Position numbers and translations under genes: made by a program
Part shown: piece after piece, positions 1 through 64,000 of the stretch
Position numbering within the stretch: the first letter of the stretch is position 1
How the letters are laid out: each line of letters opens with the position of its first letter
Notes under the pieces: model-generated
Database searches by the model: none
Told to the model about the DNA's origin: nothing
Seen by the model: only the letters and a program-made list of their open reading frames with translations
Origin: Lunatimonas sp.
GTDB taxonomy: Bacteria; Bacteroidota; Bacteroidia; Cytophagales; Cyclobacteriaceae
NCBI GenBank assembly: GCA_035460985.1
Contig: DATHWC010000062.1
Location: 6,792 to 70,791, forward strand
DNA length: 64,000 bases
Direction: 5' to 3'

Positions 1-2063
1 GCCATAAATGAGGCCATGGAAAGTATTTTTGTTAATTTTAGATCCGATGTATAGAAAGATTCCAGTTCCCGGTCAAAAAAGCGGAATCCTTCTGTTTCCA
101 AAGGGAAGTAGGTCCTTAGTACTGCATCAAGTTCCGACTTTGCGAGGGTCAAGTCCTTCCCCTGACCTATTTTTACATTTAGGGTGGTGGAGTTAGTTGG
201 CCTATAGTGGTAGATCATGGGGAGTATAGACTCTCGAAGCGTGCGGGTATGAACGTTGGGGACTACACCTGCCACTTCATATTCCTCTTCACCATAAATT
301 AATGTACCTCCAACAATGTCAGCCTTTTGGATAATGGACAGTTGTTGGTAGAGTGTTTCATTGATCAGAAGCTGTTTAGAATCCGGACTAAGGTTTTGCC
401 CTTGAATTATTCCTACACCAAATACATCCATAAAATTTTCATCTATAACCTTTACCTGAACAGAAAGTTGCGGTTTATCCGATAAAGCTGGGACTTCTAC
501 TATCGAGGTCCAAATCCCAGAGGAAGCCAACATGTCACTAGCGAAACTAGACTGTTGGACGAAGTATTGCTGGTTTATTGCGGTTTGCAAACTACGCTTT
601 CCCTCTGGAGTCACCGAAGAATACGGTAGTCTAACATAGAGTATTTGTTCCTTATCAAACCCCAATTCCTTATTTGTCAAAAAATCTACCTGACTGGAAA
701 CAGTCATTACAGCAACTACAAACGCAATAGAAAATGCAAATTGTACAACCGTGAGGTTACGTTGAATGAAATATCCAAATGAAAAACCCTGTGGCACCTT
801 CAAGTCTCTACTCAACGTTTTTTTAGGTGAATAAGCTGATAACAGCAGGGCGGGAAATATGCCGGAGAAAATAGTCAATATTAAAAATAAACCAGTTACG
901 AACATCAAACTCTCCCAGCTGCTGTAATTAATAAGCATATCCGATGGAAGAAAATCATGAAAATAAACCGTTAAAAATTCGCATCCCACAATTCCGACCA
1001 CTATAGCAAATACTACCAACAAACCTGTTTCAATAATCGATTGAAAAATCAACTGGGTTCTGCTACTTCCAAGAGTCTTTCTGATCCCCACTTCCTTGGC
1101 CCGTAGGATCGACTGAGCAGTTTCTAAATTGATAAAATTCAAACTTGCAAGTAGAAGTATTATTCCGCCGATCACCATCAACCCATATAGTACGACCTGA
1201 CTTGCTCCAGGTCTGTCAAAATTCTGGTTGAAGTGAAGCTCTGATAACGGCAAAAGGGAAAATTGGGTGGCTATTCCTTCCTCCGATGCTAAATATTTAT
1301 CTGTTAACCGTTCAAAATCCGGTGTTAAATCTTTTGGAGTTTTGCCTTCTGAAAGTTTCAAAAAAAGCTGTGAAGAGGTGTTTACATTATCCCACTGTTC
1401 TACATTATAAAAGTCTATATTCCTTTTTTGGTATAAATTACCTATTGACAGAAAATCAGTGAACACGAAGTCTGATTTTTCTTCAAAGTCTGCTACAACT
1501 CCAGCGACCTGTACGGTAAGTGTATCCAAAAAGAAATACTCCAAAAATTTACCAATGATTTGATTGGGGGATTGCACCGGAAAGTATTTCTTGGCCGCCG
1601 ACTCCGTCAAGACTACCTGATCTAAGTCCCGAAGCGAAGTTTTGGGATTTCCTGCCAACCAGTCACGTTGGAATATTTCCAACAAAGAAGGATCCGCATA
1701 AGTAACCTGCTGATGATTGGGATACCAGATGCCGGTTTCAGGATTGCGCACATTCACATCCCACAATGTATAAAAAAAGGTTTTTTGTTCAATCCCTGAA
1801 ACTTCATCTTCAATTACCTGTGCCAACGGAACAGGCACGCCGCCATTGGTTACGGCTTCTCCGAGAAAGCCAGTCGTCGTATTGACCTGATAAATCCGTT
1901 CTGAAGCCTCATGAAATTTGTCGAAGGAGTGTTCGTAATAAACGACATGAAACACAAGGGTGCAAACCGCTACTCCAAGTGCAAGCCCGAACACATGGAC
2001 AAAAGTCCTGAGGGGATTCCTCTTGATATTTCTAAACGCAATAAGTAGGTAATTTTTCAGCAT
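1..2063 (-). CDS. MacB/FtsX-family ABC transporter permease (partial; 3' end lies beyond the left window edge)
   Basis: Absent from the ORF track. Manual translation from ATG at 2063 gives MLKNYLLIAFRNIKRNPLRTFVHVFGLALGVAV..., the typical N-terminus of Bacteroidota MacB-like permeases. The same frame is still open at the window edge (...SFYTSDLKLTKILSMASFM). I did not check every internal codon. Confidence 0.85.
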   Translation of the reverse strand, partial: MLKNYLLIAFRNIKRNPLRTFVHVFGLALGVAVCTLVFHVVYYEHSFDKFHEASERIYQVNTTTGFLGEAVTNGGVPVPLAQVIEDEVSGIEQKTFFYTLWDVNVRNPETGIWYPNHQQVTYADPSLLEIFQRDWLAGNPKTSLRDLDQVVLTESAAKKYFPVQSPNQIIGKFLEYFFLDTLTVQVAGVVADFEEKSDFVFTDFLSIGNLYQKRNIDFYNVEQWDNVNTSSQLFLKLSEGKTPKDLTPDFERLTDKYLASEEGIATQFSLLPLSELHFNQNFDRPGASQVVLYGLMVIGGIILLLASLNFINLETAQSILRAKEVGIRKTLGSSRTQLIFQSIIETGLLVVFAIVVGIVGCEFLTVYFHDFLPSDMLINYSSWESLMFVTGLFLILTIFSGIFPALLLSAYSPKKTLSRDLKVPQGFSFGYFIQRNLTVVQFAFSIAFVVAVMTVSSQVDFLTNKELGFDKEQILYVRLPYSSVTPEGKRSLQTAINQQYFVQQSSFASDMLASSGIWTSIVEVPALSDKPQLSVQVKVIDENFMDVFGVGIIQGQNLSPDSKQLLINETLYQQLSIIQKADIVGGTLIYGEEEYEVAGVVPNVHTRTLRESILPMIYHYRPTNSTTLNVKIGQGKDLTLAKSELDAVLRTYFPLETEGFRFFDRELESFYTSDLKLTKILSMASFM

Positions 2064-2094
2064 GGCAACCTTCCTTAGCTATTTAGGAATAAGC

Positions 2095-2195
2095 TACTAT
2101 CTGCATGCCATAAAAAACCGTCTAAATGGCTATATAAATCAACTTTAACTAAAAATCACGCACCAACCCCGAACACTTTTGACCGTTTTCGGACG
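2095..2195 (-). promoter_or_regulatory. Putative sigma54 -24/-12 promoter with upstream enhancer-like palindrome
   Basis: Minus-strand TGGCATG-CAGA-TAGT (2110-2096) versus consensus TGGCACG-N4-TTGC. Imperfect palindrome TGACCG-N4-CGGACG at 2180-2195. Confidence 0.35.
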
Positions 2196-2299
2196 ATCAT
2201 TAGATCGGATTCTAATTCAATTAAAAAATCATTTTGGCACCAGTATGAAAAACGCTTAGACATAAACATAATTACTTGCGTAGACAATAAGCTCCAAGT

Positions 2300-3178
2300 T
2301 TAGCCAAAAAGATCAGAACTCAAATATCGGTCTCCCCGATCACAGGCAATGCAGACAATTATCCCTTCGTCTAATGTTTTTGAGAGTTCTATGGCAGCAT
2401 GCAGTGCTCCTCCACTACTCATGCCTGCCAAGATACCCTCCTCTCTTGCCATTCGGCGGGTCATTTCCGTGGCTTGCTTTTCGCTGACATCGATAACCTG
2501 ATCAACTCTATCTGCTTCAAAAATTTCGGGCAAAAATTCCGGAGACCAGCGTCGGATACCGGGAATGCTCGAACCATCGGTGGGTTGGGTACCTACTATC
2601 TGAATAGCGGGGTTTTTCTCCTTGAGATATCTGGAAACACCCATGATCGTTCCCGTCGTACCCATGGCGGAGACAAAATGGGTCACTTTACCCTGTGTAT
2701 CCCTATAAATTTCAGGTCCGGTGGTTTGGTAATGTGCCCAGAAATTGTCCGGATTGGAAAACTGGTTTAGCATGAAATAGCCTTCATTCGCTGCCATTTC
2801 CTCTGCCAAGGTTCTTGAGTATTCGATGGTTTTCTCAGCAGGAGTCAAAATAACACGGGCACCATACGCTTCCATCGATATGACCCTTTCCTTCGTAGAG
2901 TTATCCGGCATAATCAACGTCATTTCCACTCCTAGGGTACAGGCAACCATGGCCAAGGCAATGCCAGTATTTCCGCTGGTAGCTTCCACGAGCTTTGAGC
3001 CCTGTTTTATATCTCCCCTATCCATCGCAGATCGAATCATATTGTACGCAGCCCGGTCCTTGACAGATCCACCGGGATTTTGACCTTCCAACTTACAAAA
3101 CATCCGCACGTTCGGATTATTGGATATATGCTGCAACGCAATCAAGGGGGTATTCCCTATCAATTCAAATAACTTCAT
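2300..3178 (-). CDS. cysM: Cysteine synthase B (O-acetylserine sulfhydrylase CysM)
   Basis: IGNTPL, KLEGQNPGGSVKDR (PLP lysine), EATSGNTG and GTTGT motifs; 292 aa; CDRGDRYLS tail of the CysM type. Confidence 0.9.
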   Translation of the reverse strand: MKLFELIGNTPLIALQHISNNPNVRMFCKLEGQNPGGSVKDRAAYNMIRSAMDRGDIKQGSKLVEATSGNTGIALAMVACTLGVEMTLIMPDNSTKERVISMEAYGARVILTPAEKTIEYSRTLAEEMAANEGYFMLNQFSNPDNFWAHYQTTGPEIYRDTQGKVTHFVSAMGTTGTIMGVSRYLKEKNPAIQIVGTQPTDGSSIPGIRRWSPEFLPEIFEADRVDQVIDVSEKQATEMTRRMAREEGILAGMSSGGALHAAIELSKTLDEGIIVCIACDRGDRYLSSDLFG

Positions 3179-3221
3179 AATTGGTATGGTTCTTAGCTAA
3201 AAAAAGAGGGCGTGACCTTTT

Positions 3222-4055
3222 TCAAGCTTCGTTTTTCAACACGTAAAAATCCGTCAGGTTGGAAGATCCGTCGTAGATTTTTGTTTGGTAATAAATCTTG
3301 CTGTTAGCGGGAATACTCTTGGTTAGCCACACATTACCTCCGACTACACTATCTTTACCTATTACGGTATTCCCTCCGAGGATCGTAGCACCTGCATAGA
3401 TGACAACATTATCTTCAATGGTCGGATGGCGCTTTTTATCGGCATCCTCCTTTTTCACACTTAGCGCTCCCAAGGTGACTCCCTGATAGATTTTTACATT
3501 ATCTCCCACCTCGGTAGTTTCTCCGATTACAATACCGGTGGCATGATCAATACAGAAAAATCGGCCAATGTTCGCTCCGGGGTGAATATCTACGCCAGTT
3601 TTGCTGTGGGCATATTCAGTAATCATGCGCGGAATCAACGAAACACCCATGGTATATAACTGGTGTGCGATGCGATAGGCACATACGGCATAGAATCCCG
3701 GATAGCACCGAACAATTTCTGTCTTGGATTTGGCAGCAGGATCACCGGCATACATGGCATCCAAATCTTCGAGCAACAATTGATAAATATACCCCAAAGA
3801 GGAAAAAAACTTTTCCGCCAGCTTTTCACCATCACCGGTTATGAGGGTGGGGTTTTTGGTCAAAATACCCTTTAACTGAACCAAAAGATCAAAGTACTTC
3901 ATCTCCAAGTTTCCCCGCTCTTTAAGCGGTTCATTGGCATGCTCTGGAAACAAGACTCCCAACAATTCCTCAAAAAACCGCTTGATTACTTTTGGGGATG
4001 GGCATTCCGGGCATTTGTTATGGGCGGCATGTAACTGATCAATTAATGAGTCCAT
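3222..4055 (-). CDS. cysE: Serine O-acetyltransferase (CysE/EpsC type)
   Basis: GDPAA, GVDIHPGA, IDHATGIVIGET and KRHPTI hexapeptide-repeat motifs; directly upstream of cysM. Confidence 0.9.
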   Translation of the reverse strand: MDSLIDQLHAAHNKCPECPSPKVIKRFFEELLGVLFPEHANEPLKERGNLEMKYFDLLVQLKGILTKNPTLITGDGEKLAEKFFSSLGYIYQLLLEDLDAMYAGDPAAKSKTEIVRCYPGFYAVCAYRIAHQLYTMGVSLIPRMITEYAHSKTGVDIHPGANIGRFFCIDHATGIVIGETTEVGDNVKIYQGVTLGALSVKKEDADKKRHPTIEDNVVIYAGATILGGNTVIGKDSVVGGNVWLTKSIPANSKIYYQTKIYDGSSNLTDFYVLKNEA

Positions 4056-4079
4056 GGGAATAGTCAGCAGGATGTGGAT

Positions 4080-4658
4080 TTAATATATGAAACCCACCCG
4101 GATTACATATGGTTCATTATAGGGTGATCTTCTGTTGTCGTAAGTGAGGTTATATAATACGGAAATATTCATGCCCCCTCTATTTCCAAATGGAGAGAAA
4201 TAGCCGCCTCCAACCATCAAACCGGGGACCCAATCCCTCGTAAAGACCACCTCATTGGTATTGGGGATGGGGTTGGCTACTTCCACATTCAAAGCCTCAT
4301 ACTCCGCATGGGCAAAAATTTTCGGAAAAACATGGTATCGGTTGAAAAGTCTACCTCCATAAATGTGGGCTTGGGCATTTTGGTAAAACCTGTTGTTGAA
4401 ATATTGGTAGGTTGCCCCCACTCCAGCCGAATATTTTTCTGTCAGCATTACCCCAGCCAACGGGGACACGTCCACAAAGGTAATCGTACCGAACTGAACG
4501 CTGAAATTGCCGCCATAATACATCCTCTCTTTAAGGGGGGGATTTTCTTCCGGGTAAAATTCCCGTTGTCCATAGCTCAGGGAAGTGGAAAATACTAGGA
4601 GTGTTAAAACCAAGGCACCCGCCTCAAAAGTCTTAATTTTATTTTTCAATGATAACAT
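4080..4658 (-). CDS. Hypothetical small outer-membrane beta-barrel protein
   Basis: Signal peptide, alternating Gly/aromatic beta-strands and C-terminal aromatic residue (RVGFIY). Confidence 0.65.
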   Translation of the reverse strand: MLSLKNKIKTFEAGALVLTLLVFSTSLSYGQREFYPEENPPLKERMYYGGNFSVQFGTITFVDVSPLAGVMLTEKYSAGVGATYQYFNNRFYQNAQAHIYGGRLFNRYHVFPKIFAHAEYEALNVEVANPIPNTNEVVFTRDWVPGLMVGGGYFSPFGNRGGMNISVLYNLTYDNRRSPYNEPYVIRVGFIY

Positions 4659-4926
4659 AAAGGTCTTCCGTTTTTCTTTTCATCAAATACCTTTCACGGG
4701 CAAACTTCTCCAAAAGATCGTAATTGCTCATCAATTCTTCCCGCTCAGCATTCACTTTTTCCTTCCTCTCTTGGTAAAATTCCTTCTGCTTTTCCAAATC
4801 ACGAAGCTTTGCCCGCAGTTTAAAATGACTTACGATATCGTTGGAGTCAATAAAAACCATCCACCCGATGAATAAAACGGTAAAAACGAAGTAGAAGTTT
4901 TTGGTGTATTTAAGGTATTTGCCCAT
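4639..4926 (-). CDS. ftsB: FtsB/DivIC-family septum formation initiator
   Basis: One N-terminal TM helix, a coiled coil and an EKFARERYLMKR motif; close to eno. Confidence 0.7.
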   Translation of the reverse strand: MGKYLKYTKNFYFVFTVLFIGWMVFIDSNDIVSHFKLRAKLRDLEKQKEFYQERKEKVNAEREELMSNYDLLEKFARERYLMKRKTEDLYVIIEK

Positions 4927-4946
4927 CGTCTTCCTATATGTTTACA

Positions 4947-4954
4947 CAAATATA
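4947..4954 (-). promoter_or_regulatory. Bacteroidota sigma-A -7 element upstream of ftsB
   Basis: TATATTTG on the minus strand matches TAnnTTTG, 20 bp upstream of the start codon. Confidence 0.5.
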
Positions 4955-5039
4955 TGCAATCAAAGTAATCTAAAAGGTAAATTGAGAGAATAATATCATC
5001 AATTCCCACTACGCATGCGTGATAGCCAGAGATATGGAT

Positions 5040-6251
5040 TTAGTATTTTTCTTCCAATGGATAGTCCATAGGAAGCGAATCGGCCATCTTTTGCCATGCC
5101 CAATATCCGTATAAGTGAAGGTGAAGGGGGTTCGATTCTTGTCCTGATGGATAAATGGTAATGGGTGATACTAACCGAATATTTGAAACCGGACGGTCAG
5201 AATTGGGGCGGTAGCCCCGTTGAAAGCTTTGTACATATTCCCTAGGAAGTTTTGCTTTGGTATATGTTATTTGGAGATAATTTTCAAAATCCAGTTCTAT
5301 CGCCCCATCCACCTCACGGCTATATGCATCAGGAGGCAACAGCCCGTTTCCAATTTTCTCAATTGTTTTGGGCAGCGTCTCCTTCTCGACCACTGCGGTA
5401 AGGGAATCTCTAAACAAACTATAAGAGAGGTCCTGTATCTCCTCTAGGCGTTTTTTCGCCTCCCCGATAATTTGATCATCGGGTCTGTCTGGATTTGGAA
5501 TGTTCTCCATACTCCTCACTTCAAAGCCTTCTTCACTTAGCTTTCCATCCCGGAGAGCTCTCTTAAAGTGCATCCACGATCCTAAGTAAGCCCTTTCCCT
5601 TGCTTTAGCCCACCGATTAATTTTGAGTCTACCACCATCCAGTTCGCTATATGTGGGATATCCCATAAAGTGAACGAGTGCCTCTTCCACATTATATTCA
5701 AAAGATGACAGCAAGTATCTAATCCGAAGTCCTAACCCGTGATTCTCAATTTCCAAAAAATCCACGCTTTTTGCTTTAAGCGAATTTTCCTGTCCGTCTA
5801 TAACGAGCACCTCCGGGTTTAGTATTTCACTGCGTATGCCATTCTCACTGTTTCCAAGGAAATGATATTGAAAAATTCTCAAATTCTCGTACCACTCGCT
5901 GCTTCTTACCGCATTTACTTCCAATTCTTTCAATTCAACAACATACGGAGCAAGCTCAAATAGATATCTCGGTGATTTGGTAGAAAACTCAGCTTGATAA
6001 ACCAGTCGGTCATACCCCACCATAGAAACAACGATTTCATGAAAACCTTCATTGACCTTAAGTTCAAATTGACCATTTTCATCTGATACGGTACCCTGCA
6101 TGGAGTTGTTGATAAAAATTGAAGCAAAGGGAAGCACCTCTTTGGTAGAACCGTCAACAATTCTCCCTGAAATGGATATTTGTTGGGCCGTGCCTAAAAA
6201 TCCTAAAAACAACAAATAAACAAAAAAGGCTAGGCTTAATAACTGTTTCAA
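5040..6251 (-). CDS. Secreted protein with N-terminal carboxypeptidase-regulatory-like domain; C-terminal part of unknown function
   Basis: Signal peptide followed by ISGRIVDGSTKEVLPFASI...GTVSDENGQFEL...VSMVGY (CarboxypepD_reg-like pattern); TTG start. Confidence 0.75.
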   Translation of the reverse strand: MKQLLSLAFFVYLLFLGFLGTAQQISISGRIVDGSTKEVLPFASIFINNSMQGTVSDENGQFELKVNEGFHEIVVSMVGYDRLVYQAEFSTKSPRYLFELAPYVVELKELEVNAVRSSEWYENLRIFQYHFLGNSENGIRSEILNPEVLVIDGQENSLKAKSVDFLEIENHGLGLRIRYLLSSFEYNVEEALVHFMGYPTYSELDGGRLKINRWAKARERAYLGSWMHFKRALRDGKLSEEGFEVRSMENIPNPDRPDDQIIGEAKKRLEEIQDLSYSLFRDSLTAVVEKETLPKTIEKIGNGLLPPDAYSREVDGAIELDFENYLQITYTKAKLPREYVQSFQRGYRPNSDRPVSNIRLVSPITIYPSGQESNPLHLHLYGYWAWQKMADSLPMDYPLEEKY

Positions 6252-7140
6252 AACGTTCTAATGGATTTGCTTTCAGAAACAATACGAATTTTAAAAATAA
6301 TGGTTCAAGCGGAATTTACCCGGGAGACAGATGGCATTCTATGCAGTACGCTTCAATATTTCTTCAACTATTTAAAAACAGGTCTTTTTTTAATAGGAGT
6401 TGGTGGATAAATCCAATATAATAAAGCTGCCAATTATGACTTCTTTCCAATAATAGACCTGATTTAACCCCTTAATTGAACGGTCTTATTATAAAGAGCA
6501 TCTAGATTCCTAATTAGGTTCCGCCTTGCAGATTTTGCCGTTAAGAAATTCGGGCGGTGCGGTGGCAAAGGCAGAGGCATGTTTGACGAGGGGTTTAGTT
6601 GAAATCTATTGTTTTTCGAAGGCATGTGTAAACCCCGAGGAGTTGGCCTATGCGCGGGATGTGCACGGATTTTAGCCAAAAGATGCATAGCGGCGGGGTT
6701 TTTTGGTTAGTTTTTTGACCTGCAGCAAAAAAGTAACAATGTATGATGATGTCATAAATGCTTTTGACCCCCGCAAAAGATGCTTGAAAATAAAAAGAGA
6801 ACTCAAAATAAAGACAAATTGAACAACCAGAATTGACTTTAATTTTGGAGGATTGCGAGGATTCTTCGTGCGAAAGGATGCATCATTATAGCAATTAAGT
6901 ATCGAGGAAGTGCTTAATTCTATATTTTTAAGCTAAATTTTACATGAATTTCCTTTCGTTGTATTCTTTCTAAAAATTAGGTGACCAATTTGTAATATGA
7001 TTACATAGCAAAATTGAAGCGAATAAAATGAAACGAACACTTTTAGAATCAGGTGGGTAATGGGGCATGCGTTGAGCTATTTTCGGATCATTTAGTGGAT
7101 TAAAGGACCAAACAAAATCCTAGATAAAACGAGAATATTG

Positions 7141-7174
7141 AAAAAGCCCTTCTGAAAAATAGATTCAGAAGGGC
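7141..7174 (-). terminator. Intrinsic terminator after eno
   Basis: 11-bp stem GCCCTTCTGAA/TTCAGAAGGGC with a 7-nt loop and a minus-strand U-tract. Confidence 0.85.
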
Positions 7175-7247
7175 CTAAAATTATATGATCCTATGTTGGC
7201 TGAAATTCCTTAAATGGAATAAACAACAAACGTAATTCTAGTTTGAA

Positions 7248-8537
<1,290 letters not shown>

Positions 8538-8544
8538 TTATGAT

Positions 8545-9636
8545 TTAGTTCTGAATTAATTGAATGAATTGGTCAAATAAATACCTGGAATCGTGTGGTC
8601 CGGGGCTTGACTCAGGATGGTATTGTACGGAAAAAGCAGGTTTATTTTTAAGTTTTATTCCGGCTACCGTGCCGTCATTTAGGTGAATATGAGTAATCTC
8701 AACCTCTTCACTTTTTTCAATGTCTTCCTTGGTTACTGAGAAGCCATGGTTTTGAGAGGTAATTTCACTTTTACCTGAAAGTAGGTTTTTGATGGGGTGA
8801 TTTAGGCCACGGTGACCATGGTGCATTTTGTAAGTGGAAATATTACATGCCCTAGCTAAAAGCTGGTGGCCAAGGCAAATACCGAACAGCGGTTTATTGA
8901 GTTCCAGAATTTCCTTTATCGTGCCAACCGCGTAATCCATGACGGCCGGATCTCCCGGGCCGTTCGATAAAAAATATGCATCCGGATTCCAAGCTTCCAT
9001 TTCTGACAATGACGTTTTTGCGGGAAAAACTTTGCAATAAATTCCTCGTTCGGAAAGACACCTTAGGATGTTTTTCTTAATCCCATAATCCACACATGCC
9101 ACTTTTATGGGCGCATTTTCATCGCCAAAGAAATAGCTTTCTTTTGTAGATACCTGGGAGGAAAGTTCCAGTCCATTCATATCGGGGACTTTATCGAGTT
9201 CGCTTTGAAGCTCGTCGATCGAATCTATGGTTGAACTGATAACGGCATTCATGGCGCCTTTGGAACGGATATGCCTAACCAACATTCGGGTATCTATGTC
9301 AGCGATTCCTGTCACTCCATGTTCTTCCAAATAACTTTGCAGGGATTGCTTGGAATCCAATCTGCTATAAACTTCGGAGAAGTCGTTGACCACGATACCT
9401 GAAATTAGTGGATGGCTTGATTCGGATTCATCTTCTACCACGCCGTAATTACCAATATGGGGAGTGGTGTTGACGATGATTTGACCTGTGTATGAGGGAT
9501 CGGTGTAAATCTCCTGGTATCCCGTCATCCCGGTGTTAAAACATATTTCACCGCCGTTGGTACCGTCTTTGCCTACAAGCGTACCGTGAAACACGGTACC
9601 ATCCGCCAAGAGAAGGGTTGCTTTTTTTCTATTCAT
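8545..9636 (-). CDS. carA: Carbamoyl-phosphate synthase small subunit
   Basis: FNTGMTGYQE, SNGPGDP, GICLGHQ and QYHPE motifs. Confidence 0.98.
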   Translation of the reverse strand: MNRKKATLLLADGTVFHGTLVGKDGTNGGEICFNTGMTGYQEIYTDPSYTGQIIVNTTPHIGNYGVVEDESESSHPLISGIVVNDFSEVYSRLDSKQSLQSYLEEHGVTGIADIDTRMLVRHIRSKGAMNAVISSTIDSIDELQSELDKVPDMNGLELSSQVSTKESYFFGDENAPIKVACVDYGIKKNILRCLSERGIYCKVFPAKTSLSEMEAWNPDAYFLSNGPGDPAVMDYAVGTIKEILELNKPLFGICLGHQLLARACNISTYKMHHGHRGLNHPIKNLLSGKSEITSQNHGFSVTKEDIEKSEEVEITHIHLNDGTVAGIKLKNKPAFSVQYHPESSPGPHDSRYLFDQFIQLIQN

Positions 9637-9653
9637 AGTGAAACTTGAATGAG

Positions 9654-9661
9654 CAAATTTA
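9654..9661 (-). promoter_or_regulatory. Sigma-A -7 element for carA-eno
   Basis: TAAATTTG on the minus strand, between the rplQ terminator and the carA ATG. Confidence 0.55.
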
Positions 9662-9704
9662 AGAATTTTATCAGTAAGAGATCGAAAATTTTTGGAAAGG
9701 ATAC

Positions 9705-9735
9705 AAAAAAGGGATTGAACCTACGTCCAATCCCT
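9705..9735 (-). terminator. Intrinsic terminator of the alpha operon
   Basis: Minus strand AGGGATTGGAC-GTAG-GTTCAATCCCT followed by a T-tract. Confidence 0.8.
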
Positions 9736-9766
9736 CAAATTCTATGGATGAATCCGTCAGCATCAA

Positions 9767-10381
9767 TTATTCGGCTTTCTTTTCATCTTTTGCATCTGTC
9801 TGATCTTCCCCTTCAGCGGAAGGCTGATCAGTTTTGGAAGTCTCCTCTTTAGGAGCTTCTACCTCTTCAGCGGAAGGCTTAGCGGCTTTAGATGCCTTAT
9901 CAGTCGGTTCTTCCACTACTTCAGCAGTGGGTGTTGCATCAGTGGAAGCGGCAGCTCCTGCACCTCTTCTACTTCTTCTTCTAGTTGATTTTTTAGCCGG
10001 TTTGGCATCTTTAAGCATCAACTCGTTGTAGTCTACCAGTTCGATGATACTCATTTCGGCATTATCTCCCAGTCTAAAACCAGTTTTAATGATCCTTGTG
10101 TATCCTCCCGGTCTGCTGCCTACTTTTTCTACCACTTCTCCAAAAAGGATTTTGATGGCATCTTTGTTCTGTAGGTAAGAGAATACTACCCTTCTATTGT
10201 GTGTAGTATCTTCTTTAGCTCTAGTAATAAAGGGCTCAACGTATTTTCTCAGTTCCTTAGCTTTGGCCACTGTCGTGGAAATCCGCTTATGAAGGAACAG
10301 CGAACAAGCCATATTGGAAAGCATAGCTTTTCTGTGGGGCGCCGTCCTTCCAAGGTGGTTAAATTTCTTGCCGTGTCTCAT
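9767..10381 (-). CDS. rplQ: 50S ribosomal protein L17 with long low-complexity C-terminal extension
   Basis: [13 protein letters not shown]...[10 protein letters not shown]; follows rpoA. Confidence 0.98.
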
Positions 10382-10387
10382 TTTATT

Positions 10388-11377
10388 TTATTCTTCATCA
10401 AGTTTATACTTAGACAAATCCATTCCAAAGGTCAACCCCTTTTCTTGGATCAACTGTTCCAATTCAGCCAATGACTTCTTTCCGAAATTCCGGAATTTCA
10501 TCATATCGGAAATTTCCAACCTGGCCAAATCGCCCAGAGTTTTCACATCAGCAGCTTTCAGGCAGTTATAAGCCCGTACAGAGAGATCCAAATCACTCAA
10601 TGAAGTCTTCAACAACTTCCTCATGTGCAGGTATTCCTCGTCAATAGGCTCAATGGCACCACTGCCAGGTGCATCAATCACCATGGTCTGGTCCGAGAAC
10701 AACATGAAATGCTGTATAAGAATCTTGGCAGATTCCTGTAAAGCTTTCTCTGGATGAATCGAACCATCCGTGGATACTTCCATAATCAGTTGCTCATAAT
10801 CCGTCTTCTGCTCTACCCTGGTATTTTCTACCCTGTATTTTACATTTTTGATTGGAGTAAAGATGGCATCTATTGGAATGACACCATAAATTTGCTCCTT
10901 GGGCTTGGATTCTTCCGCAGGAAGGTACCCTCTACCTTTTTCCACCACAAGTTCCACTTCCAGACTTTTCACATCGTCCAAATGACAGATGATCAGTTCG
11001 GGATTTAGTATTTCATACGATGAGGTATGTTTAGCTATATCACCGGCGGTAAAGACAGCTTTGTTCTTCACCTCGACGGTTATTTTACTATCTGTGGCAT
11101 CATGCAACTTTTTAAACCTGACTTGTTTCAGGTTTAGGATAATATCAGTAACATCTTCTACAACGCCTTCGATACTGGAAAATTCATGAACCACACCCGG
11201 CAGTTTGACGGAAGTAATGGCATAGCCTTCCAGGGAAGAAAGCAAAATTCTTCTTAGTGCATTACCAATAGTAACCCCGTAACCTTTTTCCAATGGCTTG
11301 AAAGTGAACAGACCGTGAAAATCGTCTGCCTTTTCCATTACCACTTTTTCCGGCATTTGAAATGCTAATATGGACAT
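10388..11377 (-). CDS. rpoA: RNA polymerase alpha subunit
   Basis: [31 protein letters not shown] and RNFGKKS motifs. Confidence 0.99.
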
Positions 11378-11410
11378 ATCGTTAGTTCTTTTAAGGTCGG
11401 GAATTTTATT

Positions 11411-12016
11411 TTACTTTGAATAAAGTTCAACAATGAGTTGTTCTTTAATATTCTCAGGGATATCCTCTCTTACAGGAATACTTACGAATTTTCCACTAAA
11501 GGAAGTACCGTCCCATTCCAACCATGAAAACCGGTTGGCGGCGCGGCCTCTTAAACTTTCCGTGATGGCTTCCAAGGATTTTGAACGCTCACGAACAGCT
11601 ATAACATCACCTGGTTTCAAGGTATAAGAAGGAATGTTTACCAACTCTCCGTTTACCAGAATATGCTTGTGGGAGACCAACTGACGGGCACCTCTACGGG
11701 TAGGCGCTATACCCAACCTGTAAACAGTGTTGTCTAATCTGGCTTCCAGCAGTTGCAACAGGTTTTCACCAGTTACCCCTTTTTTCCTTGAGGCGATATT
11801 AAACATCTTCGCAAATTGTCTTTCCAATATGCCGTAGATGTATTTCGCTTTTTGTTTTTCCATCAACTGGATGGCGTATTCAGACTGTTTCTTCCTTCTA
11901 CCTCTTCCGTGCATTCCCGGAGGGTAATTCTTTTTCTGAAGTACTTTACCTTGCCCTTCGATCGGTTCGCCGAATTTCCTGGCAATTTTTGCTTTGGGAC
12001 CTCTATATCTAGCCAT
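11411..12016 (-). CDS. rpsD: 30S ribosomal protein S4
   Basis: MARYRGPK and [13 protein letters not shown] motifs. Confidence 0.99.
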
Positions 12017-12036
12017 GCTATGTATTCTTCTTTAAA

Positions 12037-12435
12037 TTAAACTCTTCTACGTTTTGGAGGACGACAACCGTTGTGCGGTAGCGGCGTCACATCAACAATC
12101 GTAGTAACGTCAATTCCTACATTTTGCAAAGTTCTGATAGCAGACTCCCTTCCCGCACCGGGACCTTTCACAAATACTTCTACCTTTCTAAGTCCAAGGT
12201 CATATGCTACCTGTCCGCAGTTTTGGGCGGCCATTTGTGCAGCATAGGGGGTATTCTTCTTGGATCCTCTAAATCCCATTTTTCCGGCAGATGCCCAAGA
12301 GATTACCTGACCTGAATTATTGGTAATAGAAATGATGATGTTATTGAATGAAGCTTTGATGTGGGCTTGACCTACCGCTTCAACTTTAACAACTCTTTTC
12401 TTACTTTTTGTCTTATCGTTTCTTTTCTGAGCCAT
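12037..12435 (-). CDS. rpsK: 30S ribosomal protein S11
   Basis: [19 protein letters not shown] and [13 protein letters not shown] motifs. Confidence 0.99.
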
Positions 12436-12450
12436 GATCTAAATCAAGAT

Positions 12451-12828
12451 TTATTTAGTTGCTTTTTTCTTGTTAGCAACAGTCTTTCTCTTACCTTTTC
12501 TGGTTCTGGCGTTATTCTTGGTTTTTTGACCGCGAACGGGAAGACCTTTTCTGTGTCTCAACCCACGGTAACAACCAATATCCATTAACCTTTTTATACT
12601 CAACTGCACCTCTGACTTCAAAACACCTTCTGTCTTAAACTCTTCAGCAATAATGTTTCGTATAGCGGTAGACTCATCGTCATCCCACTCACCTGCTTTT
12701 TTGTCATATGAGATACCAGCCTTGGCTAAAATAGCCTTGGCAGCGCTCCTACCGATACCGTAAATATAGGTAAGGCCTATCTCACCGCGCTTGTTGTCCG
12801 GAATGTCAACACCTGCAATTCTTGCCAT
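12451..12828 (-). CDS. rpsM: 30S ribosomal protein S13
   Basis: [10 protein letters not shown] and [18 protein letters not shown] motifs. Confidence 0.99.
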
Positions 12829-12833
12829 AGTAA

Positions 12834-12950
12834 TTAACCTTGTCTTTGTTTAAACTTAGGATTCTTTTTGTTGATCACGTAAAGCTTTCCCTTTCTTCGG
12901 ATCACTTTGCAATCAACGCTTCTCTTTTTAATAGATGCCTTTACTTTCAT
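12834..12950 (-). CDS. rpmJ: 50S ribosomal protein L36 (zinc-free type)
   Basis: Not in the ORF track. Manual translation: [38 protein letters not shown]. Confidence 0.97.
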
Positions 12951-13003
12951 GATTGTATCCAATTTGACGGGACTCGTACACCTTTGCCCCAATTTTATAG
13001 ACT

Positions 13004-13222
13004 TTATTTATAACGATATACAATTCTCCCTTTGGAAAGATCATAGGGAGACATCTCCAATTTGACTTTATCCCCTGGAAGGATCTTGATATAGTTCATT
13101 CTCATTTTACCGGAAATATGGGCTATCAGTTGATGACCGTTTTCCAATTCCACTTTAAACATTGCATTCGACAGCGCCTCGATAATGGTTCCGTCTTGTT
13201 CGATTGATGCCTGTTTAGCCAT
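13004..13222 (-). CDS. infA: Translation initiation factor IF-1
   Basis: [13 protein letters not shown] and [17 protein letters not shown] motifs. Confidence 0.99.
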
Positions 13223-13991
13223 ATTTAAAATTTTCTTCTATATACTTATGCGTTGTTAGTATTTCAGTCTTGTCCGCAAAGATCGCTACCGTATGCTCAA
13301 AATGGGCAGAAGGCTTTCTGTCGGCAGTACGGATAGTCCAACCATCCCGCTCTTGAACCACATTCCTTGTACCCATGTTTACCATCGGCTCAATGGCTAG
13401 GACCATGCCTTCTCTCAACTTTTCACCACTCCCCCGTTTCCCATAGTTGGGTACCTCAGGAGCTTCGTGAAGGCTTTTACCTAAGCCATGACCAACCAAT
13501 TCACGAACGATGGTAAATCCCTTGGATTCGACAAATTTTTGAATGGCATGACCGATATCACCCATGCGGTTATTAAAGACCGCCTTTTCTATCCCTAGAT
13601 AAAGTGATTCTTTGGTGACTTTTAAAAGTGACAATACAGAAGAAGAGACTTCACCGACAGGGTAAGTATAAGCGGAATCGCTATGAAAACCTTGGTGAAA
13701 GACTCCACAATCTATTGAGATTATATCGCCATCTTTCAAAACATAGTCACCTGGAAAACCATGGACCACAACTTCATTAACCGATATACACAGGGAAGCA
13801 GGAAATCCGTTGTACCCTTTGAAGGAAGGAACTCCCTGATGATCTCTGATGTATTCTTCAGCAATTTTATCTAAATAAGAGGTCTTTACCCCTTCTTTCA
13901 CATATTTGGCTACCTCTCCATGAGCCTTGCCTAATATCTGAGCACTTTCTTTTATTATGTCAATTTCTTCCCTCGACTTATAATGTATCAT
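13215..13991 (-). CDS. map: Methionine aminopeptidase type I
   Basis: [24 protein letters not shown]...HE and EPM metal-ligand motifs. Confidence 0.97.
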
Positions 13992-13993
13992 AT

Positions 13994-15310
13994 TTAGGCA
14001 ACAGCATAACTAGAAGGATCATTTTTCATGTTCCCACTTTTCATCATACCCTCGTAATGACGCATTAGCAAGTAGCTTTCAATTTGTCGAAGCGTATCTA
14101 AAATAACACCAACCATAATCAGCAGTGAAGTTCCACCATAGAACTGGGCAAATTCACCACTTACCCCAGCGAGGATGGCAAATGCAGGCATAATCGCAAC
14201 CAATGCCAACAAAATCGACCCGGGTAAGGTAATTCGGGAAATGATATTATCGATGAATTCAGCGGTAGGGGCACCGGGTTTAATTCCGGGCACAAATCCT
14301 CCGTTACGTTTCATGTCTTCAGCTATCTGCTCGGGATTAACCGTAATCGCTGTGTAGAAAAACGTGAAAAGGATAATCATCAGGGCAAACACAAGATTGT
14401 ATTGCCAAGAAGTAAAATCACTAAAGGTAGTCCCAATATAAGCGGCTATGTCACTGCTCTCAGCCCATATCTGGGCTATAAGCGCGGGTAAGAACATCAG
14501 TGATTGCGCGAAGATAATGGGCATTACTCCAGATGCATTAACCTTAATCGGTATATACTGCCGCTGACCTCCATATACTTTACCGCCAACCACCTGCTTG
14601 GCATACTGTACAGGAATTCTTCTAGTTGCTTCTGTGAGAGCAACTGTCCCTACAACCACGAAGAACAATATAGCTGCTTCAATGATTAGCAATAGAATAC
14701 CACCTGAGCCCTTGGACAGACTTTCCGCTATTAGAGCTCCCGGTAAGGCCGAAATAATCCCGATCATAATCAACATGGAAATGCCATTCCCAATGCCTTT
14801 TTCCGTGATTTTTTCACCAATCCACATACAGAACATCGTTCCGGAAGTAAGCAGTACTAATGAACTAACCATGAAAAGGGACTTGTTCACTACAATGGCT
14901 TCGTTAGGAATGGTAGCAGTAATATAACCAATACCTTGGGCCACAGTAATTAATATGGTCAGAATCCGTGTTATCTGATTGATTCTTTTCCGTCCAGATT
15001 CGCCTTCCTTTTGAAGCTTTTGAAAATAAGGCACACCAACAGTTAACAACTGCAATACGATAGAAGCAGATATATAGGGCATGATCCCTAATCCAAATAT
15101 AGAAGCTCTACTGAAAGATCCTCCAAGGAAGGTGTCAATCAATCCAAATATACCACCTGCTGATTCCCCCAAAAGACTGGGATCAACACCTGGCAATACG
15201 ATGAAAGAACCTATTCTAAAAACTACCAGTAATCCCAGTGTATTCAGAATACGAATCCTTAGATCTTCTATTGAAAAGATATTCTTAACTGTAGTGATAA
15301 ATTTTTTCAT
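13994..15310 (-). CDS. secY: Preprotein translocase SecY
   Basis: SIFGLGIMPYISASI, GIGNGISMLI and FYGGTSLLI motifs; multiple TM helices. Confidence 0.99.
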   Translation of the reverse strand: MKKFITTVKNIFSIEDLRIRILNTLGLLVVFRIGSFIVLPGVDPSLLGESAGGIFGLIDTFLGGSFSRASIFGLGIMPYISASIVLQLLTVGVPYFQKLQKEGESGRKRINQITRILTILITVAQGIGYITATIPNEAIVVNKSLFMVSSLVLLTSGTMFCMWIGEKITEKGIGNGISMLIMIGIISALPGALIAESLSKGSGGILLLIIEAAILFFVVVGTVALTEATRRIPVQYAKQVVGGKVYGGQRQYIPIKVNASGVMPIIFAQSLMFLPALIAQIWAESSDIAAYIGTTFSDFTSWQYNLVFALMIILFTFFYTAITVNPEQIAEDMKRNGGFVPGIKPGAPTAEFIDNIISRITLPGSILLALVAIMPAFAILAGVSGEFAQFYGGTSLLIMVGVILDTLRQIESYLLMRHYEGMMKSGNMKNDPSSYAVA

Positions 15311-15313
15311 TTT

Positions 15314-15760
15314 TTAAAGCTTATTGACAGTTCCGCCAACCTTTTGAATAGCCTCTTCGGCGGAAGCAGAGAACTTGTGGGCACTTACATTTATTTTACT
15401 GGTAAGTTCGCCTGTTCCTAGGACTTTTACAACATCTTTTTTAGACATAAATCCATTTTCAATGAAAGTTTCCAATGAAATTGTATCCGTATCAAGTTTA
15501 TCAACCAAAATCTGAAGATCTCCCAAATTTATAATTTGGTATTCGATTCGGTTAACATTCTTGAAACCGAATTTCGGAACTCTTCGCTGAAGGGGCATCT
15601 GGCCACCTTCAAATCCCAGTTTCGATTTATATCCAGACCTTGACTTTGCACCTTTATGTCCCCGGGTAGAAGTACCACCTCTACCGGATCCCTGGCCCCT
15701 GCCGATTCTTTTCCTGTTCTTGGTAGAACCTTCAGCAGGTGTTAATGTATGTAGTTTCAT
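15314..15760 (-). CDS. rplO: 50S ribosomal protein L15
   Basis: RIGRGQGSG and GFEGGQMPLQRRVPKFGF motifs. Confidence 0.99.
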   Translation of the reverse strand: MKLHTLTPAEGSTKNRKRIGRGQGSGRGGTSTRGHKGAKSRSGYKSKLGFEGGQMPLQRRVPKFGFKNVNRIEYQIINLGDLQILVDKLDTDTISLETFIENGFMSKKDVVKVLGTGELTSKINVSAHKFSASAEEAIQKVGGTVNKL

Positions 15761-15812
15761 TTGAAGTAAATTTTAACAATGGGCATAAACCTTAAGAACG
15801 TATCACGTTCGA

Positions 15813-15992
15813 TTAAGCTTCCTCCGATTTAACAAGGTGACTTACTTTATTGATCATCCCCATTATCTGAGGAGTACCTTCCACTTCAACGCTTTTATTG
15901 ATCCTTCCAAGACCAAGAGCGATTATAGTAGCTTTTTGGTCTTTTGGACGTTTGATGGTACTTTTTATTTGTGTAATTCTATACTTTGCCAT
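15813..15992 (-). CDS. rpmD: 50S ribosomal protein L30
   Basis: Not in the ORF track. Manual translation: [59 protein letters not shown]. Confidence 0.96.
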
Positions 15993-15996
15993 CTAC

Positions 15997-16515
15997 CTAC
16001 CCATTAAATACTTTAGCTAATTTAACACTTCTTTGTTGAGATACAGCAATAGCATCTCTCATATGCTCCAACGCATCCACAGTCGCTTTCACCACATTGT
16101 GGGGGTTTGAGGAACCTTTGGACTTGGCCAGGATATCAGAATAACCTGCACTTTCCAATACCGCCCGCATTGCACCGCCTGCCAATACTCCAGTACCTGG
16201 AGCAGCTGGCTTGATCAACACGAATCCGCCTCCAAATTTCCCAAGCTGCTCATGAGGAACAGTACCTTTATACAGAGGAACTTTTATCAAATTCTTCTTA
16301 GCGTCTTCTATACCTTTTGTAATAGCATCTGTCACCTCGTTGGCTTTGCCTAAGCCATAACCAACGATTCCGTTGCCATCTCCCACCACTACGATTGCAG
16401 AGAAGGAGAATCTTCTACCTCCCTTTACAACTTTAGCGACACGGTTGATAGCCACTACTTTTTCTTTTAATTCAGTTTCAGTAGCCCTTATGGGTTTCTT
16501 TCTTATCTGGGACAT
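15997..16515 (-). CDS. rpsE: 30S ribosomal protein S5
   Basis: [16 protein letters not shown] motif. Confidence 0.99.
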
Positions 16516-16523
16516 AATATCTA

Positions 16524-16874
16524 TTAAAATTTAAGGCCACCTTCTCTGGCACCATCGGCCAAAGCTTTAACATTACCGTGATAGAGATATCCGCTCCTAT
16601 CAAAAACTACTTCGGTGATTCCACCGGCAATTGCCTTCTCTGCCAACTTCTTACCAACCTCTTTGGAAAGGGGGATATTGGTGTTGCTCTTCTCTCCTAG
16701 CTCTTTTGAGGATGCCGCGGCTATGGTGTGACCTAAGAGGTCATTTACAATTTGGGCATATATACCGGTATTGCTTTTGAATACCGCTAATCTAGGCCTG
16801 GAATCAGTACCGGAAATTTTCCTCCGAATACTCTTCTTGATTCTCAGTCTTCTTTTATTCTTATTAAAAGCCAT
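16524..16874 (-). CDS. rplR: 50S ribosomal protein L18
   Basis: [22 protein letters not shown] and AREGGLKF motifs. Confidence 0.99.
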
Positions 16875-16881
16875 GTCTCAG

Positions 16882-17439
16882 TTATTTTTTAGCAGAAGTT
16901 TTACCAGCTTTTCTACGGACTTTCTCTCCGACAAAGCGAACACCTTTTCCTTTGAACGGCTCAACTTTCCTGAAAGACTTAATCTTAGCAGCAATTTGAC
17001 CAATCAATTCCTTATCAACACCTTCCAGCGTGATCAAAGGGTTCTTACCTTTTGGAGTTTCGGTCTTAATTGAAATTTCCTGGGGAAGCGCGAAGATGAT
17101 ATTGTGGGAATACCCTAAGGCCAGTTCCAACAATTGTCCCTGGTTGGTAGCTTTATAACCTACACCTACCAATTCCAACTCCCTCTTATATCCTTCATTT
17201 ACACCAATCACCATGTTGTTGATCAGTGAACGATACAGTCCGTGGAGAGACTTATGCCTTTTGGATTCGGTCGGCCGTTCTACAACAACCTGACTTCCTG
17301 CAACTTCTACTTTTATATCCGGATTAACTTCCTGATATAATGTACCTTTGGGACCTTTAACAGTGACCTGATTATGTTTGGACACGTCTACAGTAACACC
17401 CGCTGGTATATCTATTGGTTTTTTACCTATTCTTGACAT
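16882..17439 (-). CDS. rplF: 50S ribosomal protein L6
   Basis: MSRIGKKPI and EPFKGKGV motifs. Confidence 0.99.
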   Translation of the reverse strand: MSRIGKKPIDIPAGVTVDVSKHNQVTVKGPKGTLYQEVNPDIKVEVAGSQVVVERPTESKRHKSLHGLYRSLINNMVIGVNEGYKRELELVGVGYKATNQGQLLELALGYSHNIIFALPQEISIKTETPKGKNPLITLEGVDKELIGQIAAKIKSFRKVEPFKGKGVRFVGEKVRRKAGKTSAKK

Positions 17440-17448
17440 CGTATTGAA

Positions 17449-17844
17449 TTAATAGACGTAGCAAAGTACTTCTCCGCCAACACCTTCAGTGCGGGCTTCT
17501 TTGTCAGTCATGATTCCCTTTGAGGTAGAGATGATGGCTACGCCAAGACCGTTAATCACCCGGGGAAGGGAATCTTTGTTTACATACTTTCTCAAACCTG
17601 GCTTACTAATTCTAGTCAGGTTAACAATTGCATTCTCTTTGGTAGTTGGGTTGTATTTCAAAGCGATCTTAATGGAACCCTGAGGGCCATTTTCATCAAA
17701 TTTATAATTTTGAATATACCCCTTGTCAAAGAGCACTTTGGTCATCTCCTTCTTCACATTGGAAGCAGGGATCTCCACAATCCGGTGAGAAGCCTTGATG
17801 GCGTTTCTCAACCTGGTCAGATAATCAGCTATTGGATCAGTCAT
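17449..17844 (-). CDS. rpsH: 30S ribosomal protein S8
   Basis: [23 protein letters not shown] and STSKGIMT motifs. Confidence 0.99.
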
Positions 17845-17884
17845 ATTTATAATATAGTCTAACTACACGCTCCCAATGGGCGTG

Positions 17885-17892
17885 CAAAGTTA
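17885..17892 (-). promoter_or_regulatory. Internal sigma-A -7 element between rpsN and rpsH
   Basis: TAACTTTG(CA) on the minus strand within an 85-bp gap. Confidence 0.6.
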
Positions 17893-17929
17893 CACAATGA
17901 TTCTAAGAATAAAAACATTTGTCTGATTT

Positions 17930-18199
17930 TTACCAGCTCGATTTAGTGATACCAGGTATCTTGCCCGCAGAGGCCATTTCCCTGAAAGTTACCCTGTTTA
18001 TGCCAAACTTTCTCATATATCCTTTAGGACGTCCGGTAAGTTTGCATCGGTTGTGTAACCTTACTGGCGATGCATTTTTAGGTAGTTTGTCTAGCGCTTC
18101 AAAATCACCGGCTGCCTTTAAGTCTGCTCTTTTTTTAGCGTATTTGGCTACCAGGCGTTCTCTTTTTCTCTCTCGAGCTTTGATCGACTCTTTTGCCAT
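17930..18199 (-). CDS. rpsN: 30S ribosomal protein S14 (89-aa zinc-free form)
   Basis: [20 protein letters not shown] and KSSW motifs; only one Cys. Confidence 0.99.
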
Positions 18200-18201
18200 G
18201 A

Positions 18202-18762
18202 TTAGATTTCTTTATTGTTGTTTATGAATGGCATTCCCAATGCTTTAAGCAAAGCCAACGCCTCTTCATCTGTTTCCGCAGTTGTCACCAGCGTGATGTC
18301 CATTCCGGAAATCCGGTTGACTTTTTCGATGCTGATTTCAGGGAAAATGATTTGTTCCGTGACACCTAGTGTATAGTTGCCTCTTCCGTCGAATCCTTTG
18401 TCTGAAATACCTTTAAAATCACGAACCCTAGGTAAAGCGATAGTAACTAACCTGTCCAAAAATTCGAACATCCGGTTTCCCCTAAGGGTAACCTTTGCTC
18501 CAATTGGCATTCCTTCTCTAAGTTTAAAGTTGGAGATGGAATTTTTTGCTTTGGTAGCAACTGCACGCTGACCAGAAATGAGCGAAAGCTCTTCTACTCC
18601 TTGGTCCACTAGTTTCTTGTCGGCTACAGCAGCTCCAATACCTTTGTTGATGACAATCTTCGTCAACTTAGGGACCTGCATGACTGACTTATATTGAAAT
18701 TTCTCCTTAAGACCGGCAGAAATTTCAGAAACAAATTTTTCTTTTAATCTAGGATTAGCCAT
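18202..18762 (-). CDS. rplE: 50S ribosomal protein L5
   Basis: [16 protein letters not shown] and LPRVRDFKG motifs. Confidence 0.99.
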
Positions 18763-19099
18763 TGATTACCTCCCCGGTTTTCTTTGAATACCTTACTAAT
18801 TTACCATTTTCGCCTGCTTTTCTACCTATTCGTGTAGCATCTCCTGTTGTAGGATCTACCAACATGAGGTTACTGGCGTGTATGGAAGCTTCTTTCTTTT
18901 CGATTCCACCCTGAGGAGAATTTGCGGTAGGTTTTACATGTTTGGTTACCATGTTTAATCCTTCCACGATTACTCTTCTTTTTTGGATGTTTACAGAAAG
19001 CACTTTACCTTTCTTGCCCTTGTCATCACCGGCGATTACCAATACGGTATCTCCGGATTTGATGTGCATCTTGGGTTGTTTATCTGATTTTTTTTCCAT
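18755..19099 (-). CDS. rplX: 50S ribosomal protein L24
   Basis: [22 protein letters not shown] (KOW) motif. Confidence 0.98.
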
Positions 19100-19101
19100 T
19101 T

Positions 19102-19470
19102 TTAAAGTACTTCAGGGGCCAATGATACAATTTTCATAAACTGCTTTTCACGCAGCTCTCTCGCAACAGGGCCAAATATACGTGTGCCTCTCGGCTCATC
19201 GTTGTTGTTTAGAAGTACAGCGGCGTTATCCTCAAAACGGATATAAGAGCCGTCTTTTCTGCGCACTTCTTTTTTGGTTCTCACGATAACCGCTTTAGAA
19301 ACGGTACCTTTTTTCATACTGCTGGATGAAAGAGCCGACTTAACGGTAACGACAACCTTGTCACCGATGGAAGCATATCTCCTTCCAGTTCCGCCCAATA
19401 CACGGATGACAAGCACTTCTTTAGCACCTGAATTATCCGCGACACTCAATCTTGATTCTTGTTGTATCAT
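19102..19470 (-). CDS. rplN: 50S ribosomal protein L14
   Basis: [17 protein letters not shown] and [11 protein letters not shown] motifs. Confidence 0.99.
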
Positions 19471-19472
19471 GA

Positions 19473-19736
19473 TTATTTAGCTCTTTCTATAATTTCTACT
19501 AATCTCCAACGCTTTCTCTTACTCAGCGGACGAGTTTCGCTAATCCGTACCAGGTCACCCGGCTTGGAATCATTGGTCTCGTCATGAGCCATAAATTTGG
19601 TAGTCCGGGCAACAAATTTGCCATAGATCGGGTGCTTCACCTTTCTCTCTACGGCAACTGTTATGGATTTATCCATACTGTTGCTTACTACCTTTCCTAT
19701 TCTTTCTTTACGCAGGTTTCTTTCTATAGTAGCCAT
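19473..19736 (-). CDS. rpsQ: 30S ribosomal protein S17
   Basis: [14 protein letters not shown] and [11 protein letters not shown] motifs. Confidence 0.99.
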
Positions 19737-19744
19737 ATTATATA

Positions 19745-19939
19745 TTATTTAGCCAGTTGTTTTTCCCGCAAAAAAGTTTTCAATCTTGCGACCAATCTTT
19801 TTGCTTCCTTGATCTTGTTTGGATTCTCAATGGGAGAAATAGCATGAGCAAACTTCAACTTGGTCAAATTTTCCTGCTCGGCTACAATACGCTCGTTAAT
19901 TTCGCTCTCTGTGAGGGCGTTGATTTCAGTATTCTTCAT
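19745..19939 (-). CDS. rpmC: 50S ribosomal protein L29
   Basis: [17 protein letters not shown] motif; lies between rplP and rpsQ. Confidence 0.97.
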
Positions 19940-19947
19940 CGCTATAA

Positions 19948-20367
19948 TTATCCTACGTATTCTCTACGTACCACAAATTTTGTACTGACTGGAAGTTTTT
20001 GCTGAGCCAATCGTAACGCCTCTTGTGCTACTTCCATTGTCACTCCTGTTGCTTCAAAAAGGATTGTTCCTGGCTTAATTACCGCAACCCAGTATTCAGG
20101 AGCTCCTTTACCTTTACCCATACGTACCTCGGCAGGCTTCTTGGTGATCGGCTTGTCAGGGAAAATCCTGATCCAAACCTGACCCTCTCGCTTCATTGCC
20201 CTGGTCATCGCAATACGGGCGGCTTCTATCTGACGGGATGTAATCCATCCCGGTTCCAAAGATTTAATGCCGAAGTTCCCGAATGAAAGTGTATGGCCAC
20301 GCTGGGCAATACCCTTCACTCTCCCCTTATGCATTTTTCTATATTTCGTTTTTCTTGGCTGTAACAT
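19948..20367 (-). CDS. rplP: 50S ribosomal protein L16
   Basis: [11 protein letters not shown] and EVRMGKGKG motifs. Confidence 0.99.
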
Positions 20368-20389
20368 GATTGGTCAATTAGGGTGAAAA

Positions 20390-21130
20390 TTAGTTACTCT
20401 TCTTTCTTCTTTTCGGTCCTCCCTCTCTTCTTCTTCTGTTACCAGCAGGCGCGTTGTTCGCTTTGGAATCCGCCGCAGAAGCTTGGTTTGGAGACAAGTC
20501 TCTTTTACCATACACTTCACCTTTGAATATCCATACCTTGATACCGATAATTCCGTAGACAGTATTGGCCTCTGATATCGCATAGTCAACATCCGCTCTG
20601 ATGGTGTGAAGGGGAATTCTTCCTTCCTTGTACATTTCGGATCTCGCCATTTCCGCGCCACCCAACCTACCGGATAACTTCACCTTTATACCCTCTGCGC
20701 CTACCCGCATGGTAGCCGCAATGGACTGCTTCATTGCTCTTCTAAAAGAAATCCTTGCCTCCAACTGCTGGGCGATAGACTCACCCACTAGCTTGGCATC
20801 CATTTCAGGACGTTTGATCTCAAAAATATTGATCTGAACATCCTTGTTGGTCAATTTCTTCAATTCTTCCTTAAGCTTGTCAACTTCAGAGCCTCCTTTA
20901 CCAATGACAACGCCCGGTCGGGCAGTTTGGATGGTAAGGGTGATTCTCTTCAACGTCCGCTCAATGATTACTTTGGAGATACCTCCTTTTGGAATCCTTG
21001 CATACACGTAATTTCGGATTTTCTGATCCTCATAAAGTTTGTCTGCAAAGTCTCTGCCTCCATACCAATTAGAGTCCCAGCCCTTGATGATACCAAGCCT
21101 AAAACCAATAGGGTTTACTTTCTGTCCCAT
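20390..21130 (-). CDS. rpsC: 30S ribosomal protein S3
   Basis: [13 protein letters not shown] and [14 protein letters not shown] motifs. Confidence 0.99.
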
Positions 21131-21133
21131 ATG

Positions 21134-21523
21134 TTAGTTTGCTTTTTCATTTGATTCCACAACATCAGCGGTAACAAAATCACTGACTGAATCAATGACA
21201 AGCGTTACATGATTTGATCTTTTACGTATTCTGTGTGCCCTACCCTGAGGTGCAGGTCTTAGTCTTTTCAACATGCGGCCACCATCTACCATGATGGTCT
21301 TCACATAGAGATCAGCATCTTCCAATTTTTCATCCGGATTTTTCGCCTGCCAGTTTGCCACTGCTGACAACACGAGCTTTTCCAATTTTATCGCACCATG
21401 GTTAGGTGAGAACTTGAGAAGACTCAAGGCGTGACCAACTTTTTTACCCCGGATTAAATCCGCTACTAGGCGCATTTTCCGTGGAGAGGTAGGAACATCG
21501 TTTAATCTTGCTATTGCTTCCAT
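21134..21523 (-). CDS. rplV: 50S ribosomal protein L22
   Basis: [14 protein letters not shown] and [14 protein letters not shown] motifs. Confidence 0.99.
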
Positions 21524-21525
21524 GA

Positions 21526-21804
21526 TTATCTCTTTCCTTTATCTTTTTTGGCAATGTGTCCTCTGAAATTTCTCGTTGGGGCGAATTCTCCCAACTTGTG
21601 ACCTACCATATTGTCAGTTACGAATACCGGAATAAATTTATTTCCGTTATGAACCGCAAAGGTATGGCCAACAAAATCCGGGGAAATCATCGATCTTCTT
21701 GACCAAGTCTTGATCACCGATTTTTTTCCGGATTCGTTCATCGTATCCACTTTTTTGGCCAAATGGTGTTCTATATACGGACCTTTTTTTAATGAACGTG
21801 CCAT
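21526..21804 (-). CDS. rpsS: 30S ribosomal protein S19
   Basis: [10 protein letters not shown] and [11 protein letters not shown] motifs. Confidence 0.99.
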
Positions 21805-21806
21805 AG

Positions 21807-22631
21807 TTATTTAGATCTTCTGCTAATGATAAGTTTATTGGAATATTTCTTTGGAGACCTGGTCTTCTTCCCTTTGGAAAGCAAACCATTCCTCGAACGA
21901 GGGTGACCTCCAGATGATCTTCCTTCACCACCACCCATAGGGTGATCAACAGGGTTCATCGCTACACCTCTTGTACGAGGCCTTCTGCCAAGCCACCTGT
22001 TTCTTCCCGCCTTACCAAGCACCACGTTCATGTGATCTCCGTTGGACACGGTACCTACAGTCGCTTTACAGGTTGCCAATACCATCCGCATTTCTCCGGA
22101 AGGAAGCTTAACTGTAACATACTTACCCTCACGCGCTACGATCTGCGCATATGTGCCCGCACTCCTTGCCATTGCTCCACCCTTACCAGGCTTCAACTCA
22201 ATGTTATGGATAATGGTACCCAATGGAATATTGTTAATTGCCATTGCGTTTCCAACCTCGGGAGCTACACTTTCCCCTGAAATTATTTGCTGACCAACAC
22301 TAAGGCCTTCAGGAGCAACGATATACGTTTTAGCACCATCTACATAATACAAAAGCGCAATCCTTGCAGAACGGTTAGGATCATATTCGATACTATGTAC
22401 CACTGCAGGAACTCCGTCTTTGTCTCTTTTAAAGTCAAGGACTCTCAATCTTTTTTTATGTCCACCACCGAGATATCGGTTGGTCATTTTTCCAGAATTG
22501 TTTCTACCGCCTGATTTCTTCAAGGGCGCCAGCAAACTCTTCTCCGGTGTTGACTTGGTAATCTCCGTAAATGCAGGAGCTACTCTGAATCTGGTACCGG
22601 GAGTTACGGGCTTTAGTTTTTTAACTGCCAT
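21807..22631 (-). CDS. rplB: 50S ribosomal protein L2
   Basis: [12 protein letters not shown] and [17 protein letters not shown] motifs. Confidence 0.99.
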
Positions 22632-22644
22632 GATTATGATTCAA

Positions 22645-22932
22645 TTAAATTTCTCCGTAAAAGTCTATAATCTCGCCTTCAGCCACCTGAATGATAGCCT
22701 TTTTGAAGGCGTTGGTGTATCCGGATACTATTTTTGCTTTGGTGTATCTGGTTTTCTTTTTGGCTGCGTAGCGCATCGTGCGCACCTCTACCACCTTCAC
22801 ACCGTACATATCTTCAACGGCTTTCTTGATCTGAGGCTTCTTGGCTGTCTTTTCTACAACAAACCCATACACCCCGCGGTCATTCATCGCTGAAATTTTC
22901 TCTGTAATCAAAGGCTTTTTTAATACGTTCAT
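22645..22932 (-). CDS. rplW: 50S ribosomal protein L23
   Basis: KPLITEK motif; lies between rplD and rplB. Confidence 0.97.
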   Translation of the reverse strand: MNVLKKPLITEKISAMNDRGVYGFVVEKTAKKPQIKKAVEDMYGVKVVEVRTMRYAAKKKTRYTKAKIVSGYTNAFKKAIIQVAEGEIIDFYGEI

Positions 22933-22936
22933 CTTC

Positions 22937-23566
22937 TTACTTTGATAAAAGGGTTTCTAACTTACTAACAGAGCCTTCACAAAGAACTAAGCTGTCTGCA
23001 TTCAAAAGCTCGTATGTGTTTACATCTTCTACGACCATCACTTTGGTTTTTGGCACGTTTCTGCTTGACAAAACTACATTTTTGTTTACATCTGGCATCA
23101 ACAGCAATGTCTTCTTGCCACTAAGAGAAAGACTCGCCATCAAGTCAATGTAGGATTTGGTCTTTGGGGCATCGAATGATAGGTCTTCCAGAATGAATAC
23201 ACTGTTATCGATTGCCTTATATGAAAACGCTGACTTTCTAGCCAACTGCTTCAACTTTTTGTTCAACTTAAACGAGTAGTCTCTTGGCCTAGGACCGAAT
23301 ACACGTCCACCTCCCCTGAATACAGGAGATTTGATAGAACCGGCTCTGGCTCCGCCAGTACCTTTTTGCTTTTTGATTTTCTTGGTAGATCCAGCTATTT
23401 CTGCTCTTTCCTTGGACTTGTGCGTTCCCTGACGTTGGTTGGCCAAGAACTGCTTCACATCCAAATAGATTGCGTGGTCATTCGGCTTGATGCCGAAAAT
23501 ATCGTCGGAAAGAGTTACTTTTCTGCCGGTATCCTCACCGTTATGTTTTAATATCGCTAATTCCAT
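22937..23566 (-). CDS. rplD: 50S ribosomal protein L4
   Basis: [21 protein letters not shown] and FGPRPR motifs. Confidence 0.99.
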
Positions 23567-23570
23567 CTTC

Positions 23571-24203
23571 TTACTTCTCTAGAATTACAAAAGAATTTTT
23601 CGGGCCAGGAACAGATCCACTGACAAGAATCAAATTCTTGTCGGTATAGATTTTGAGTACCCGCAGGTTTACCACTTTCACTCGATCTCCACCCATTCTT
23701 CCGGCCATTCGCATACCCTTGAAAACCCTTGAAGGCCATGAACAGGCACCGATAGAACCAGGGTGTCTTGCTCTGTTGTGCTGACCGTGAGTCTGCCCGC
23801 CAACACCGCCAAAACCATGACGCTTGACAACACCTTGAAATCCTTTACCCTTAGAGGTACCAATGGCATCGATGAAGTCTCCTTCAACAAATACCTGATC
23901 CGCAATTACTGTCTTTCCAAGATCAACCTGACCTTCGAACTCCACGCGGAAATCTCTGAATTCAACAACCTTCTGCTTTGGCGTAGTGCCAGCCTTTTTG
24001 AAATGGCCAACCAATGGTTTGGGCGTATTTTTTTCTTTACGCTCACCATATGCCAATTGAACAGCGTTGTACCCGTCTGATTCAACATTTTTTACTTGCG
24101 TAACTACGCAAGGACCAGCTTCTAATAACGTGCATGCGACATTACGTCCATCGGCACTAAAAATACTAGTCATTCCAACTTTTCTTCCTATTATTCCAGA
24201 CAT
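23571..24203 (-). CDS. rplC: 50S ribosomal protein L3
   Basis: [21 protein letters not shown] and GMRMAGRMG motifs. Confidence 0.99.
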
Positions 24204-24267
24204 CTTCTGTAGTATAATAAACCATGAAACACAGGCATCTACACACCTGTGCTTTTTTAAAGGACTG

Positions 24268-24298
24268 CAAAGTTAGCAATTTATACTCACCTTACAAA
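24268..24298 (-). promoter_or_regulatory. Sigma-A promoter for the rplC operon
   Basis: TTTG (24298-24295), a 19-nt spacer and TAACTTTG (24275-24268): full match to the Bacteroidota TTTG-N19-21-TAnnTTTG consensus. Confidence 0.75.
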
Positions 24299-24466
24299 TC
24301 CCAACTTTAATATTTTCAATTATTTAGGTAATTAATTTAGCCTTTAGGAACCTTTTTCAGGCAATATCACCTCTTTGCTTTTTAATCACCATACATATCC
24401 CCGCTATGCGGAAACAACCCGACTGAAATCTATCTGAAATCAGTTTGTGTGGGAAGTCCAATTCAC

Positions 24467-24496
24467 AAAAAAACCTGCGCGATGACGCGCAGGTTT
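24467..24496 (-). terminator. Intrinsic terminator after rpsJ
   Basis: Minus strand AAACCTGCGCG-TCAT-CGCGCAGGTTT followed by further Ts. Confidence 0.9.
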
Positions 24497-24517
24497 CATT
24501 AGAATATTGGCAGAAGG

Positions 24518-24823
24518 TCAGACCTTAATTTCAACATCAACTCCACTTGGAAGCTCAATTTTCATCAATGCATCTACCGTCTTTGAACTGTTTGAATAGA
24601 TGTCCACCAACCGCTTGTAGGTGCAAAGCTGAAACTGCTCACGGGATTTCTTATTGACGTGCGGAGACCTCAACACCGTGAACTTTTCCTTTTTGGTAGG
24701 AAGTGGGATGGGACCTACGACAACAGCGCCTGTAGATTTTACAGCTTTCACGATTTTCTCTGATGACTTATCCACCAGGCTATGATCGTATGATTTTAGT
24801 TTTATTCTTATCTTCTGATTCAT
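24518..24823 (-). CDS. rpsJ: 30S ribosomal protein S10
   Basis: [14 protein letters not shown]...GPIPLPT; start corrected from the track value 24865. Confidence 0.99.
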
Positions 24824-24836
24824 TTTCTGTAAATAT

Positions 24837-26954
24837 TTAGGCCTTTTCTCCTTTAACCTTGGCAATTACTCCCTCAGCAATGTTGTTTGGCACAGGCTCA
24901 TAGTGATCAAAGGTCAGCGAGGCAGTTGCCCTACCTGACGAAATCGTTCTAAGATCCGTTACATACCCGAAAAGCTCGGATAAAGGAACGTTTGCCTTGA
25001 TTACCGTGGATGTTCCTCTGGTATCCATACCCTTCATCAAACCCCTTCTTCTATTCAAGTCGCCTGTGATAGGACCTGTATATTCTTCAGGTGTGAGAAC
25101 TTCAACCGCCATGATTGGCTCCAACAATTGCGGCTTGCATTTTCTGGCTGCTTCTTTGAAACCAATCCGTGCGGCAAGTTCAAAAGAAAGTGCATCGGAA
25201 TCGACATCGTGAAAAGAACCGTGAAATAATCTTACTTTCATCGACTCGATAGGATATCCAGCCAAAGGTCCGTTTTTCATGGACTCATTAAATCCTTTTT
25301 GGATAGAAGGGATAAATTCCTTAGGAATAATACCACCGACGATACCATTAACAAATTCCAATCCCGGCTTGATTTCGTTAGTTTCAGGATCTGCAGGTTT
25401 TGGTCCTAATTCAAATGATATGTCCGCAAATTTACCTTTACCACCAGTTTGTTTCTTATAAACCTCCTTATGTTCCGTAGACGCAAAAAGCGCTTCCTTG
25501 TAAGCAACCTGGGGTGCACCTTGATTGATCTCTACCTTAAATTCTCTTCTGAGTCGGTCGATAATGATCTCCAAGTGTAATTCACCCATCCCTCTAAGGA
25601 TAGTCTGACCTGTTTCGTGGTCGGTATTAACCTGAAGCGTAGGATCTTCTTCCACCAATTTGGAAATTGCCATTCCCAGCTTGTCGACATCCGCTTGCTT
25701 CTTAGGCTCAATTGCGTATCCGATAACTGGCTCAGGGAAGACCATGGATTCCAACACAACTTTACGCTTTTCATCGCAAAGGGTGTCACCTGTCTTAATA
25801 TCTTTAAACCCAACTACCGCCCCAATATCACCAGCCCGCAGGCTATCGATTTGATTCTGTTTGTTGGCATGCATCTGAAATACCCGGGAGATTCTTTCCT
25901 TGTTTCCAGACCGTGTGTTGTGAATGTATGAACCTGATTCCAAAACGCCTGAATACGCCCTGACGAAGCATAACCTTCCCACAAATGGATCGGTCGCAAT
26001 TTTAAATGCTAGACCAACAAAGGGCTCACTTTCATTTGGTCGAATAACGACTTCTTCTTCTGAATCAACTCCGTGCGCAGTAATATCGTCCTTGTCCATG
26101 GGAGATGGCAACAGTTCCATCACCAAGTCAAGCATCGTCTGCACGCCTTTGTTCTTGAAAGATGACCCACAAACCATAGGAACGATTTTAAGATCGATGG
26201 TAGCTTGTCGCAAAGCAGCTAGTATCTCCGATTCTGTAATGGAATCCGGATCTTCGAAAAACTTCTCCATCAAGGACTCATCGTAATCAGCGACGGCCTC
26301 CAACAGATGCTCCCTGTATTCCGCAACTTCCTCCACCATGTCCTCAGGAATCGGTATTTCCTGGAAGGTCATTCCAAAATCGTCCTCATTCCAAATGATT
26401 GCCCGGTTGTTGATCAAGTCAACAACTCCTCTAAATTTATCTTCAGCACCAATAGGAAGCTGCAATGGAACAGCATGACTGCCCAACATTTCCTTTACTT
26501 GCTTACATACCCCTAAAAAATCGGCTCCTGAACGGTCCATTTTGTTGACAAAACCTATGCGGGCTACCTTATAATTATCAGCAAGTCTCCAGTTAGTCTC
26601 CGACTGAGGCTCCACACCGTCAACCGCACTAAAAAGAAAAACCAATCCATCAAGTACACGAAGTGACCGGTTAACTTCCACTGTAAAATCCACGTGGCCT
26701 GGGGTATCAATGATGTTGATCTGATATTTGTTATCTCTGTAATTCCAAAAAACAGTAGTTGCAGCGGAAGTAATGGTAATACCCCTCTCCTGCTCCTGCT
26801 CCATCCAGTCCATAGTCGCAGCCCCGTCATGAACTTCTCCGATTTTATGGCTTACCCCTGAATAAAAAAGGATCCTTTCCGTCGTTGTTGTCTTTCCGGC
26901 ATCAATATGCGCTGCAATACCAATGTTTCTGGTAAATTTTAAGTCTCTTGCCAT
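24837..26954 (-). CDS. fusA: Elongation factor G
   Basis: [28 protein letters not shown] and GMGELHL motifs. Confidence 0.99.
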
Positions 26955-26960
26955 TATCTA

Positions 26961-27428
26961 TTAAAATCTAAAATGAGAGAATGCTTTATTGGCTTCTGCC
27001 ATTCTATGGGTGTCGTCTTTTTTCTTAACCGCTGCACCTTCGCCTTTGGCTCCTGCAATGATTTCTCCTGCAAGTCTATCCATCATGGTTTTCTCTCCCC
27101 TCTTTCTGGCAAACGTAATCATCCACTTGATACCCAAGGACACTTTTCTTTCCGGTCTAACTTCCATTGGTACCTGGAAAGTGGCTCCACCAACTCTACG
27201 ACTCTTTACTTCTACAGCTGGAGTGATATTGTTAAGTGCTTTTTTCCAAACCTCAAGACCATTCTCACCTACTTTATCCTCTACTTTTGCTACCGCATCG
27301 TAGAAAATTCTGTAAGCAATACTTTTCTTCCCATCTACCATCAGGCAGTTTACAAACCTGGTTACCAACGTATCATTGAACTTTGGATCAGGAAGAATAT
27401 ACCTCTTTTTAGGTTTTGCTTTTCTCAT
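26961..27428 (-). CDS. rpsG: 30S ribosomal protein S7
   Basis: [16 protein letters not shown] and [15 protein letters not shown] motifs. Confidence 0.99.
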
Positions 27429-27450
27429 GTTAACTATACTTTATAAAATA

Positions 27451-27861
27451 TTATTTCTTCTTTGCCGGTGCAGCTGCTGCTCCTTTGCCTGCCTTAGGAC
27501 GCTTTGCGCCATATTTAGACCTGCCTTGTTTTCTGTCTTTTACCCCTGCGGTATCCAACGCGCCACGGATGATGTGGTATCTTACACCCGGAAGATCTTT
27601 GACCCTTCCTCCTCTGATAAGCACAATAGAGTGCTCTTGAAGATTGTGTCCTTCACCTGGAATGTAGGCATTGACCTCTTTTCCGTTGGTTAACCATACT
27701 CGAGCCACTTTCCTCATCGCTGAGTAAGGCTTCTTAGGGGTAGTTGTGTACACTCTGGTACACACCCCTCTGCGCTGCGGACAGGCATCCAAAGCCCGTG
27801 ATTTGGACTTTGTCTCGAGGGTATTTCTACCTTTTCTTACTAACTGTTGTATAGTAGGCAT
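27451..27861 (-). CDS. rpsL: 30S ribosomal protein S12 (two unusual substitutions)
   Basis: [17 protein letters not shown] and [12 protein letters not shown] motifs; PYSA replaces the usual PNSA and VWL replaces VRL. Confidence 0.99.
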
Positions 27862-27909
27862 TAATAGATAAAATTAATTTTCAGCTTTAAACTTTTATTT
27901 TTTGGACTG

Positions 27910-27940
27910 CAAAGGTAAACAAATCAATAAAACAAACAAA
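27910..27940 (-). promoter_or_regulatory. Sigma-A promoter for the str operon
   Basis: TTTG (27940-27937), a 19-nt spacer and TACCTTTG (27917-27910). Confidence 0.75.
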
Positions 27941-27960
27941 ATTAAGGAGTTATATTTTCG

Positions 27961-28287
27961 TTAGGCCTCTCCCAAAGTGCCTCCGAAATTCAGCGGAAAT
28001 TGGGGTGTGCCCTGACCGTGTTCAATTTTCCCGAAACTTTGTTCGTATTTCTCAATATTATCCTTCAAGGCGGCCAACAACCTTTTGGCATGATCCGGGG
28101 TAATGATGATCCTGGCCTTAACTTTCGCCTTTGGCACACCAGGCATAAGACGTATAAAATCAACCACGAATTCCGACTGGGAATGGGCTATCATTGCTAG
28201 GTTGGAGTAAACCCCCTCAGCTACATCATCGGATAATTCCACGTTTATTTGTTGCCCTTTAATCTTTTCTTTATTGTCCTCTTCCAT
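27961..28287 (-). CDS. DUF3467-like conserved protein
   Basis: GVYSNLAMIAHSQSEFVVDF and PDHAKRLLAAL motifs; this is the usual position after rpoC in Bacteroidota. Confidence 0.85.
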   Translation of the reverse strand: MEEDNKEKIKGQQINVELSDDVAEGVYSNLAMIAHSQSEFVVDFIRLMPGVPKAKVKARIIITPDHAKRLLAALKDNIEKYEQSFGKIEHGQGTPQFPLNFGGTLGEA

Positions 28288-28305
28288 GATTTCTCACGCT
28301 TTATA

Positions 28306-28336
28306 AAAAAGGGTCTGCACACTACAGACCCTTTTT
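28306..28336 (-). terminator. Terminator-like hairpin after rpoC
   Basis: AAAAAGGGTCTG-7 nt-CAGACCCTTTTT; symmetric A/T tracts. Confidence 0.8.
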
Positions 28337-28355
28337 ATTTAACAAATCGAATAAA

Positions 28356-31300
28356 TTATTTTACTGTTTCTTTTGTCTTTCTTGAAGATTTTTCCTTTTC
28401 CGCTCCGGTAAGACGTTCGTATTCTTCCTTAGAGCCGATGATCATGTTTTTAAATCTACGCTGACCGGTACCTGCTGGTATCAAGTGGCCCACGATAACG
28501 TTTTCCTTCAATCCCAACAATTCGTCACGCTTACCCCGGATGGCTGCTTCACTCAAGACCTTGGTTGTCTCCTGAAAGGAAGCCGCGGAAATAAAGCTTT
28601 CGGTACCCAATGAAGACGCGGTAATTCCCTGCAAAGTCGGCTGGGAAACAGCTGCTTGCGCATCCCTTACCTGTACGATCTTCAGGTCTTTCCGCTTAAG
28701 GCTGGAGTTCTCATCTCTTAACCTACGTGAGGAAATGATCATTCCTGGCTTCAACGTAGAGGAATCTCCCGCTTCCATCACAACCTTTTTGTCAAGAATA
28801 ATGTCGTTTTCCTCACGGAAAGCCCACTTATTGACGATCTGGTTTTGAAGGAATCCGGTATCACCTGCATCCAAAATTTCGACTTTTTGCATCATCTGAC
28901 TCACAATCACTTCGATATGCTTATCATTGATTTTCACACCCTGAAGTCTGTAAACTTCCTGGATTTCATTTACAAGGTATTCCTGGACCGCTGTAGGCCC
29001 TTTGATAGATAAGATGTCATTTGGAGTAATCGCTCCATCTGACAACGGCTCGCCGGCACGGATAAAGTCATTTTCCTGTACTAGGATATGCTTGGAAAGA
29101 GACACCATGTATCGCTTCTTCACACCATCCTTGGACTCGATAAATATCTCCCGGTTACCCCGCTTGATACCACCATAACTTACCACCCCGTCGATCTCAG
29201 AGACAACAGCCGGGTTGGATGGGTTTCTGGCCTCAAACAATTCCGTTACCCGTGGCAAACCACCGGTAATATCCCTTGTCTTACCTACAGATCGAGGAAT
29301 CTTAACCAAGATCTGGCCTGACTTCACCTTATCACCTTCTTCTACAGAAAGGTGAGCACCTACTGGTATGTTATAAGACTTGGATTCATCTCCGTAATTG
29401 ATCATCACGGCTGGGTTCTTAGTCTTATCCTTAGTTTCTATAATTACCTTCTCTCTGTATCCAGTCTGATCATCCGCTACTTCCTTGTAAGTAATGCCTT
29501 CAAGGATGGAATCGAATTCAACAACACCGTCAAATTCCGAAAGGATTACGGCATTATATGGATCCCAAGTACACAAGGAATCTCCTTTACCTATTTTCTG
29601 ACCGTCCTTGACGTTCAACACGGCGCCATAAGGCACGTGATTGGAAACAAGGACTTTACCTGACTTGATATCGTTGATCTTTATTTCTCCGGATCTTCCC
29701 ATCACGATGGAAACGTCTTCTCCGTCTTTATTGGTCGTGTTGATCCAACGTAATTCCTCTTCAAACTCCACAATACCTTCAAACTTGGCATTGATACTCG
29801 CCTCTACAGAAATGTTGGATGCCGTACCACCTACGTGGAAAGTACGTAAAGTCAACTGAGTACCAGGTTCACCGATAGACTGTGCCGCAATGACACCCAC
29901 AGACTCCCCTACTTGGACAATATTGCCCGTGGAAAGGTTTCTACCATAACATTTGGCACAAACTCCCCTTCTAGTTTCGCAGGTAAGCACGGACCTGATC
30001 TCAATCTCCTCAACTGCGGACTCATCAATTCGCTTAGCCACATCATCAGAAATCTCTTCACCGGAAACGATGATAATTTCATCTGATATGGGATCAACTA
30101 CATCATGAACGGCAATCCTTCCGAGAACTCGCTCAGATAATGGCTCAACGATTTCATCATTATCCTTCAAGGCTTGAACTACGAGACCTCGCAAGGTTCC
30201 GCAATCCTCCTCTGAAATGATCATATCCTGGGCGACATCCACCAATCTTCGAGTCAAATAACCCGCATCAGCAGTTTTTAGGGCTGTATCTGCCAATCCT
30301 TTTCTTGCACCGTGGGTGGAGATAAAGTATTCCAACACATCCAATCCTTCTTTAAAGTTAGATAGAATCGGGTTTTCGATAATCTCACCTACAGAACCCT
30401 GAAGGTTTTTCTGCGGCTTGGCCATCAATCCCCTCATACCACCCAACTGTCTGATTTGCTCTCTAGAACCCCTGGCTCCAGAGTGCATCATCATGTAGAT
30501 GGCGTTGAATCCCTGATTATCTTCCTCCATCTGTTTCATCAAGATGTTGGTCAGGTTGGAGTTGGTACGTGTCCAGATGTCAATGACTTGGTTGTACCGT
30601 TCGTTATCTGTGATCAATCCCATCAGATAGTTGTTCCAAACCTGGTCTACTTCGGCTTTAGCCTTGTCGATCAGCGGTTCTTTTTCCAATGGAATAATTA
30701 CATCATCCAGTCCCATGGAAAGACCTCCTTTGTAGGCCATTTGGAATCCTAGATGCTTGATATCATCCAAGAATTGGGCTGAACGGGCGATACCACATAT
30801 TTTTACAACTTCAGCAATAATCTGCTGCAGCTTCTTTTTAGTCAATAATTCGTTGACAAATCCTACCTCATGCGGTACAAACTGGTTGAAAATCAATCTG
30901 CCAGCTACCGTTTCAATAATTTTATCGGAAAGTTCGCCGTTTTCATCCCTAACACTCACCTTGCAATTAATGAAGGCATGTTGGGAGATAGTCTCCTCGT
31001 TAAGGGCGATGATAACTTCTTCCTCGCCATAAAATGTCATGCCTTCTCCCGCCACTACCTCATCATTGGTAGATCTCTTTCCTTTGGTCACGTAGTACAA
31101 GCCTAACACCATGTCTTGAGAAGGTACCGTGATTGGCGCCCCGTTGGCAGGGTTTAGGATGTTGTGTGAGGAAAGCATCAGTGTACCTGCTTCAAGGATA
31201 GCTTCATGACCCAAAGGCACGTGGACTGCCATCTGGTCACCGTCAAAGTCAGCGTTGAACGCAGTACATACCAACGGATGCAGCTGAATCGCTTTACCTT

Positions 31301-32669
31301 CAATTAGTTTAGGCTGAAAGGCTTGGATACCCAACCTGTGAAGCGTTGGAGCTCGGTTAAGTAATACAGGGTGTCCCTTAAGTACATTTTCCAAGATATC
31401 CCATACCACCGGATCCTTTCTGTCTACTATCTTTTTGGCTGATTTTACAGTCTTGACGATTCCTCTTTCTATCAACTTTCGGATGATGAAAGGTTTGAAG
31501 AGCTCGGCAGCCATATTTTTGGGTAGTCCGCATTCGTGGAGCTTTAATTCCGGCCCTACTACTATCACTGAACGTCCTGAATAATCGACTCGCTTACCCA
31601 ACAAGTTTTGACGGAAACGTCCCTGCTTACCTTTCAACATATCCGATAAGGATTTCAATGCCCTATTTCCATCGGAACGTACGGCATTTACCTTTCTGGA
31701 ATTGTCAAAAAGAGAATCAACAGCTTCCTGCAACATCCGCTTTTCATTTCGGAGGATTACTTCAGGAGCCTTGATATCTATTAGTCTCTTCAAACGGTTA
31801 TTTCGGATGATAACCCTTCTGTAAAGGTCATTCAAATCGGAAGTTGCAAAACGACCTCCGTCCAAAGGTACCAATGGTCTTAATTCCGGTGGAATGACCG
31901 GCACCATACGAACGACCATCCATTCAGGACGGTTTTCTATACGGGTACGGGCGTCACGGAATGCTTCCACTACTTTCAACCGTTTTAAAGCTTCCGCTTT
32001 ACGTTGTTGTGAAGTATCGGTAGCTGCCTGGTGTCTTAAGCTATAAGAAAGATCATCCAAATCAAGCCTTGCAAGCAGCATTTCAAGTGCCTCGGCACCC
32101 ATCTTTGCGATAAACTTGGTGGGGTCGTTATCATCAAGCATTTGGTTCTCTTTGGGCAACTTGTCCATGATATCCAAATACTCATCCTCTGTCAAAAAGT
32201 CCAGGTACTGTAACCCGTCTTCCCCTTTGACTCCAGCTTGCACGACTACATATCGCTCATAATAAACGATCTGATCCAGTTTTTTGGTAGGCAACCCAAG
32301 AAGGTACCCTATTTTGTTAGGAAGAGATTTGAAGTACCAAATATGCGCCACGGGAACGACCAGTTCAATATGGCCCATTCGCTCTCTACGCACTTTCTTT
32401 TCGGTAACTTCTACCCCACATCGGTCACAAATGATTCCTTTATACCTAATGCGCTTATATTTACCACAATGACATTCCCAGTCCTTCACCGGACCGAAAA
32501 TCCGCTCACAGAACAAACCGCCCATTTCAGGCTTATACGTTCTGTAATTGATTGTTTCCGGCTGCGTCACTTCACCATGAGAACTGTCCAAAATGGACTC
32601 TGGAGAAGCTAAACTAATGGTGACTCGAGAAAAGTCGTTGTTTAGTTTTTTATTTTTTCTGAACGCCAT
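28356..32669 (-). CDS. rpoC: RNA polymerase beta' subunit
   Basis: NADFDGD catalytic motif and CERIFGP...CHCGKY Zn finger; start corrected to MAFRKNKK (32669). Confidence 0.99.
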
Positions 32670-32719
32670 AGTAATTTTTGTGAGTAGTTTGAGGGCCTTT
32701 CGGCCCAATATTTTCTTAT

Positions 32720-35700
32720 TTAGTCAAGAGTAATTTCCAATGCAAGACCACGTAATTCGTGTACCAATACATTAAAGGATTCCGGAATGTTAGGTTTCGG
32801 AAGGTTTTCCCCTTTAACTATGGCTTCATACGCCTTGGCCCTGCCAATTACATCATCTGACTTCACGGTAAGAATCTCTTGAAGCACGTGCGAAGCACCA
32901 AATGCTTCAAGTGCCCAAACTTCCATTTCTCCAAATCGCTGACCACCAAATTGCGCTTTACCGCCCAAAGGCTGCTGCGTAATCAGTGAATAAGGCCCAA
33001 TAGACCTAGCGTGCATCTTGTCATCCACCAAGTGACCCAATTTCAGCATGTAGGAAATCCCCACAGTGACTGCCTGATCAAACATTTTACCACTAAGACC
33101 ATCATACAGATACGTTCTACCGAAACTTGGCAAACCTGCTTTCGTCAGTTCAGCAGCTACCTCTTCAGTGGTTGCCCCATCAAAGATAGGAGTCGCATAT
33201 TTCTTGCCTAACCGCATACCGGCCCAGGCTAGGACCGTTTCGAAGATCTGTCCAATGTTCATCCTGGATGGTACGCCCAAGGGATTCAATACGATATCCA
33301 TAGGTGTGCCGTCTTCCAAGAAGGGCATGTCTTCATCCCGGACAATTCTGGCAACGATACCTTTGTTACCATGGCGCCCCGCCATCTTATCCCCTACTTT
33401 CAGCTTACGCTTTTTCGCCACGTACACTTTGGCAAGTTGAACAATTCCAGCAGGCAGTTCATCACCCACTTCAAGGGTGAATTTATCCCTCTTGAAGATA
33501 CCGGAAATTTCATTTCTGGTATTGGTGTAATTCTTCACCAATTGCTGTACCAGCGAATTGGTATGTGCATCGTCTGTCCAGTCATCTAAGATGATATCTG
33601 AAATCAGGTTGGCTTCCTCTGCTACGTTGTAGTTACTCTCATCCCTATAGGGGTTCTTTGCGGGAAAGAGATTGTTCTCAATGTTCTGATGGTTGAATTT
33701 CATCCCTTTAGTGATGATTTCATCCCCAAACTTATGCCTCACCCCATTGGAAACTTTTCCGTCCAGCAACACAACCAACTTTTGGATCATTCTTGCTCGA
33801 ACTACCAAAAGATCCTTGCCATATTTCTGCTTCAGTTTCTCCACCTCAGCTTTTGCTTTTACACGAAGATCCTTATCCTTTTTAGGTCTGGAGAAAAGCT
33901 TGGTTTCGATTACCACTCCGTTAAGAGAGGGCGACGCTTTCAATGAAGCATCCTTCACATCACCTGCTTTGTCCCCAAAGATGGCACGAAGTAGTTTTTC
34001 CTCCGGAGTTGGATCAGTTTCACCTTTAGGGGTGATTTTACCGATTATGATATCCCCTTCCTTCAATTCAGCACCTACACGGATTATACCGTTTTCATCC
34101 AAATTCTTAACCGCCTCTTCCGAAACGTTTGGAATTTCCGAGGTAAGTTCTTCTTCTCCTCGTTTGGTATCTCTAACTTCAAGCTGAAACTCCTCTATAT
34201 GGATAGATGTAAATACATCTTCACGGACAACCCGCTCAGAGATAACGATCGCATCCTCGAAGTTATAACCCTGCCAAGGCATATACGCTACAAGTAGGTT
34301 TTTACCCAGTGCAAGTTCCCCATTATTGGTAGAATAACCCTCTACCAAGACCTGTCCCTTAGTAACCCGTTGGCCTTTAAGAACCAATGGAGTCAAGTTG
34401 ATCGTAGTATCTTGGTTGGTTCTACGGAATTTTGTCAGCAAATAAGTTTTATACTCATCGCTGAAATTAACCAGTAAATCCTCTTCAGTAAGATCATACT
34501 TAAGTACTATCTTCTTGGCATCAACGTAATCGATCACCCCATCTGCCTCTGCGCGAATCAGCGATCTGGAGTCAATTGCCGCCTTGCCTTCCAAACCGGT
34601 ACCTACAATAGGCGCCTCGGCTTTCAGCAAAGGAACTGCCTGACGCTGCATGTTGGAACCCATCAAAGCCCGGTTGGCATCATCGTGTTCCAAGAAAGGA
34701 ATCAATGAAGCTGCCACGGAAACAATCTGATTTGGCGCAACATCCATAAAGGTGATTTCAGACGGATCCAACACAGGGAAGTCACCTTCAAATCTTGCCT
34801 TTACCTTATCGTTGATAAATTTACCTTTATCATCCAAGGGTGCATTTGCTTGCGCGATATTATTATCATCCTCTTCCTCGGCAGTTAGGAACACAATATC
34901 TTCACTGACCATGCTTACCGTGCCGTCAGCTACTTTTCGATAAGGTGTCTCCAAGAAGCCCATGCTATTCACTTTGGCATGAACACATAGCGAGGAAATC
35001 AATCCGATATTCGGTCCTTCCGGCGTTTCAATAGTACAAAGCCTACCGTAGTGGGTATAGTGAACGTCCCTTACTTCAAAACCCGCACGCTCTCTGGATA
35101 GTCCACCGGGACCCAAAGCAGAAAGCCTACGCTTATGCGTCAGTTCGGCAAGCGGATTGGTTTGATCCATAAACTGTGAAAGCTGATTGGTACCAAAGAA
35201 AGAATTGATCACGGAAGACAATGTCCTGGCGTTGATCAAGTCAACGGGTTTAAAATCCTCGTTGTCCCTTACGTTCATTCTCTCACGAATAGTACGGGCC
35301 ATTCGGGCAAGACCTACCCCAAACTGGCTGTACAATTGTTCTCCAACTGTCCTAACTCTCCTATTGCTTAAGTGATCAATATCATCGACCACAGCTTTGG
35401 AGTTGATAAGCCCAATCAAATACTTCACAATGGATATGATATCCTGGGTCGTAAGAACGATTTTATCAGGATCTATACTCAGACCCAATTTTTTGTTTAT
35501 TCGGTATCTACCAACTTCTCCTAAGTCATACCGCTTGTCGGAGAAAAACAACCCGTGAATAACTTCCCTGGCAGTCGCTTCATCCGGAGCCTCAGTATTC
35601 CTAAGCTGTCGGTAAATAACCTCTACCGCCTCTTTTTCAGAGTTGGAGTTGTCTTTTTGCAACGTATTGTATATAATGGAGTAATCTGCCACGTTCACAT

Positions 35701-36595
35701 CCTCCCGGTGGAGAATGATGCTTTTAGTGGAAGAATCCAAAATCAGATCTATATCTTCGTCGGTAAGAATAGAATCGCGCTCGAGTAGCACTTCGTTCCT
35801 GTCTATGGAAACCACCTCTCCGGTATCTTCATCCACAAAGTCCTCCACCCAGGTTCTAAGAACCCTCGCGGCTAACTTACGACCGATTACCTTTTTCAAA
35901 TTGGATTTATTGGCATCCACTTCCTCTGACAGACCAAACAGATCAAGTATCTCCTTATCGGAACCGTATCCGATCGCCCGTAGCAAAGTCGTTACTGGAA
36001 ATTTCTTTTTACGGTCAATGTAGGCATACATCACATTATTGATGTCGGTAGCGAATTCAATCCACGAACCTTTGAATGGAATGATCCTTGCCGAGTATAA
36101 TTTCGTCCCGTTTGTATGCTTACTTTGCGCAAAGAACACACCTGGTGAGCGGTGCAACTGGGAAACGATAACTCTCTCGGCTCCGTTGATTACAAAGGAT
36201 CCCTTTTCGGTCATGTAGGGAAGATTTCCCAAAAACACTTCCTGTTCGATGGTTTCGAAATCCTCATTGTCTTCATCTGAACACAACAACCGAAGTTTCG
36301 CTTTCAAAGGAACGGAATAAGTAAGTCCCCGGTCGATACATTCGGAAACATTGTACTTGGGAGGATCTACGGCATAGTCAATGAATTCTAGGGTAAAATT
36401 TTCCCGAGAGTCACTGATGGGAAAATTTTCAGAAAACACTTTGAAAAGACCATCCTGCCTTCTCTTTTCTGCGGGAGTATCAAGCTGAAAAAAATCTTTG
36501 AAGGATTGCAGCTGAATATCGAGAAAATCCGGATAGTCTTTGACTACCTTAATAGATGAGAAACTTTTCCTTTCGGTTTGATTCTGGATAGCCAA
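32720..36595 (-). CDS. rpoB: RNA polymerase beta subunit
   Basis: [30 protein letters not shown] and GGQRFGEME motifs; TTG start. Confidence 0.99.
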
Positions 36596-36683
36596 GGCAG
36601 TATATATTTATAGTGATAGTAATTATTAAATAAGAACAATATACACTTGGAATAATGCAAGTTTTTTATTGTCTATAAACAGG

Positions 36684-36710
36684 AAAAGACCTGACTTAAA
36701 AGTCAGGTCT
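36684..36710 (-). terminator. Terminator/attenuator hairpin between rplL and rpoB
   Basis: AGACCTGACT-4 nt-AGTCAGGTCT with a short minus-strand T-tract. Confidence 0.75.
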
Positions 36711-36750
36711 ACTAAGAATAACCTATGCCTAGGAGGACAGGTTTTTCAAA

Positions 36751-37128
36751 TTATTTCAATTCTACTTCAGCACCAGCTTCCTCAAGTTGCTTCTTAAGAG
36801 CGTCAGCTTCATCCTTGCTGATACCTTCTTTGATCGCCTTAGGAGCGTTGTCTACAACTTCTTTAGCTTCTTTAAGGCCAAGACCAGTTAATTCCTTAAC
36901 AAGTTTAACCACCGCTAATTTCTGTCCACCAGCAGCTTTCAAGATTACGTCGAAGGAAGTTTTTTCTTCCTCAGCAGCGGCTTCTCCTCCTCCACCACCG
37001 GCTACAACAGTAGCAGCAGCAGCAGCGGGTTCGATACCATACTCGTCTTTCAAAATTGCGGCTAACTCATTTACCTCTTTTACAGTTAAGTTAACTAACT
37101 GTTCAGCGAATGCTTTAAGATCTGCCAT
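36751..37128 (-). CDS. rplL: 50S ribosomal protein L7/L12
   Basis: [10 protein letters not shown] and GLGLKEAKE motifs. Confidence 0.99.
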
Positions 37129-37178
37129 TGTATAAAATATTTAAATTGATTGATTTTTAACTTGATTGATTTAATGTA

Positions 37179-37718
37179 TTAAGATTCCTTCTCGGAGAGG
37201 GTTTTAACCAATCCAGCCAGTATATGTTTGCCACTTTGCAGGGCAGAAACCACATTTTTGGCAGGAGATTGAAGCAACCCGATAACTTCTCCAAGTAATT
37301 CCTCTTTGGATTTTAGGTTGGACAGTAATTCCAGGTTTTGCTCTCCTAGAAATATGTCCCCATCTATTGAAGCACCTTTGAATACGGGACGAGTTTCCTT
37401 CTTGCCCATTTTCTTTCGGAACTCCAACAACACCTTCGCAGGAAGATTTCCAGCTTCTTTAGAAAAAAGAATACCGGAAAATCCTTTCAACGCTGTTTCG
37501 TTAAATTTCTCGTAATCGGTGTCCATGCTTTCCAACGCCTTTTTGATCAGCGTGTTTTTGTACACTTTATATTCGAGTCCTTTTTCAAAACAAGTTCTCC
37601 TGAACGCATTTACCTGAGCAACTGAAAACCCCGATGCGTTAGTCACATAAAAATGCGGGGTTACTTTTAATTTCTCGGTAAGTTCGTCAATGATGGATTT
37701 TTTCTCTTCTCTCGTCAT
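37179..37718 (-). CDS. rplJ: 50S ribosomal protein L10
   Basis: VYKNTLI and GLLQSPA motifs; lies between rplA and rplL. Confidence 0.97.
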   Translation of the reverse strand: MTREEKKSIIDELTEKLKVTPHFYVTNASGFSVAQVNAFRRTCFEKGLEYKVYKNTLIKKALESMDTDYEKFNETALKGFSGILFSKEAGNLPAKVLLEFRKKMGKKETRPVFKGASIDGDIFLGEQNLELLSNLKSKEELLGEVIGLLQSPAKNVVSALQSGKHILAGLVKTLSEKES

Positions 37719-37720
37719 GA

Positions 37721-38419
37721 TTATATACCTTGAATACTTCCTTTGTCAATAATGATCCCAGGTGACATGGTACTGGAGATATGAATGCTTCTAAAGTACG
37801 TGCCTTTCGATGCAGAAGGCTTCAATTTCGACACAGTGTTTATCAGTTCAAGTGCATTCTCCTGTATTTTCTCCGGAGAGAAAGATACCTTTCCAACGCT
37901 TGCGTGAAGAATCCCGAACTTGTCTACTTTGAAGTCAATTTTACCTGCCTTTACGTCTTTCACAGCTTTGCCCACATCCAGTGTAACGGTACCTGATTTT
38001 GGATTCGGCATCAAGCCTCTTGGACCCAAAACCCTACCCAGTCTACCTACTTTTGCCATCACATTGGGCGTGGTGATGATCACGTCAATGTCTGTCCAGC
38101 CACCTTCAATTTTGGCGATATAATCGTCCAAACCTACATGGTCGGCACCGGCTTCCTTTGCTTCGGCTTCCTTGTCAGGGCTGCACAATACGAGCACCTT
38201 CACGTCCTTGCCTGTACCATGCGGTAGGGCCACCACACCACGCACCATCTGATCAGCTTTCCTTGGATCCACACCCAGTCGGATGTCAAGATCAACAGAA
38301 GCGTCAAACTTTACGTTGGTGATGTCTTTCACAATGGTAGAAGCCTCAGCCAGAGAATAGGTTTGGCTAGGATCATATTTAGAAAGAGCTTCTTTTTGTT
38401 TTTTTGTTAACTTAGCCAT
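37721..38419 (-). CDS. rplA: 50S ribosomal protein L1
   Basis: LPHGTGK and [14 protein letters not shown] motifs. Confidence 0.99.
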
Positions 38420-38429
38420 TTTTCTTTAT

Positions 38430-38873
38430 TTAATCCTCCCAAGGAGCTTTTCCCGAAACTGTAATTCCCATGCTTCTTGCTGTTCCTGCAACCATTTTCA
38501 TGGCAGACTCCACTTCAAAAGCATTTAAGTCAGGCATCTTCACGACTGCAATTTCCTTTACCTGATCCCAGGATACGGAGCCTACTTTCTTTCTGTTAGG
38601 TTCTGCTGAACCACTTTTGATTTTGGCCGCATCCAGCAACATGTTTGCTGCGGGAGGAGTTTTAACCACAAAATCAAACGACTTATCCGAATAAACCGTG
38701 ATAAGCACAGGAAGTACTTGACCCATTCTATCCTGAGTCCTAGCATTGTACTGCTTACAGAACTCCATGATGTTCAAACCCTTGGAACCAAGGGCAGGTC
38801 CAACCGGAGGAGAAGGATTAGCCTGGCCACCTTTCACCTGTAATTTCACATAACCAGTGATTTCCTTAGCCAT
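38430..38873 (-). CDS. rplK: 50S ribosomal protein L11
   Basis: [12 protein letters not shown] and GTARSMG motifs. Confidence 0.99.
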
Positions 38874-38876
38874 TTC

Positions 38877-39434
38877 CTAGTCTTGTTTTTCTACTTGTAT
38901 AAAGTTTAATTCTACCGGAGTATTACGACCGAAAATCTTAACCATAACATTAAGCTTCTTCTTGTCTTCAAATACCTCCTCTATCATCCCTGAGAAACCA
39001 CTGAAAGGACCGTCCATTACTTTAACGGTCTCTCCAACTATAAATGGTGTATCCAGTTTTTCCGCAAACTCATCAATCTCCTCAACCCGACCTAAAATCC
39101 GGTTGATTTCCGACTGACGTAATGGCTCGGGGGTTTTGGAAGCCCCCCCTTGGTTTGACCCTAAAAAACCGATAACTCCCGGAATACTCGTAATTACATG
39201 GTTGGCCTCTCCATGACTGAGGTCCGCATGAACCAAAACATAGCCCGGAAAAAAATTTCTTTCCCGAACCCGCTTCTTACCATTGCGCATCTCGTATATT
39301 TTCTCAGAGGGTATCAAAACTTCAGGAATGTATTCCTCAAGTTTTTGCCTGGCAACTTCGTTGTCTAAATAGGTTTTAGCCTTTTTCTCCTGCCCAGCAA
39401 CAACTCTAAGCACATACCATTTGTGATCAGCCAT
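38877..39434 (-). CDS. nusG: Transcription termination/antitermination factor NusG
   Basis: [21 protein letters not shown] and FGRNTPVEL motifs; start probably MADHKWY (39434). Confidence 0.98.
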
Positions 39435-39452
39435 TATGTAATTTAGATTCAA

Positions 39453-39641
39453 TTAAAATAAATCATAAAACCACGTCATAAGACTTTCGAATGAAAGATC
39501 TATAAGCCCTATTACCAAGGCGAAAATCAACGACGCAACAAGTACCAATACCGCACTGTTTAGAAGTGAAGCATATTTAGGCCATGTGACCTTGTTCCTC
39601 ATCTCATCGATGGATTCTACTACAAAATTCTTTACGTTCAT
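39453..39641 (-). CDS. secE: Preprotein translocase SecE
   Basis: EMRNKVTWP followed by one TM helix; directly upstream of nusG. Confidence 0.95.
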   Translation of the reverse strand: MNVKNFVVESIDEMRNKVTWPKYASLLNSAVLVLVASLIFALVIGLIDLSFESLMTWFYDLF

Positions 39642-39750
39642 GCAGCCTTAATTTTATGTGTACTCCCTACGCCCGCTTTTATCTTTTCCCAACTGAGTAT
39701 ATTTCATTGGTAAAAACGTATGAAGTACTTCGTTTGATTTTACGGTGATG

Positions 39751-39821
39751 CACGGGCGGAGAGATTCGAACTCCCATCAACGGTTTTGGAGACCGCTATT
39801 CTGCCATTGAACTACGCCCGT
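39751..39821 (-). tRNA. tRNA-Trp(CCA)
   Basis: ACGGGCG/CGCCCGT acceptor stem, anticodon loop CT-CCA-AA and GTTCGAAT T-loop; 3' CCA not encoded. Confidence 0.95.
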
Positions 39822-39846
39822 AGTATACCTATTCTTTTACGGAACG

Positions 39847-39878
39847 CAAAATTAGGTAAAATTGTCATAAGAAACAAA
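39847..39878 (-). promoter_or_regulatory. Sigma-A promoter for tRNA-Trp-secE-nusG
   Basis: TTTG (39878-39875), a 20-nt spacer and TAATTTTG (39854-39847). Confidence 0.65.
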
Positions 39879-39910
39879 TGCGATTCCGAAAATTTCAGAA
39901 TCGCATTTGT
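39874..39910 (-). terminator. Hairpin after tuf
   Basis: ACAAATGCGATTC-11 nt-GAATCGCATTTGT; weak U-tract. Confidence 0.65.
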
Positions 39911-39931
39911 AAATCTATATCTGGAATATGA

Positions 39932-41119
39932 TTAGTCCAAGATCTCAGTCACCTGACCGGCACCTACTGTCCTGCCACCCTCCCGGATTGCAAATCGTAG
40001 TCCCTTCTCAAGAGCAACTGTACTCAACAAATTCACTTCGATTGTAACGTTATCACCTGGCATTACCATCTCCACATTTTCAGGAAGCGTGATTTCGCCG
40101 GTTACGTCTGTCGTTCTTAGGTAGAACTGGGGACGGTATCTGTTGAAAAAAGGAGTATGACGTCCACCTTCTTCTTTTGAAAGCACGTACACTTCAGCTT
40201 TGAAGTGAGCGTGGGGCTTCACAGATCCGGGCTTGCAGATAATCATACCTCGTCTGATTTGCGATTTTTCGATGCCTCTAAGCAACAAACCTACGTTGTC
40301 ACCGGCTTCACCTCTATCCAAAATCTTACGGAACATTTCCACACCAGTGACGGTTGATTTCAAACCTTCCGCACCCATACCGATGATATCTACCGCCTCA
40401 CCGGAATTGACTACACCTCTTTCGATTCTACCGGTAGCAACAGTACCACGTCCAGTAATGGAGAATACGTCTTCTACAGGCATTAAGAAATCCTTGTCGA
40501 TTGCTCTTTCAGGAAGAGGAATGTGCTCATCGACAGCATCCATCAATTCCATTACGGTAGCTTCCCACTTGTCTTCACCGTTAAGTGCTCCAAGGGCAGA
40601 ACCCGCGATAACTGGAATATTGTCTCCATCAAACTCATAGAAAGAAAGTAACTCTCTTACTTCCATCTCAACAAGTTCCAGAAGTTCTGGATCATCCACC
40701 AAATCGACTTTGTTCATGAAAACCACCAAAGCAGGAACACCTACCTGGCGGGCCAACAGAATGTGCTCTCTAGTCTGAGGCATTGGTCCATCAGTCGCCG
40801 CAACTACCAAGATAGCACCGTCCATTTGGGCGGCACCCGTAACCATGTTTTTTACATAATCAGCGTGACCTGGACAGTCAACGTGTGCGTAGTGTCTCTT
40901 TTCTGTCTGATACTCTACGTGTGAAGTATTGATGGTAATACCTCTTTCTTTTTCTTCCGGAGCGTTGTCGATAGAAGCGAAGTCTCTTAATTCAGAAAGA
41001 CCTTTCCTTGCCAATACCGTAGTAATGGCAGCAGTCAAAGTAGTCTTTCCATGATCGACGTGACCAATCGTACCTATGTTAACGTGTGGTTTGGAACGGT
41101 CAAAGGTTGCTTTTGCCAT
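39932..41119 (-). CDS. tuf: Elongation factor Tu
   Basis: [26 protein letters not shown] and [10 protein letters not shown] motifs. Confidence 0.99.
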
Positions 41120-41179
41120 GCGTGAAAATCCTTTGTTTAGTTAATGATAAAATTTCGTTTGTTTTAAATCAATGTATCG

Positions 41180-41251
41180 AGCCAACGACGGGATTTGAAC
41201 CCGTGACCTCTTCCTTACCAAGGAAGCACTCTACCCCTGAGCTACGTCGGC
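41180..41251 (-). tRNA. tRNA-Thr(GGT)
   Basis: GCCGACG/CGTTGGC acceptor stem; CTTCC-TT-GGT-AA-GGAAG anticodon arm. Confidence 0.95.
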
Positions 41252-41283
41252 TATTAACATTCGTATATGCCCTAAAAGCATAG

Positions 41284-41356
41284 AGCGGGAGACGAGGCTC
41301 GAACCCGCGACCTGCAGCTTGGAAGGCTGCCGCTCTACCAACTGAGCTACTCCCGC
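41284..41356 (-). tRNA. tRNA-Gly(TCC)
   Basis: GCGGGAG/CTCCCGC acceptor stem; GCAGC-CT-TCC-AA-GCTGC anticodon arm. Confidence 0.95.
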
Positions 41357-41408
41357 TTTTAATGTGTTGTTGCCCAATTCGAACAACAGGCTTGGTAAAA
41401 TCGAAAGG

Positions 41409-41416
41409 CAAATTTA
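41409..41416 (-). promoter_or_regulatory. Possible internal -7 element upstream of tRNA-Gly
   Basis: TAAATTTG(CC) on the minus strand. Confidence 0.4.
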
Positions 41417-41474
41417 TACTAATTTTCTAGAATAAACTACCTCCGGTTAAATATCTCAATGAGAAATATCTGAC

Positions 41475-41560
41475 TGGTGGGGGAAACAGGATTCGAACCT
41501 GTGAAGACATAAGTCAACGGATTTACAGTCCGTCCCAGTTGGCCGCTTTGGTATTCCCCC
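41475..41560 (-). tRNA. tRNA-Tyr(GTA)
   Basis: GGGGGAA/TTCCCCC acceptor stem, ACGGA-CT-GTA-AA-TCCGT anticodon arm, long variable arm and encoded CCA. Confidence 0.95.
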
Positions 41561-41605
41561 AACAAATTTCCGCTAAATAATTTTCTTGCTTATCTTAACG
41601 GATGG

Positions 41606-41636
41606 CAAAATTATACCCTTTTCTCTAACATTCAAA
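41606..41636 (-). promoter_or_regulatory. Sigma-A promoter for the tRNA-tuf operon
   Basis: TTTG (41636-41633), a 19-nt spacer and TAATTTTG (41613-41606). Confidence 0.7.
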
Positions 41637-41700
41637 ACAATCCAAAAAAAAATGTTTGATTTTAATCCAGTAATTCAGTACTGTTTTAACAATCAGACGC

Positions 41701-44310
41701 TTAATTTTCCTCAAGGTAAGGCTCCAGAAAAAACTCCTGATAGGTCTTTACCAACTCATCGGGTTCGGTTTGATTGATTTTGATTACCCTTTCCAGAATA
41801 TTCCCCTCATCGATAAACCCGAAGATGGATTGAAAAGCAGTCAAACGGACATAATTGGCAGGATGATCTTCGGCCAGCCGCATCAACCTTTCTATGGCCT
41901 CTTCCCTTCCCGTACCACCAACCGACGCGAAATAATCCCCGTAATACCCGATAAAATAATACAGCGATTCCCCAGTCAAAAGACCTAATTTCTCATGGAA
42001 CCAGTCCGATTGGGTACTGTCCTGTACCTGTGTTAGGTAATCCGCCAAAGGTACCACCATCCGGATATTCCTTTCCCCTTTGAATCGCTCGAAAATCTCA
42101 TTCTTCTGCGCCTCTTCACCTTCCATATCCATTACAGCCGTCATTGCTCCTCCTGCTACCACATAGGAAGGCTCTTCAATCATTCGGGCGATAAGAGGCG
42201 CGTATTTGGTTCCGCTTAAAGTTCCCAAAAGTGCGATGGCGGAAGAACGGACTTCATTGTTGGGATCATTTTCAGCCATCTTCACCAACATCTCTTCCAT
42301 CTCGGATCCAACCTCCTCCTTGGACATCAACTGGGGAATCCGGCTCAGCGCCAATCCCCTGACCTCATGAAAACTATCCCCCATAGCTTTGGTAATGGTT
42401 GTTGCCCAGTTTTGTGTGTCAGCAAAAACCGCTGTTAGACTATCCAAGGCTTCCAATCTGGCAATTCCTGATTGCGCATGTTGAAATTGGCTTATCAAAC
42501 GGTCCATTCCCCTTTCTGTTTGCCTTTCAGCTAACAGTTCCATATACTCATCAACCAGAACAAGGTCGGTTCCGGCCCCGTTTTCGAGAGCAAACTGTTG
42601 AACTCCCCTGTCCACCCAATAGGTCTTTTCCTCCCGCCGTCCAGCTTTGTAAACCGCTACTTTTACCGGCAGTTTGTAAAGTGGCGTATTGGTTAAATCC
42701 TGCAGTTGCCTCACGGTGAACAATTGCCGGTCCGGATCGCTATCATCAATATCAATGGCCAACACGGGGTGACCGGAACCCATAAACCACTGGTTGAAAA
42801 ACCAATTCATATCCCTACCGGTAACATGTTCGAAAGCCAACCTGAGATTGTGCACTTCCACGCTTCCAAATGCATTTGCTTCCAAATAATGTTTCAATGC
42901 AGCAAAAAATGCCGCATCGCCCACACTTTTCCGCAACATATGAAGAATCCGTCCACCCTTGGCGTAGCTGTGGCTGTCAAACATATCCTCCTTATCCTCA
43001 TATTGAAACCGGATAAGGTCAACCTGCTTTTCCTGGGACTCATAGAAATATTGTTCCATGGCATCAAGGTGGTGTTTGTCCGCTTTGTCCTTTCCTTCCT
43101 TGTATTCAAACCAGAGATATTCCGAATAATCGGCAAATGCTTCGTTCAAAGGCAAATTGGACCAAGACTCAGTTGTAACCAAATTGCCAAACCACTGGTG
43201 GAATAGCTCATGGGCTATAATATAATCCCACTCACTGTCGAGTGCCTCCCGCTCGTCCAAGTTCAATGCCTCCATGAAAATTGACACCGTTGTGTTTTCC
43301 ATGGCACCAGAAACAAAGTCCCGTACTACCACCTGATCATACTTTTGCCATGGATAATCCACGCCAAGGATCTCCGAGAAAAACCCGATCATCTCCGGAG
43401 TGTGTTGAAACACCGTTTTAGCACCCTCCGCATATTTCTCTTCAACATAATAGTTCACCGCAAGGTCCCTCCAGCTATCCTTTATTTCGGCAAATTCACC
43501 GATGGCCAATGCCGAAAGATAGGGAGCGTGAGGTATATCCATCACCCAATGATCAGTCCTGGTTCCGTCATCGTTCTGTTGCTGATCGACGAGCTTTCCA
43601 TTACTAAGTGAAATAAATCTTTCCGGAACCCTCAGTTTGAAATCGTGTGTCTGCCTTTCATTGGGACTGTCAATGGTAGGGAACCACTTCGAACTAAATT
43701 CAGTCTCTCCTTGAGTCCATATCTGTATGGGCTTGTCTTCCGCCCCTGAGGGGTTGATGAAATAAAGCCCTTTGGTATCGGTGATCGCTGTACCGCCCGG
43801 CACGGTGGTTTCATCGGGTTTGGCAACATATTTTATCCCTACCCGCAGTGAATCGGCTGAGGTATAGGTGCGGGGTAAATAAATGGTCACCCGTTTTGGT
43901 GTGTAGGAAAAATTAAGCGGAGAAGTTTCCCCCGATTCGTCGAGCCATATATCCGTAATTTCAAAGTCCTTGGCGTCAAGCTCCAGTATTTCCTGTTCGT
44001 AAAAATACGGCTTCAGCAGCAGGAGTGCACTGCCATTCACTTGATTGGTTTCAAAATCAAACGATAAATCCAGCGAAGTATGAATCAGGTCAAATTTCCT
44101 CTCCCGGCTTGGACGGTACCCCTCCATGGCCGCTTCTTTCAGTCTCATTAGCGAATCCGGCGTATTCCGAACAATTAGTTCCAATGCCTCACTCCCACCT
44201 ACTGATTCAATAATCGGTTCAGGTTGGGTGGTGATTTCGGCATTTTTGCAGGAAAAAAGAAGTGAAAAATTAATTGCAAATAGAGAATAGAAGTAAAATG
44301 AATAGCGCAT
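41701..44310 (-). CDS. M1-family Zn aminopeptidase lipoprotein with C-terminal HEAT-like repeats
   Basis: GAMEN and HELFH...LNEAFA (HEXXH-X18-E) motifs; lipobox LFSC; helical C-terminal region. Confidence 0.92.
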   Translation of the reverse strand: MRYSFYFYSLFAINFSLLFSCKNAEITTQPEPIIESVGGSEALELIVRNTPDSLMRLKEAAMEGYRPSRERKFDLIHTSLDLSFDFETNQVNGSALLLLKPYFYEQEILELDAKDFEITDIWLDESGETSPLNFSYTPKRVTIYLPRTYTSADSLRVGIKYVAKPDETTVPGGTAITDTKGLYFINPSGAEDKPIQIWTQGETEFSSKWFPTIDSPNERQTHDFKLRVPERFISLSNGKLVDQQQNDDGTRTDHWVMDIPHAPYLSALAIGEFAEIKDSWRDLAVNYYVEEKYAEGAKTVFQHTPEMIGFFSEILGVDYPWQKYDQVVVRDFVSGAMENTTVSIFMEALNLDEREALDSEWDYIIAHELFHQWFGNLVTTESWSNLPLNEAFADYSEYLWFEYKEGKDKADKHHLDAMEQYFYESQEKQVDLIRFQYEDKEDMFDSHSYAKGGRILHMLRKSVGDAAFFAALKHYLEANAFGSVEVHNLRLAFEHVTGRDMNWFFNQWFMGSGHPVLAIDIDDSDPDRQLFTVRQLQDLTNTPLYKLPVKVAVYKAGRREEKTYWVDRGVQQFALENGAGTDLVLVDEYMELLAERQTERGMDRLISQFQHAQSGIARLEALDSLTAVFADTQNWATTITKAMGDSFHEVRGLALSRIPQLMSKEEVGSEMEEMLVKMAENDPNNEVRSSAIALLGTLSGTKYAPLIARMIEEPSYVVAGGAMTAVMDMEGEEAQKNEIFERFKGERNIRMVVPLADYLTQVQDSTQSDWFHEKLGLLTGESLYYFIGYYGDYFASVGGTGREEAIERLMRLAEDHPANYVRLTAFQSIFGFIDEGNILERVIKINQTEPDELVKTYQEFFLEPYLEEN

Positions 44311-44442
44311 ATTTGAAGAAAATAATTTTCCAGGAAGAATTGTTATGTGATGTTTCTAAAATCAATTCCCATGGATGGAGATGAAGTAATCCTTGAACCA
44401 GGCAACACTACAATATAGAATCACCGCTTTAAAAGAAACGAA

Positions 44443-44937
44443 ATGTATGAAGTAAAATTGAAAAATGAAGTCTACCTGGTTGAAAAAAATGGGGAGCAGT
44501 CCAAAGTCAACGGTGAGATAATCTCAATGGAAGGTGTGAAAATTAGTGAAAATGCCTTTCATTTGATTATTGAAAATCAGTCACTTACAATAGAAATCGT
44601 GTCCTGGGTGCCTTCAACAAAAACCCTTCAAATAAAGCTGAACGATCGATTGGCTGAACTTATAGTCAGCTCTGAGCAGGACCTTCTATTGGAGAAAATG
44701 GGATTGAAGCAGATCAAGGGGAATCTCTCAACGGAAATAAAAGCACCCATGCCCGGTCTTATACTGGGTATTCCCATAAAAGAAGGTGATACCGTCGAAA
44801 AAGGTGATGTATTGATTGTCCTGGAGGCAATGAAAATGGAAAATTCCATTAAGTCCTCCCAATCGGGTACAATCAGGAAAATCCTCGTCGACACTGGACA
44901 GGGGGTGGAAAAAAATCAGGTGATGATCCAATTTTAA
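44443..44937 (+). CDS. Biotin carboxyl carrier protein (biotinyl domain)
   Basis: IKAPMPG and LEAMKMEN biotinylation motif. Confidence 0.9.
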   Translation: MYEVKLKNEVYLVEKNGEQSKVNGEIISMEGVKISENAFHLIIENQSLTIEIVSWVPSTKTLQIKLNDRLAELIVSSEQDLLLEKMGLKQIKGNLSTEIKAPMPGLILGIPIKEGDTVEKGDVLIVLEAMKMENSIKSSQSGTIRKILVDTGQGVEKNQVMIQF

Positions 44938-44970
44938 AGAATAGATTTAGTTTTGTAAAAAACAAGAAAT

Positions 44971-44978
44971 TATCTTTG
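44971..44978 (+). promoter_or_regulatory. Sigma-A -7 element upstream of the long pyrH leader
   Basis: TATCTTTG on the plus strand, about 290 bp before the pyrH ATG. Confidence 0.55.
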
Positions 44979-45270
44979 TCCGGTTTGAATCAAGTAATCT
45001 TTGAGTTGATTTCCATATCAAAGGCTTAATTGAACGTGCTAAAAAGTGCCAAAATCTAAGCCGATCATGATTCGAACGTTGTGATACCAACTAGATAATG
45101 CGCTGCTATCAAGTTAGTTATACAACTGTTTTTTCTTAAACTGAAAACAAATTTTAAACTGATGAAATAAAGCTTGACGAACGCGTCACACACCGGGATG
45201 ATTATCATTGCGAGATTCCACCTGCCTGACGGCAGTCAGGTATGGTCTTTGAAAAATAAATTATAAACAT

Positions 45271-45981
45271 ATGAAATACAAAAGAATCCTCCTAAAACTT
45301 AGTGGTGAGGCCCTAATGGGTGACAAATCTTATGGCATTGACTCTAAAATTCTACAGCAATACGCTGACGAAATCAAAGCAGTACGTGATCAGGGAGTTG
45401 AAATCGCCGTTGTAATCGGAGGAGGTAATATTTTTAGGGGAGTTCAAGCCGGCCATGTGGGTATTGACCGTGTACAGGGAGACTACATGGGTATGCTTGC
45501 CACCCTTATCAACGCCATGGCGCTACAGAGTGCGCTCGAACAAAACGGTATGTACACCAGGCTGATGTCTGGTATCAAAGTAGAAAGTGTATGTGAACCC
45601 TTTATCCGTCGACGGGCCATTCGGCACCTTGAAAAAGGAAGAATTGTCATTTTCGGCGCCGGAATCGGAAACCCATATTTCACAACAGACTCTACTGCCA
45701 GTCTTAGAGCAATAGAAATAGAAGCGGAAGTAGTGCTAAAAGGCACACGAGTCGATGGCGTCTACACCGCAGATCCGGAAAAAGATAAGACGGCTACCCG
45801 CTACGCCACTATTTCTTTTCAGGAAGTGTACGAAAAAAACCTCAACGTGATGGACATGACCGCCTTCACCCTTTGCCAAGAAAACAACCTCCCTATTATC
45901 GTCTTTGACATGAACAAAAAAAACAACCTCATAAACCTCGTAAAAGGTGAGGATGTAGGGACACTTATAACTTCTAAATAA
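45271..45981 (+). CDS. pyrH: UMP kinase
   Basis: [17 protein letters not shown] and GNPYFTTD motifs. Confidence 0.99.
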
Positions 45982-45993
45982 GCTAAACTTACC

Positions 45994-46554
45994 ATGGAAG
46001 AAATCCAATTATACCTCGAAGAAGCTGAATTACTAATGAAAAAAGCAGTGGACCATACCGCTGCCGAGCTGGTAAAAATACGCGCAGGGAAAGCCATGCC
46101 GAATTTTTTGGATGGCATAGTAGTGTCCTACTACGGTGCGCCAACTCCCCTACAGCAAATAGCGTCTGTAACTACACCTGACGCTCGGACTCTCGCCATT
46201 AAGCCTTGGGAAAGAAACTTAATCTCTGAGATCGAAAAAGCAATCATCAACTCCGATTTGGGTCTCAATCCCCAAAACAACGGGGAAATGGTCATGCTAA
46301 CCATCCCACCACTCACAGAGGAGCGCAGAAAAAACCTCGTGAAGCAGGTGAAAAACGAGTGCGAAAATGGAAAAATCAGCATAAGGACTGTACGAAAGGA
46401 CACGAATGAGGGACTGAGAAAGCTTCAGAAGGACGGAGCACCGGAAGATGAAGTGAAGAGGGCTGAAGATATCGTGCAAAAATATACAGATAAATATTCA
46501 ACTAAGATCGATGACCTCTTTGCCAAAAAAGAGGAAGAAATCATGAAGGTATAA
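45994..46554 (+). CDS. frr: Ribosome recycling factor
   Basis: IRAGKA, DLGLNPQNNG and PPLTEERRK motifs. Confidence 0.99.
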   Translation: MEEIQLYLEEAELLMKKAVDHTAAELVKIRAGKAMPNFLDGIVVSYYGAPTPLQQIASVTTPDARTLAIKPWERNLISEIEKAIINSDLGLNPQNNGEMVMLTIPPLTEERRKNLVKQVKNECENGKISIRTVRKDTNEGLRKLQKDGAPEDEVKRAEDIVQKYTDKYSTKIDDLFAKKEEEIMKV

Positions 46555-46562
46555 AAACTCAA

Positions 46563-46591
46563 AAAAAGGACGGGAAATACCCGTCCTTTTT
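46563..46591. terminator. Bidirectional terminator between frr and the convergent OMP gene
   Basis: AAAAAGGACGGG-AAATA-CCCGTCCTTTTT. Confidence 0.9.
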
Positions 46592-46631
46592 CATTCTATA
46601 TTGCATGCTATTGGAAATCAACCGATATTTC

Positions 46632-47315
46632 TTACTTAAACCAGCGGTCTGTACTTATTCCAAAGCCTATAAATACCCCGACATAGGAGGCATTGCTGCT
46701 GAAATCGATCTCTTGGCTGTTAAATTCGGTACGTTGAAATCTTAGTTCATCAAGCGTGCCAACTCCCTGCTGATACCTTAGCCCCGCCAAGAAATAATTA
46801 TTTCTTTTAGTATACTTTTTGATGCCAACATCAAATCGCAGCAAAAAATTGGAACTCATACTACCTGTCGTGCCTCCAAAACCACCACCAGAAAAATTCG
46901 GGGGATCGCGGTTGAGGGCCACACCTATGGCGGGCTGCACGTACAACTCAAATTTTTGCTTTGGAATAGTATACCTTGCTCCCAGTGAATAATTTCCAAA
47001 ATTGTTTCCAAATGCTGAATCTTTATTCTCAAAAACATTCCCATTAGCAGCCTGTTGCCTAATCCCTATCGGCCTATGCAGGTATTCACCCTGAAGCACT
47101 ACCTGCCATTGATCGGTTACTTTACCGACGACACCCAAACCCAATTGATAGCCCATCGTCGGAAACAAACTCATCTCATCTCCGTCCGGAGATGAAATCG
47201 TCGCGTTATAAAATCCCACCGAGGGGCCGCCATAACCTTCAAACTGTAATATTCCCTGGGAATTTGCTTGGTATCCAACCAAGACTAAAATAAGGATAAA
47301 AAAGGAAAACTTCAT
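46632..47315 (-). CDS. Outer-membrane beta-barrel protein (porin/OmpA-like barrel)
   Basis: Signal peptide and amphipathic Gly/aromatic-rich strands. Confidence 0.65.
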   Translation of the reverse strand: MKFSFFILILVLVGYQANSQGILQFEGYGGPSVGFYNATISSPDGDEMSLFPTMGYQLGLGVVGKVTDQWQVVLQGEYLHRPIGIRQQAANGNVFENKDSAFGNNFGNYSLGARYTIPKQKFELYVQPAIGVALNRDPPNFSGGGFGGTTGSMSSNFLLRFDVGIKKYTKRNNYFLAGLRYQQGVGTLDELRFQRTEFNSQEIDFSSNASYVGVFIGFGISTDRWFK

Positions 47316-47431
47316 GTCACTAATTATTTGTGGCTAATAAAATAAAGAACAGACAGCCATAAGCTGACCATTCTTTCCTATAGTAAACCTTACAGTGGCA
47401 AATATATGGAATTTCACATATAAAATGAAAA

Positions 47432-50077
47432 TTATTCCCCCGAGCCAACATGGATAAAGGTCGCTATCCCGAAACGTGGCCCTGAGTGGACATATGCTCC
47501 GTTTTCAAACCCTGCCGCAAATTCAACACGGAAAATACGCCATAAATTATCCAAAGAATACCCAACCTCCATATAATGGGGAGAGCGGTCAGCTTTGAGG
47601 TAATTGAAAAAGATATTTTCCCGGACCCCCGTGAAACGTAACATGGGCAACTGGGTAAATAAAAATTTTCTGAACTGGTAGTGAAAAATTCCGCCCAAAT
47701 AGTTACCATCCGTACTATATCGGTAGTAATCAAGCAGTCGATATTCCGAAGCTGCTCCCATACTGGTAAAAATAGTCCGATTGCCTCCAAAGTGTTTAAA
47801 ATCCATAAAATACACCCGAGAGGAATTCAGAAAAGAACCGGCGGTCAAGTTAAAATCCAATTTGCCACTTACCCCAAAGGAAAATGCATGTCGAAAATTA
47901 GCTTCCAATTGGTCAAATCGCGAAGACTGATGGGCCGATGCAACTGGAATGCCTTTTTGATAAGAAATCGTCAAATGAGGGGCAGTGCTGTATAATGGAG
48001 ATTTTCTGTAGTTGCGGATACTGTATTTTAAACCAGGCCTCCACGAAACTTGTGATCTCCATAGGTATAATCGGTGGTTAGAGAAATTACTGTTGGTGGC
48101 TGAAATATTCTCGGGCCGATTGGAGGTAAAACTTCTTTGATCACCCTCTCTGAAGCTGTAGTTGCTTGTGTTCTCCAAGAAGTTTCTTTCTGCATACTCT
48201 AATCCAGATCCAAAGGCCAAACCTGGACTGACTTGTCTTTCGAAATCCACCCGCAGGTACCGCTGCTCATAGAGCTTCATCCAATTTTGATTAAGTAATA
48301 GAGTGTAGGCACTATTCACCCACTCCGATATGGGTTCCTTTCTGTTTAGTTGAAAAATAAACCGTCCACCTTCCGCCGAAAGCTGGGTGTGCGATCCTTC
48401 ATTTCTAATCAAACCTGTGACAGCAAGCCTACCGTAGAGGGTCTTATTGGACAACCCGTATCTTCCCTCAGGCCGGATTAGCACCTGTTTTGTTCGGAAA
48501 TTGACACTGTCCGCCAATTTTTCCCTTTTCCTATACCTCATGTATCCGGCCATACCGAATTTAAATCCCTCCACGGAGTTGAATCCCATTTTGCCAGCAT
48601 TATTATAAAAACCCGAGGAAAATCCTCTGCCGAAAAAATAGTCTCCCCCGCCCAGCACGTCCACTACTTGAAATTTCTTGTTGATGCTTGTATCCATGCT
48701 ATCTGGAACAGATTCTTTCGCCGATTCCACTCTGGCAAGACTGTCATCCCGGCGATACCCCCGGATTTCCTCAGACGTCAAGGCAACCGGCCGTATGCTG
48801 TCCCAAAAGTTTAATTCCCGTTTCGTGGCTAGACTATCTACCGCATATTTTCTCTCGCGAACGACCTCATTGTTTTCCCTTTCCGTTTCAACTTGCTTTT
48901 CATAGGTGCGGACCATTTTCCGAAAGGATTTTTGTGACATTTGTTCTGCTGCAGCCAGCTGTTCTGTCACTGATTCCCGTTTGTCAAATCCGGAAAGATC
49001 GGCGGGTAAATCCTCTACTTTTTCATCTAATAGGACTGTTTCCGCTATCAAGTCTGGATTTAGTTCCAGCACATACTCACCTGTTGAAGCCAAATATTGA
49101 AATTCCCCTCCAAAGCCGAAAAACTTTCCGCTGACTTGGTAGGTGTGGGTGACTGGCATCCAGACGTTTTCAACAATCGGAGCAAACTGTTGCTTTGCGG
49201 TAATTTGAAATCCCAAATAGGATGTCTTCAAATCGAAGCTGTGTATAGCCCACGAATCCTCTATAATATACAGATAGCCATCAAAGACACGTTCTCCTGG
49301 AGATCTAGGCCTCACTCTGATTTTATTTACCAACACGCCATTGTCCATAAAAGACCCCATAAATTGGAATCGGTAATAGGAAAAAGCCATTTTGGACAAA
49401 GGGGATATAATGTCCACTACCTTGTCCTGATAAAACGTCGCCGCTATATAAGGAGACGGGGACGTTTGCATGTCTTCTCCAACGGTTCGTATGGCGATTA
49501 CTTTTTCCTCTAGGTAATTCGGTTGCCTGAAGGTAATTTCAGAAATCGACTCCGTAGTGTAGGCTTCATTCAGGTTCAAGCCCTCTTCTGCCAATTTCTT
49601 ACGAACAAAAAAAGGAGCGTTCGTCAGTTTACCTGTACCTTTTAAATACACCTTCATCGAATAGCTGTCTACTTGTAGGCGGTGATAATCGGATTTGGCA
49701 ATTGCCCTGCGCATCACGGTTAATGCGGGATCTTCCTGTTTGCTATCCACCGTAACTTCCCTCAACGCATACATTTGTTCCTTGAGGACAACATCTACCT
49801 CCACCCAAGTCTGGTCTATTTCCACTGTTGTCAGAACGGATTCGTATCCCATAAACTGAATCCACATATCATAAACTCCCGGCTTCAAATTCAGTTGAAA
49901 ATAACCATCAGCATTTGAAGGAATCCCATCTCCCAAATTTCTGATAAAAATGGAGGCAAAAGGCAAGGGGTTGCCCCCCTCATCACGCACGTAGCCTCTG
50001 ACTCCTTGTGCGAAAGTTTCCAGCTCCGAGAAAATTATCAAATACAAAAGAATCAAAAACTTAATCCGCATTCCCAA
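47432..50077 (-). CDS. DUF5686-like outer-membrane protein with N-terminal carboxypeptidase-regulatory-like domain
   Basis: Signal peptide; VRGYVRDEGGNPLPFASI N-domain; DPALTVMRRAIAK linker; beta-rich C-terminal half. Family assigned from recalled architecture. Confidence 0.7.
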   Translation of the reverse strand: MGMRIKFLILLYLIIFSELETFAQGVRGYVRDEGGNPLPFASIFIRNLGDGIPSNADGYFQLNLKPGVYDMWIQFMGYESVLTTVEIDQTWVEVDVVLKEQMYALREVTVDSKQEDPALTVMRRAIAKSDYHRLQVDSYSMKVYLKGTGKLTNAPFFVRKKLAEEGLNLNEAYTTESISEITFRQPNYLEEKVIAIRTVGEDMQTSPSPYIAATFYQDKVVDIISPLSKMAFSYYRFQFMGSFMDNGVLVNKIRVRPRSPGERVFDGYLYIIEDSWAIHSFDLKTSYLGFQITAKQQFAPIVENVWMPVTHTYQVSGKFFGFGGEFQYLASTGEYVLELNPDLIAETVLLDEKVEDLPADLSGFDKRESVTEQLAAAEQMSQKSFRKMVRTYEKQVETERENNEVVRERKYAVDSLATKRELNFWDSIRPVALTSEEIRGYRRDDSLARVESAKESVPDSMDTSINKKFQVVDVLGGGDYFFGRGFSSGFYNNAGKMGFNSVEGFKFGMAGYMRYRKREKLADSVNFRTKQVLIRPEGRYGLSNKTLYGRLAVTGLIRNEGSHTQLSAEGGRFIFQLNRKEPISEWVNSAYTLLLNQNWMKLYEQRYLRVDFERQVSPGLAFGSGLEYAERNFLENTSNYSFREGDQRSFTSNRPENISATNSNFSNHRLYLWRSQVSWRPGLKYSIRNYRKSPLYSTAPHLTISYQKGIPVASAHQSSRFDQLEANFRHAFSFGVSGKLDFNLTAGSFLNSSRVYFMDFKHFGGNRTIFTSMGAASEYRLLDYYRYSTDGNYLGGIFHYQFRKFLFTQLPMLRFTGVRENIFFNYLKADRSPHYMEVGYSLDNLWRIFRVEFAAGFENGAYVHSGPRFGIATFIHVGSGE

Positions 50078-50495
50078 TTGATTTTTTTGATTGTTTTAAA
50101 TACCCAAATTACCTGCCATCACATTACTACTCCGAAAATCACAATTACTAACGGTTCCTAAGACAAAAAGTAACTACATCCAGCAATTAATTTAAACCTA
50201 ATTTTTTAGGGTAATATTTTCTGATATTTCCTCCAAAAATATGCCGTTTTTTGTACTTTTTTTAAAAACTACAAATTTAACAGAATGATAATAATCAGAT
50301 CGGTCCATTGTGTAAATAATAACTATAATTAACTTATTTTAACATATCAATAAAATTACCTCAAAAATTCACCTCCTAATTATTTAATCAGAAATTTCTA
50401 CCGAGTTTTAGGAATTGCATAAAATAAATATTCCTCACATATTTAACGTGTTATTTTAACAATCATTAATTTTAATACCTAAAATCAAAAAAAGT

Positions 50496-53400
50496 ATGCA
50501 AAACTATTTACCCAAAACAACACTGTTTTTGTTGGGATTGGCACTGCTTCTGGCATTCCCCCTAACAATGCAGGCCCAAACCAGGGAGGTAACGGGTACC
50601 GTATCTTCGGGAGAGGATAATCTAACTCTTCCTGGTGTATCTGTGCTCGTTAAAGGTACCACAAGAGGTGGTGTCACTGACATTGACGGAAACTACCGAG
50701 TTTCACTACAGCCTGGAGACAACGTCCTGGTATTTTCTTTTGTGGGATTCGCTCCATTAGAAAGAGAAGTAGGCAATCAATCCACGATCGATGTGACTTT
50801 AATGCCTGACATGCAGTCATTAAGTGAGGTAATCGTAGTAGGTTATGGTGAACAAAGGAAAGAGACCATCACCGGATCAGTAGCTACTGTAAAAGGAGCC
50901 GATCTAGTGAAATCTCCCGCCATGAACCTGACTAACTCCATTGCTGGCCGTATGGCGGGAGTTATCGCAGTAAACCGAAGCGGTGAACCGGGTTATGATG
51001 GCGCCGGTATCCGTATCCGGGGTTCCAACACCTTGGGAAACAACGATGCACTCATCGTTATAGACGGTATCCCTGCAAGAGCGGGTGGTATTGATCGATT
51101 AAATCCAAACGACATCGAGACCATTTCCGTATTGAAGGATGCGTCAGCTGCAATTTATGGTGCCAGAGCTGCAAACGGCGTAATCTTGGTAACCACGAAA
51201 AGAGGGAAATCCGGCAAACCAGAATTAAGTTATCAATTCAATCAGGGCTTTGCCCAACCTACTGTTATACCTAAATTGGCCGATGCGGCACAATACGGAG
51301 AAATGCTCAATGACCTTCACGTCTATGAGTTGCCTGTAGGTGAATGGCGTGGTGCCACTGATGCATATCGGGCTACCGGTACCTACACCCGTCCCGACGG
51401 ACAAGTTAGAACTGCACCTTTCAGCCCCAATGCGCTTGAGATGCACCGTGCTGGCACAGACCCTTGGAATTACCCCAATACTGACTGGTATGGAGAAACG
51501 CTTAAGACTTGGTCTCCGCAGACCCGACACAATTTGCAGTTAAACGGTGGAAATGAAGACATCCGTTATTTGGCTTCCTTGGGATACCAAAATCAGGATG
51601 CCTACTACAAAAATTCGGCAACAGGGTTTAAACAATACGACATGCGCTTAAACGTGGATGCGAAGGTCAATGAATTTATAGACCTTCAAATTGGTGTGTT
51701 GGCAAGACAGGAAGCCCGGTTTTTCCCAACTAGACCTGCGGGAGCCATCTTTAGAATGCAAATGCGGGGCAAGCCTCATGAGCCAGCTTTTTGGCCTGAC
51801 GGCAGACCGGGACCGGATATCGAAAATGGCGAAAACCCCGTTGTTATCACCACGAATGCAACCGGATACGATAGAGATACCAGAGATTATTTCCAAACCA
51901 ATGGAGCATTGAACATCAAAATTCCGGGAGTAGAAGGCTTGAAATTTCAGGGTACAGCATCGGTTGATAAATTAAGCCAATTCAACAAAAGGTGGGAAAC
52001 ACCTTGGATCCTATATCAGCGGGGAAGCGGTTTTGAAGCTGATGGAACTACACCAATTTTAGTTCCTAGTGAAAGAGGTCCAGCGGAGCCCCGTTTAAGA
52101 CAATCCAACAACAACCAGTTGAATATCCTCCTAGGCGGGGTCTTTACTTACGAAAAGAAAATTAACGACCACGAATTCAACATCTTGGCAGGTGTAAACA
52201 AAGAGACGGTAGATGGAGATAACTTCTTTGCCTATAGAAGATTCTTTATCTCCCCAGCCATTGATCAGATGTTTGCAGGTGGTGATGCTGAAAAGGATAA
52301 CGGCGGTGGAGCATTTGAAAGAGCCCGTCTTAACTATTTCGGTAGGGTTGCTTACAACTACAAAGATAAATACCTCTTTGAATTTTTGTGGAGAAATGAC
52401 GGATCCTATATTTTCCCGGAACAGACCCGTTTTGGATTCTTCCCTGGAGTCATGGGCGGATGGGTTGTCTCGGAGGAAGACTTCTGGAAAAACAATGTCC
52501 CTGTAATGGATTTCTTCAAAGTACGAGGTTCTTGGGGACAGATGGGTAATGATCAGATTTTCTTTGGAGGAGCATTACAAGAATACCAATTCCTTTCTAC
52601 TTATGGGTTTAGAAGCCATATTTTGGAAAATAACGAGGCCAAGACGCTGTTTGAAACCAGAGTACCCAACAATGCCATCACCTGGGAAGTGGCTAACAAT
52701 TCCAACATTGGTGTAGAAGGCTCCTTGTTTGAGGGGAAAGTTTTCTTCGAATTGGATTACTTCTACAACAAAAGAACGAATATTCTTTGGAGAAAAAATG
52801 CTTCAGTACCTGAATCAAGTGGTCTGGCAGCATTATTGCCTGCCGAAAACATCGGAGAGGTTGAAAACAAAGGGTTTGACTTCAATGTTGGATACAGGGG
52901 TCAAAAAGGAGATTTGCAATACAGCATCAGTGCCAACGGTGGCTATGCTTACAACAGAATCCTTTTCTGGGATGAGCCTCCGGGAGCACCGGATTGGCAG
53001 CGGTCTACCGGATTGCCTATGAATACACCTGCCCCGGTTTATTTATATGACGGAGTGTTTGCTACACAAGAACAAATCGCTTCAGAATCCTTGGATTATT
53101 CCGCAATTACTAACCAACTTCGTCCAGGAGATATGCGATTCAAAGACGTCAATGGTGATGGTCAGATTACACCATTGGACCGGGTAAGAATGGACCGAAA
53201 TAATATTCCGAGATTTCAGGGAGGTGTCAATATGAATGCCCAATGGAGAAATTTTGACCTTTCCGTATTGTTTCAAGGAGCCGCAGGTGCTATTGCACTC
53301 GTTTCTTTGGGTGAATCAGGAAATATTGGAAACTACCTGTTGGAATTTTATGAAAACCGCTGGACCATCGACAATCCAAGTACGGAATATCCTAGAATTG

Positions 53401-53672
53401 CCAATAGAAGCGATCAGTATTACTCTGGAGGAAATGATTTCTGGTACAGAAGTTCGGACTATATTCGCCTTAAAAACCTAGAATTGGGTTATACAATACC
53501 ATCTCAGTGGGGAGAGCGGTTTGGCATGAGTAATTTAAGAGTCTACGTTAACGGGTTGAACCTTTTAACTTGGGACAAATTGAAGGTTTACGATCCTGAA
53601 TCTGACAATTCAACAGGTCAGTACTATCCACAGGCACGTGTCATCAACGGCGGCGTATCCGTTTCTTTCTAA
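50496..53672 (+). CDS. SusC/RagA-family TonB-dependent transporter
   Basis: CarboxypepD_reg-like N-domain; plug motif DIETISVLKDASAAIYGARAANGVILVTTKRG; C-terminal YYPQARVINGGVSVSF. Confidence 0.97.
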   Translation: MQNYLPKTTLFLLGLALLLAFPLTMQAQTREVTGTVSSGEDNLTLPGVSVLVKGTTRGGVTDIDGNYRVSLQPGDNVLVFSFVGFAPLEREVGNQSTIDVTLMPDMQSLSEVIVVGYGEQRKETITGSVATVKGADLVKSPAMNLTNSIAGRMAGVIAVNRSGEPGYDGAGIRIRGSNTLGNNDALIVIDGIPARAGGIDRLNPNDIETISVLKDASAAIYGARAANGVILVTTKRGKSGKPELSYQFNQGFAQPTVIPKLADAAQYGEMLNDLHVYELPVGEWRGATDAYRATGTYTRPDGQVRTAPFSPNALEMHRAGTDPWNYPNTDWYGETLKTWSPQTRHNLQLNGGNEDIRYLASLGYQNQDAYYKNSATGFKQYDMRLNVDAKVNEFIDLQIGVLARQEARFFPTRPAGAIFRMQMRGKPHEPAFWPDGRPGPDIENGENPVVITTNATGYDRDTRDYFQTNGALNIKIPGVEGLKFQGTASVDKLSQFNKRWETPWILYQRGSGFEADGTTPILVPSERGPAEPRLRQSNNNQLNILLGGVFTYEKKINDHEFNILAGVNKETVDGDNFFAYRRFFISPAIDQMFAGGDAEKDNGGGAFERARLNYFGRVAYNYKDKYLFEFLWRNDGSYIFPEQTRFGFFPGVMGGWVVSEEDFWKNNVPVMDFFKVRGSWGQMGNDQIFFGGALQEYQFLSTYGFRSHILENNEAKTLFETRVPNNAITWEVANNSNIGVEGSLFEGKVFFELDYFYNKRTNILWRKNASVPESSGLAALLPAENIGEVENKGFDFNVGYRGQKGDLQYSISANGGYAYNRILFWDEPPGAPDWQRSTGLPMNTPAPVYLYDGVFATQEQIASESLDYSAITNQLRPGDMRFKDVNGDGQITPLDRVRMDRNNIPRFQGGVNMNAQWRNFDLSVLFQGAAGAIALVSLGESGNIGNYLLEFYENRWTIDNPSTEYPRIANRSDQYYSGGNDFWYRSSDYIRLKNLELGYTIPSQWGERFGMSNLRVYVNGLNLLTWDKLKVYDPESDNSTGQYYPQARVINGGVSVSF

Positions 53673-53682
53673 ATCCCAAAAT

Positions 53683-55548
53683 ATGAAACACATGAAAAAA
53701 AGAATAAACTATATATGGGTAGGGTTGTTTGGCGTACTGCTGACGACTTCATGCAACGACGAGTTTCTAAATACCCAACCACTAGGTCAAGTTTCCGAAG
53801 CCGCAGTTTGGCGAGATGCTGGATTGGCCGAGGCTTTCGTGACAGACATTTATGGAGGCCTCGAACAAGGTGGATTCGCAGAGCAGGCATTAGCCTCACT
53901 GACAGACGAAGCCATCTTCACCCATCCAGGCCGAAATATAAACGTGGTGACAGAAGCGCGATCTAACCCGGAGGCCACCGGATGGATTGACGGAACAAGA
54001 GGTTGGTCAAATATGTATAGCCGACTACGAAGTGCAAACATAGCGATTGAGAACCTGAGTGATCCCCAATTTGAAAATACCGGGGGTATTGTAGATCGCT
54101 TACTGGGTGAGGCTACCTTTATGCGGGCCTATTTTCATCAGCAATTGTTGAGAAACTTCGGGGGCATTCCTATAGCTGACAGACCGTTTACGTTAGACGA
54201 AGAAACCTATGAAATCCCAAGAAATACCTATGAAGAGGTAGTGGCGTTTATCCTTCAAGACCTGGATAGAGCGGCACAACTGTTGGAGGGGAAAAGTATG
54301 GTTCGTGGCCGTGCAAATCAAGTAGCTGCCTTGGCATTAAAATCAAGAGTACTGATTTATGCGGCTAGCGATTTACACGACATGCCCACAGCTTCTGGCA
54401 AGTCAAGTGTTATTTCTTCCTATCAGAATAAGGAATTGATAGGATACACTACAGGAAGCAGGACTGAAAGACTTCAGCAGGCAAAAGCAGCTGCAAAGGC
54501 AGTACTCGATATTGCTGATGGAAACATGCTAAACCTTACTGAACCACTTCCACATGCAGAAGCCGTTCAAGTGTACGAAAACAATTCGTTATCAAGAAAC
54601 GGTGGTGAAGCTGAAATGATTTTTGGAAGGTATTTTCTTTCGCAGAAACCAGAAGCTGGAGGTCGGCAAGGCTTGTTCAATGGACCAAACGGGTATAATA
54701 ACTGGGCAGGGAATACTCCTGTTCAATTGATAATTGACGATTATGCCATGATGGATGGAACCCCTTTTGACTGGAATAATCCGGAACATGAGAAAGCTCC
54801 CTATACCGATAGGGAAGCACGATTCTATTCTACATTCCTTTTTGACGGAGCACAGTGGAAACCGCGTTCTCCAGCCAACCAAGCAAGAGATCCATTGGGT
54901 CAAATCCAAACAGGACGGTATGAAGTGACCAATTCCGCAGGGCAAAAGGTAACCCATTTTGGATTGGATACCCGAAACAGTCCCATTGAAGACTGGAACG
55001 GAAGCTATACTGGCTATTACATCCGCAAGTTTATAGAACCAGATCCAAACTTTGTTGATCAGAATACCTGGCAGGAAATCCCATGGCCAAACATCCGGTT
55101 TACGGAAGTGGTGTTTAACTATGCGGAAGCTTGTATATTCCTTGGAGAAGATGAAGAGGCTAGAACATGGCTCAACAAAATTCGATTCAGAGCAGGGCTT
55201 CCAGCATTGACACAATCTGGTGAAGATCTCAAAATGGCGTTTATCAATGAAAAACGTAAGGAAATGGTTCACGAAGAGCAACGTTACTATGATGCCAGAA
55301 GGTGGATGATTGCTCCACAGACTTTTGGTAGGCAAGCAAACGGAATCAGCATTGTCGGAACCCTAAAGCCGGGACAGACAAATTCCTTATACAGGTATGA
55401 TCCGGATATTTATGATTACTCCTACGAGGTATTCGACATTGACCCAGGTAAAGAAAACAGGCTTTGGCTGGACAAAATGTACTGGATGCCTATCAGCTTT
55501 GCTGAAACACAACGAAATGATAACCTGATACAGAATCCAGGGTATTAA
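53683..55548 (+). CDS. SusD/RagB-family surface lipoprotein
   Basis: Lipobox TTSC-NDEFL; EATFMRAYFHQQLLRNFGGIP, RFTEVVFNYAEA and QNPGY motifs. Start corrected from 53638 to 53683 (or 53692). Confidence 0.96.
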   Translation: MKHMKKRINYIWVGLFGVLLTTSCNDEFLNTQPLGQVSEAAVWRDAGLAEAFVTDIYGGLEQGGFAEQALASLTDEAIFTHPGRNINVVTEARSNPEATGWIDGTRGWSNMYSRLRSANIAIENLSDPQFENTGGIVDRLLGEATFMRAYFHQQLLRNFGGIPIADRPFTLDEETYEIPRNTYEEVVAFILQDLDRAAQLLEGKSMVRGRANQVAALALKSRVLIYAASDLHDMPTASGKSSVISSYQNKELIGYTTGSRTERLQQAKAAAKAVLDIADGNMLNLTEPLPHAEAVQVYENNSLSRNGGEAEMIFGRYFLSQKPEAGGRQGLFNGPNGYNNWAGNTPVQLIIDDYAMMDGTPFDWNNPEHEKAPYTDREARFYSTFLFDGAQWKPRSPANQARDPLGQIQTGRYEVTNSAGQKVTHFGLDTRNSPIEDWNGSYTGYYIRKFIEPDPNFVDQNTWQEIPWPNIRFTEVVFNYAEACIFLGEDEEARTWLNKIRFRAGLPALTQSGEDLKMAFINEKRKEMVHEEQRYYDARRWMIAPQTFGRQANGISIVGTLKPGQTNSLYRYDPDIYDYSYEVFDIDPGKENRLWLDKMYWMPISFAETQRNDNLIQNPGY

Positions 55549-55572
55549 TTTCTAAAGGCTTTAATTACTGAG

Positions 55573-55603
55573 AAAAGGGTTGCCAAGTATGGCAACCCTT
55601 TTT
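55573..55603 (+). terminator. Intrinsic terminator after susD
   Basis: AAAAGGGTTGCCA-AGTA-TGGCAACCCTTTT followed by a long T-tract. Confidence 0.9.
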
Positions 55604-55761
55604 TGTTTTTGCTTATTATGAACGTATATTACTAATCAGGCTGATGTATTTTCCCCACTCAAGGTTCATCCTGTATGTTATCTCTATTTTCCTGGTATCT
55701 GTCAGAAATGTAAAATCAATAGCAATCAGGCGAATAGGTCATAACCTATTCGATAAATTTA

Positions 55762-55769
55762 TATATTTG
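55762..55769 (+). promoter_or_regulatory. Sigma-A -7 element for the FG-GAP/haloperoxidase genes
   Basis: TATATTTG, 21 bp upstream of the ATG at 55791; no -33 TTTG. Confidence 0.5.
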
Positions 55770-55790
55770 AACCCGTAATATTTATTTTCT

Positions 55791-58700
55791 ATGCCATTGT
55801 CTCTTAAAGCTTCCTTCGTCTTTCTCTTGGTGGGTATCCTAATACTGCCCAATTGTGGTCCAAAGGAAACCTCCAAATCTCCCCTACCTCAAGATCCGCC
55901 GCTTTTTACCCTTCTTTCTGGGAATGAAACTGGGATAACGTTTGAGAACACGCTTACAGAGGGATTAAACACCAATATTCTGATGTATGAGTATTTTTAC
56001 AACGGGGGAGGCGTAGCCGTAGGAGACCTGAATGGGGATGGTCTGGATGACATTTATTTTACTGGCAATATGGTTGACAATGCCCTTTACCTAAATAAAG
56101 GCAACATGCAATTCGAAGACATTACCCAGCAGGCGGGAGTCGCTGGCCGTCAAGGGCCATGGACCACCGGTGTCACCATGGCCGACGTTAATGGGGATGG
56201 ATTGTTGGATATCTATGTGTGCAACTCAGGTAGCTTACCCCCGGATAAAAGGAAAAATCAACTGTTCATTAATCAAGGAGTTAATGCCCAAGGCATTCCC
56301 ACTTTTGTGGAGGAAGCTGAAAAGTACGGGATAGACAGTGATGCCACCAGTACCCATGCGGTATTTTTCGATTTTGACAATGACGGTGACCTGGATCTTT
56401 TTCTGCTTAACCACAACCCCAAATCCCTCCCTGTGCTGGATGAGTCCATTACTGCGGAACTTTTGAAGAAACCGGATACAGCAGGGCCGCAACTGTTTCG
56501 AAATGATGGTGGGATTTTCACCGAAATCACCCCAGAAGCCGGCATACAGCAATCAGCTCTATCCTACGGTTTAGGTGCGGGGGTCGCAGACATAAACGGG
56601 AACGGCTTTATGGATATCTACATCAGCAACGACTATACGGCACCGGATTTTCTATACATCAACAATGGGGATGGAACCTTTACGGACATCATTCAGGAAG
56701 CCATGGGGCATATTTCCAATTTCTCCATGGGCAACGACATAGCTGATATCAATAATGACGGTCTGGTGGACGTATTTACACTGGACATGCTACCAGAAGG
56801 CAATGCTCGCCAAAAACTTTTAATGGCTCCGGATAACTATGAGAAATTTGACTTTAACCTGCGGGTAGGTTTCCATCATCAATACATGCGAAACATGCTC
56901 CATCTTAATCATGGAAACGGAACATTTAGCGAAATCGGTCAGCTGGCAGGGATCTCGAATACTGACTGGAGCTGGGCGGCGCTCTTTGCGGATTTTGACA
57001 ATGACGGCTGGAAAGACCTATACATAACCAACGGATATCACCGGGACTATACCAACATGGATTTTTTGAAATACATGTCTGATTTCCTCAAAAACAACCA
57101 AGGCCTTCGAAGGGAAAACGTACTCGATCTGGTATACCAGATGCCTTCATCGAATGTAGTCAACTACGCCTTCCAAAACACCGGCGGCATTACCTTTGAC
57201 GACCGCACAAAATCCTGGGGCCTTCATCATGTAGCCAATAGCAACGGGGCAGCTTATTCGGACCTGGACAACGATGGTGACCTGGACTTAATAGTCAACA
57301 ACGTCAGTCACCCAGCATTCATCTATCGAAATGATGCCAACGTAATTAATCCCAACAATTTTCTAAAAATCCAGCTTGCAGGCAGTAGGCAAAATACGCA
57401 TGGGTTAGGAGCAAAAATTACAGCTCACCAAGGGGAAGGAATGCAGTTTCTAGAACAAATGCCAAGTCGGGGATATCAATCCAGTGTATCTCCCACCCTA
57501 CATTTGGGAATGGGAAAAGCCTCAAAAGTAGATTCACTTTTCGTTGAATGGCTTGGGGGTAAAACCCAAGTATTATACGATGTGCCAGCTAACCAAACCC
57601 TAAATTTGTCGGAGTCAAATGCCTCCCAAGACCGACTTACCAGAAATGCCATTATTCCTCTATTCAAACCAGTAAGCACTCCAATACAAAACGCCCAGCC
57701 ACCCAATACCTTTAATGATTTCAAACGACAACCCCTAATGGTCAACCCCCTCTCCTTCTCGGGCCCTGCCATGGCCAAAGGAGACGTAAATGGCGATGGT
57801 TTATTCGATGTTTATGTTGGTGGGGATGCGGGGAATCCGGGGAAATTATATGTACAGCATGCCGGAGGTTCTTTTCGGGAAGCAACCGTTTCCGCATTTG
57901 TCACGGATCAGGAATCGGCGGATACAAAAGCCGTTTTTGTGGACTTGAATGGGGATGGGAATCTGGACCTATATGTTGGTAGCGGGGGTTATGGAGATTT
58001 TCTTCCGGCGGATGAACGACTTCAGGACAGAGTGTACATGAACGACGGGACGGGTAATTTCAGCAAATCCCAAAATGCATTACCTACAATGCTTACCAGC
58101 ACTGGAGCTGTAGCCTTTGCGGATTTTACGGGAGACGGTGCTCCCGATATTTTTGTCGGAAGCCGGGTGATACCTGGAAGGTATCCAGAAGTCCCGCCCA
58201 GCTATATGCTGGTGAACGATGGTCAGGGAAATTTCTCAAACGAAACACAAAAATGGGCTCCAGCCTTTAACTCCCTAGGTTTGGTGACTGATGCAGAGTG
58301 GGTGGACCTTAATGGAAATGACATACCGGAATTAATTGTGGTGGGAGAATGGATGCCGATTTCCGTTTGGGGAAAAACTAACAACTCATTTACGAATGTC
58401 ACCGAAAATTATTTCGAAACAGAATATAGCGGCTGGTGGAATAGCCTTACAGTGGCAGACATCAACGGAGATGGAAAGGCAGACTTGATCGTGGGAAATC
58501 ACGGAAGAAACACTCAAGTCAAAGCTAGTCAGGATGAGCCTGCGGAAATGTATTTCAAAGATTTTGACAATAATGGGGCTGTGGATCCCATCCTCTGCTT
58601 TTACATTCAAGGGAAGAGCTATCCATATGTTACTAGGGATGAGCTTTTAGACCAAATCTCGTTCATGCGAACCCGGTTCAGGAATTATTCCGACTATGCG

Positions 58701-59129
58701 AACCTGTCCATTTCTGAAATATTTACTCCCCAAGAAATGAAAGATGCAGGTTACCTAAAGGCTAACATGTTGGAAACTGCTTACTTCGAATCCCAGGCAA
58801 GTGGGTTATTTCAGCTAAAACCATTGCCCATCGAAGCACAATCATCGCCGGTGTTTTCCGTTTTGGTGATCGATGCCGATGGAGACGGACATCTGGACCT
58901 TCTTCTGGGAGGAAATATTCAGCGGGCAAGGTTACGTTTTGGTAAATATGATGCTAACTTTGGCATATTATTAAAAGGTGATGGTAAAGGCGGATTCACC
59001 TATGTCCCACAACGGAAATCCGGATTTAATATTCAAGGCGATATCCGCAGCATGCTATCCTTTGAGGATACAATCCTTTTCGGAATCAATCAGGTAGGTG
59101 TTGTTGCCTTTGAGAAAAATCAAAAATAG
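55791..59129 (+). CDS. FG-GAP/VCBS-repeat, ASPIC/UnbV-domain (CRTAC1-like) lipoprotein
   Basis: Probable lipobox (LPNC); 14 DxNGDG/DxDNDG-type repeats in two groups of 7, flanking an FLKIQLAG...GLGAKI...LHLGMG...VEW ASPIC/UnbV segment. Confidence 0.9.
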   Translation: MPLSLKASFVFLLVGILILPNCGPKETSKSPLPQDPPLFTLLSGNETGITFENTLTEGLNTNILMYEYFYNGGGVAVGDLNGDGLDDIYFTGNMVDNALYLNKGNMQFEDITQQAGVAGRQGPWTTGVTMADVNGDGLLDIYVCNSGSLPPDKRKNQLFINQGVNAQGIPTFVEEAEKYGIDSDATSTHAVFFDFDNDGDLDLFLLNHNPKSLPVLDESITAELLKKPDTAGPQLFRNDGGIFTEITPEAGIQQSALSYGLGAGVADINGNGFMDIYISNDYTAPDFLYINNGDGTFTDIIQEAMGHISNFSMGNDIADINNDGLVDVFTLDMLPEGNARQKLLMAPDNYEKFDFNLRVGFHHQYMRNMLHLNHGNGTFSEIGQLAGISNTDWSWAALFADFDNDGWKDLYITNGYHRDYTNMDFLKYMSDFLKNNQGLRRENVLDLVYQMPSSNVVNYAFQNTGGITFDDRTKSWGLHHVANSNGAAYSDLDNDGDLDLIVNNVSHPAFIYRNDANVINPNNFLKIQLAGSRQNTHGLGAKITAHQGEGMQFLEQMPSRGYQSSVSPTLHLGMGKASKVDSLFVEWLGGKTQVLYDVPANQTLNLSESNASQDRLTRNAIIPLFKPVSTPIQNAQPPNTFNDFKRQPLMVNPLSFSGPAMAKGDVNGDGLFDVYVGGDAGNPGKLYVQHAGGSFREATVSAFVTDQESADTKAVFVDLNGDGNLDLYVGSGGYGDFLPADERLQDRVYMNDGTGNFSKSQNALPTMLTSTGAVAFADFTGDGAPDIFVGSRVIPGRYPEVPPSYMLVNDGQGNFSNETQKWAPAFNSLGLVTDAEWVDLNGNDIPELIVVGEWMPISVWGKTNNSFTNVTENYFETEYSGWWNSLTVADINGDGKADLIVGNHGRNTQVKASQDEPAEMYFKDFDNNGAVDPILCFYIQGKSYPYVTRDELLDQISFMRTRFRNYSDYANLSISEIFTPQEMKDAGYLKANMLETAYFESQASGLFQLKPLPIEAQSSPVFSVLVIDADGDGHLDLLLGGNIQRARLRFGKYDANFGILLKGDGKGGFTYVPQRKSGFNIQGDIRSMLSFEDTILFGINQVGVVAFEKNQK

Positions 59130-60539
59130 ATGACAGTCAGCTCTATAAGAAACATTCTATTTTCAGACATAAGAACCTCTTCAACATTTAAACTAGCAAC
59201 GTTTGTTGTCTGTTTGATGGTTGCGTCTTCCTGTCAAACAGCAGGTTCGGACAAAGCTAAGGTATTGGGGCCGGAATTAATTGGATGGGTCACTGAATCG
59301 ATGACAGATATCATGGTGCATGACATTACCAATCCTCCGCTGGCCGCTAGGTTCTATGCCTATGCCACTCTGGCGGGATACGAGACCCTCAGCCAAGAAA
59401 ATCCAGAGATACTTAGTTTCCACGGCGTCCTAAATGATTATCCTGAAATAAAAGTCTCAGGAGATTTTCCCTACCACAACCCCCATGTAAGTGCGGTGCT
59501 TGCAATGATTGAGACCGCCGCATCCATGCAGCCCTCCGGTCAGGATTTGCATCAATTAAAAGATTCCTTTTTGGATTCCTGCCGACAATGGGGTTTTTCC
59601 GAGCGAACGATTGAGGATGCAATGGGGTATGGAAAAGAGGTAAGCTCAGGGATACTCGCGTATGCACAGCAAGACCTTTATAAGAATATCAGCAATTACC
59701 CCAGATACACACCTAAGCAGGAGGACGGATATTGGTACCCTACTCCACCCGCATATTTTGCTCCGGTAGAACCGTATTTTAATTCGATACGTCCATTTAC
59801 ACTTGTACAGCCAGATCAGTTCAAGCCAAAGCCTCCGGTAACATTTTCGACTTCCTCGGATTCAGAGTTTTATAAACTCATGCAAGAGGTGTATGAAGTT
59901 GAGTTGACAAAAGAACAGCGGGAAATTGCCGCTTTCTGGGACTGTAATCCGTTTGCATTGGAGGAGACCGGTCATCTGATGGTTGGGTTAAAACAGATTT
60001 CGCCTGGCGGGCATTGGATGGGGATTACCAATATTGCCTGCACAGATGCAAATCTTAGTTTTGAACAGTCAATGGAAATTACAGCCGCTGTGGCGATTGG
60101 ACTTACTGACGGCTTTCTAAGTTGCTGGGATGAAAAATACCGCAGCAACCGGATTCGACCTGAAACAGCCATCCGCAAATACATCGACACATCCTATAGG
60201 CCTTTATTACAAACGCCACCTTTTCCGGAGTATTTAAGTGGCCACTCTACCATTTCTACCACGGCCGCTACGATATTGACCCATTACTTTGGCGACAACT
60301 TCTCTTATACAGATACCGTAGAAGAAAAATATCAGCTTCCAAGCAGGGATTTTACCTCCTTTCTTCAAGCTTCTGAAGAAGCCAGTATTTCCCGCTTGTA
60401 TGGCGGCATTCATTTCATGGATGCCATTGTAGAAGGTCAGAAACAGGGAAAACTCGTTGGAAATTGGGTTATCCAAACGTTGGAAAGCTCAGGACTGGCC
60501 AGTCCGCTGTCCTTATCATCCCTGTCGATCAACGAATAG
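59130..60539 (+). CDS. Vanadium-dependent haloperoxidase family (PAP2 superfamily) lipoprotein, copy 1
   Basis: KYRSNRIRP (K-x6-RP), PPFPEYLSGHS and SRLYGGIHF vanadate-site motifs; lipobox ASSC. Confidence 0.88.
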   Translation: MTVSSIRNILFSDIRTSSTFKLATFVVCLMVASSCQTAGSDKAKVLGPELIGWVTESMTDIMVHDITNPPLAARFYAYATLAGYETLSQENPEILSFHGVLNDYPEIKVSGDFPYHNPHVSAVLAMIETAASMQPSGQDLHQLKDSFLDSCRQWGFSERTIEDAMGYGKEVSSGILAYAQQDLYKNISNYPRYTPKQEDGYWYPTPPAYFAPVEPYFNSIRPFTLVQPDQFKPKPPVTFSTSSDSEFYKLMQEVYEVELTKEQREIAAFWDCNPFALEETGHLMVGLKQISPGGHWMGITNIACTDANLSFEQSMEITAAVAIGLTDGFLSCWDEKYRSNRIRPETAIRKYIDTSYRPLLQTPPFPEYLSGHSTISTTAATILTHYFGDNFSYTDTVEEKYQLPSRDFTSFLQASEEASISRLYGGIHFMDAIVEGQKQGKLVGNWVIQTLESSGLASPLSLSSLSINE

Positions 60540-60570
60540 GATGCCACTCATCACCTGGAAGTAACTTATA

Positions 60571-61917
60571 ATGAATAGAATATCTTTAACCTTACTATTT
60601 CTTGTCAGTTGGTTGGGGGCCTGTTCCCCCGAGGAGAATTATCAGGGTTTTTTAGAATCCAGCGAGCCACTTGTGCAGGCCAACGATCAACTGACGGATG
60701 CAATGGTTCACGATATTTTTTCACCACCAGTTGCCAGTAGAATTTATGCCTATACTTCCTTGGCTCCTTTTGAGGTTGCCGCATTTGCAGACAGTGTTAA
60801 CATCCAATCCCTGATGGGGCAGCTGAATGGCTTTGAACAAAAAGATTTCTCCTCTCGGTCAGATGTTTATTTTCCGATGGCAGCAATGGTGGCGTTCTAT
60901 CACGTTTCCGCCAAGATGGTGTTCTCGGAAAATAGGATTACAGCCCACAGAGATGAATTCTATCGAAAGGTGAGAAACTTGGGAATGACGAAAAAAACAT
61001 TGGAGGCCTCTATTGAGTTCGGCGAAACAATGGGGCAGCATGTGCTTGATTATGCGTCAAACGACAACTATCACCAAAGTCGGTCTTTCGAAAAATACAC
61101 CCCACTAAATGACCCAAAATCATGGAAACCAACCCCTCCGGCGTACATGGAGGGGATAGAACCCAATTGGAACAAAATCAGACCTTTTGTACTGGACTCT
61201 GCCACCCAGTTTATCCCCCTACCACCTACTCCCTTTGACATAACACCTGAAAGTGTTTTTTATCAGGAAGCTAAAGCCGTAATGGACGCTGGGAATAATC
61301 TCGATGAAGAGGCGAGAGAGATAGCCTATTTTTGGGACTGCAATCCCTATAAAATGAATGTAAAAGGCCATGTGATGTACGCGGAGAAAAAGATAACTCC
61401 AGGTGGTCATTGGATAGGAATTGCGGGCATTTCATCCAAAACAGCCAACTTGGATTGGAAGGCAACATCCGAAGCGTTGGTAATGACAGCCATTGCGGTG
61501 TTTGACGGGTTTATTTCCTGTTGGGATGAGAAGTATCGGAGCATTCTTATCCGCCCAGAAACTTATATCAATCTTTACATGGACGAGGATTGGGTACCCT
61601 TATTGCAAACACCTCCTTTTCCAGAACACACAAGTGGTCATAGTGTTATTTCCACTGCCGCTTCCAGGATACTAACAGACTTGCTGGGAGAGCCTTTCCA
61701 TTTTGTAGATTCCACGGAAGTCAAGTTTGGATTGGGTATTAGGGAATTTGACTCATTCAATGAAGCTGCCGCTGAGGCAGCCATAAGCCGTTTTTACGGT
61801 GGAATTCATTACATTCCGGCCATTGATTTCGGAATAGAACAGGGGGAAGAGGTGGCACGTCACTTGCTTTCCAGGATTAAAACCAGAAAAACACCCTCAC
61901 CCCTAGCTTTCGATTAA
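60571..61917 (+). CDS. Vanadium-dependent haloperoxidase family lipoprotein, copy 2
   Basis: KYRSILIRP, PPFPEHTSGHS and SRFYGGIHY motifs; lipobox LGAC. Confidence 0.88.
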   Translation: MNRISLTLLFLVSWLGACSPEENYQGFLESSEPLVQANDQLTDAMVHDIFSPPVASRIYAYTSLAPFEVAAFADSVNIQSLMGQLNGFEQKDFSSRSDVYFPMAAMVAFYHVSAKMVFSENRITAHRDEFYRKVRNLGMTKKTLEASIEFGETMGQHVLDYASNDNYHQSRSFEKYTPLNDPKSWKPTPPAYMEGIEPNWNKIRPFVLDSATQFIPLPPTPFDITPESVFYQEAKAVMDAGNNLDEEAREIAYFWDCNPYKMNVKGHVMYAEKKITPGGHWIGIAGISSKTANLDWKATSEALVMTAIAVFDGFISCWDEKYRSILIRPETYINLYMDEDWVPLLQTPPFPEHTSGHSVISTAASRILTDLLGEPFHFVDSTEVKFGLGIREFDSFNEAAAEAAISRFYGGIHYIPAIDFGIEQGEEVARHLLSRIKTRKTPSPLAFD

Positions 61918-61932
61918 ACGGATAATTAATAG

Positions 61933-62499
61933 TTAATAATAGAGTTTTTTGTCCCGAATATAGTCGGATACGTCGGGATGTACCAGATAACGTACTGATC
62001 CACCTTCTTTGATGGTGTCCCGGATAAAGGTAGCCGAAATGTCAATCAAAGGAGAATCGATGAACCTGATGCCCGGATGTTCCAGTATTTTGTTTTTTCC
62101 CGGGCGGGGATATACATATATCTCATAGAACTCCAGTATTTGACCGCTGTTTTTCCACTTGTGAAAATGGTTCAGGTTATCTCCCCCGATAATCAACTTG
62201 AATTCGTGCTGGGGATACTTTTCCGAAAGGTAGGTGAGAGTATCGATAGTATAACTTGGTCTGGGCATATGGAATTCCACATCCAGGGCCTTAAAATGAT
62301 AATTATCCGCAATGGCCAGTTCTACCATTCGCAGCCGGTCAAATTCATGGAGCAGGGATTTGCTGGACTTCATGGGATTTTGAGGGCTGACGATAAACCA
62401 AACTTCATCCAATTTAGTCTTATCCCTCATGATGTCCCCAATGATCAGATGTCCAATGTGTATAGGGTTGAACGATCCAAAAAATAATCCTACTTTCAA
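61933..62499 (-). CDS. nadD: Nicotinate-nucleotide adenylyltransferase
   Basis: [25 protein letters not shown] and ISATFIR motifs. Confidence 0.97.
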
Positions 62500-63077
62500 G
62501 CTTTGTCCTGATTGATAAAGTCCAAAACAAGATTTTCTGCTTCTCTGAAAGAGGTTTGAAGGTCGTTATTTAACAAAATAACGTCGAATTTGTCCTTAAA
62601 GCCCATTTCAAATTTGGCTTTATAAAGCCTTCGTGAAAGGCTGGCTTCAGACTCAGTACCTCTGTCCCTTAGGCGCATGGCGAGGTCATCCATCGAGGGC
62701 ACTTCCACAAAAACGGCCAGGCCTCTGTCTCCGAAATATTTTTTGAGGTTCAGTCCACCTTTGACATCCACGTCAAATATGACATGCTTTCCATTATCCC
62801 AGATGCGTTGGATTTCTTCTTTGAGGGTACCGTAAAAATTCCCTTCATATACTTCTTCCCATTCAATAAACTGATCTTTGTCAATTTTTTCCTTGAATTC
62901 ATCGGGGGTTAAAAAATAATAGTCTTTTCCATCTTGCTCAGCGCGTCCCCGTCTGTCTCTTGTACAGGCGGAAATTGAAAATCCTAGGTTGGGAAATTTT
63001 TGCAAAAGGTGCTTTACAATAGTTGTCTTACCGGATCCAGATGGTGCTGAAAATATTATCGCCTTTCCTGCGGACAT
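62496..63077 (-). CDS. gmk: Guanylate kinase
   Basis: [18 protein letters not shown] and [15 protein letters not shown] motifs. Confidence 0.97.
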
Positions 63078-63087
63078 GTAGCTTTGG

Positions 63088-63360
63088 TTACTTTAAGTCC
63101 TGGATTTTTTGGCGAATACTGTCTACCAATTCCAATGGGACCAGTTGTTTCGTACATTTGGTTTTTAACACCTCCCGAATGACCTTTTCCAGATGGAAAT
63201 GCTCAAAACACGGTTGGCATTTCGCCAGCTTCTCATCCAAAACTGCCTTTGATTCCAAATCCGCCTGTCCATCCAGTATGCTTTCCAACAACTTAAAGCA
63301 TTTACTGGCATCACTGCAGTTGAGTTTACGTTGATTAGATGAGTCAAAATTATTCTCCAT
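63088..63360 (-). CDS. Zinc-binding (ZAS/RsrA-like) anti-sigma factor, His-less variant
   Basis: 90 aa, soluble, directly downstream of the ECF sigma; C...LLESILDG...KLAKCQPC...[10 protein letters not shown] matches the RsrA/RshA layout. Confidence 0.8.
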
Positions 63361-63385
63361 TTTAGTATTTAGTTCTATTCAAATT

Positions 63386-63976
63386 TTATTCTTCCTCTGT
63401 ATCATAGCCCATGTTCTGGGCATATGCTTTTAGTTTTTCTTTTAATAGGTTTCTTGCCCGGTGAAGTCTGGACCTGACTGTCCCTATTGGGATGTCAAGA
63501 ATCTTGGCCATTTCTTCATAGGTAAAACCTTCCAAGTCACATAGGATGATAACAGTCCTAAAATCCACCGCCAAGCTATTCAGTGCATTGGAGATCTCAT
63601 CACCCAACATATCCTTCACCGCATCAACCCGCAGATCAGAAGTCATATTGTAGTCAACATTATCTGAGTTGTAATAAGTTTCAACTTCTTGATAATCTAC
63701 CTTTGAAGGTTGCTTACTTTTTTTACGGTATTCATTGATGAAGCTATTCTTAAGAATCCGAAATAGCCATGCTTTGGCGTTTGTCCCTTTCTCAAATGAG
63801 TTGATAAATCGGTAGGCTTTCAGATAGGTGTCCTGCACCAAATCTTTGGCATCGTCTTCATCAAAGGTCAACCTATAGGCAAAATTGTACATAGAGTCTA
63901 TGTGCGGCATAAACTCCTGGTCAAATATGCTGTTTTTATCTTTATCCGAATATTTTTTTCGTTGTACCTCTGACAT
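63386..63976 (-). CDS. ECF sigma factor, SigH/SigR-like
   Basis: DAKDLVQDTYLKAYRF...GTNAKAWLFRILKNSFINEYRKK (region 2) and YEEMAKILDIPIGTVRSRLHRAR (region 4). Confidence 0.93.
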   Translation of the reverse strand: MSEVQRKKYSDKDKNSIFDQEFMPHIDSMYNFAYRLTFDEDDAKDLVQDTYLKAYRFINSFEKGTNAKAWLFRILKNSFINEYRKKSKQPSKVDYQEVETYYNSDNVDYNMTSDLRVDAVKDMLGDEISNALNSLAVDFRTVIILCDLEGFTYEEMAKILDIPIGTVRSRLHRARNLLKEKLKAYAQNMGYDTEEE

Positions 63977-64000
63977 AGAATTTAAAATTACGAATTGGCG

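Follow-up and report, generated by a model that had tools for sequence, protein, structure and literature searches.

As assembled, the rpsL gene of this Lunatimonas sp. genome encodes a ribosomal protein uS12 in which tyrosine stands for asparagine at position 46 and tryptophan for arginine at position 56 (N46Y and R56W). The chances are about even that this pair is a real two-step S12 allele of the accuracy or streptomycin type, carried by the sampled organism or population. This explanation fits best because the changes are specific to one gene, radical, both non-synonymous, and located in a classical selection target, one of them at a documented streptomycin-dependence site. Coordinates below refer to the window, which is the whole 64,000-nucleotide stretch of DNA that was analysed.

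The rpsL gene and its genomic setting

The reading frame that carries the two changes (Table 1) belongs to uS12 by full-length profile match, operon context, and copy number. In a profile search it matched TIGR00981 (rpsL_bact) across residues 1-124 of 124 with 224.5 bits, against a curated cut-off of 112.95 bits, and it scored 139.8 bits with PF00164. It is the only rpsL copy in the 5.79-Mb assembly, and the gene order around it is the usual one (rpoB, rpoC, DUF3467, rpsL, rpsG, fusA, and then the S10-spc-alpha genes). In this protein the PNSA loop, otherwise universally conserved, reads PYSA; the protein is still S12, the motif alone being altered.

Table 1. Positions of the rpsL gene, its two unusual codons, and other window genes discussed in the text.
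Feature	Position in window	Strand	Remarks
rpsL, ribosomal protein uS12, 136 aa	27451..27861	-	TIGR00981 and PF00164 matches
rpsL codon 46, TAC (Tyr); site of the universally conserved PNSA-loop Asn (N45 of mature E. coli S12)	27724..27726	-	AAC (Asn) in congeners
rpsL codon 56, TGG (Trp); R55 in E. coli mature numbering	27694..27696	-	AGG (Arg) in congeners
DUF3467 protein, 108 aa	27961-28287	-	PF11950, 116 bits
rpsG (S7)	26961..27428	-	Downstream in operon; no lineage-unique change
fusA (EF-G)	24837..26954	-	No unique change at conserved sites; E207V at a variable position
rpsD (S4)	11411..12016	-	100% identical to sister species
rpsE (S5)	15997..16515	-	S167A only, near C-terminus
tuf (EF-Tu)	39932..41119	-	N194D only
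rpoB (RpoB)	32720-36595	-	Lineage-unique K559T (AAG>ACG)

Both substitutions had been picked out in a sequence-only reading of the window, and on re-reading, its coordinates, residues, and codons are correct, including the plus-strand A at the first base of both codons, 30 bp apart. That reading had also taken each change to be one first-position step from a canonical codon, which the congeners bear out: their codons stand in an otherwise near-identical codon string, making each change a single A>T transversion on the coding strand. Position 56 lies in a beta-strand, two residues after R53. None of the classical streptomycin-resistance alleles (K42/K43, K87/K88, R85/R86, P90/P91) is present, and K43, K44, R86, K88, and P91 are all canonical. 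N46Y does fall on a streptomycin-dependence-type site, N45, of the list given in PMC3884664 (P41, K43, P44, N45, P90, and G91 in E. coli numbering).

Residue 13 of the same protein is Asn (window 27823-27825, minus strand), where most Cyclobacteriaceae S12 proteins have Thr. This codon shows no nucleotide difference from the sister species, so it is an ordinary lineage change common to both and stands outside the anomaly. The gene between rpoC and rpsL is also of some interest in its own right, as it encodes a small protein of unknown function inside a core transcription-translation cluster. Its position is kept in relatives, and the DUF3467 protein is 99% identical to that of the sister species and about 77-79% identical to those of other genera.

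The rpsL site lies in the middle of the longest contig of the assembly (77 kb), and its flanks are colinear with the sister species at ~95% identity. The assembly consists of 429 contigs (N50 20 kb, the smallest 1.6 kb) and has no assembled rRNA operon, pointing to a metagenome bin, or else to a short-read draft in which the rRNA operon has collapsed. Because the assembly resembles a metagenome bin, laboratory selection with streptomycin cannot be assumed.

Rarity of the two substitutions

Both residues had been called near-invariant in the sequence-only reading, which proposed comparing rpsL with that of sister strains, and this description holds. N46 and R56 were found in 29 of 29 relatives inspected, three of them congeners and the rest other members of the family or order. 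The names given to near-identical proteins point to Cyclobacteriaceae as the family. The 150 most similar S12 sequences among the 50%-identity representatives of 1.84 billion proteins contain 151 instances of the motif, all of which have N at position 46, with R at position 56 in 146 cases and K in the other 5. Drift is unlikely because the two residues are essentially invariant.

Larger searches gave isolated cases. A search of 5.8 billion protein clusters, biased to words containing the variant residues, returned singletons only, among them an N/W protein (1.1-kb contig), a Y/R protein (0.5-kb contig), and a small number of H, I, S, or K variants. No second N46Y and R56W double mutant was found in this search, and the exact double-variant protein comes from one contig and one source only. 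Three S12-like proteins (P0016, 216 aa; P0136, 211 aa; and P0237, 1701 aa) have two matched stretches or are very long fusions, and are probably gene-calling or assembly artefacts around rpsL.

A degenerate DNA pattern for T-T-P-K-K-P-Y-S-A was scanned through GTDB with one genome per species (185,579 species), yielding 13 matches where ~9 are estimated to be expected by chance, and only one of these is a true rpsL. This sole other true rpsL with N46Y in the species genomes belongs to a Saprospiraceae MAG (JANMJN010001129.1:5259-5669, plus strand) and reads PKKPYSA. It lies on a 5.7-kb contig and carries N46Y with nothing else unusual, and the MAG's nearest relative has the canonical sequence. 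The Saprospiraceae sequence is either an error or an independent rare variant. No lineage with a fixed Y46 or W56 was found in the 5.8-billion search or the GTDB scan. A scan of JGI metagenomes yielded no second sample of the species; its one genus-level contig is that of a congener (species G002) with a canonical sequence.

Substitution pattern of the neighbourhood

The two changes stand out from an otherwise quiet neighbourhood. When 44 conserved window genes (~11,700 aa) were compared with five relatives, with 3-5 relatives compared per site, 12 residues were unique to this genome at places where all compared relatives agree. Ten of these 12 are conservative (e.g., I>V, K>R, N>D, and Y>F); the remaining two, which are radical, both fall in S12 (136 aa). 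A hand calculation from these counts gives ~0.12 expected in S12 and a probability of ~0.006 for two or more, so that the S12 pair exceeds chance. No frameshifts were seen in the 44 genes.

Branch changes were assigned over 24 kb by a three-way nucleotide alignment, which gave 437 changes for this genome and 390 for the sister. The coding changes on this genome's branch comprise 383 synonymous and 33 non-synonymous ones, the latter mostly conservative, and the branch is otherwise under strong purifying selection. A:T>T:A changes account for 16% of branch changes, an unremarkable share. General sequencing error and drift are poor explanations because the neighbourhood is clean and the branch length matches that of the sister. 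General sequencing error or a mutator was rejected on the same figures, namely the 437 versus 390 branch changes, the 383 synonymous and 33 mild non-synonymous changes, and zero frameshifts. The clean 24 kb implies that the local error rate is low and that the anomaly is specific to rpsL, as selection on rpsL would give.

This result bears on how the substitutions had been interpreted from sequence alone. The sequence-only reading weighed a real ribosome variant and a base-calling error, and both remain live options; its argument that error is plausible since the other ribosomal proteins look normal fails, as the clean neighbourhood points the opposite way.

Partner genes

Suppressors of restrictive S12 alleles classically map to S4. 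Compensation by S4 or S5 had been thought worth looking for if the variant were real, but such changes are absent (Table 1), and a comparison with relatives found no compensation of note in S4, S5, EF-Tu, or EF-G. Set against the genotype of a streptomycin-dependent (SmD) mutant with a second-site suppressor, the genome has a second S12 change, R56W, along with an unchanged S4, a mildly changed S5, and a 16S rRNA assembled over 141 nt only. This fragment comprises nt 1-141 at a contig end (C345:19652-19792) and differs from the sister only in the V1 hairpin.

The rsmG gene is intact and without unique change, and rimO is intact with two mild C-terminal changes, so loss of either gene was rejected. 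The K559T change of RpoB falls where the sequence is variable, ~60 residues downstream from the region of rifampicin resistance. The latter region is canonical, and the idea of a doubly marked (Str/Rif) laboratory strain was likewise rejected.

Origin of the double substitution

The placement of the PNSA loop at the decoding centre, as given in the sequence-only reading, agrees with published work. Residues 44-47 of E. coli S12 form the PNSA motif, which is conserved universally and adjoins A1492/A1493, and the side chain of N45 hydrogen-bonds D88 and R49, coupling the PNSA and PGVR loops (PMC4224418). The substitutions K42A and R53A result in hyperaccurate ribosomes (PMC4224418). According to PMC3884664, SmD mutants of E. 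coli include N45 substitutions (Timms & Bridges 1993, cited therein), and P90 dependence alleles are internally suppressed by K42 changes.

By analogy with these mutants, N46Y, which swaps the Asn of the PNSA loop, may distort or restrict the decoding site, given that substitution at the equivalent E. coli residue leads to streptomycin dependence, a condition that would reflect a strongly restrictive, distorted decoding site. R56W would remove a conserved positive charge from the same beta-strand as R53, whose loss alters accuracy. It may serve as the intragenic partner of N46Y, either as a suppressor that restores drug-free growth or as an epistatic enhancer. The allele would confer resistance, dependence, or a change in accuracy; like this phenotype, the order of the steps is presumed, and the selecting agent is proposed to be a streptomycin-like aminoglycoside, met either in nature or in an antibiotic-treated enrichment. 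Against a real allele, K43, K88, and P91, where classical resistance arises, show no change, the allele is known from one assembly of the species, and the single N46Y or R56W changes elsewhere lie on short metagenome contigs or in one bin, where they may also be errors.

A bolder form of this explanation is put forward only tentatively. The genome may represent an uncultured Cyclobacteriaceae population with a rebuilt decoding centre, in which a dependence-type change of the PNSA Asn is kept viable by an undescribed intragenic partner, R55W in E. coli numbering. If true, this would imply either sustained contact with a compound like streptomycin, natural or in an enrichment, or a naturally hyper-accurate ribosome, and it would make R55 a new suppressor or accuracy site in S12.

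A local sequencing or assembly artefact is a possible, though less probable, origin of the pair. The organism would then really carry Asn and Arg, and the assembly two linked miscalls, which might stem from a handful of faulty or damaged reads in a low-coverage stretch of a metagenome assembly. The 30-bp spacing lets both changes sit on a single read, the genome, with its many small contigs and no assembled rRNA operon, resembles a metagenome bin, and the allele has been found once only. Isolated N46Y or R56W changes on metagenome contigs of 0.5-1.1 kb (P0052 and P0019), and N46Y on the 5.7-kb Saprospiraceae contig, from a bin with a canonical nearest relative, form the pattern expected of rare errors. 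The screen moreover covers very many windows, so rare artefacts are expected to turn up in it. Set against these points is the absence of excess changes, frameshifts, or other radical replacements in the 24-kb neighbourhood. Both changes, moreover, are non-synonymous first-position changes at near-invariant residues of a classical selection target, one of them at a documented SmD site, and their sequence contexts have no common motif. A>T is not known as a typical systematic short-read error, and graph assemblers retain the majority path, both of which count against an artefact.

It is rather improbable that the variant is real and unrelated to aminoglycosides, reflecting instead a lineage-specific retuning of decoding accuracy or speed, compensation for an unseen change in 16S rRNA or another partner, or fixation of a slightly deleterious allele in a bottleneck. 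[quoted passage not shown] 2011 as described in a preprint (bioRxiv 10.64898/2026.09.05.749517), and helices h18, h27, and h44 of 16S rRNA are missing from the assembly, leaving room for co-variation there. Neither change, however, is present in any related lineage; a bottleneck would be expected to show itself in further radical replacements among conserved genes, of which none was seen. At conserved sites, S4, S7, and EF-G are free of changes unique to this lineage, and S5 and EF-Tu have one mild change each.

AAC codons are typical targets of diversity-generating retroelements, and both changes are at coding-strand adenines, one of them in an AAC codon, but adenine hypermutation by such an element, or gene conversion from a second diverged copy, is effectively refuted: rpsL is an essential, single-copy gene that does not encode a variable ligand-binding protein, and nothing elsewhere in the genome duplicates any rpsL segment or resembles a template repeat of one (the best secondary blastn match is 28 nt, E = 0.16).

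Significance

If real, the allele is new but falls within a textbook class. It would be a rare natural case of change at two nearly immutable decoding-centre residues, and would provide a pair of changes for probing how the PNSA loop and the R53-R55 strand cooperate in tRNA selection and the streptomycin response. It would moreover mark target-site resistance in a way that resistome screens based on gene catalogues would overlook. Should the pair be an artefact, it is a useful warning that read-level confirmation is needed when a metagenome bin shows isolated radical substitutions. In either case, existing knowledge of S12 is unchanged.

Comparison with known S12 alleles and ribosomal mutations

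The closest parallels are the SmD alleles in the PNSA region of E. coli S12 (P41, K43, P44, and N45; Timms & Bridges 1993, as cited in PMC3884664). N45 is the same residue as N46 here, near h44 and A1492/A1493, and N46Y, like these alleles, arises from one base change and introduces a bulkier residue. Unlike them, it is accompanied by a second change, and tyrosine at this site and its phenotype are undocumented in the searched literature, which yielded no published allele or phenotype for N45Y specifically or for R55/R56. The host also differs from the laboratory selections that gave the E. coli alleles, being an uncultured-looking member of the Cyclobacteriaceae.

Intragenic suppressors and double rpsL mutants have already been documented, and the present pair resembles the latter in combining two missense changes: the first hits a dependence-type site, and the other lies elsewhere in the portion of the protein that faces the rRNA. 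It differs in that its second site is R55/R56, for which a suppressor role is presumed. Environmental exposure to streptomycin co-selects rpsL R86S with rpsE D142N and an rsmG frameshift (PMC13390409), and the Lunatimonas pair would be similar in that several ribosomal mutations act together. In contrast with that set, both changes are inside rpsL, rsmG is intact, and S5 has a mild C-terminal change only.

The classical streptomycin-resistant and hyperaccurate alleles (K42/K43, K87/K88, R85/R86, and P90/P91, together with K42A and R53A; PMC4224418) affect the same protein and the same functional neighbourhood. Every classical resistance residue is unchanged in the Lunatimonas protein, unlike in the resistant alleles, yet R56 shares its strand with R53 at a distance of two residues, and its replacement by tryptophan would thus be expected to cause a comparable loss of positive charge towards the rRNA.

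Follow-up and report, generated by a model that had tools for sequence, protein, structure and literature searches.

Gene content of the locus

The window, a 64,000-nucleotide stretch of Lunatimonas sp. contig DATHWC010000062.1, contains five co-oriented genes that place a SusC/SusD importer beside two vanadium haloperoxidase-type enzymes, and the question that they raise is what such enzymes do next to such an importer. An initial annotation proposed an uptake system whose processing step is oxidative or halogenating rather than hydrolytic. Our preferred reading, with a probability of about 0.55, is a halide-oxidising unit that is anchored in the envelope, has a dedicated propeller partner and lies downstream of an importer. 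The haloperoxidase family and the wide occurrence of the combination carry over from the initial annotation, but the SusC/SusD pair as core and the general lack of carbohydrate-active enzymes do not, and an algal-host-specific role is unlikely here.

All five + strand reading frames (susC, susD, an FG-GAP/ASPIC gene, VHPO-A and VHPO-B) were confirmed at their coordinates. Together with the domain matches and the lipoboxes, they bear out a string of five genes encoding four lipoproteins. Signal peptides with a lipobox cysteine were read from four of the five translations: LLTTSC followed by NDEF in SusD, ILPNC in the FG-GAP/ASPIC protein, VASSC, and WLGAC followed by SPEEN in VHPO-B. A domain search of the five proteins found no glycoside hydrolase, lyase, sulfatase or peptidase, as had been claimed. 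The flanks consist of housekeeping genes (DUF5686, pyrH-like, frr, nadD-like, gmk and an ECF sigma factor), and an M1 peptidase gene lies about 6 kb upstream. Identical gene order, followed by nadD and gmk, is found in Lunatibacter salilacus, Pleomorphovibrio marinus, Negadavirga shengliensis and a Cyclobacterium species, with protein identities of 61-88% across these four loci; the arrangement is therefore not due to chance.

The first gene (50496..53672, + strand) encodes a SusC/RagA-family TonB-dependent outer-membrane transporter of 1058 aa, scoring 889 bits against TIGR04056 (cut-off 368) and also matching the SusC signature TIGR04057. Plug and CarboxypepD_reg domains and a normal type I (not lipoprotein) signal peptide are present, an N-terminal STN signalling domain is absent, and among PDB entries the SusC homolog 5T3R matches best (E=2e-99). 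The susD reading frame as listed begins at GTG 53638 inside susC; the plausible start is the ATG at 53683 (MKHMKKRINYIWVGLFGVLLTTSC), 11 bases past the susC stop, which gives a SusD-family lipoprotein of 621 aa (53683..55548, + strand) with SusD_RagB (172 bits, E=3e-50) and SusD-like_3 (85 bits, E=1e-23) matches. Its PDB matches are generic SusD homologs and hold no clue to the ligand.

Two haloperoxidase-family lipoproteins

VHPO-A (59130..60539, + strand, 469 aa), whose ATG abuts the stop codon of the FG-GAP/ASPIC gene (…AAA TAG ATG…, gap 0), and VHPO-B (60571..61917, + strand, 448 aa) each contain a PAP2 domain and match the Zobellia vanadium iodoperoxidase Zg-VIPO1 (PDB 4CIT) over their full length, with E=3.3e-108 and E=3.4e-130 (residues 13-436), respectively. 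These matches support the assignment of two PAP2-fold lipoproteins to the vanadium haloperoxidase family and not to the small acid phosphatases. Of the characterised proteins, Zg-VIPO1 is the nearest (about 55% identity), and its gene belongs to the same type of operon. The vanadate-binding residues were invariant in alignments of 9 and then 86 family sequences (K321, R328, S355-G356-H357, R407 and H413 in VHPO-B), and VHPO-A retains the Lys/Arg/Ser-Gly-His/Arg/His set.

VHPO-B is 50-71% identical to the haloperoxidases of 80 relative loci, and a database protein identical to it carries PF22778 (VCPO_2nd); it corresponds to Zg-VIPO1 and to the one haloperoxidase that most relatives encode. At 117 alignment columns the rest of the family is at least 95% conserved; VHPO-A deviates at 21 of them, and at 16 of these 21 all three VHPO-A orthologs have the same replacement residue. 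Among 1.84 billion representatives, only one full-length 50%-identity cluster exceeds 50% identity to VHPO-A, a lineage-restricted, divergent extra copy that probably has altered substrate access.

The active-site residues are common to PAP2 phosphatases, and sequence alone cannot separate the two chemistries. The two lipoproteins might be phosphatases acting on a phosphorylated glycan, glycolipid or glycerol-phosphate polymer (for example, sugar phosphates or teichoic and lipoteichoic acids carrying glucose), with the FG-GAP/ASPIC protein binding the polyanion via calcium and SusC/SusD importing the fragments. The PAP2 domain and identical catalytic motifs agree with this, and several database sources call the homologs "phosphatidic acid phosphatase" or "PAP2 family". 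Class A acid phosphatases, however, are small compared with the 448-469-aa two-bundle architecture seen here, which together with VCPO_2nd is of the haloperoxidase type, and the locus showed neither a phosphodiesterase nor a phosphate-regulon gene. Zg-VIPO1, moreover, was deposited and published as a vanadium-dependent iodoperoxidase (PMC5064120). We consider phosphate-ester scavenging unlikely. Vanadate dependence of VHPO-A and VHPO-B, and the halide used, are what we infer; halide scope is not predictable, since a Rhodopirellula enzyme clustering beside the iodoperoxidases turned out to be a chloro/bromoperoxidase (PMC13519999).

A conserved pairing with FG-GAP/ASPIC proteins

The gene upstream of VHPO-A (55791..59129, + strand) encodes an FG-GAP/ASPIC (CRTAC1-like, "VCBS repeat-containing") lipoprotein of 1112 aa with nine FG-GAP_3 matches (E=2e-80) and an UnbV_ASPIC match (72 bits, E=3e-20). 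The protein is built of an N-terminal Ca-binding beta-propeller, the UnbV_ASPIC beta-sandwich at about residues 523-607 and another beta-propeller behind it, and Dx[DN]xDG-type invariant columns are repeated in an alignment of 32 such sequences. The sole specific fold match of its AF2 model (mean pLDDT 74.9) was murine CRTAC1 (9ETN, E=3e-28, TM 0.72 on target). Because the fold search returned no protein of known activity, any role given to this protein is a guess.

We surveyed 10 kb flanks around the 80 closest relatives of the haloperoxidase from other genomes. In this survey, anchored on the haloperoxidase, one to three FG-GAP/ASPIC genes adjoin the haloperoxidase gene in 53 of the 80, and they are present in 41 of the 53 relative loci longer than 15 kb. 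In half of the assessable loci (32 of 64) an FG-GAP/ASPIC gene is the immediate upstream neighbour, with gaps down to -4 to +10 bases. A protein identical to Zg-VIPO1 is encoded directly behind three FG-GAP/ASPIC genes in two Zobellia genomes, and Arenibacter and Flagellimonas have the same succession. In two related Caldilineaceae-type proteins, six FG-GAP_3 repeats and UnbV_ASPIC are joined through a Pro/Ala linker to a complete haloperoxidase domain; for one of them, encoded by a gene standing alone, translation of the DNA gave the fused protein. Adjacency, abutting or overlapping genes and fusion identify FG-GAP/ASPIC as the constant partner of the haloperoxidase. The conserved unit is a Ca-binding FG-GAP/ASPIC lipoprotein plus a vanadium haloperoxidase-type enzyme, and not SusC/SusD.

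The expectation that similar gene combinations exist elsewhere in Bacteroidota was widely borne out by this survey. We found no paper on the FG-GAP–haloperoxidase pairing in the open-access literature and no functional study of the module, of which the initial annotation likewise knew none. The module takes in the only characterised bacterial iodoperoxidase, Zg-VIPO1.

SusC/SusD as an optional importer

SusC/SusD is a less regular neighbour. SusD was visible in 15 of the 80 relative loci, the 10 kb flank often being filled by FG-GAP genes. The pair lies upstream and co-oriented in at least 12 loci (Cyclobacteriaceae, Marivirga, Flammeovirgaceae, Fulvivirga and other Cytophagales MAGs) and adjoins divergently in three Saprospiraceae loci. 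No SusC/SusD was found in the 10 kb read upstream of the Zobellia operon, beside the Caldilineaceae fused gene, or in Arenibacter, where the approximately 3.4 kb before the first FG-GAP gene contain just an SSF transporter gene and part of a second gene. Between lineages, SusC is 24-38% identical versus 50-60% for the haloperoxidase. The importer is an optional add-on to the FG-GAP–haloperoxidase module.

Predicted transcription signals also point to a division of the locus. A terminator-like hairpin (55571..55612, + strand; 15-pair stem, 4-base loop, then a T run) begins 23 bases past the susD stop. A G+C-rich hairpin and T run occupy the same position in Pleomorphovibrio, Negadavirga and Cyclobacterium with different stem sequences; structure but not sequence is conserved, with compensatory stems in four genera. 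The candidate internal promoter TATATTTG (55762..55769, + strand), 22 bases upstream of the FG-GAP start codon, matches the Bacteroidota -7 consensus TAnnTTTG, which marks promoters in this phylum, and the surrounding ATTTATATATTTGAACC is identical in Negadavirga. The conserved hairpin and this motif argue that susCD is transcribed separately from FG-GAP–VHPO, or with attenuation between the two. The presumed susCD promoter region, the AT-rich intergenic stretch (50078..50495, + strand, 24% G+C) between susC and a divergent DUF5686 gene ending at 50077, has no exact TAnnTTTG motif, and sigma-70-like matches there are no commoner than in shuffled sequence. No RNA runs with the window sequence were found.

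Such a division would also be expected if the two parts were neighbours without a shared job, independently occupying a variable chromosomal site, with susCD importing something unrelated. The site between DUF5686 and nadD-gmk does vary in five related loci (L007, L010, L013, L017 and L018), holding either SusCD, a small lipoprotein, FG-GAP and VHPO, or one or two FG-GAP genes and VHPO; in L008 VHPO directly follows the DUF5686 gene without FG-GAP, and nadD-gmk was not found downstream. The much lower conservation of SusC and the Flavobacteriaceae and Caldilineaceae versions lacking SusC/SusD point the same way. Nevertheless, susCD recurs directly upstream across several families, terminators past susD are common within genuine PULs, where they set expression ratios, and genes right behind susD usually code for surface binding proteins that belong to that system. 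We regard mere adjacency as possible but doubtful.

Proposed function

In the preferred reading, a halide-oxidising unit beside an importer, susC-susD would form an outer-membrane TonB-dependent import pair closed by the conserved terminator hairpin, and FG-GAP/ASPIC–VHPO-A–VHPO-B a tight operon, the form that a widespread two-part module takes at this locus. The haloperoxidases would sit on the cell envelope, hold vanadate in the conserved His/Lys/Arg/Ser-Gly-His/Arg site and use H2O2 to convert iodide, or possibly bromide, to hypohalous acid. As dedicated partner, the propeller protein most likely binds a target, which may be a polymer, a particle or a cell surface, or brings the enzyme into position there, which would keep oxidation local. 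In Cytophagia-type genomes, SusC/SusD would have been placed upstream and would import whatever becomes available; in many relatives, periplasmic trehalase, kojibiose hydrolase and sugar/glycerol catabolism would deal with this material. The propeller's role, a surface versus a periplasmic location and any coupling to SusC/SusD are things that we infer. A physiological link in favour of the reading is iodine uptake by Arenibacter strain C-21, which has five Zg-VIPO homologs; the uptake depends on H2O2, glucose, O2 and Ca (PMC5064120).

The same enzymes could serve protection and not nutrient preparation, consuming H2O2 while iodide cycles as a mediator, as has been proposed for kelp; organic reductants such as reducing sugars from neighbouring glycosidases would turn hypoiodous acid back. 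The haloperoxidase identity and envelope lipoprotein nature of VHPO-A and VHPO-B, and periplasmic glucose-releasing enzymes in the same operons of relatives, fit such an antioxidant system. On the brown alga Ascophyllum nodosum, Zobellia up-regulated the paralog vIPO3, and the same study reports that oxidative-stress responses were induced on fresh algae (PMC9296495). Protection leaves the large dedicated propeller partner and SusC/SusD unexplained, however, relies on general chemistry, and is accompanied at the locus by no oxidative-stress regulator or catalase gene; we think it quite improbable.

Sugar and glycerol genes in relatives, and habitats

Many relatives carry a lipoprotein GH37 trehalase in the same co-oriented string, often overlapping the haloperoxidase stop codon, and a secreted GH65 kojibiose hydrolase (NF053734, 1101 bits), along with SGLT-type and MFS transporters, GH13 enzymes, a ROK kinase and glpF/K/D. 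These trehalase, kojibiose hydrolase and sugar/glycerol catabolism genes are lacking at the locus in the lineage of the window, so "CAZyme-free" describes this lineage but not many of its relatives, and "oxidative rather than hydrolytic" does not generalise.

No haloperoxidase model directly explains the recurrent alpha-glucosidase and glycerol gene partners. Their release of glucose and glycerol (GH65, GH37, glycerol facilitator, kinase and glycerol-3-phosphate dehydrogenase) favours phosphate-ester scavenging, in which kojibiose hydrolase, trehalase and glpF/K/D would complete the breakdown, and fits alpha-1,2-glucosylated glycerol-phosphate polymers; trehalose, however, is no component of teichoic acids. 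The low-iodide habitats of the module point in the same direction: soil and freshwater genomes, from settings poor in iodide, commonly have it, which counts against an iodide-oxidising reading. According to the record titles of the relatives, the module lineages come from soil, freshwater, wastewater and marine settings, and the window sequence itself matches soil metagenomes, making an algal-host-specific role unlikely here.

The five-gene cluster and its chromosomal setting

The five genes described in the initial annotation were confirmed as long open reading frames (ORFs) on the + strand at 50496-61917, and domain and PDB matches assign them to a SusC/RagA transporter, a SusD-family lipoprotein, an FG-GAP/ASPIC lipoprotein and two PAP2-fold lipoproteins of the vanadium haloperoxidase family (VHPO-A and VHPO-B). 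The transporter, encoded by the first ORF, matches TIGR04056 at 889 bits (cut-off 368) and has Plug and CarboxypepD_reg domains. The mechanically predicted susD ORF begins at a GTG within susC; a start at the ATG at 53683 yields a standard lipoprotein signal, and the gap between susC and susD is 11 bases. SusD is recognized by the SusD_RagB (172 bits, E = 3e-50) and SusD-like_3 (E = 1e-23) models. Signal peptides with a lipobox cysteine are present in SusD, the FG-GAP protein and both PAP2-fold proteins. PDB searches with SusC and SusD returned generic homologs only, giving no hint of a substrate.

In having a SusC/SusD pair followed by lipoprotein genes in the position of surface binding proteins and enzymes, the cluster resembles a canonical Bacteroidota PUL. 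It differs in the absence of glycoside hydrolase and lyase domains, which together with sulfatase and peptidase domains were not found in any of the five proteins by domain search, in the absence of an esterase from the cluster and of an STN domain from SusC, and in having no dedicated sensor or regulator (hybrid two-component, SusR-like or ECF/anti-sigma) adjoining the locus, its neighbours being DUF5686, nadD and gmk. The enzymes downstream of susCD also appear from their sequences to be oxidative rather than hydrolytic in type. The flanks are of housekeeping character (DUF5686, pyrH-like and frr genes upstream; nadD-like, gmk and ECF sigma factor genes downstream), and neither they nor the five genes encode carbohydrate-active enzymes. 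The epithet CAZyme-free is therefore apt for the lineage of the window but not for the wider family, in which GH37, GH65 and GH13 genes occur.

The same five genes with nadD and gmk are found in Lunatibacter salilacus, a cultured species with a VHPO-B of 90% identity, as well as in Pleomorphovibrio, Negadavirga and a Cyclobacterium species; because of this recurrence we consider the arrangement conserved rather than a product of chance. Upstream, in the region 24837-41119, lie two very large ORFs of 1291 and 1450 aa on the - strand (28356-36595), which we take to be rpoB and rpoC, and a Pfam-confirmed EF-Tu gene (39932-41119, - strand), placing the cluster in the core rather than the accessory part of the chromosome. 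The sequencing runs that contain the window sequence are exclusively of soil metagenome DNA.

Divergent from susC is the gene for the DUF5686 protein (47432-50077, - strand; 881 aa, with an N-terminal CarboxypepD_reg domain). An ortholog also borders the haloperoxidase locus in Algoriphagus (survey loci L008 and L009), and this position marks a stable chromosomal site with varying cargo. On the other side, an ECF-type sigma factor gene (63386-63976, - strand) lies 1.4 kb downstream of the cluster, with a counterpart in the same place in Lunatibacter. It is unlikely to regulate the cluster, given that nadD and gmk intervene, that no anti-sigma gene was seen beside it within the window and that SusC is without an STN domain.

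Two lipoproteins of the vanadium haloperoxidase family

VHPO-A (59130-60539, + strand; fourth ORF, 469 aa) aligns over residues 21-451 with the Zobellia iodoperoxidase structure 4CIT (E = 3.3e-108) and matches PF01569 at E = 7.8e-12. VHPO-B (60571-61917, + strand; fifth ORF, 448 aa) aligns over residues 13-436 with 4CIT (E = 3.4e-130); its PF01569 match, at E = 4.3e-4, falls below the Pfam cut-off. Both keep the residues of the vanadate (or phosphate) site, namely Lys and Arg of KX6RP, Ser-Gly-His, and Arg and His of SRX5H, and these (K321, R328, S355-G356-H357, R407 and H413 in VHPO-B numbering) are invariant in the two paralogs and 86 family members. At least 95% conservation is seen at 117 alignment columns among 82 sequences that are only ~50% identical overall. 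The haloperoxidase-specific helical domain PF22778 (VCPO_2nd) is annotated in database records of a protein identical to VHPO-B (P0001) and of both Lunatibacter orthologs; hmmscan of the window proteins themselves listed PAP2 only.

The KX6RP, SGH and SRX5H motifs and the helical core are common to class A/PAP2 acid phosphatases. The window proteins differ from these in being about twice the size, in the extra PF22778 helical domain and in matching a validated haloperoxidase at E < 1e-100. Beyond 4CIT, the PDB search at E <= 1 returned only another vanadium haloperoxidase (9PTR) and, with VHPO-B as query, a sucrose-phosphatase at chance level (E = 0.56); no acid phosphatase was among the matches of either protein. 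Membership of the vanadium haloperoxidase family, as proposed initially, is thus well supported by sequence comparison: full-length 4CIT matches, all vanadate-binding residues and PF22778. Halide preference cannot be read from clustering, since a Rhodopirellula enzyme adjoining the iodoperoxidase cluster is a chloro/bromoperoxidase (PMC13519999).

VHPO-B is the counterpart of the single haloperoxidase gene of most relatives. VHPO-A forms a long branch and departs from 21 of the 117 near-invariant columns, 16 of them with the same replacement residue in all three orthologs. A search of 1.84 billion representatives returned a single full-length 50%-identity cluster above 50% identity to VHPO-A, which rules out a widespread separate subfamily; VHPO-A is instead a lineage-restricted, divergent extra copy. 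An 865-aa protein (P0375) has two tandem haloperoxidase-like stretches and so recalls the two adjacent copies of the window, but in one polypeptide.

A CRTAC1-like propeller protein

The third ORF (+ strand) encodes a lipoprotein of 1112 aa with nine FG-GAP_3 repeats and a UnbV_ASPIC domain (72 bits; cut-off 23.4). An AlphaFold2 model based on a 32-sequence alignment (mean pLDDT 74.9) predicts an N-terminal propeller, an ASPIC beta-sandwich and a second propeller. Foldseek against the PDB gave a single specific match, to murine CRTAC1 (cartilage acidic protein 1; 9ETN, E = 3e-28, TM 0.72 normalised to CRTAC1), which covers the N-terminal half only and leaves the second propeller without a counterpart; the other matches were generic multi-propeller scaffolds such as DDB1 and held no catalytic clue. 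Sequence searches likewise point to the CRTAC1/ASPIC family, to which enediyne E4/UnbV belongs and whose members have in common a calcium-binding FG-GAP propeller followed by UnbV_ASPIC. In the alignment many Dx[DN]xDG-type calcium-binding columns are invariant and the lipobox is conserved. The bacterial protein differs from CRTAC1 in being only ~19% identical, twice as long owing to its second propeller, and a lipoprotein. We know of no biochemical function for any ASPIC/UnbV family member.

One homolog has been named "enediyne biosynthesis protein E4" by JGI, and a role in iodine chemistry is possible for E4. For anthraquinone-fused enediyne biosynthesis, iodide is described as essential (PMC11069151). 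By analogy, the association of enediynes with iodide may be an intriguing parallel to the pairing of an FG-GAP/ASPIC protein with an iodoperoxidase.

The iodoperoxidase operon of Zobellia

The vanadium-dependent iodoperoxidase Zg-VIPO1 has been described from Zobellia galactanivorans (Fournier et al. 2014, cited in PMC5064120; PDB 4CIT/4USZ). Its sequence was rebuilt from the PDB alignments with VHPO-A and VHPO-B and used as a query, and Zobellia genomes encode a protein with 100% identity to it. The gene lies directly 3' of three FG-GAP/ASPIC genes (1107, 1119 and 1101 aa), the spacers measuring 1 to 8 bases, and a GyrI-like gene and one encoding 288 aa come after it. The region preceding the first FG-GAP gene contains a divergent sodium:solute symporter gene and, beyond it, imuB/dnaE2-like genes and one GH2 gene. 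The symporter was considered as an iodide carrier and rejected: its match to Vibrio SGLT (E = 3e-68) is far stronger than that to the sodium/iodide symporter (2e-16), and it is of the sugar type. The FG-GAP-then-VIPO layout is the same in Arenibacter and Flagellimonas.

This operon is the closest known system to the cluster studied here, whose enzymes add new members to a known family. The likeness includes ~55% full-length identity between Zg-VIPO1 and VHPO-B (E = 3e-130), the same lipoprotein signal and invariant active-site residues, and FG-GAP/ASPIC genes immediately upstream with almost no intergenic space. Zobellia, however, has three FG-GAP/ASPIC genes, one haloperoxidase gene and the divergent SGLT-type symporter, with no SusC/SusD within 10 kb upstream of the operon, whereas in the window SusC/SusD is combined with a single FG-GAP/ASPIC gene and two haloperoxidase genes. 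The habitats also differ, soil for the window and marine, alga-associated for Zobellia.

In the open-access literature searched, the gene context of Zg-VIPO1 is not discussed, though it may have been mentioned elsewhere; Zobellia locus tags gave no matches, papers on GH65 do not mention the context, and nothing relevant links ASPIC/UnbV/FG-GAP/VCBS to SusD, trehalase or haloperoxidase. What appears to be new is the FG-GAP/ASPIC–haloperoxidase pairing and its fusion, together with the position behind SusC/SusD in Cytophagia and the link with trehalase, kojibiose hydrolase and glycerol genes.

Pairing across Bacteroidota and natural fusions

The neighbourhood survey, anchored on haloperoxidase genes, scanned one genome per species with the haloperoxidase alignment and found at least 596 relatives, of which the best 80 loci were taken with 10-kb flanks; their genes were annotated by tblastn and by iterative HMM searches that started from the proteins of the window and from Pfam-checked neighbours. 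An FG-GAP/ASPIC gene is found beside the haloperoxidase gene at 53 of these best 80 loci (at 41 of 53 when only loci longer than 15 kb are counted), and is the immediate co-oriented upstream neighbour in half (32) of the 64 loci with at least 3.5 kb of upstream sequence. The commonest order is FG-GAP, a ~195-aa lipoprotein, FG-GAP, FG-GAP, haloperoxidase, with gaps between the last two genes down to -4 bases. The pairing is conserved across classes of Bacteroidota from sea, lake, sludge and soil.

SusD was counted instead of SusC because DUF5686 proteins, through the common CarboxypepD_reg domain, accounted for some of the jackhmmer SusC labels. It is visible in 15 of the 80 loci, co-oriented upstream in 12 and divergent in three; at most others FG-GAP genes fill the 10-kb flank, so that the presence of SusC/SusD cannot be judged there.

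The search with VHPO-A against the 1.84 billion representatives also found two natural fusions, each consisting of FG-GAP_3 repeats and UnbV_ASPIC, a Pro/Ala-rich linker and a complete haloperoxidase domain with all motifs. The first is a 1000-aa protein from a Caldilineaceae (Chloroflexota) MAG (MBX2999533.1), whose gene stands alone on its contig and whose DNA translates to the protein. The second, of 555 aa from a JGI metagenome, starts inside the FG-GAP/ASPIC part and appears cut off at the N-terminus. As Rosetta-stone evidence, and together with the operon data, the fusions suggest joint action of the CRTAC1-like module and the haloperoxidase; the solitary Caldilineaceae gene suggests that this is possible without SusC/SusD or nearby sugar genes.

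The case for a two-part module, resting on pairing across Bacteroidota, a fusion in Chloroflexota and the presence of the sole characterised enzyme, Zg-VIPO1, in such an operon, is well supported by comparison of sequences. The initial interpretation of a haloperoxidase PUL therefore keeps its haloperoxidases but shifts its centre, the conserved unit being the propeller–haloperoxidase pair. SusC/SusD accompanies this unit in the SusD-containing loci, and is missing within 10 kb upstream of the Zobellia operon and beside the fused gene.

In another arrangement, that of P0373 (1294 aa, on an ENA metagenome contig of 7764 bases), an N-terminal haloperoxidase domain is fused to a complete GH20 chitobiase/hexosaminidase; this protein forms a singleton cluster and may be a gene-calling artefact.

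Transcription signals and the place of SusC/SusD

A 15-pair G+C-rich hairpin with a T run lies 23 bases 3' of the susD stop codon, in a spacer of 242 bases between susD and the FG-GAP gene. It recurs at the same place in three orthologous loci (Pleomorphovibrio, Negadavirga and Cyclobacterium), and because the stems differ in sequence at the same position, the structure itself is the conserved element. Within the same spacer, TATATTTG, 22 bases before the FG-GAP start codon, matches the Bacteroidota -7 promoter consensus and is part of a 17-base string identical in Negadavirga. Downstream the genes are tightly packed, the TAG of the FG-GAP gene being directly followed by the ATG of VHPO-A (0 bases), with 31 bases between VHPO-A and VHPO-B. 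These features argue for two predicted units, susCD and FG-GAP–VHPO-A–VHPO-B, separate or attenuated, and the terminator and promoter motif behind susD are a further difference from a canonical PUL. Read-through from susCD into the second unit is possible, as it occurs in many PULs. No RNA runs containing the Marivirga locus were found, and the one raw-read run checked gave zero reads.

It could be that susCD is merely adjacent to the FG-GAP–VHPO unit, a reading to be weighed with the predicted division into two units on one side and the co-oriented upstream position of SusC/SusD in at least 12 loci on the other; we regard it as rather unlikely.

Sugar and glycerol genes in relatives

The haloperoxidase gene of many relatives forms part of a longer run of co-oriented genes. 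A GH37 trehalase gene is present in 16 of the 80 loci, immediately downstream in 14 of the 68 that could be assessed and with stop/start overlap in six. GH65 proteins of 671-681 aa, found in 10 loci, reach 1101 bits against the NCBI kojibiose hydrolase model (cut-off 800). The lipoprotein nature of the trehalases and the signal peptides of the GH65 proteins indicate that both act outside the cytoplasm. The 80 loci further include transporters (SGLT-type 13, MFS 8), cytoplasmic GH13 enzymes of the TreC/TreS type (16), ROK kinase (12) and glycerol facilitator (9), glycerol kinase (13) and glycerol-3-phosphate dehydrogenase (12) genes. At other loci there is an OtsA-OtsB fusion, a GH16 gene, or a pair of GH144-type genes accompanied by a GH3 gene. 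The module is thus tied in the wider family to the use of alpha-glucosides (trehalose, kojibiose) and glycerol, and these relatives, which add glycosidases in the periplasm, sugar transporters in the inner membrane and a sugar kinase, come closer to a canonical PUL. This repeated linkage is an unexpected second lead.

The glycerol and alpha-1,2-glucosidase neighbours would fit phosphatase chemistry on phosphorylated substrates of the glucosyl-glycerol type. Such chemistry conflicts with the nearest characterised relative being an iodoperoxidase and with the haloperoxidase architecture, and we hold it to be unlikely.

At an Algoriphagus locus (L021:11600-13774) the haloperoxidase gene is followed by a 724-aa ORF with GT20 and Trehalose_PPase domains (Pfam), a fused trehalose-6-phosphate synthase/phosphatase, so that trehalose synthesis as well as breakdown appears to adjoin the haloperoxidase; a 724-aa ORF likewise comes right after the haloperoxidase gene at L008, the other of these two Algoriphagus loci.

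A possible role in halide oxidation

We propose that VHPO-A and VHPO-B bind vanadate and, at the cell envelope, would oxidise iodide or bromide with H2O2. The Zobellia enzyme reportedly oxidises halide with H2O2 in vitro. The propeller protein would be a dedicated partner, most likely a calcium-dependent binding or targeting subunit, since propellers of the FG-GAP/ASPIC type bind ligands and fusion of enzymes with binding modules is common. At loci that have it, SusC/SusD would import material made available nearby. To this reading as a whole (halide oxidation at the envelope, a dedicated propeller partner, and SusC/SusD import where present) we assign a probability of roughly 0.55. Oxidation of iodide with H2O2 could also serve an iodide-mediated antioxidant role, for which we see quite a low likelihood.

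Bacterial vanadium iodoperoxidases have so far been studied as isolated enzymes. Recast from a haloperoxidase PUL into a concrete two-component hypothesis, the proposal is testable in strains that are tractable or in culture (Zobellia galactanivorans, Lunatibacter salilacus); it is relevant to how microbes cycle iodine and gives a way into what the ASPIC/UnbV family does.

A phenotype of possible relevance is that of Arenibacter sp. C-21 (Amachi et al.), a flavobacterium whose iodine uptake, in the account given in PMC5064120, needs calcium and H2O2 (or glucose and O2), and for which five Zg-VIPO homologs are recorded and a membrane haloperoxidase is postulated. An Arenibacter genome other than that of C-21 carries an operon of two FG-GAP genes and VIPO beside an SGLT-type transporter. 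C-21 differs in that its iodine uptake is a phenotype without an assigned gene; the window organism is a soil relative in the Cyclobacteriaceae. As a long shot, the propeller might itself be a calcium-dependent generator of H2O2 from glycosidase-released sugars, or a carrier or acceptor of oxidised iodine, and so the iodoperoxidase's missing subunit; this would explain the glucose, O2, calcium and H2O2 dependence of uptake in Arenibacter. Were it true, propeller and haloperoxidase would form a sugar-fuelled hypoiodous-acid machine, and a first biochemical function would be available for the ASPIC/UnbV family, including human CRTAC1 and the enediyne cassette protein E4.

Additional genes at related loci

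The ~195-aa lipoprotein, for which Pfam and NCBIfam give no match, is conserved in ~24 of the 80 loci, where its gene separates the first FG-GAP/ASPIC gene from the second (e.g., L031:2475-3125); at L007 it sits between susD and the FG-GAP gene, and it is absent from the window. At three Flavobacteriaceae loci (L082:21358-23162, L083:11359-13111 and L084:11391-13107) the iodoperoxidase gene is followed by a gene for ~290-300 aa, GyrI-like by Pfam in Zobellia and Arenibacter and without any Pfam match in Flagellimonas, by a conserved ~285-aa gene, and then by a convergent gene for a Metallophos protein of ~1214-1241 aa and an HD + PycTM gene; the window lacks all of these genes. Finally, at L066:3052-10994 an FG-GAP–haloperoxidase pair is followed by a 7TMR-DISM sensor gene, two genes annotated as "putative glucoamylase" (PF10091), presumably a beta-1,2-glucanase family, and a GH3 gene, a glycan context different from that of the trehalase and kojibiase loci.
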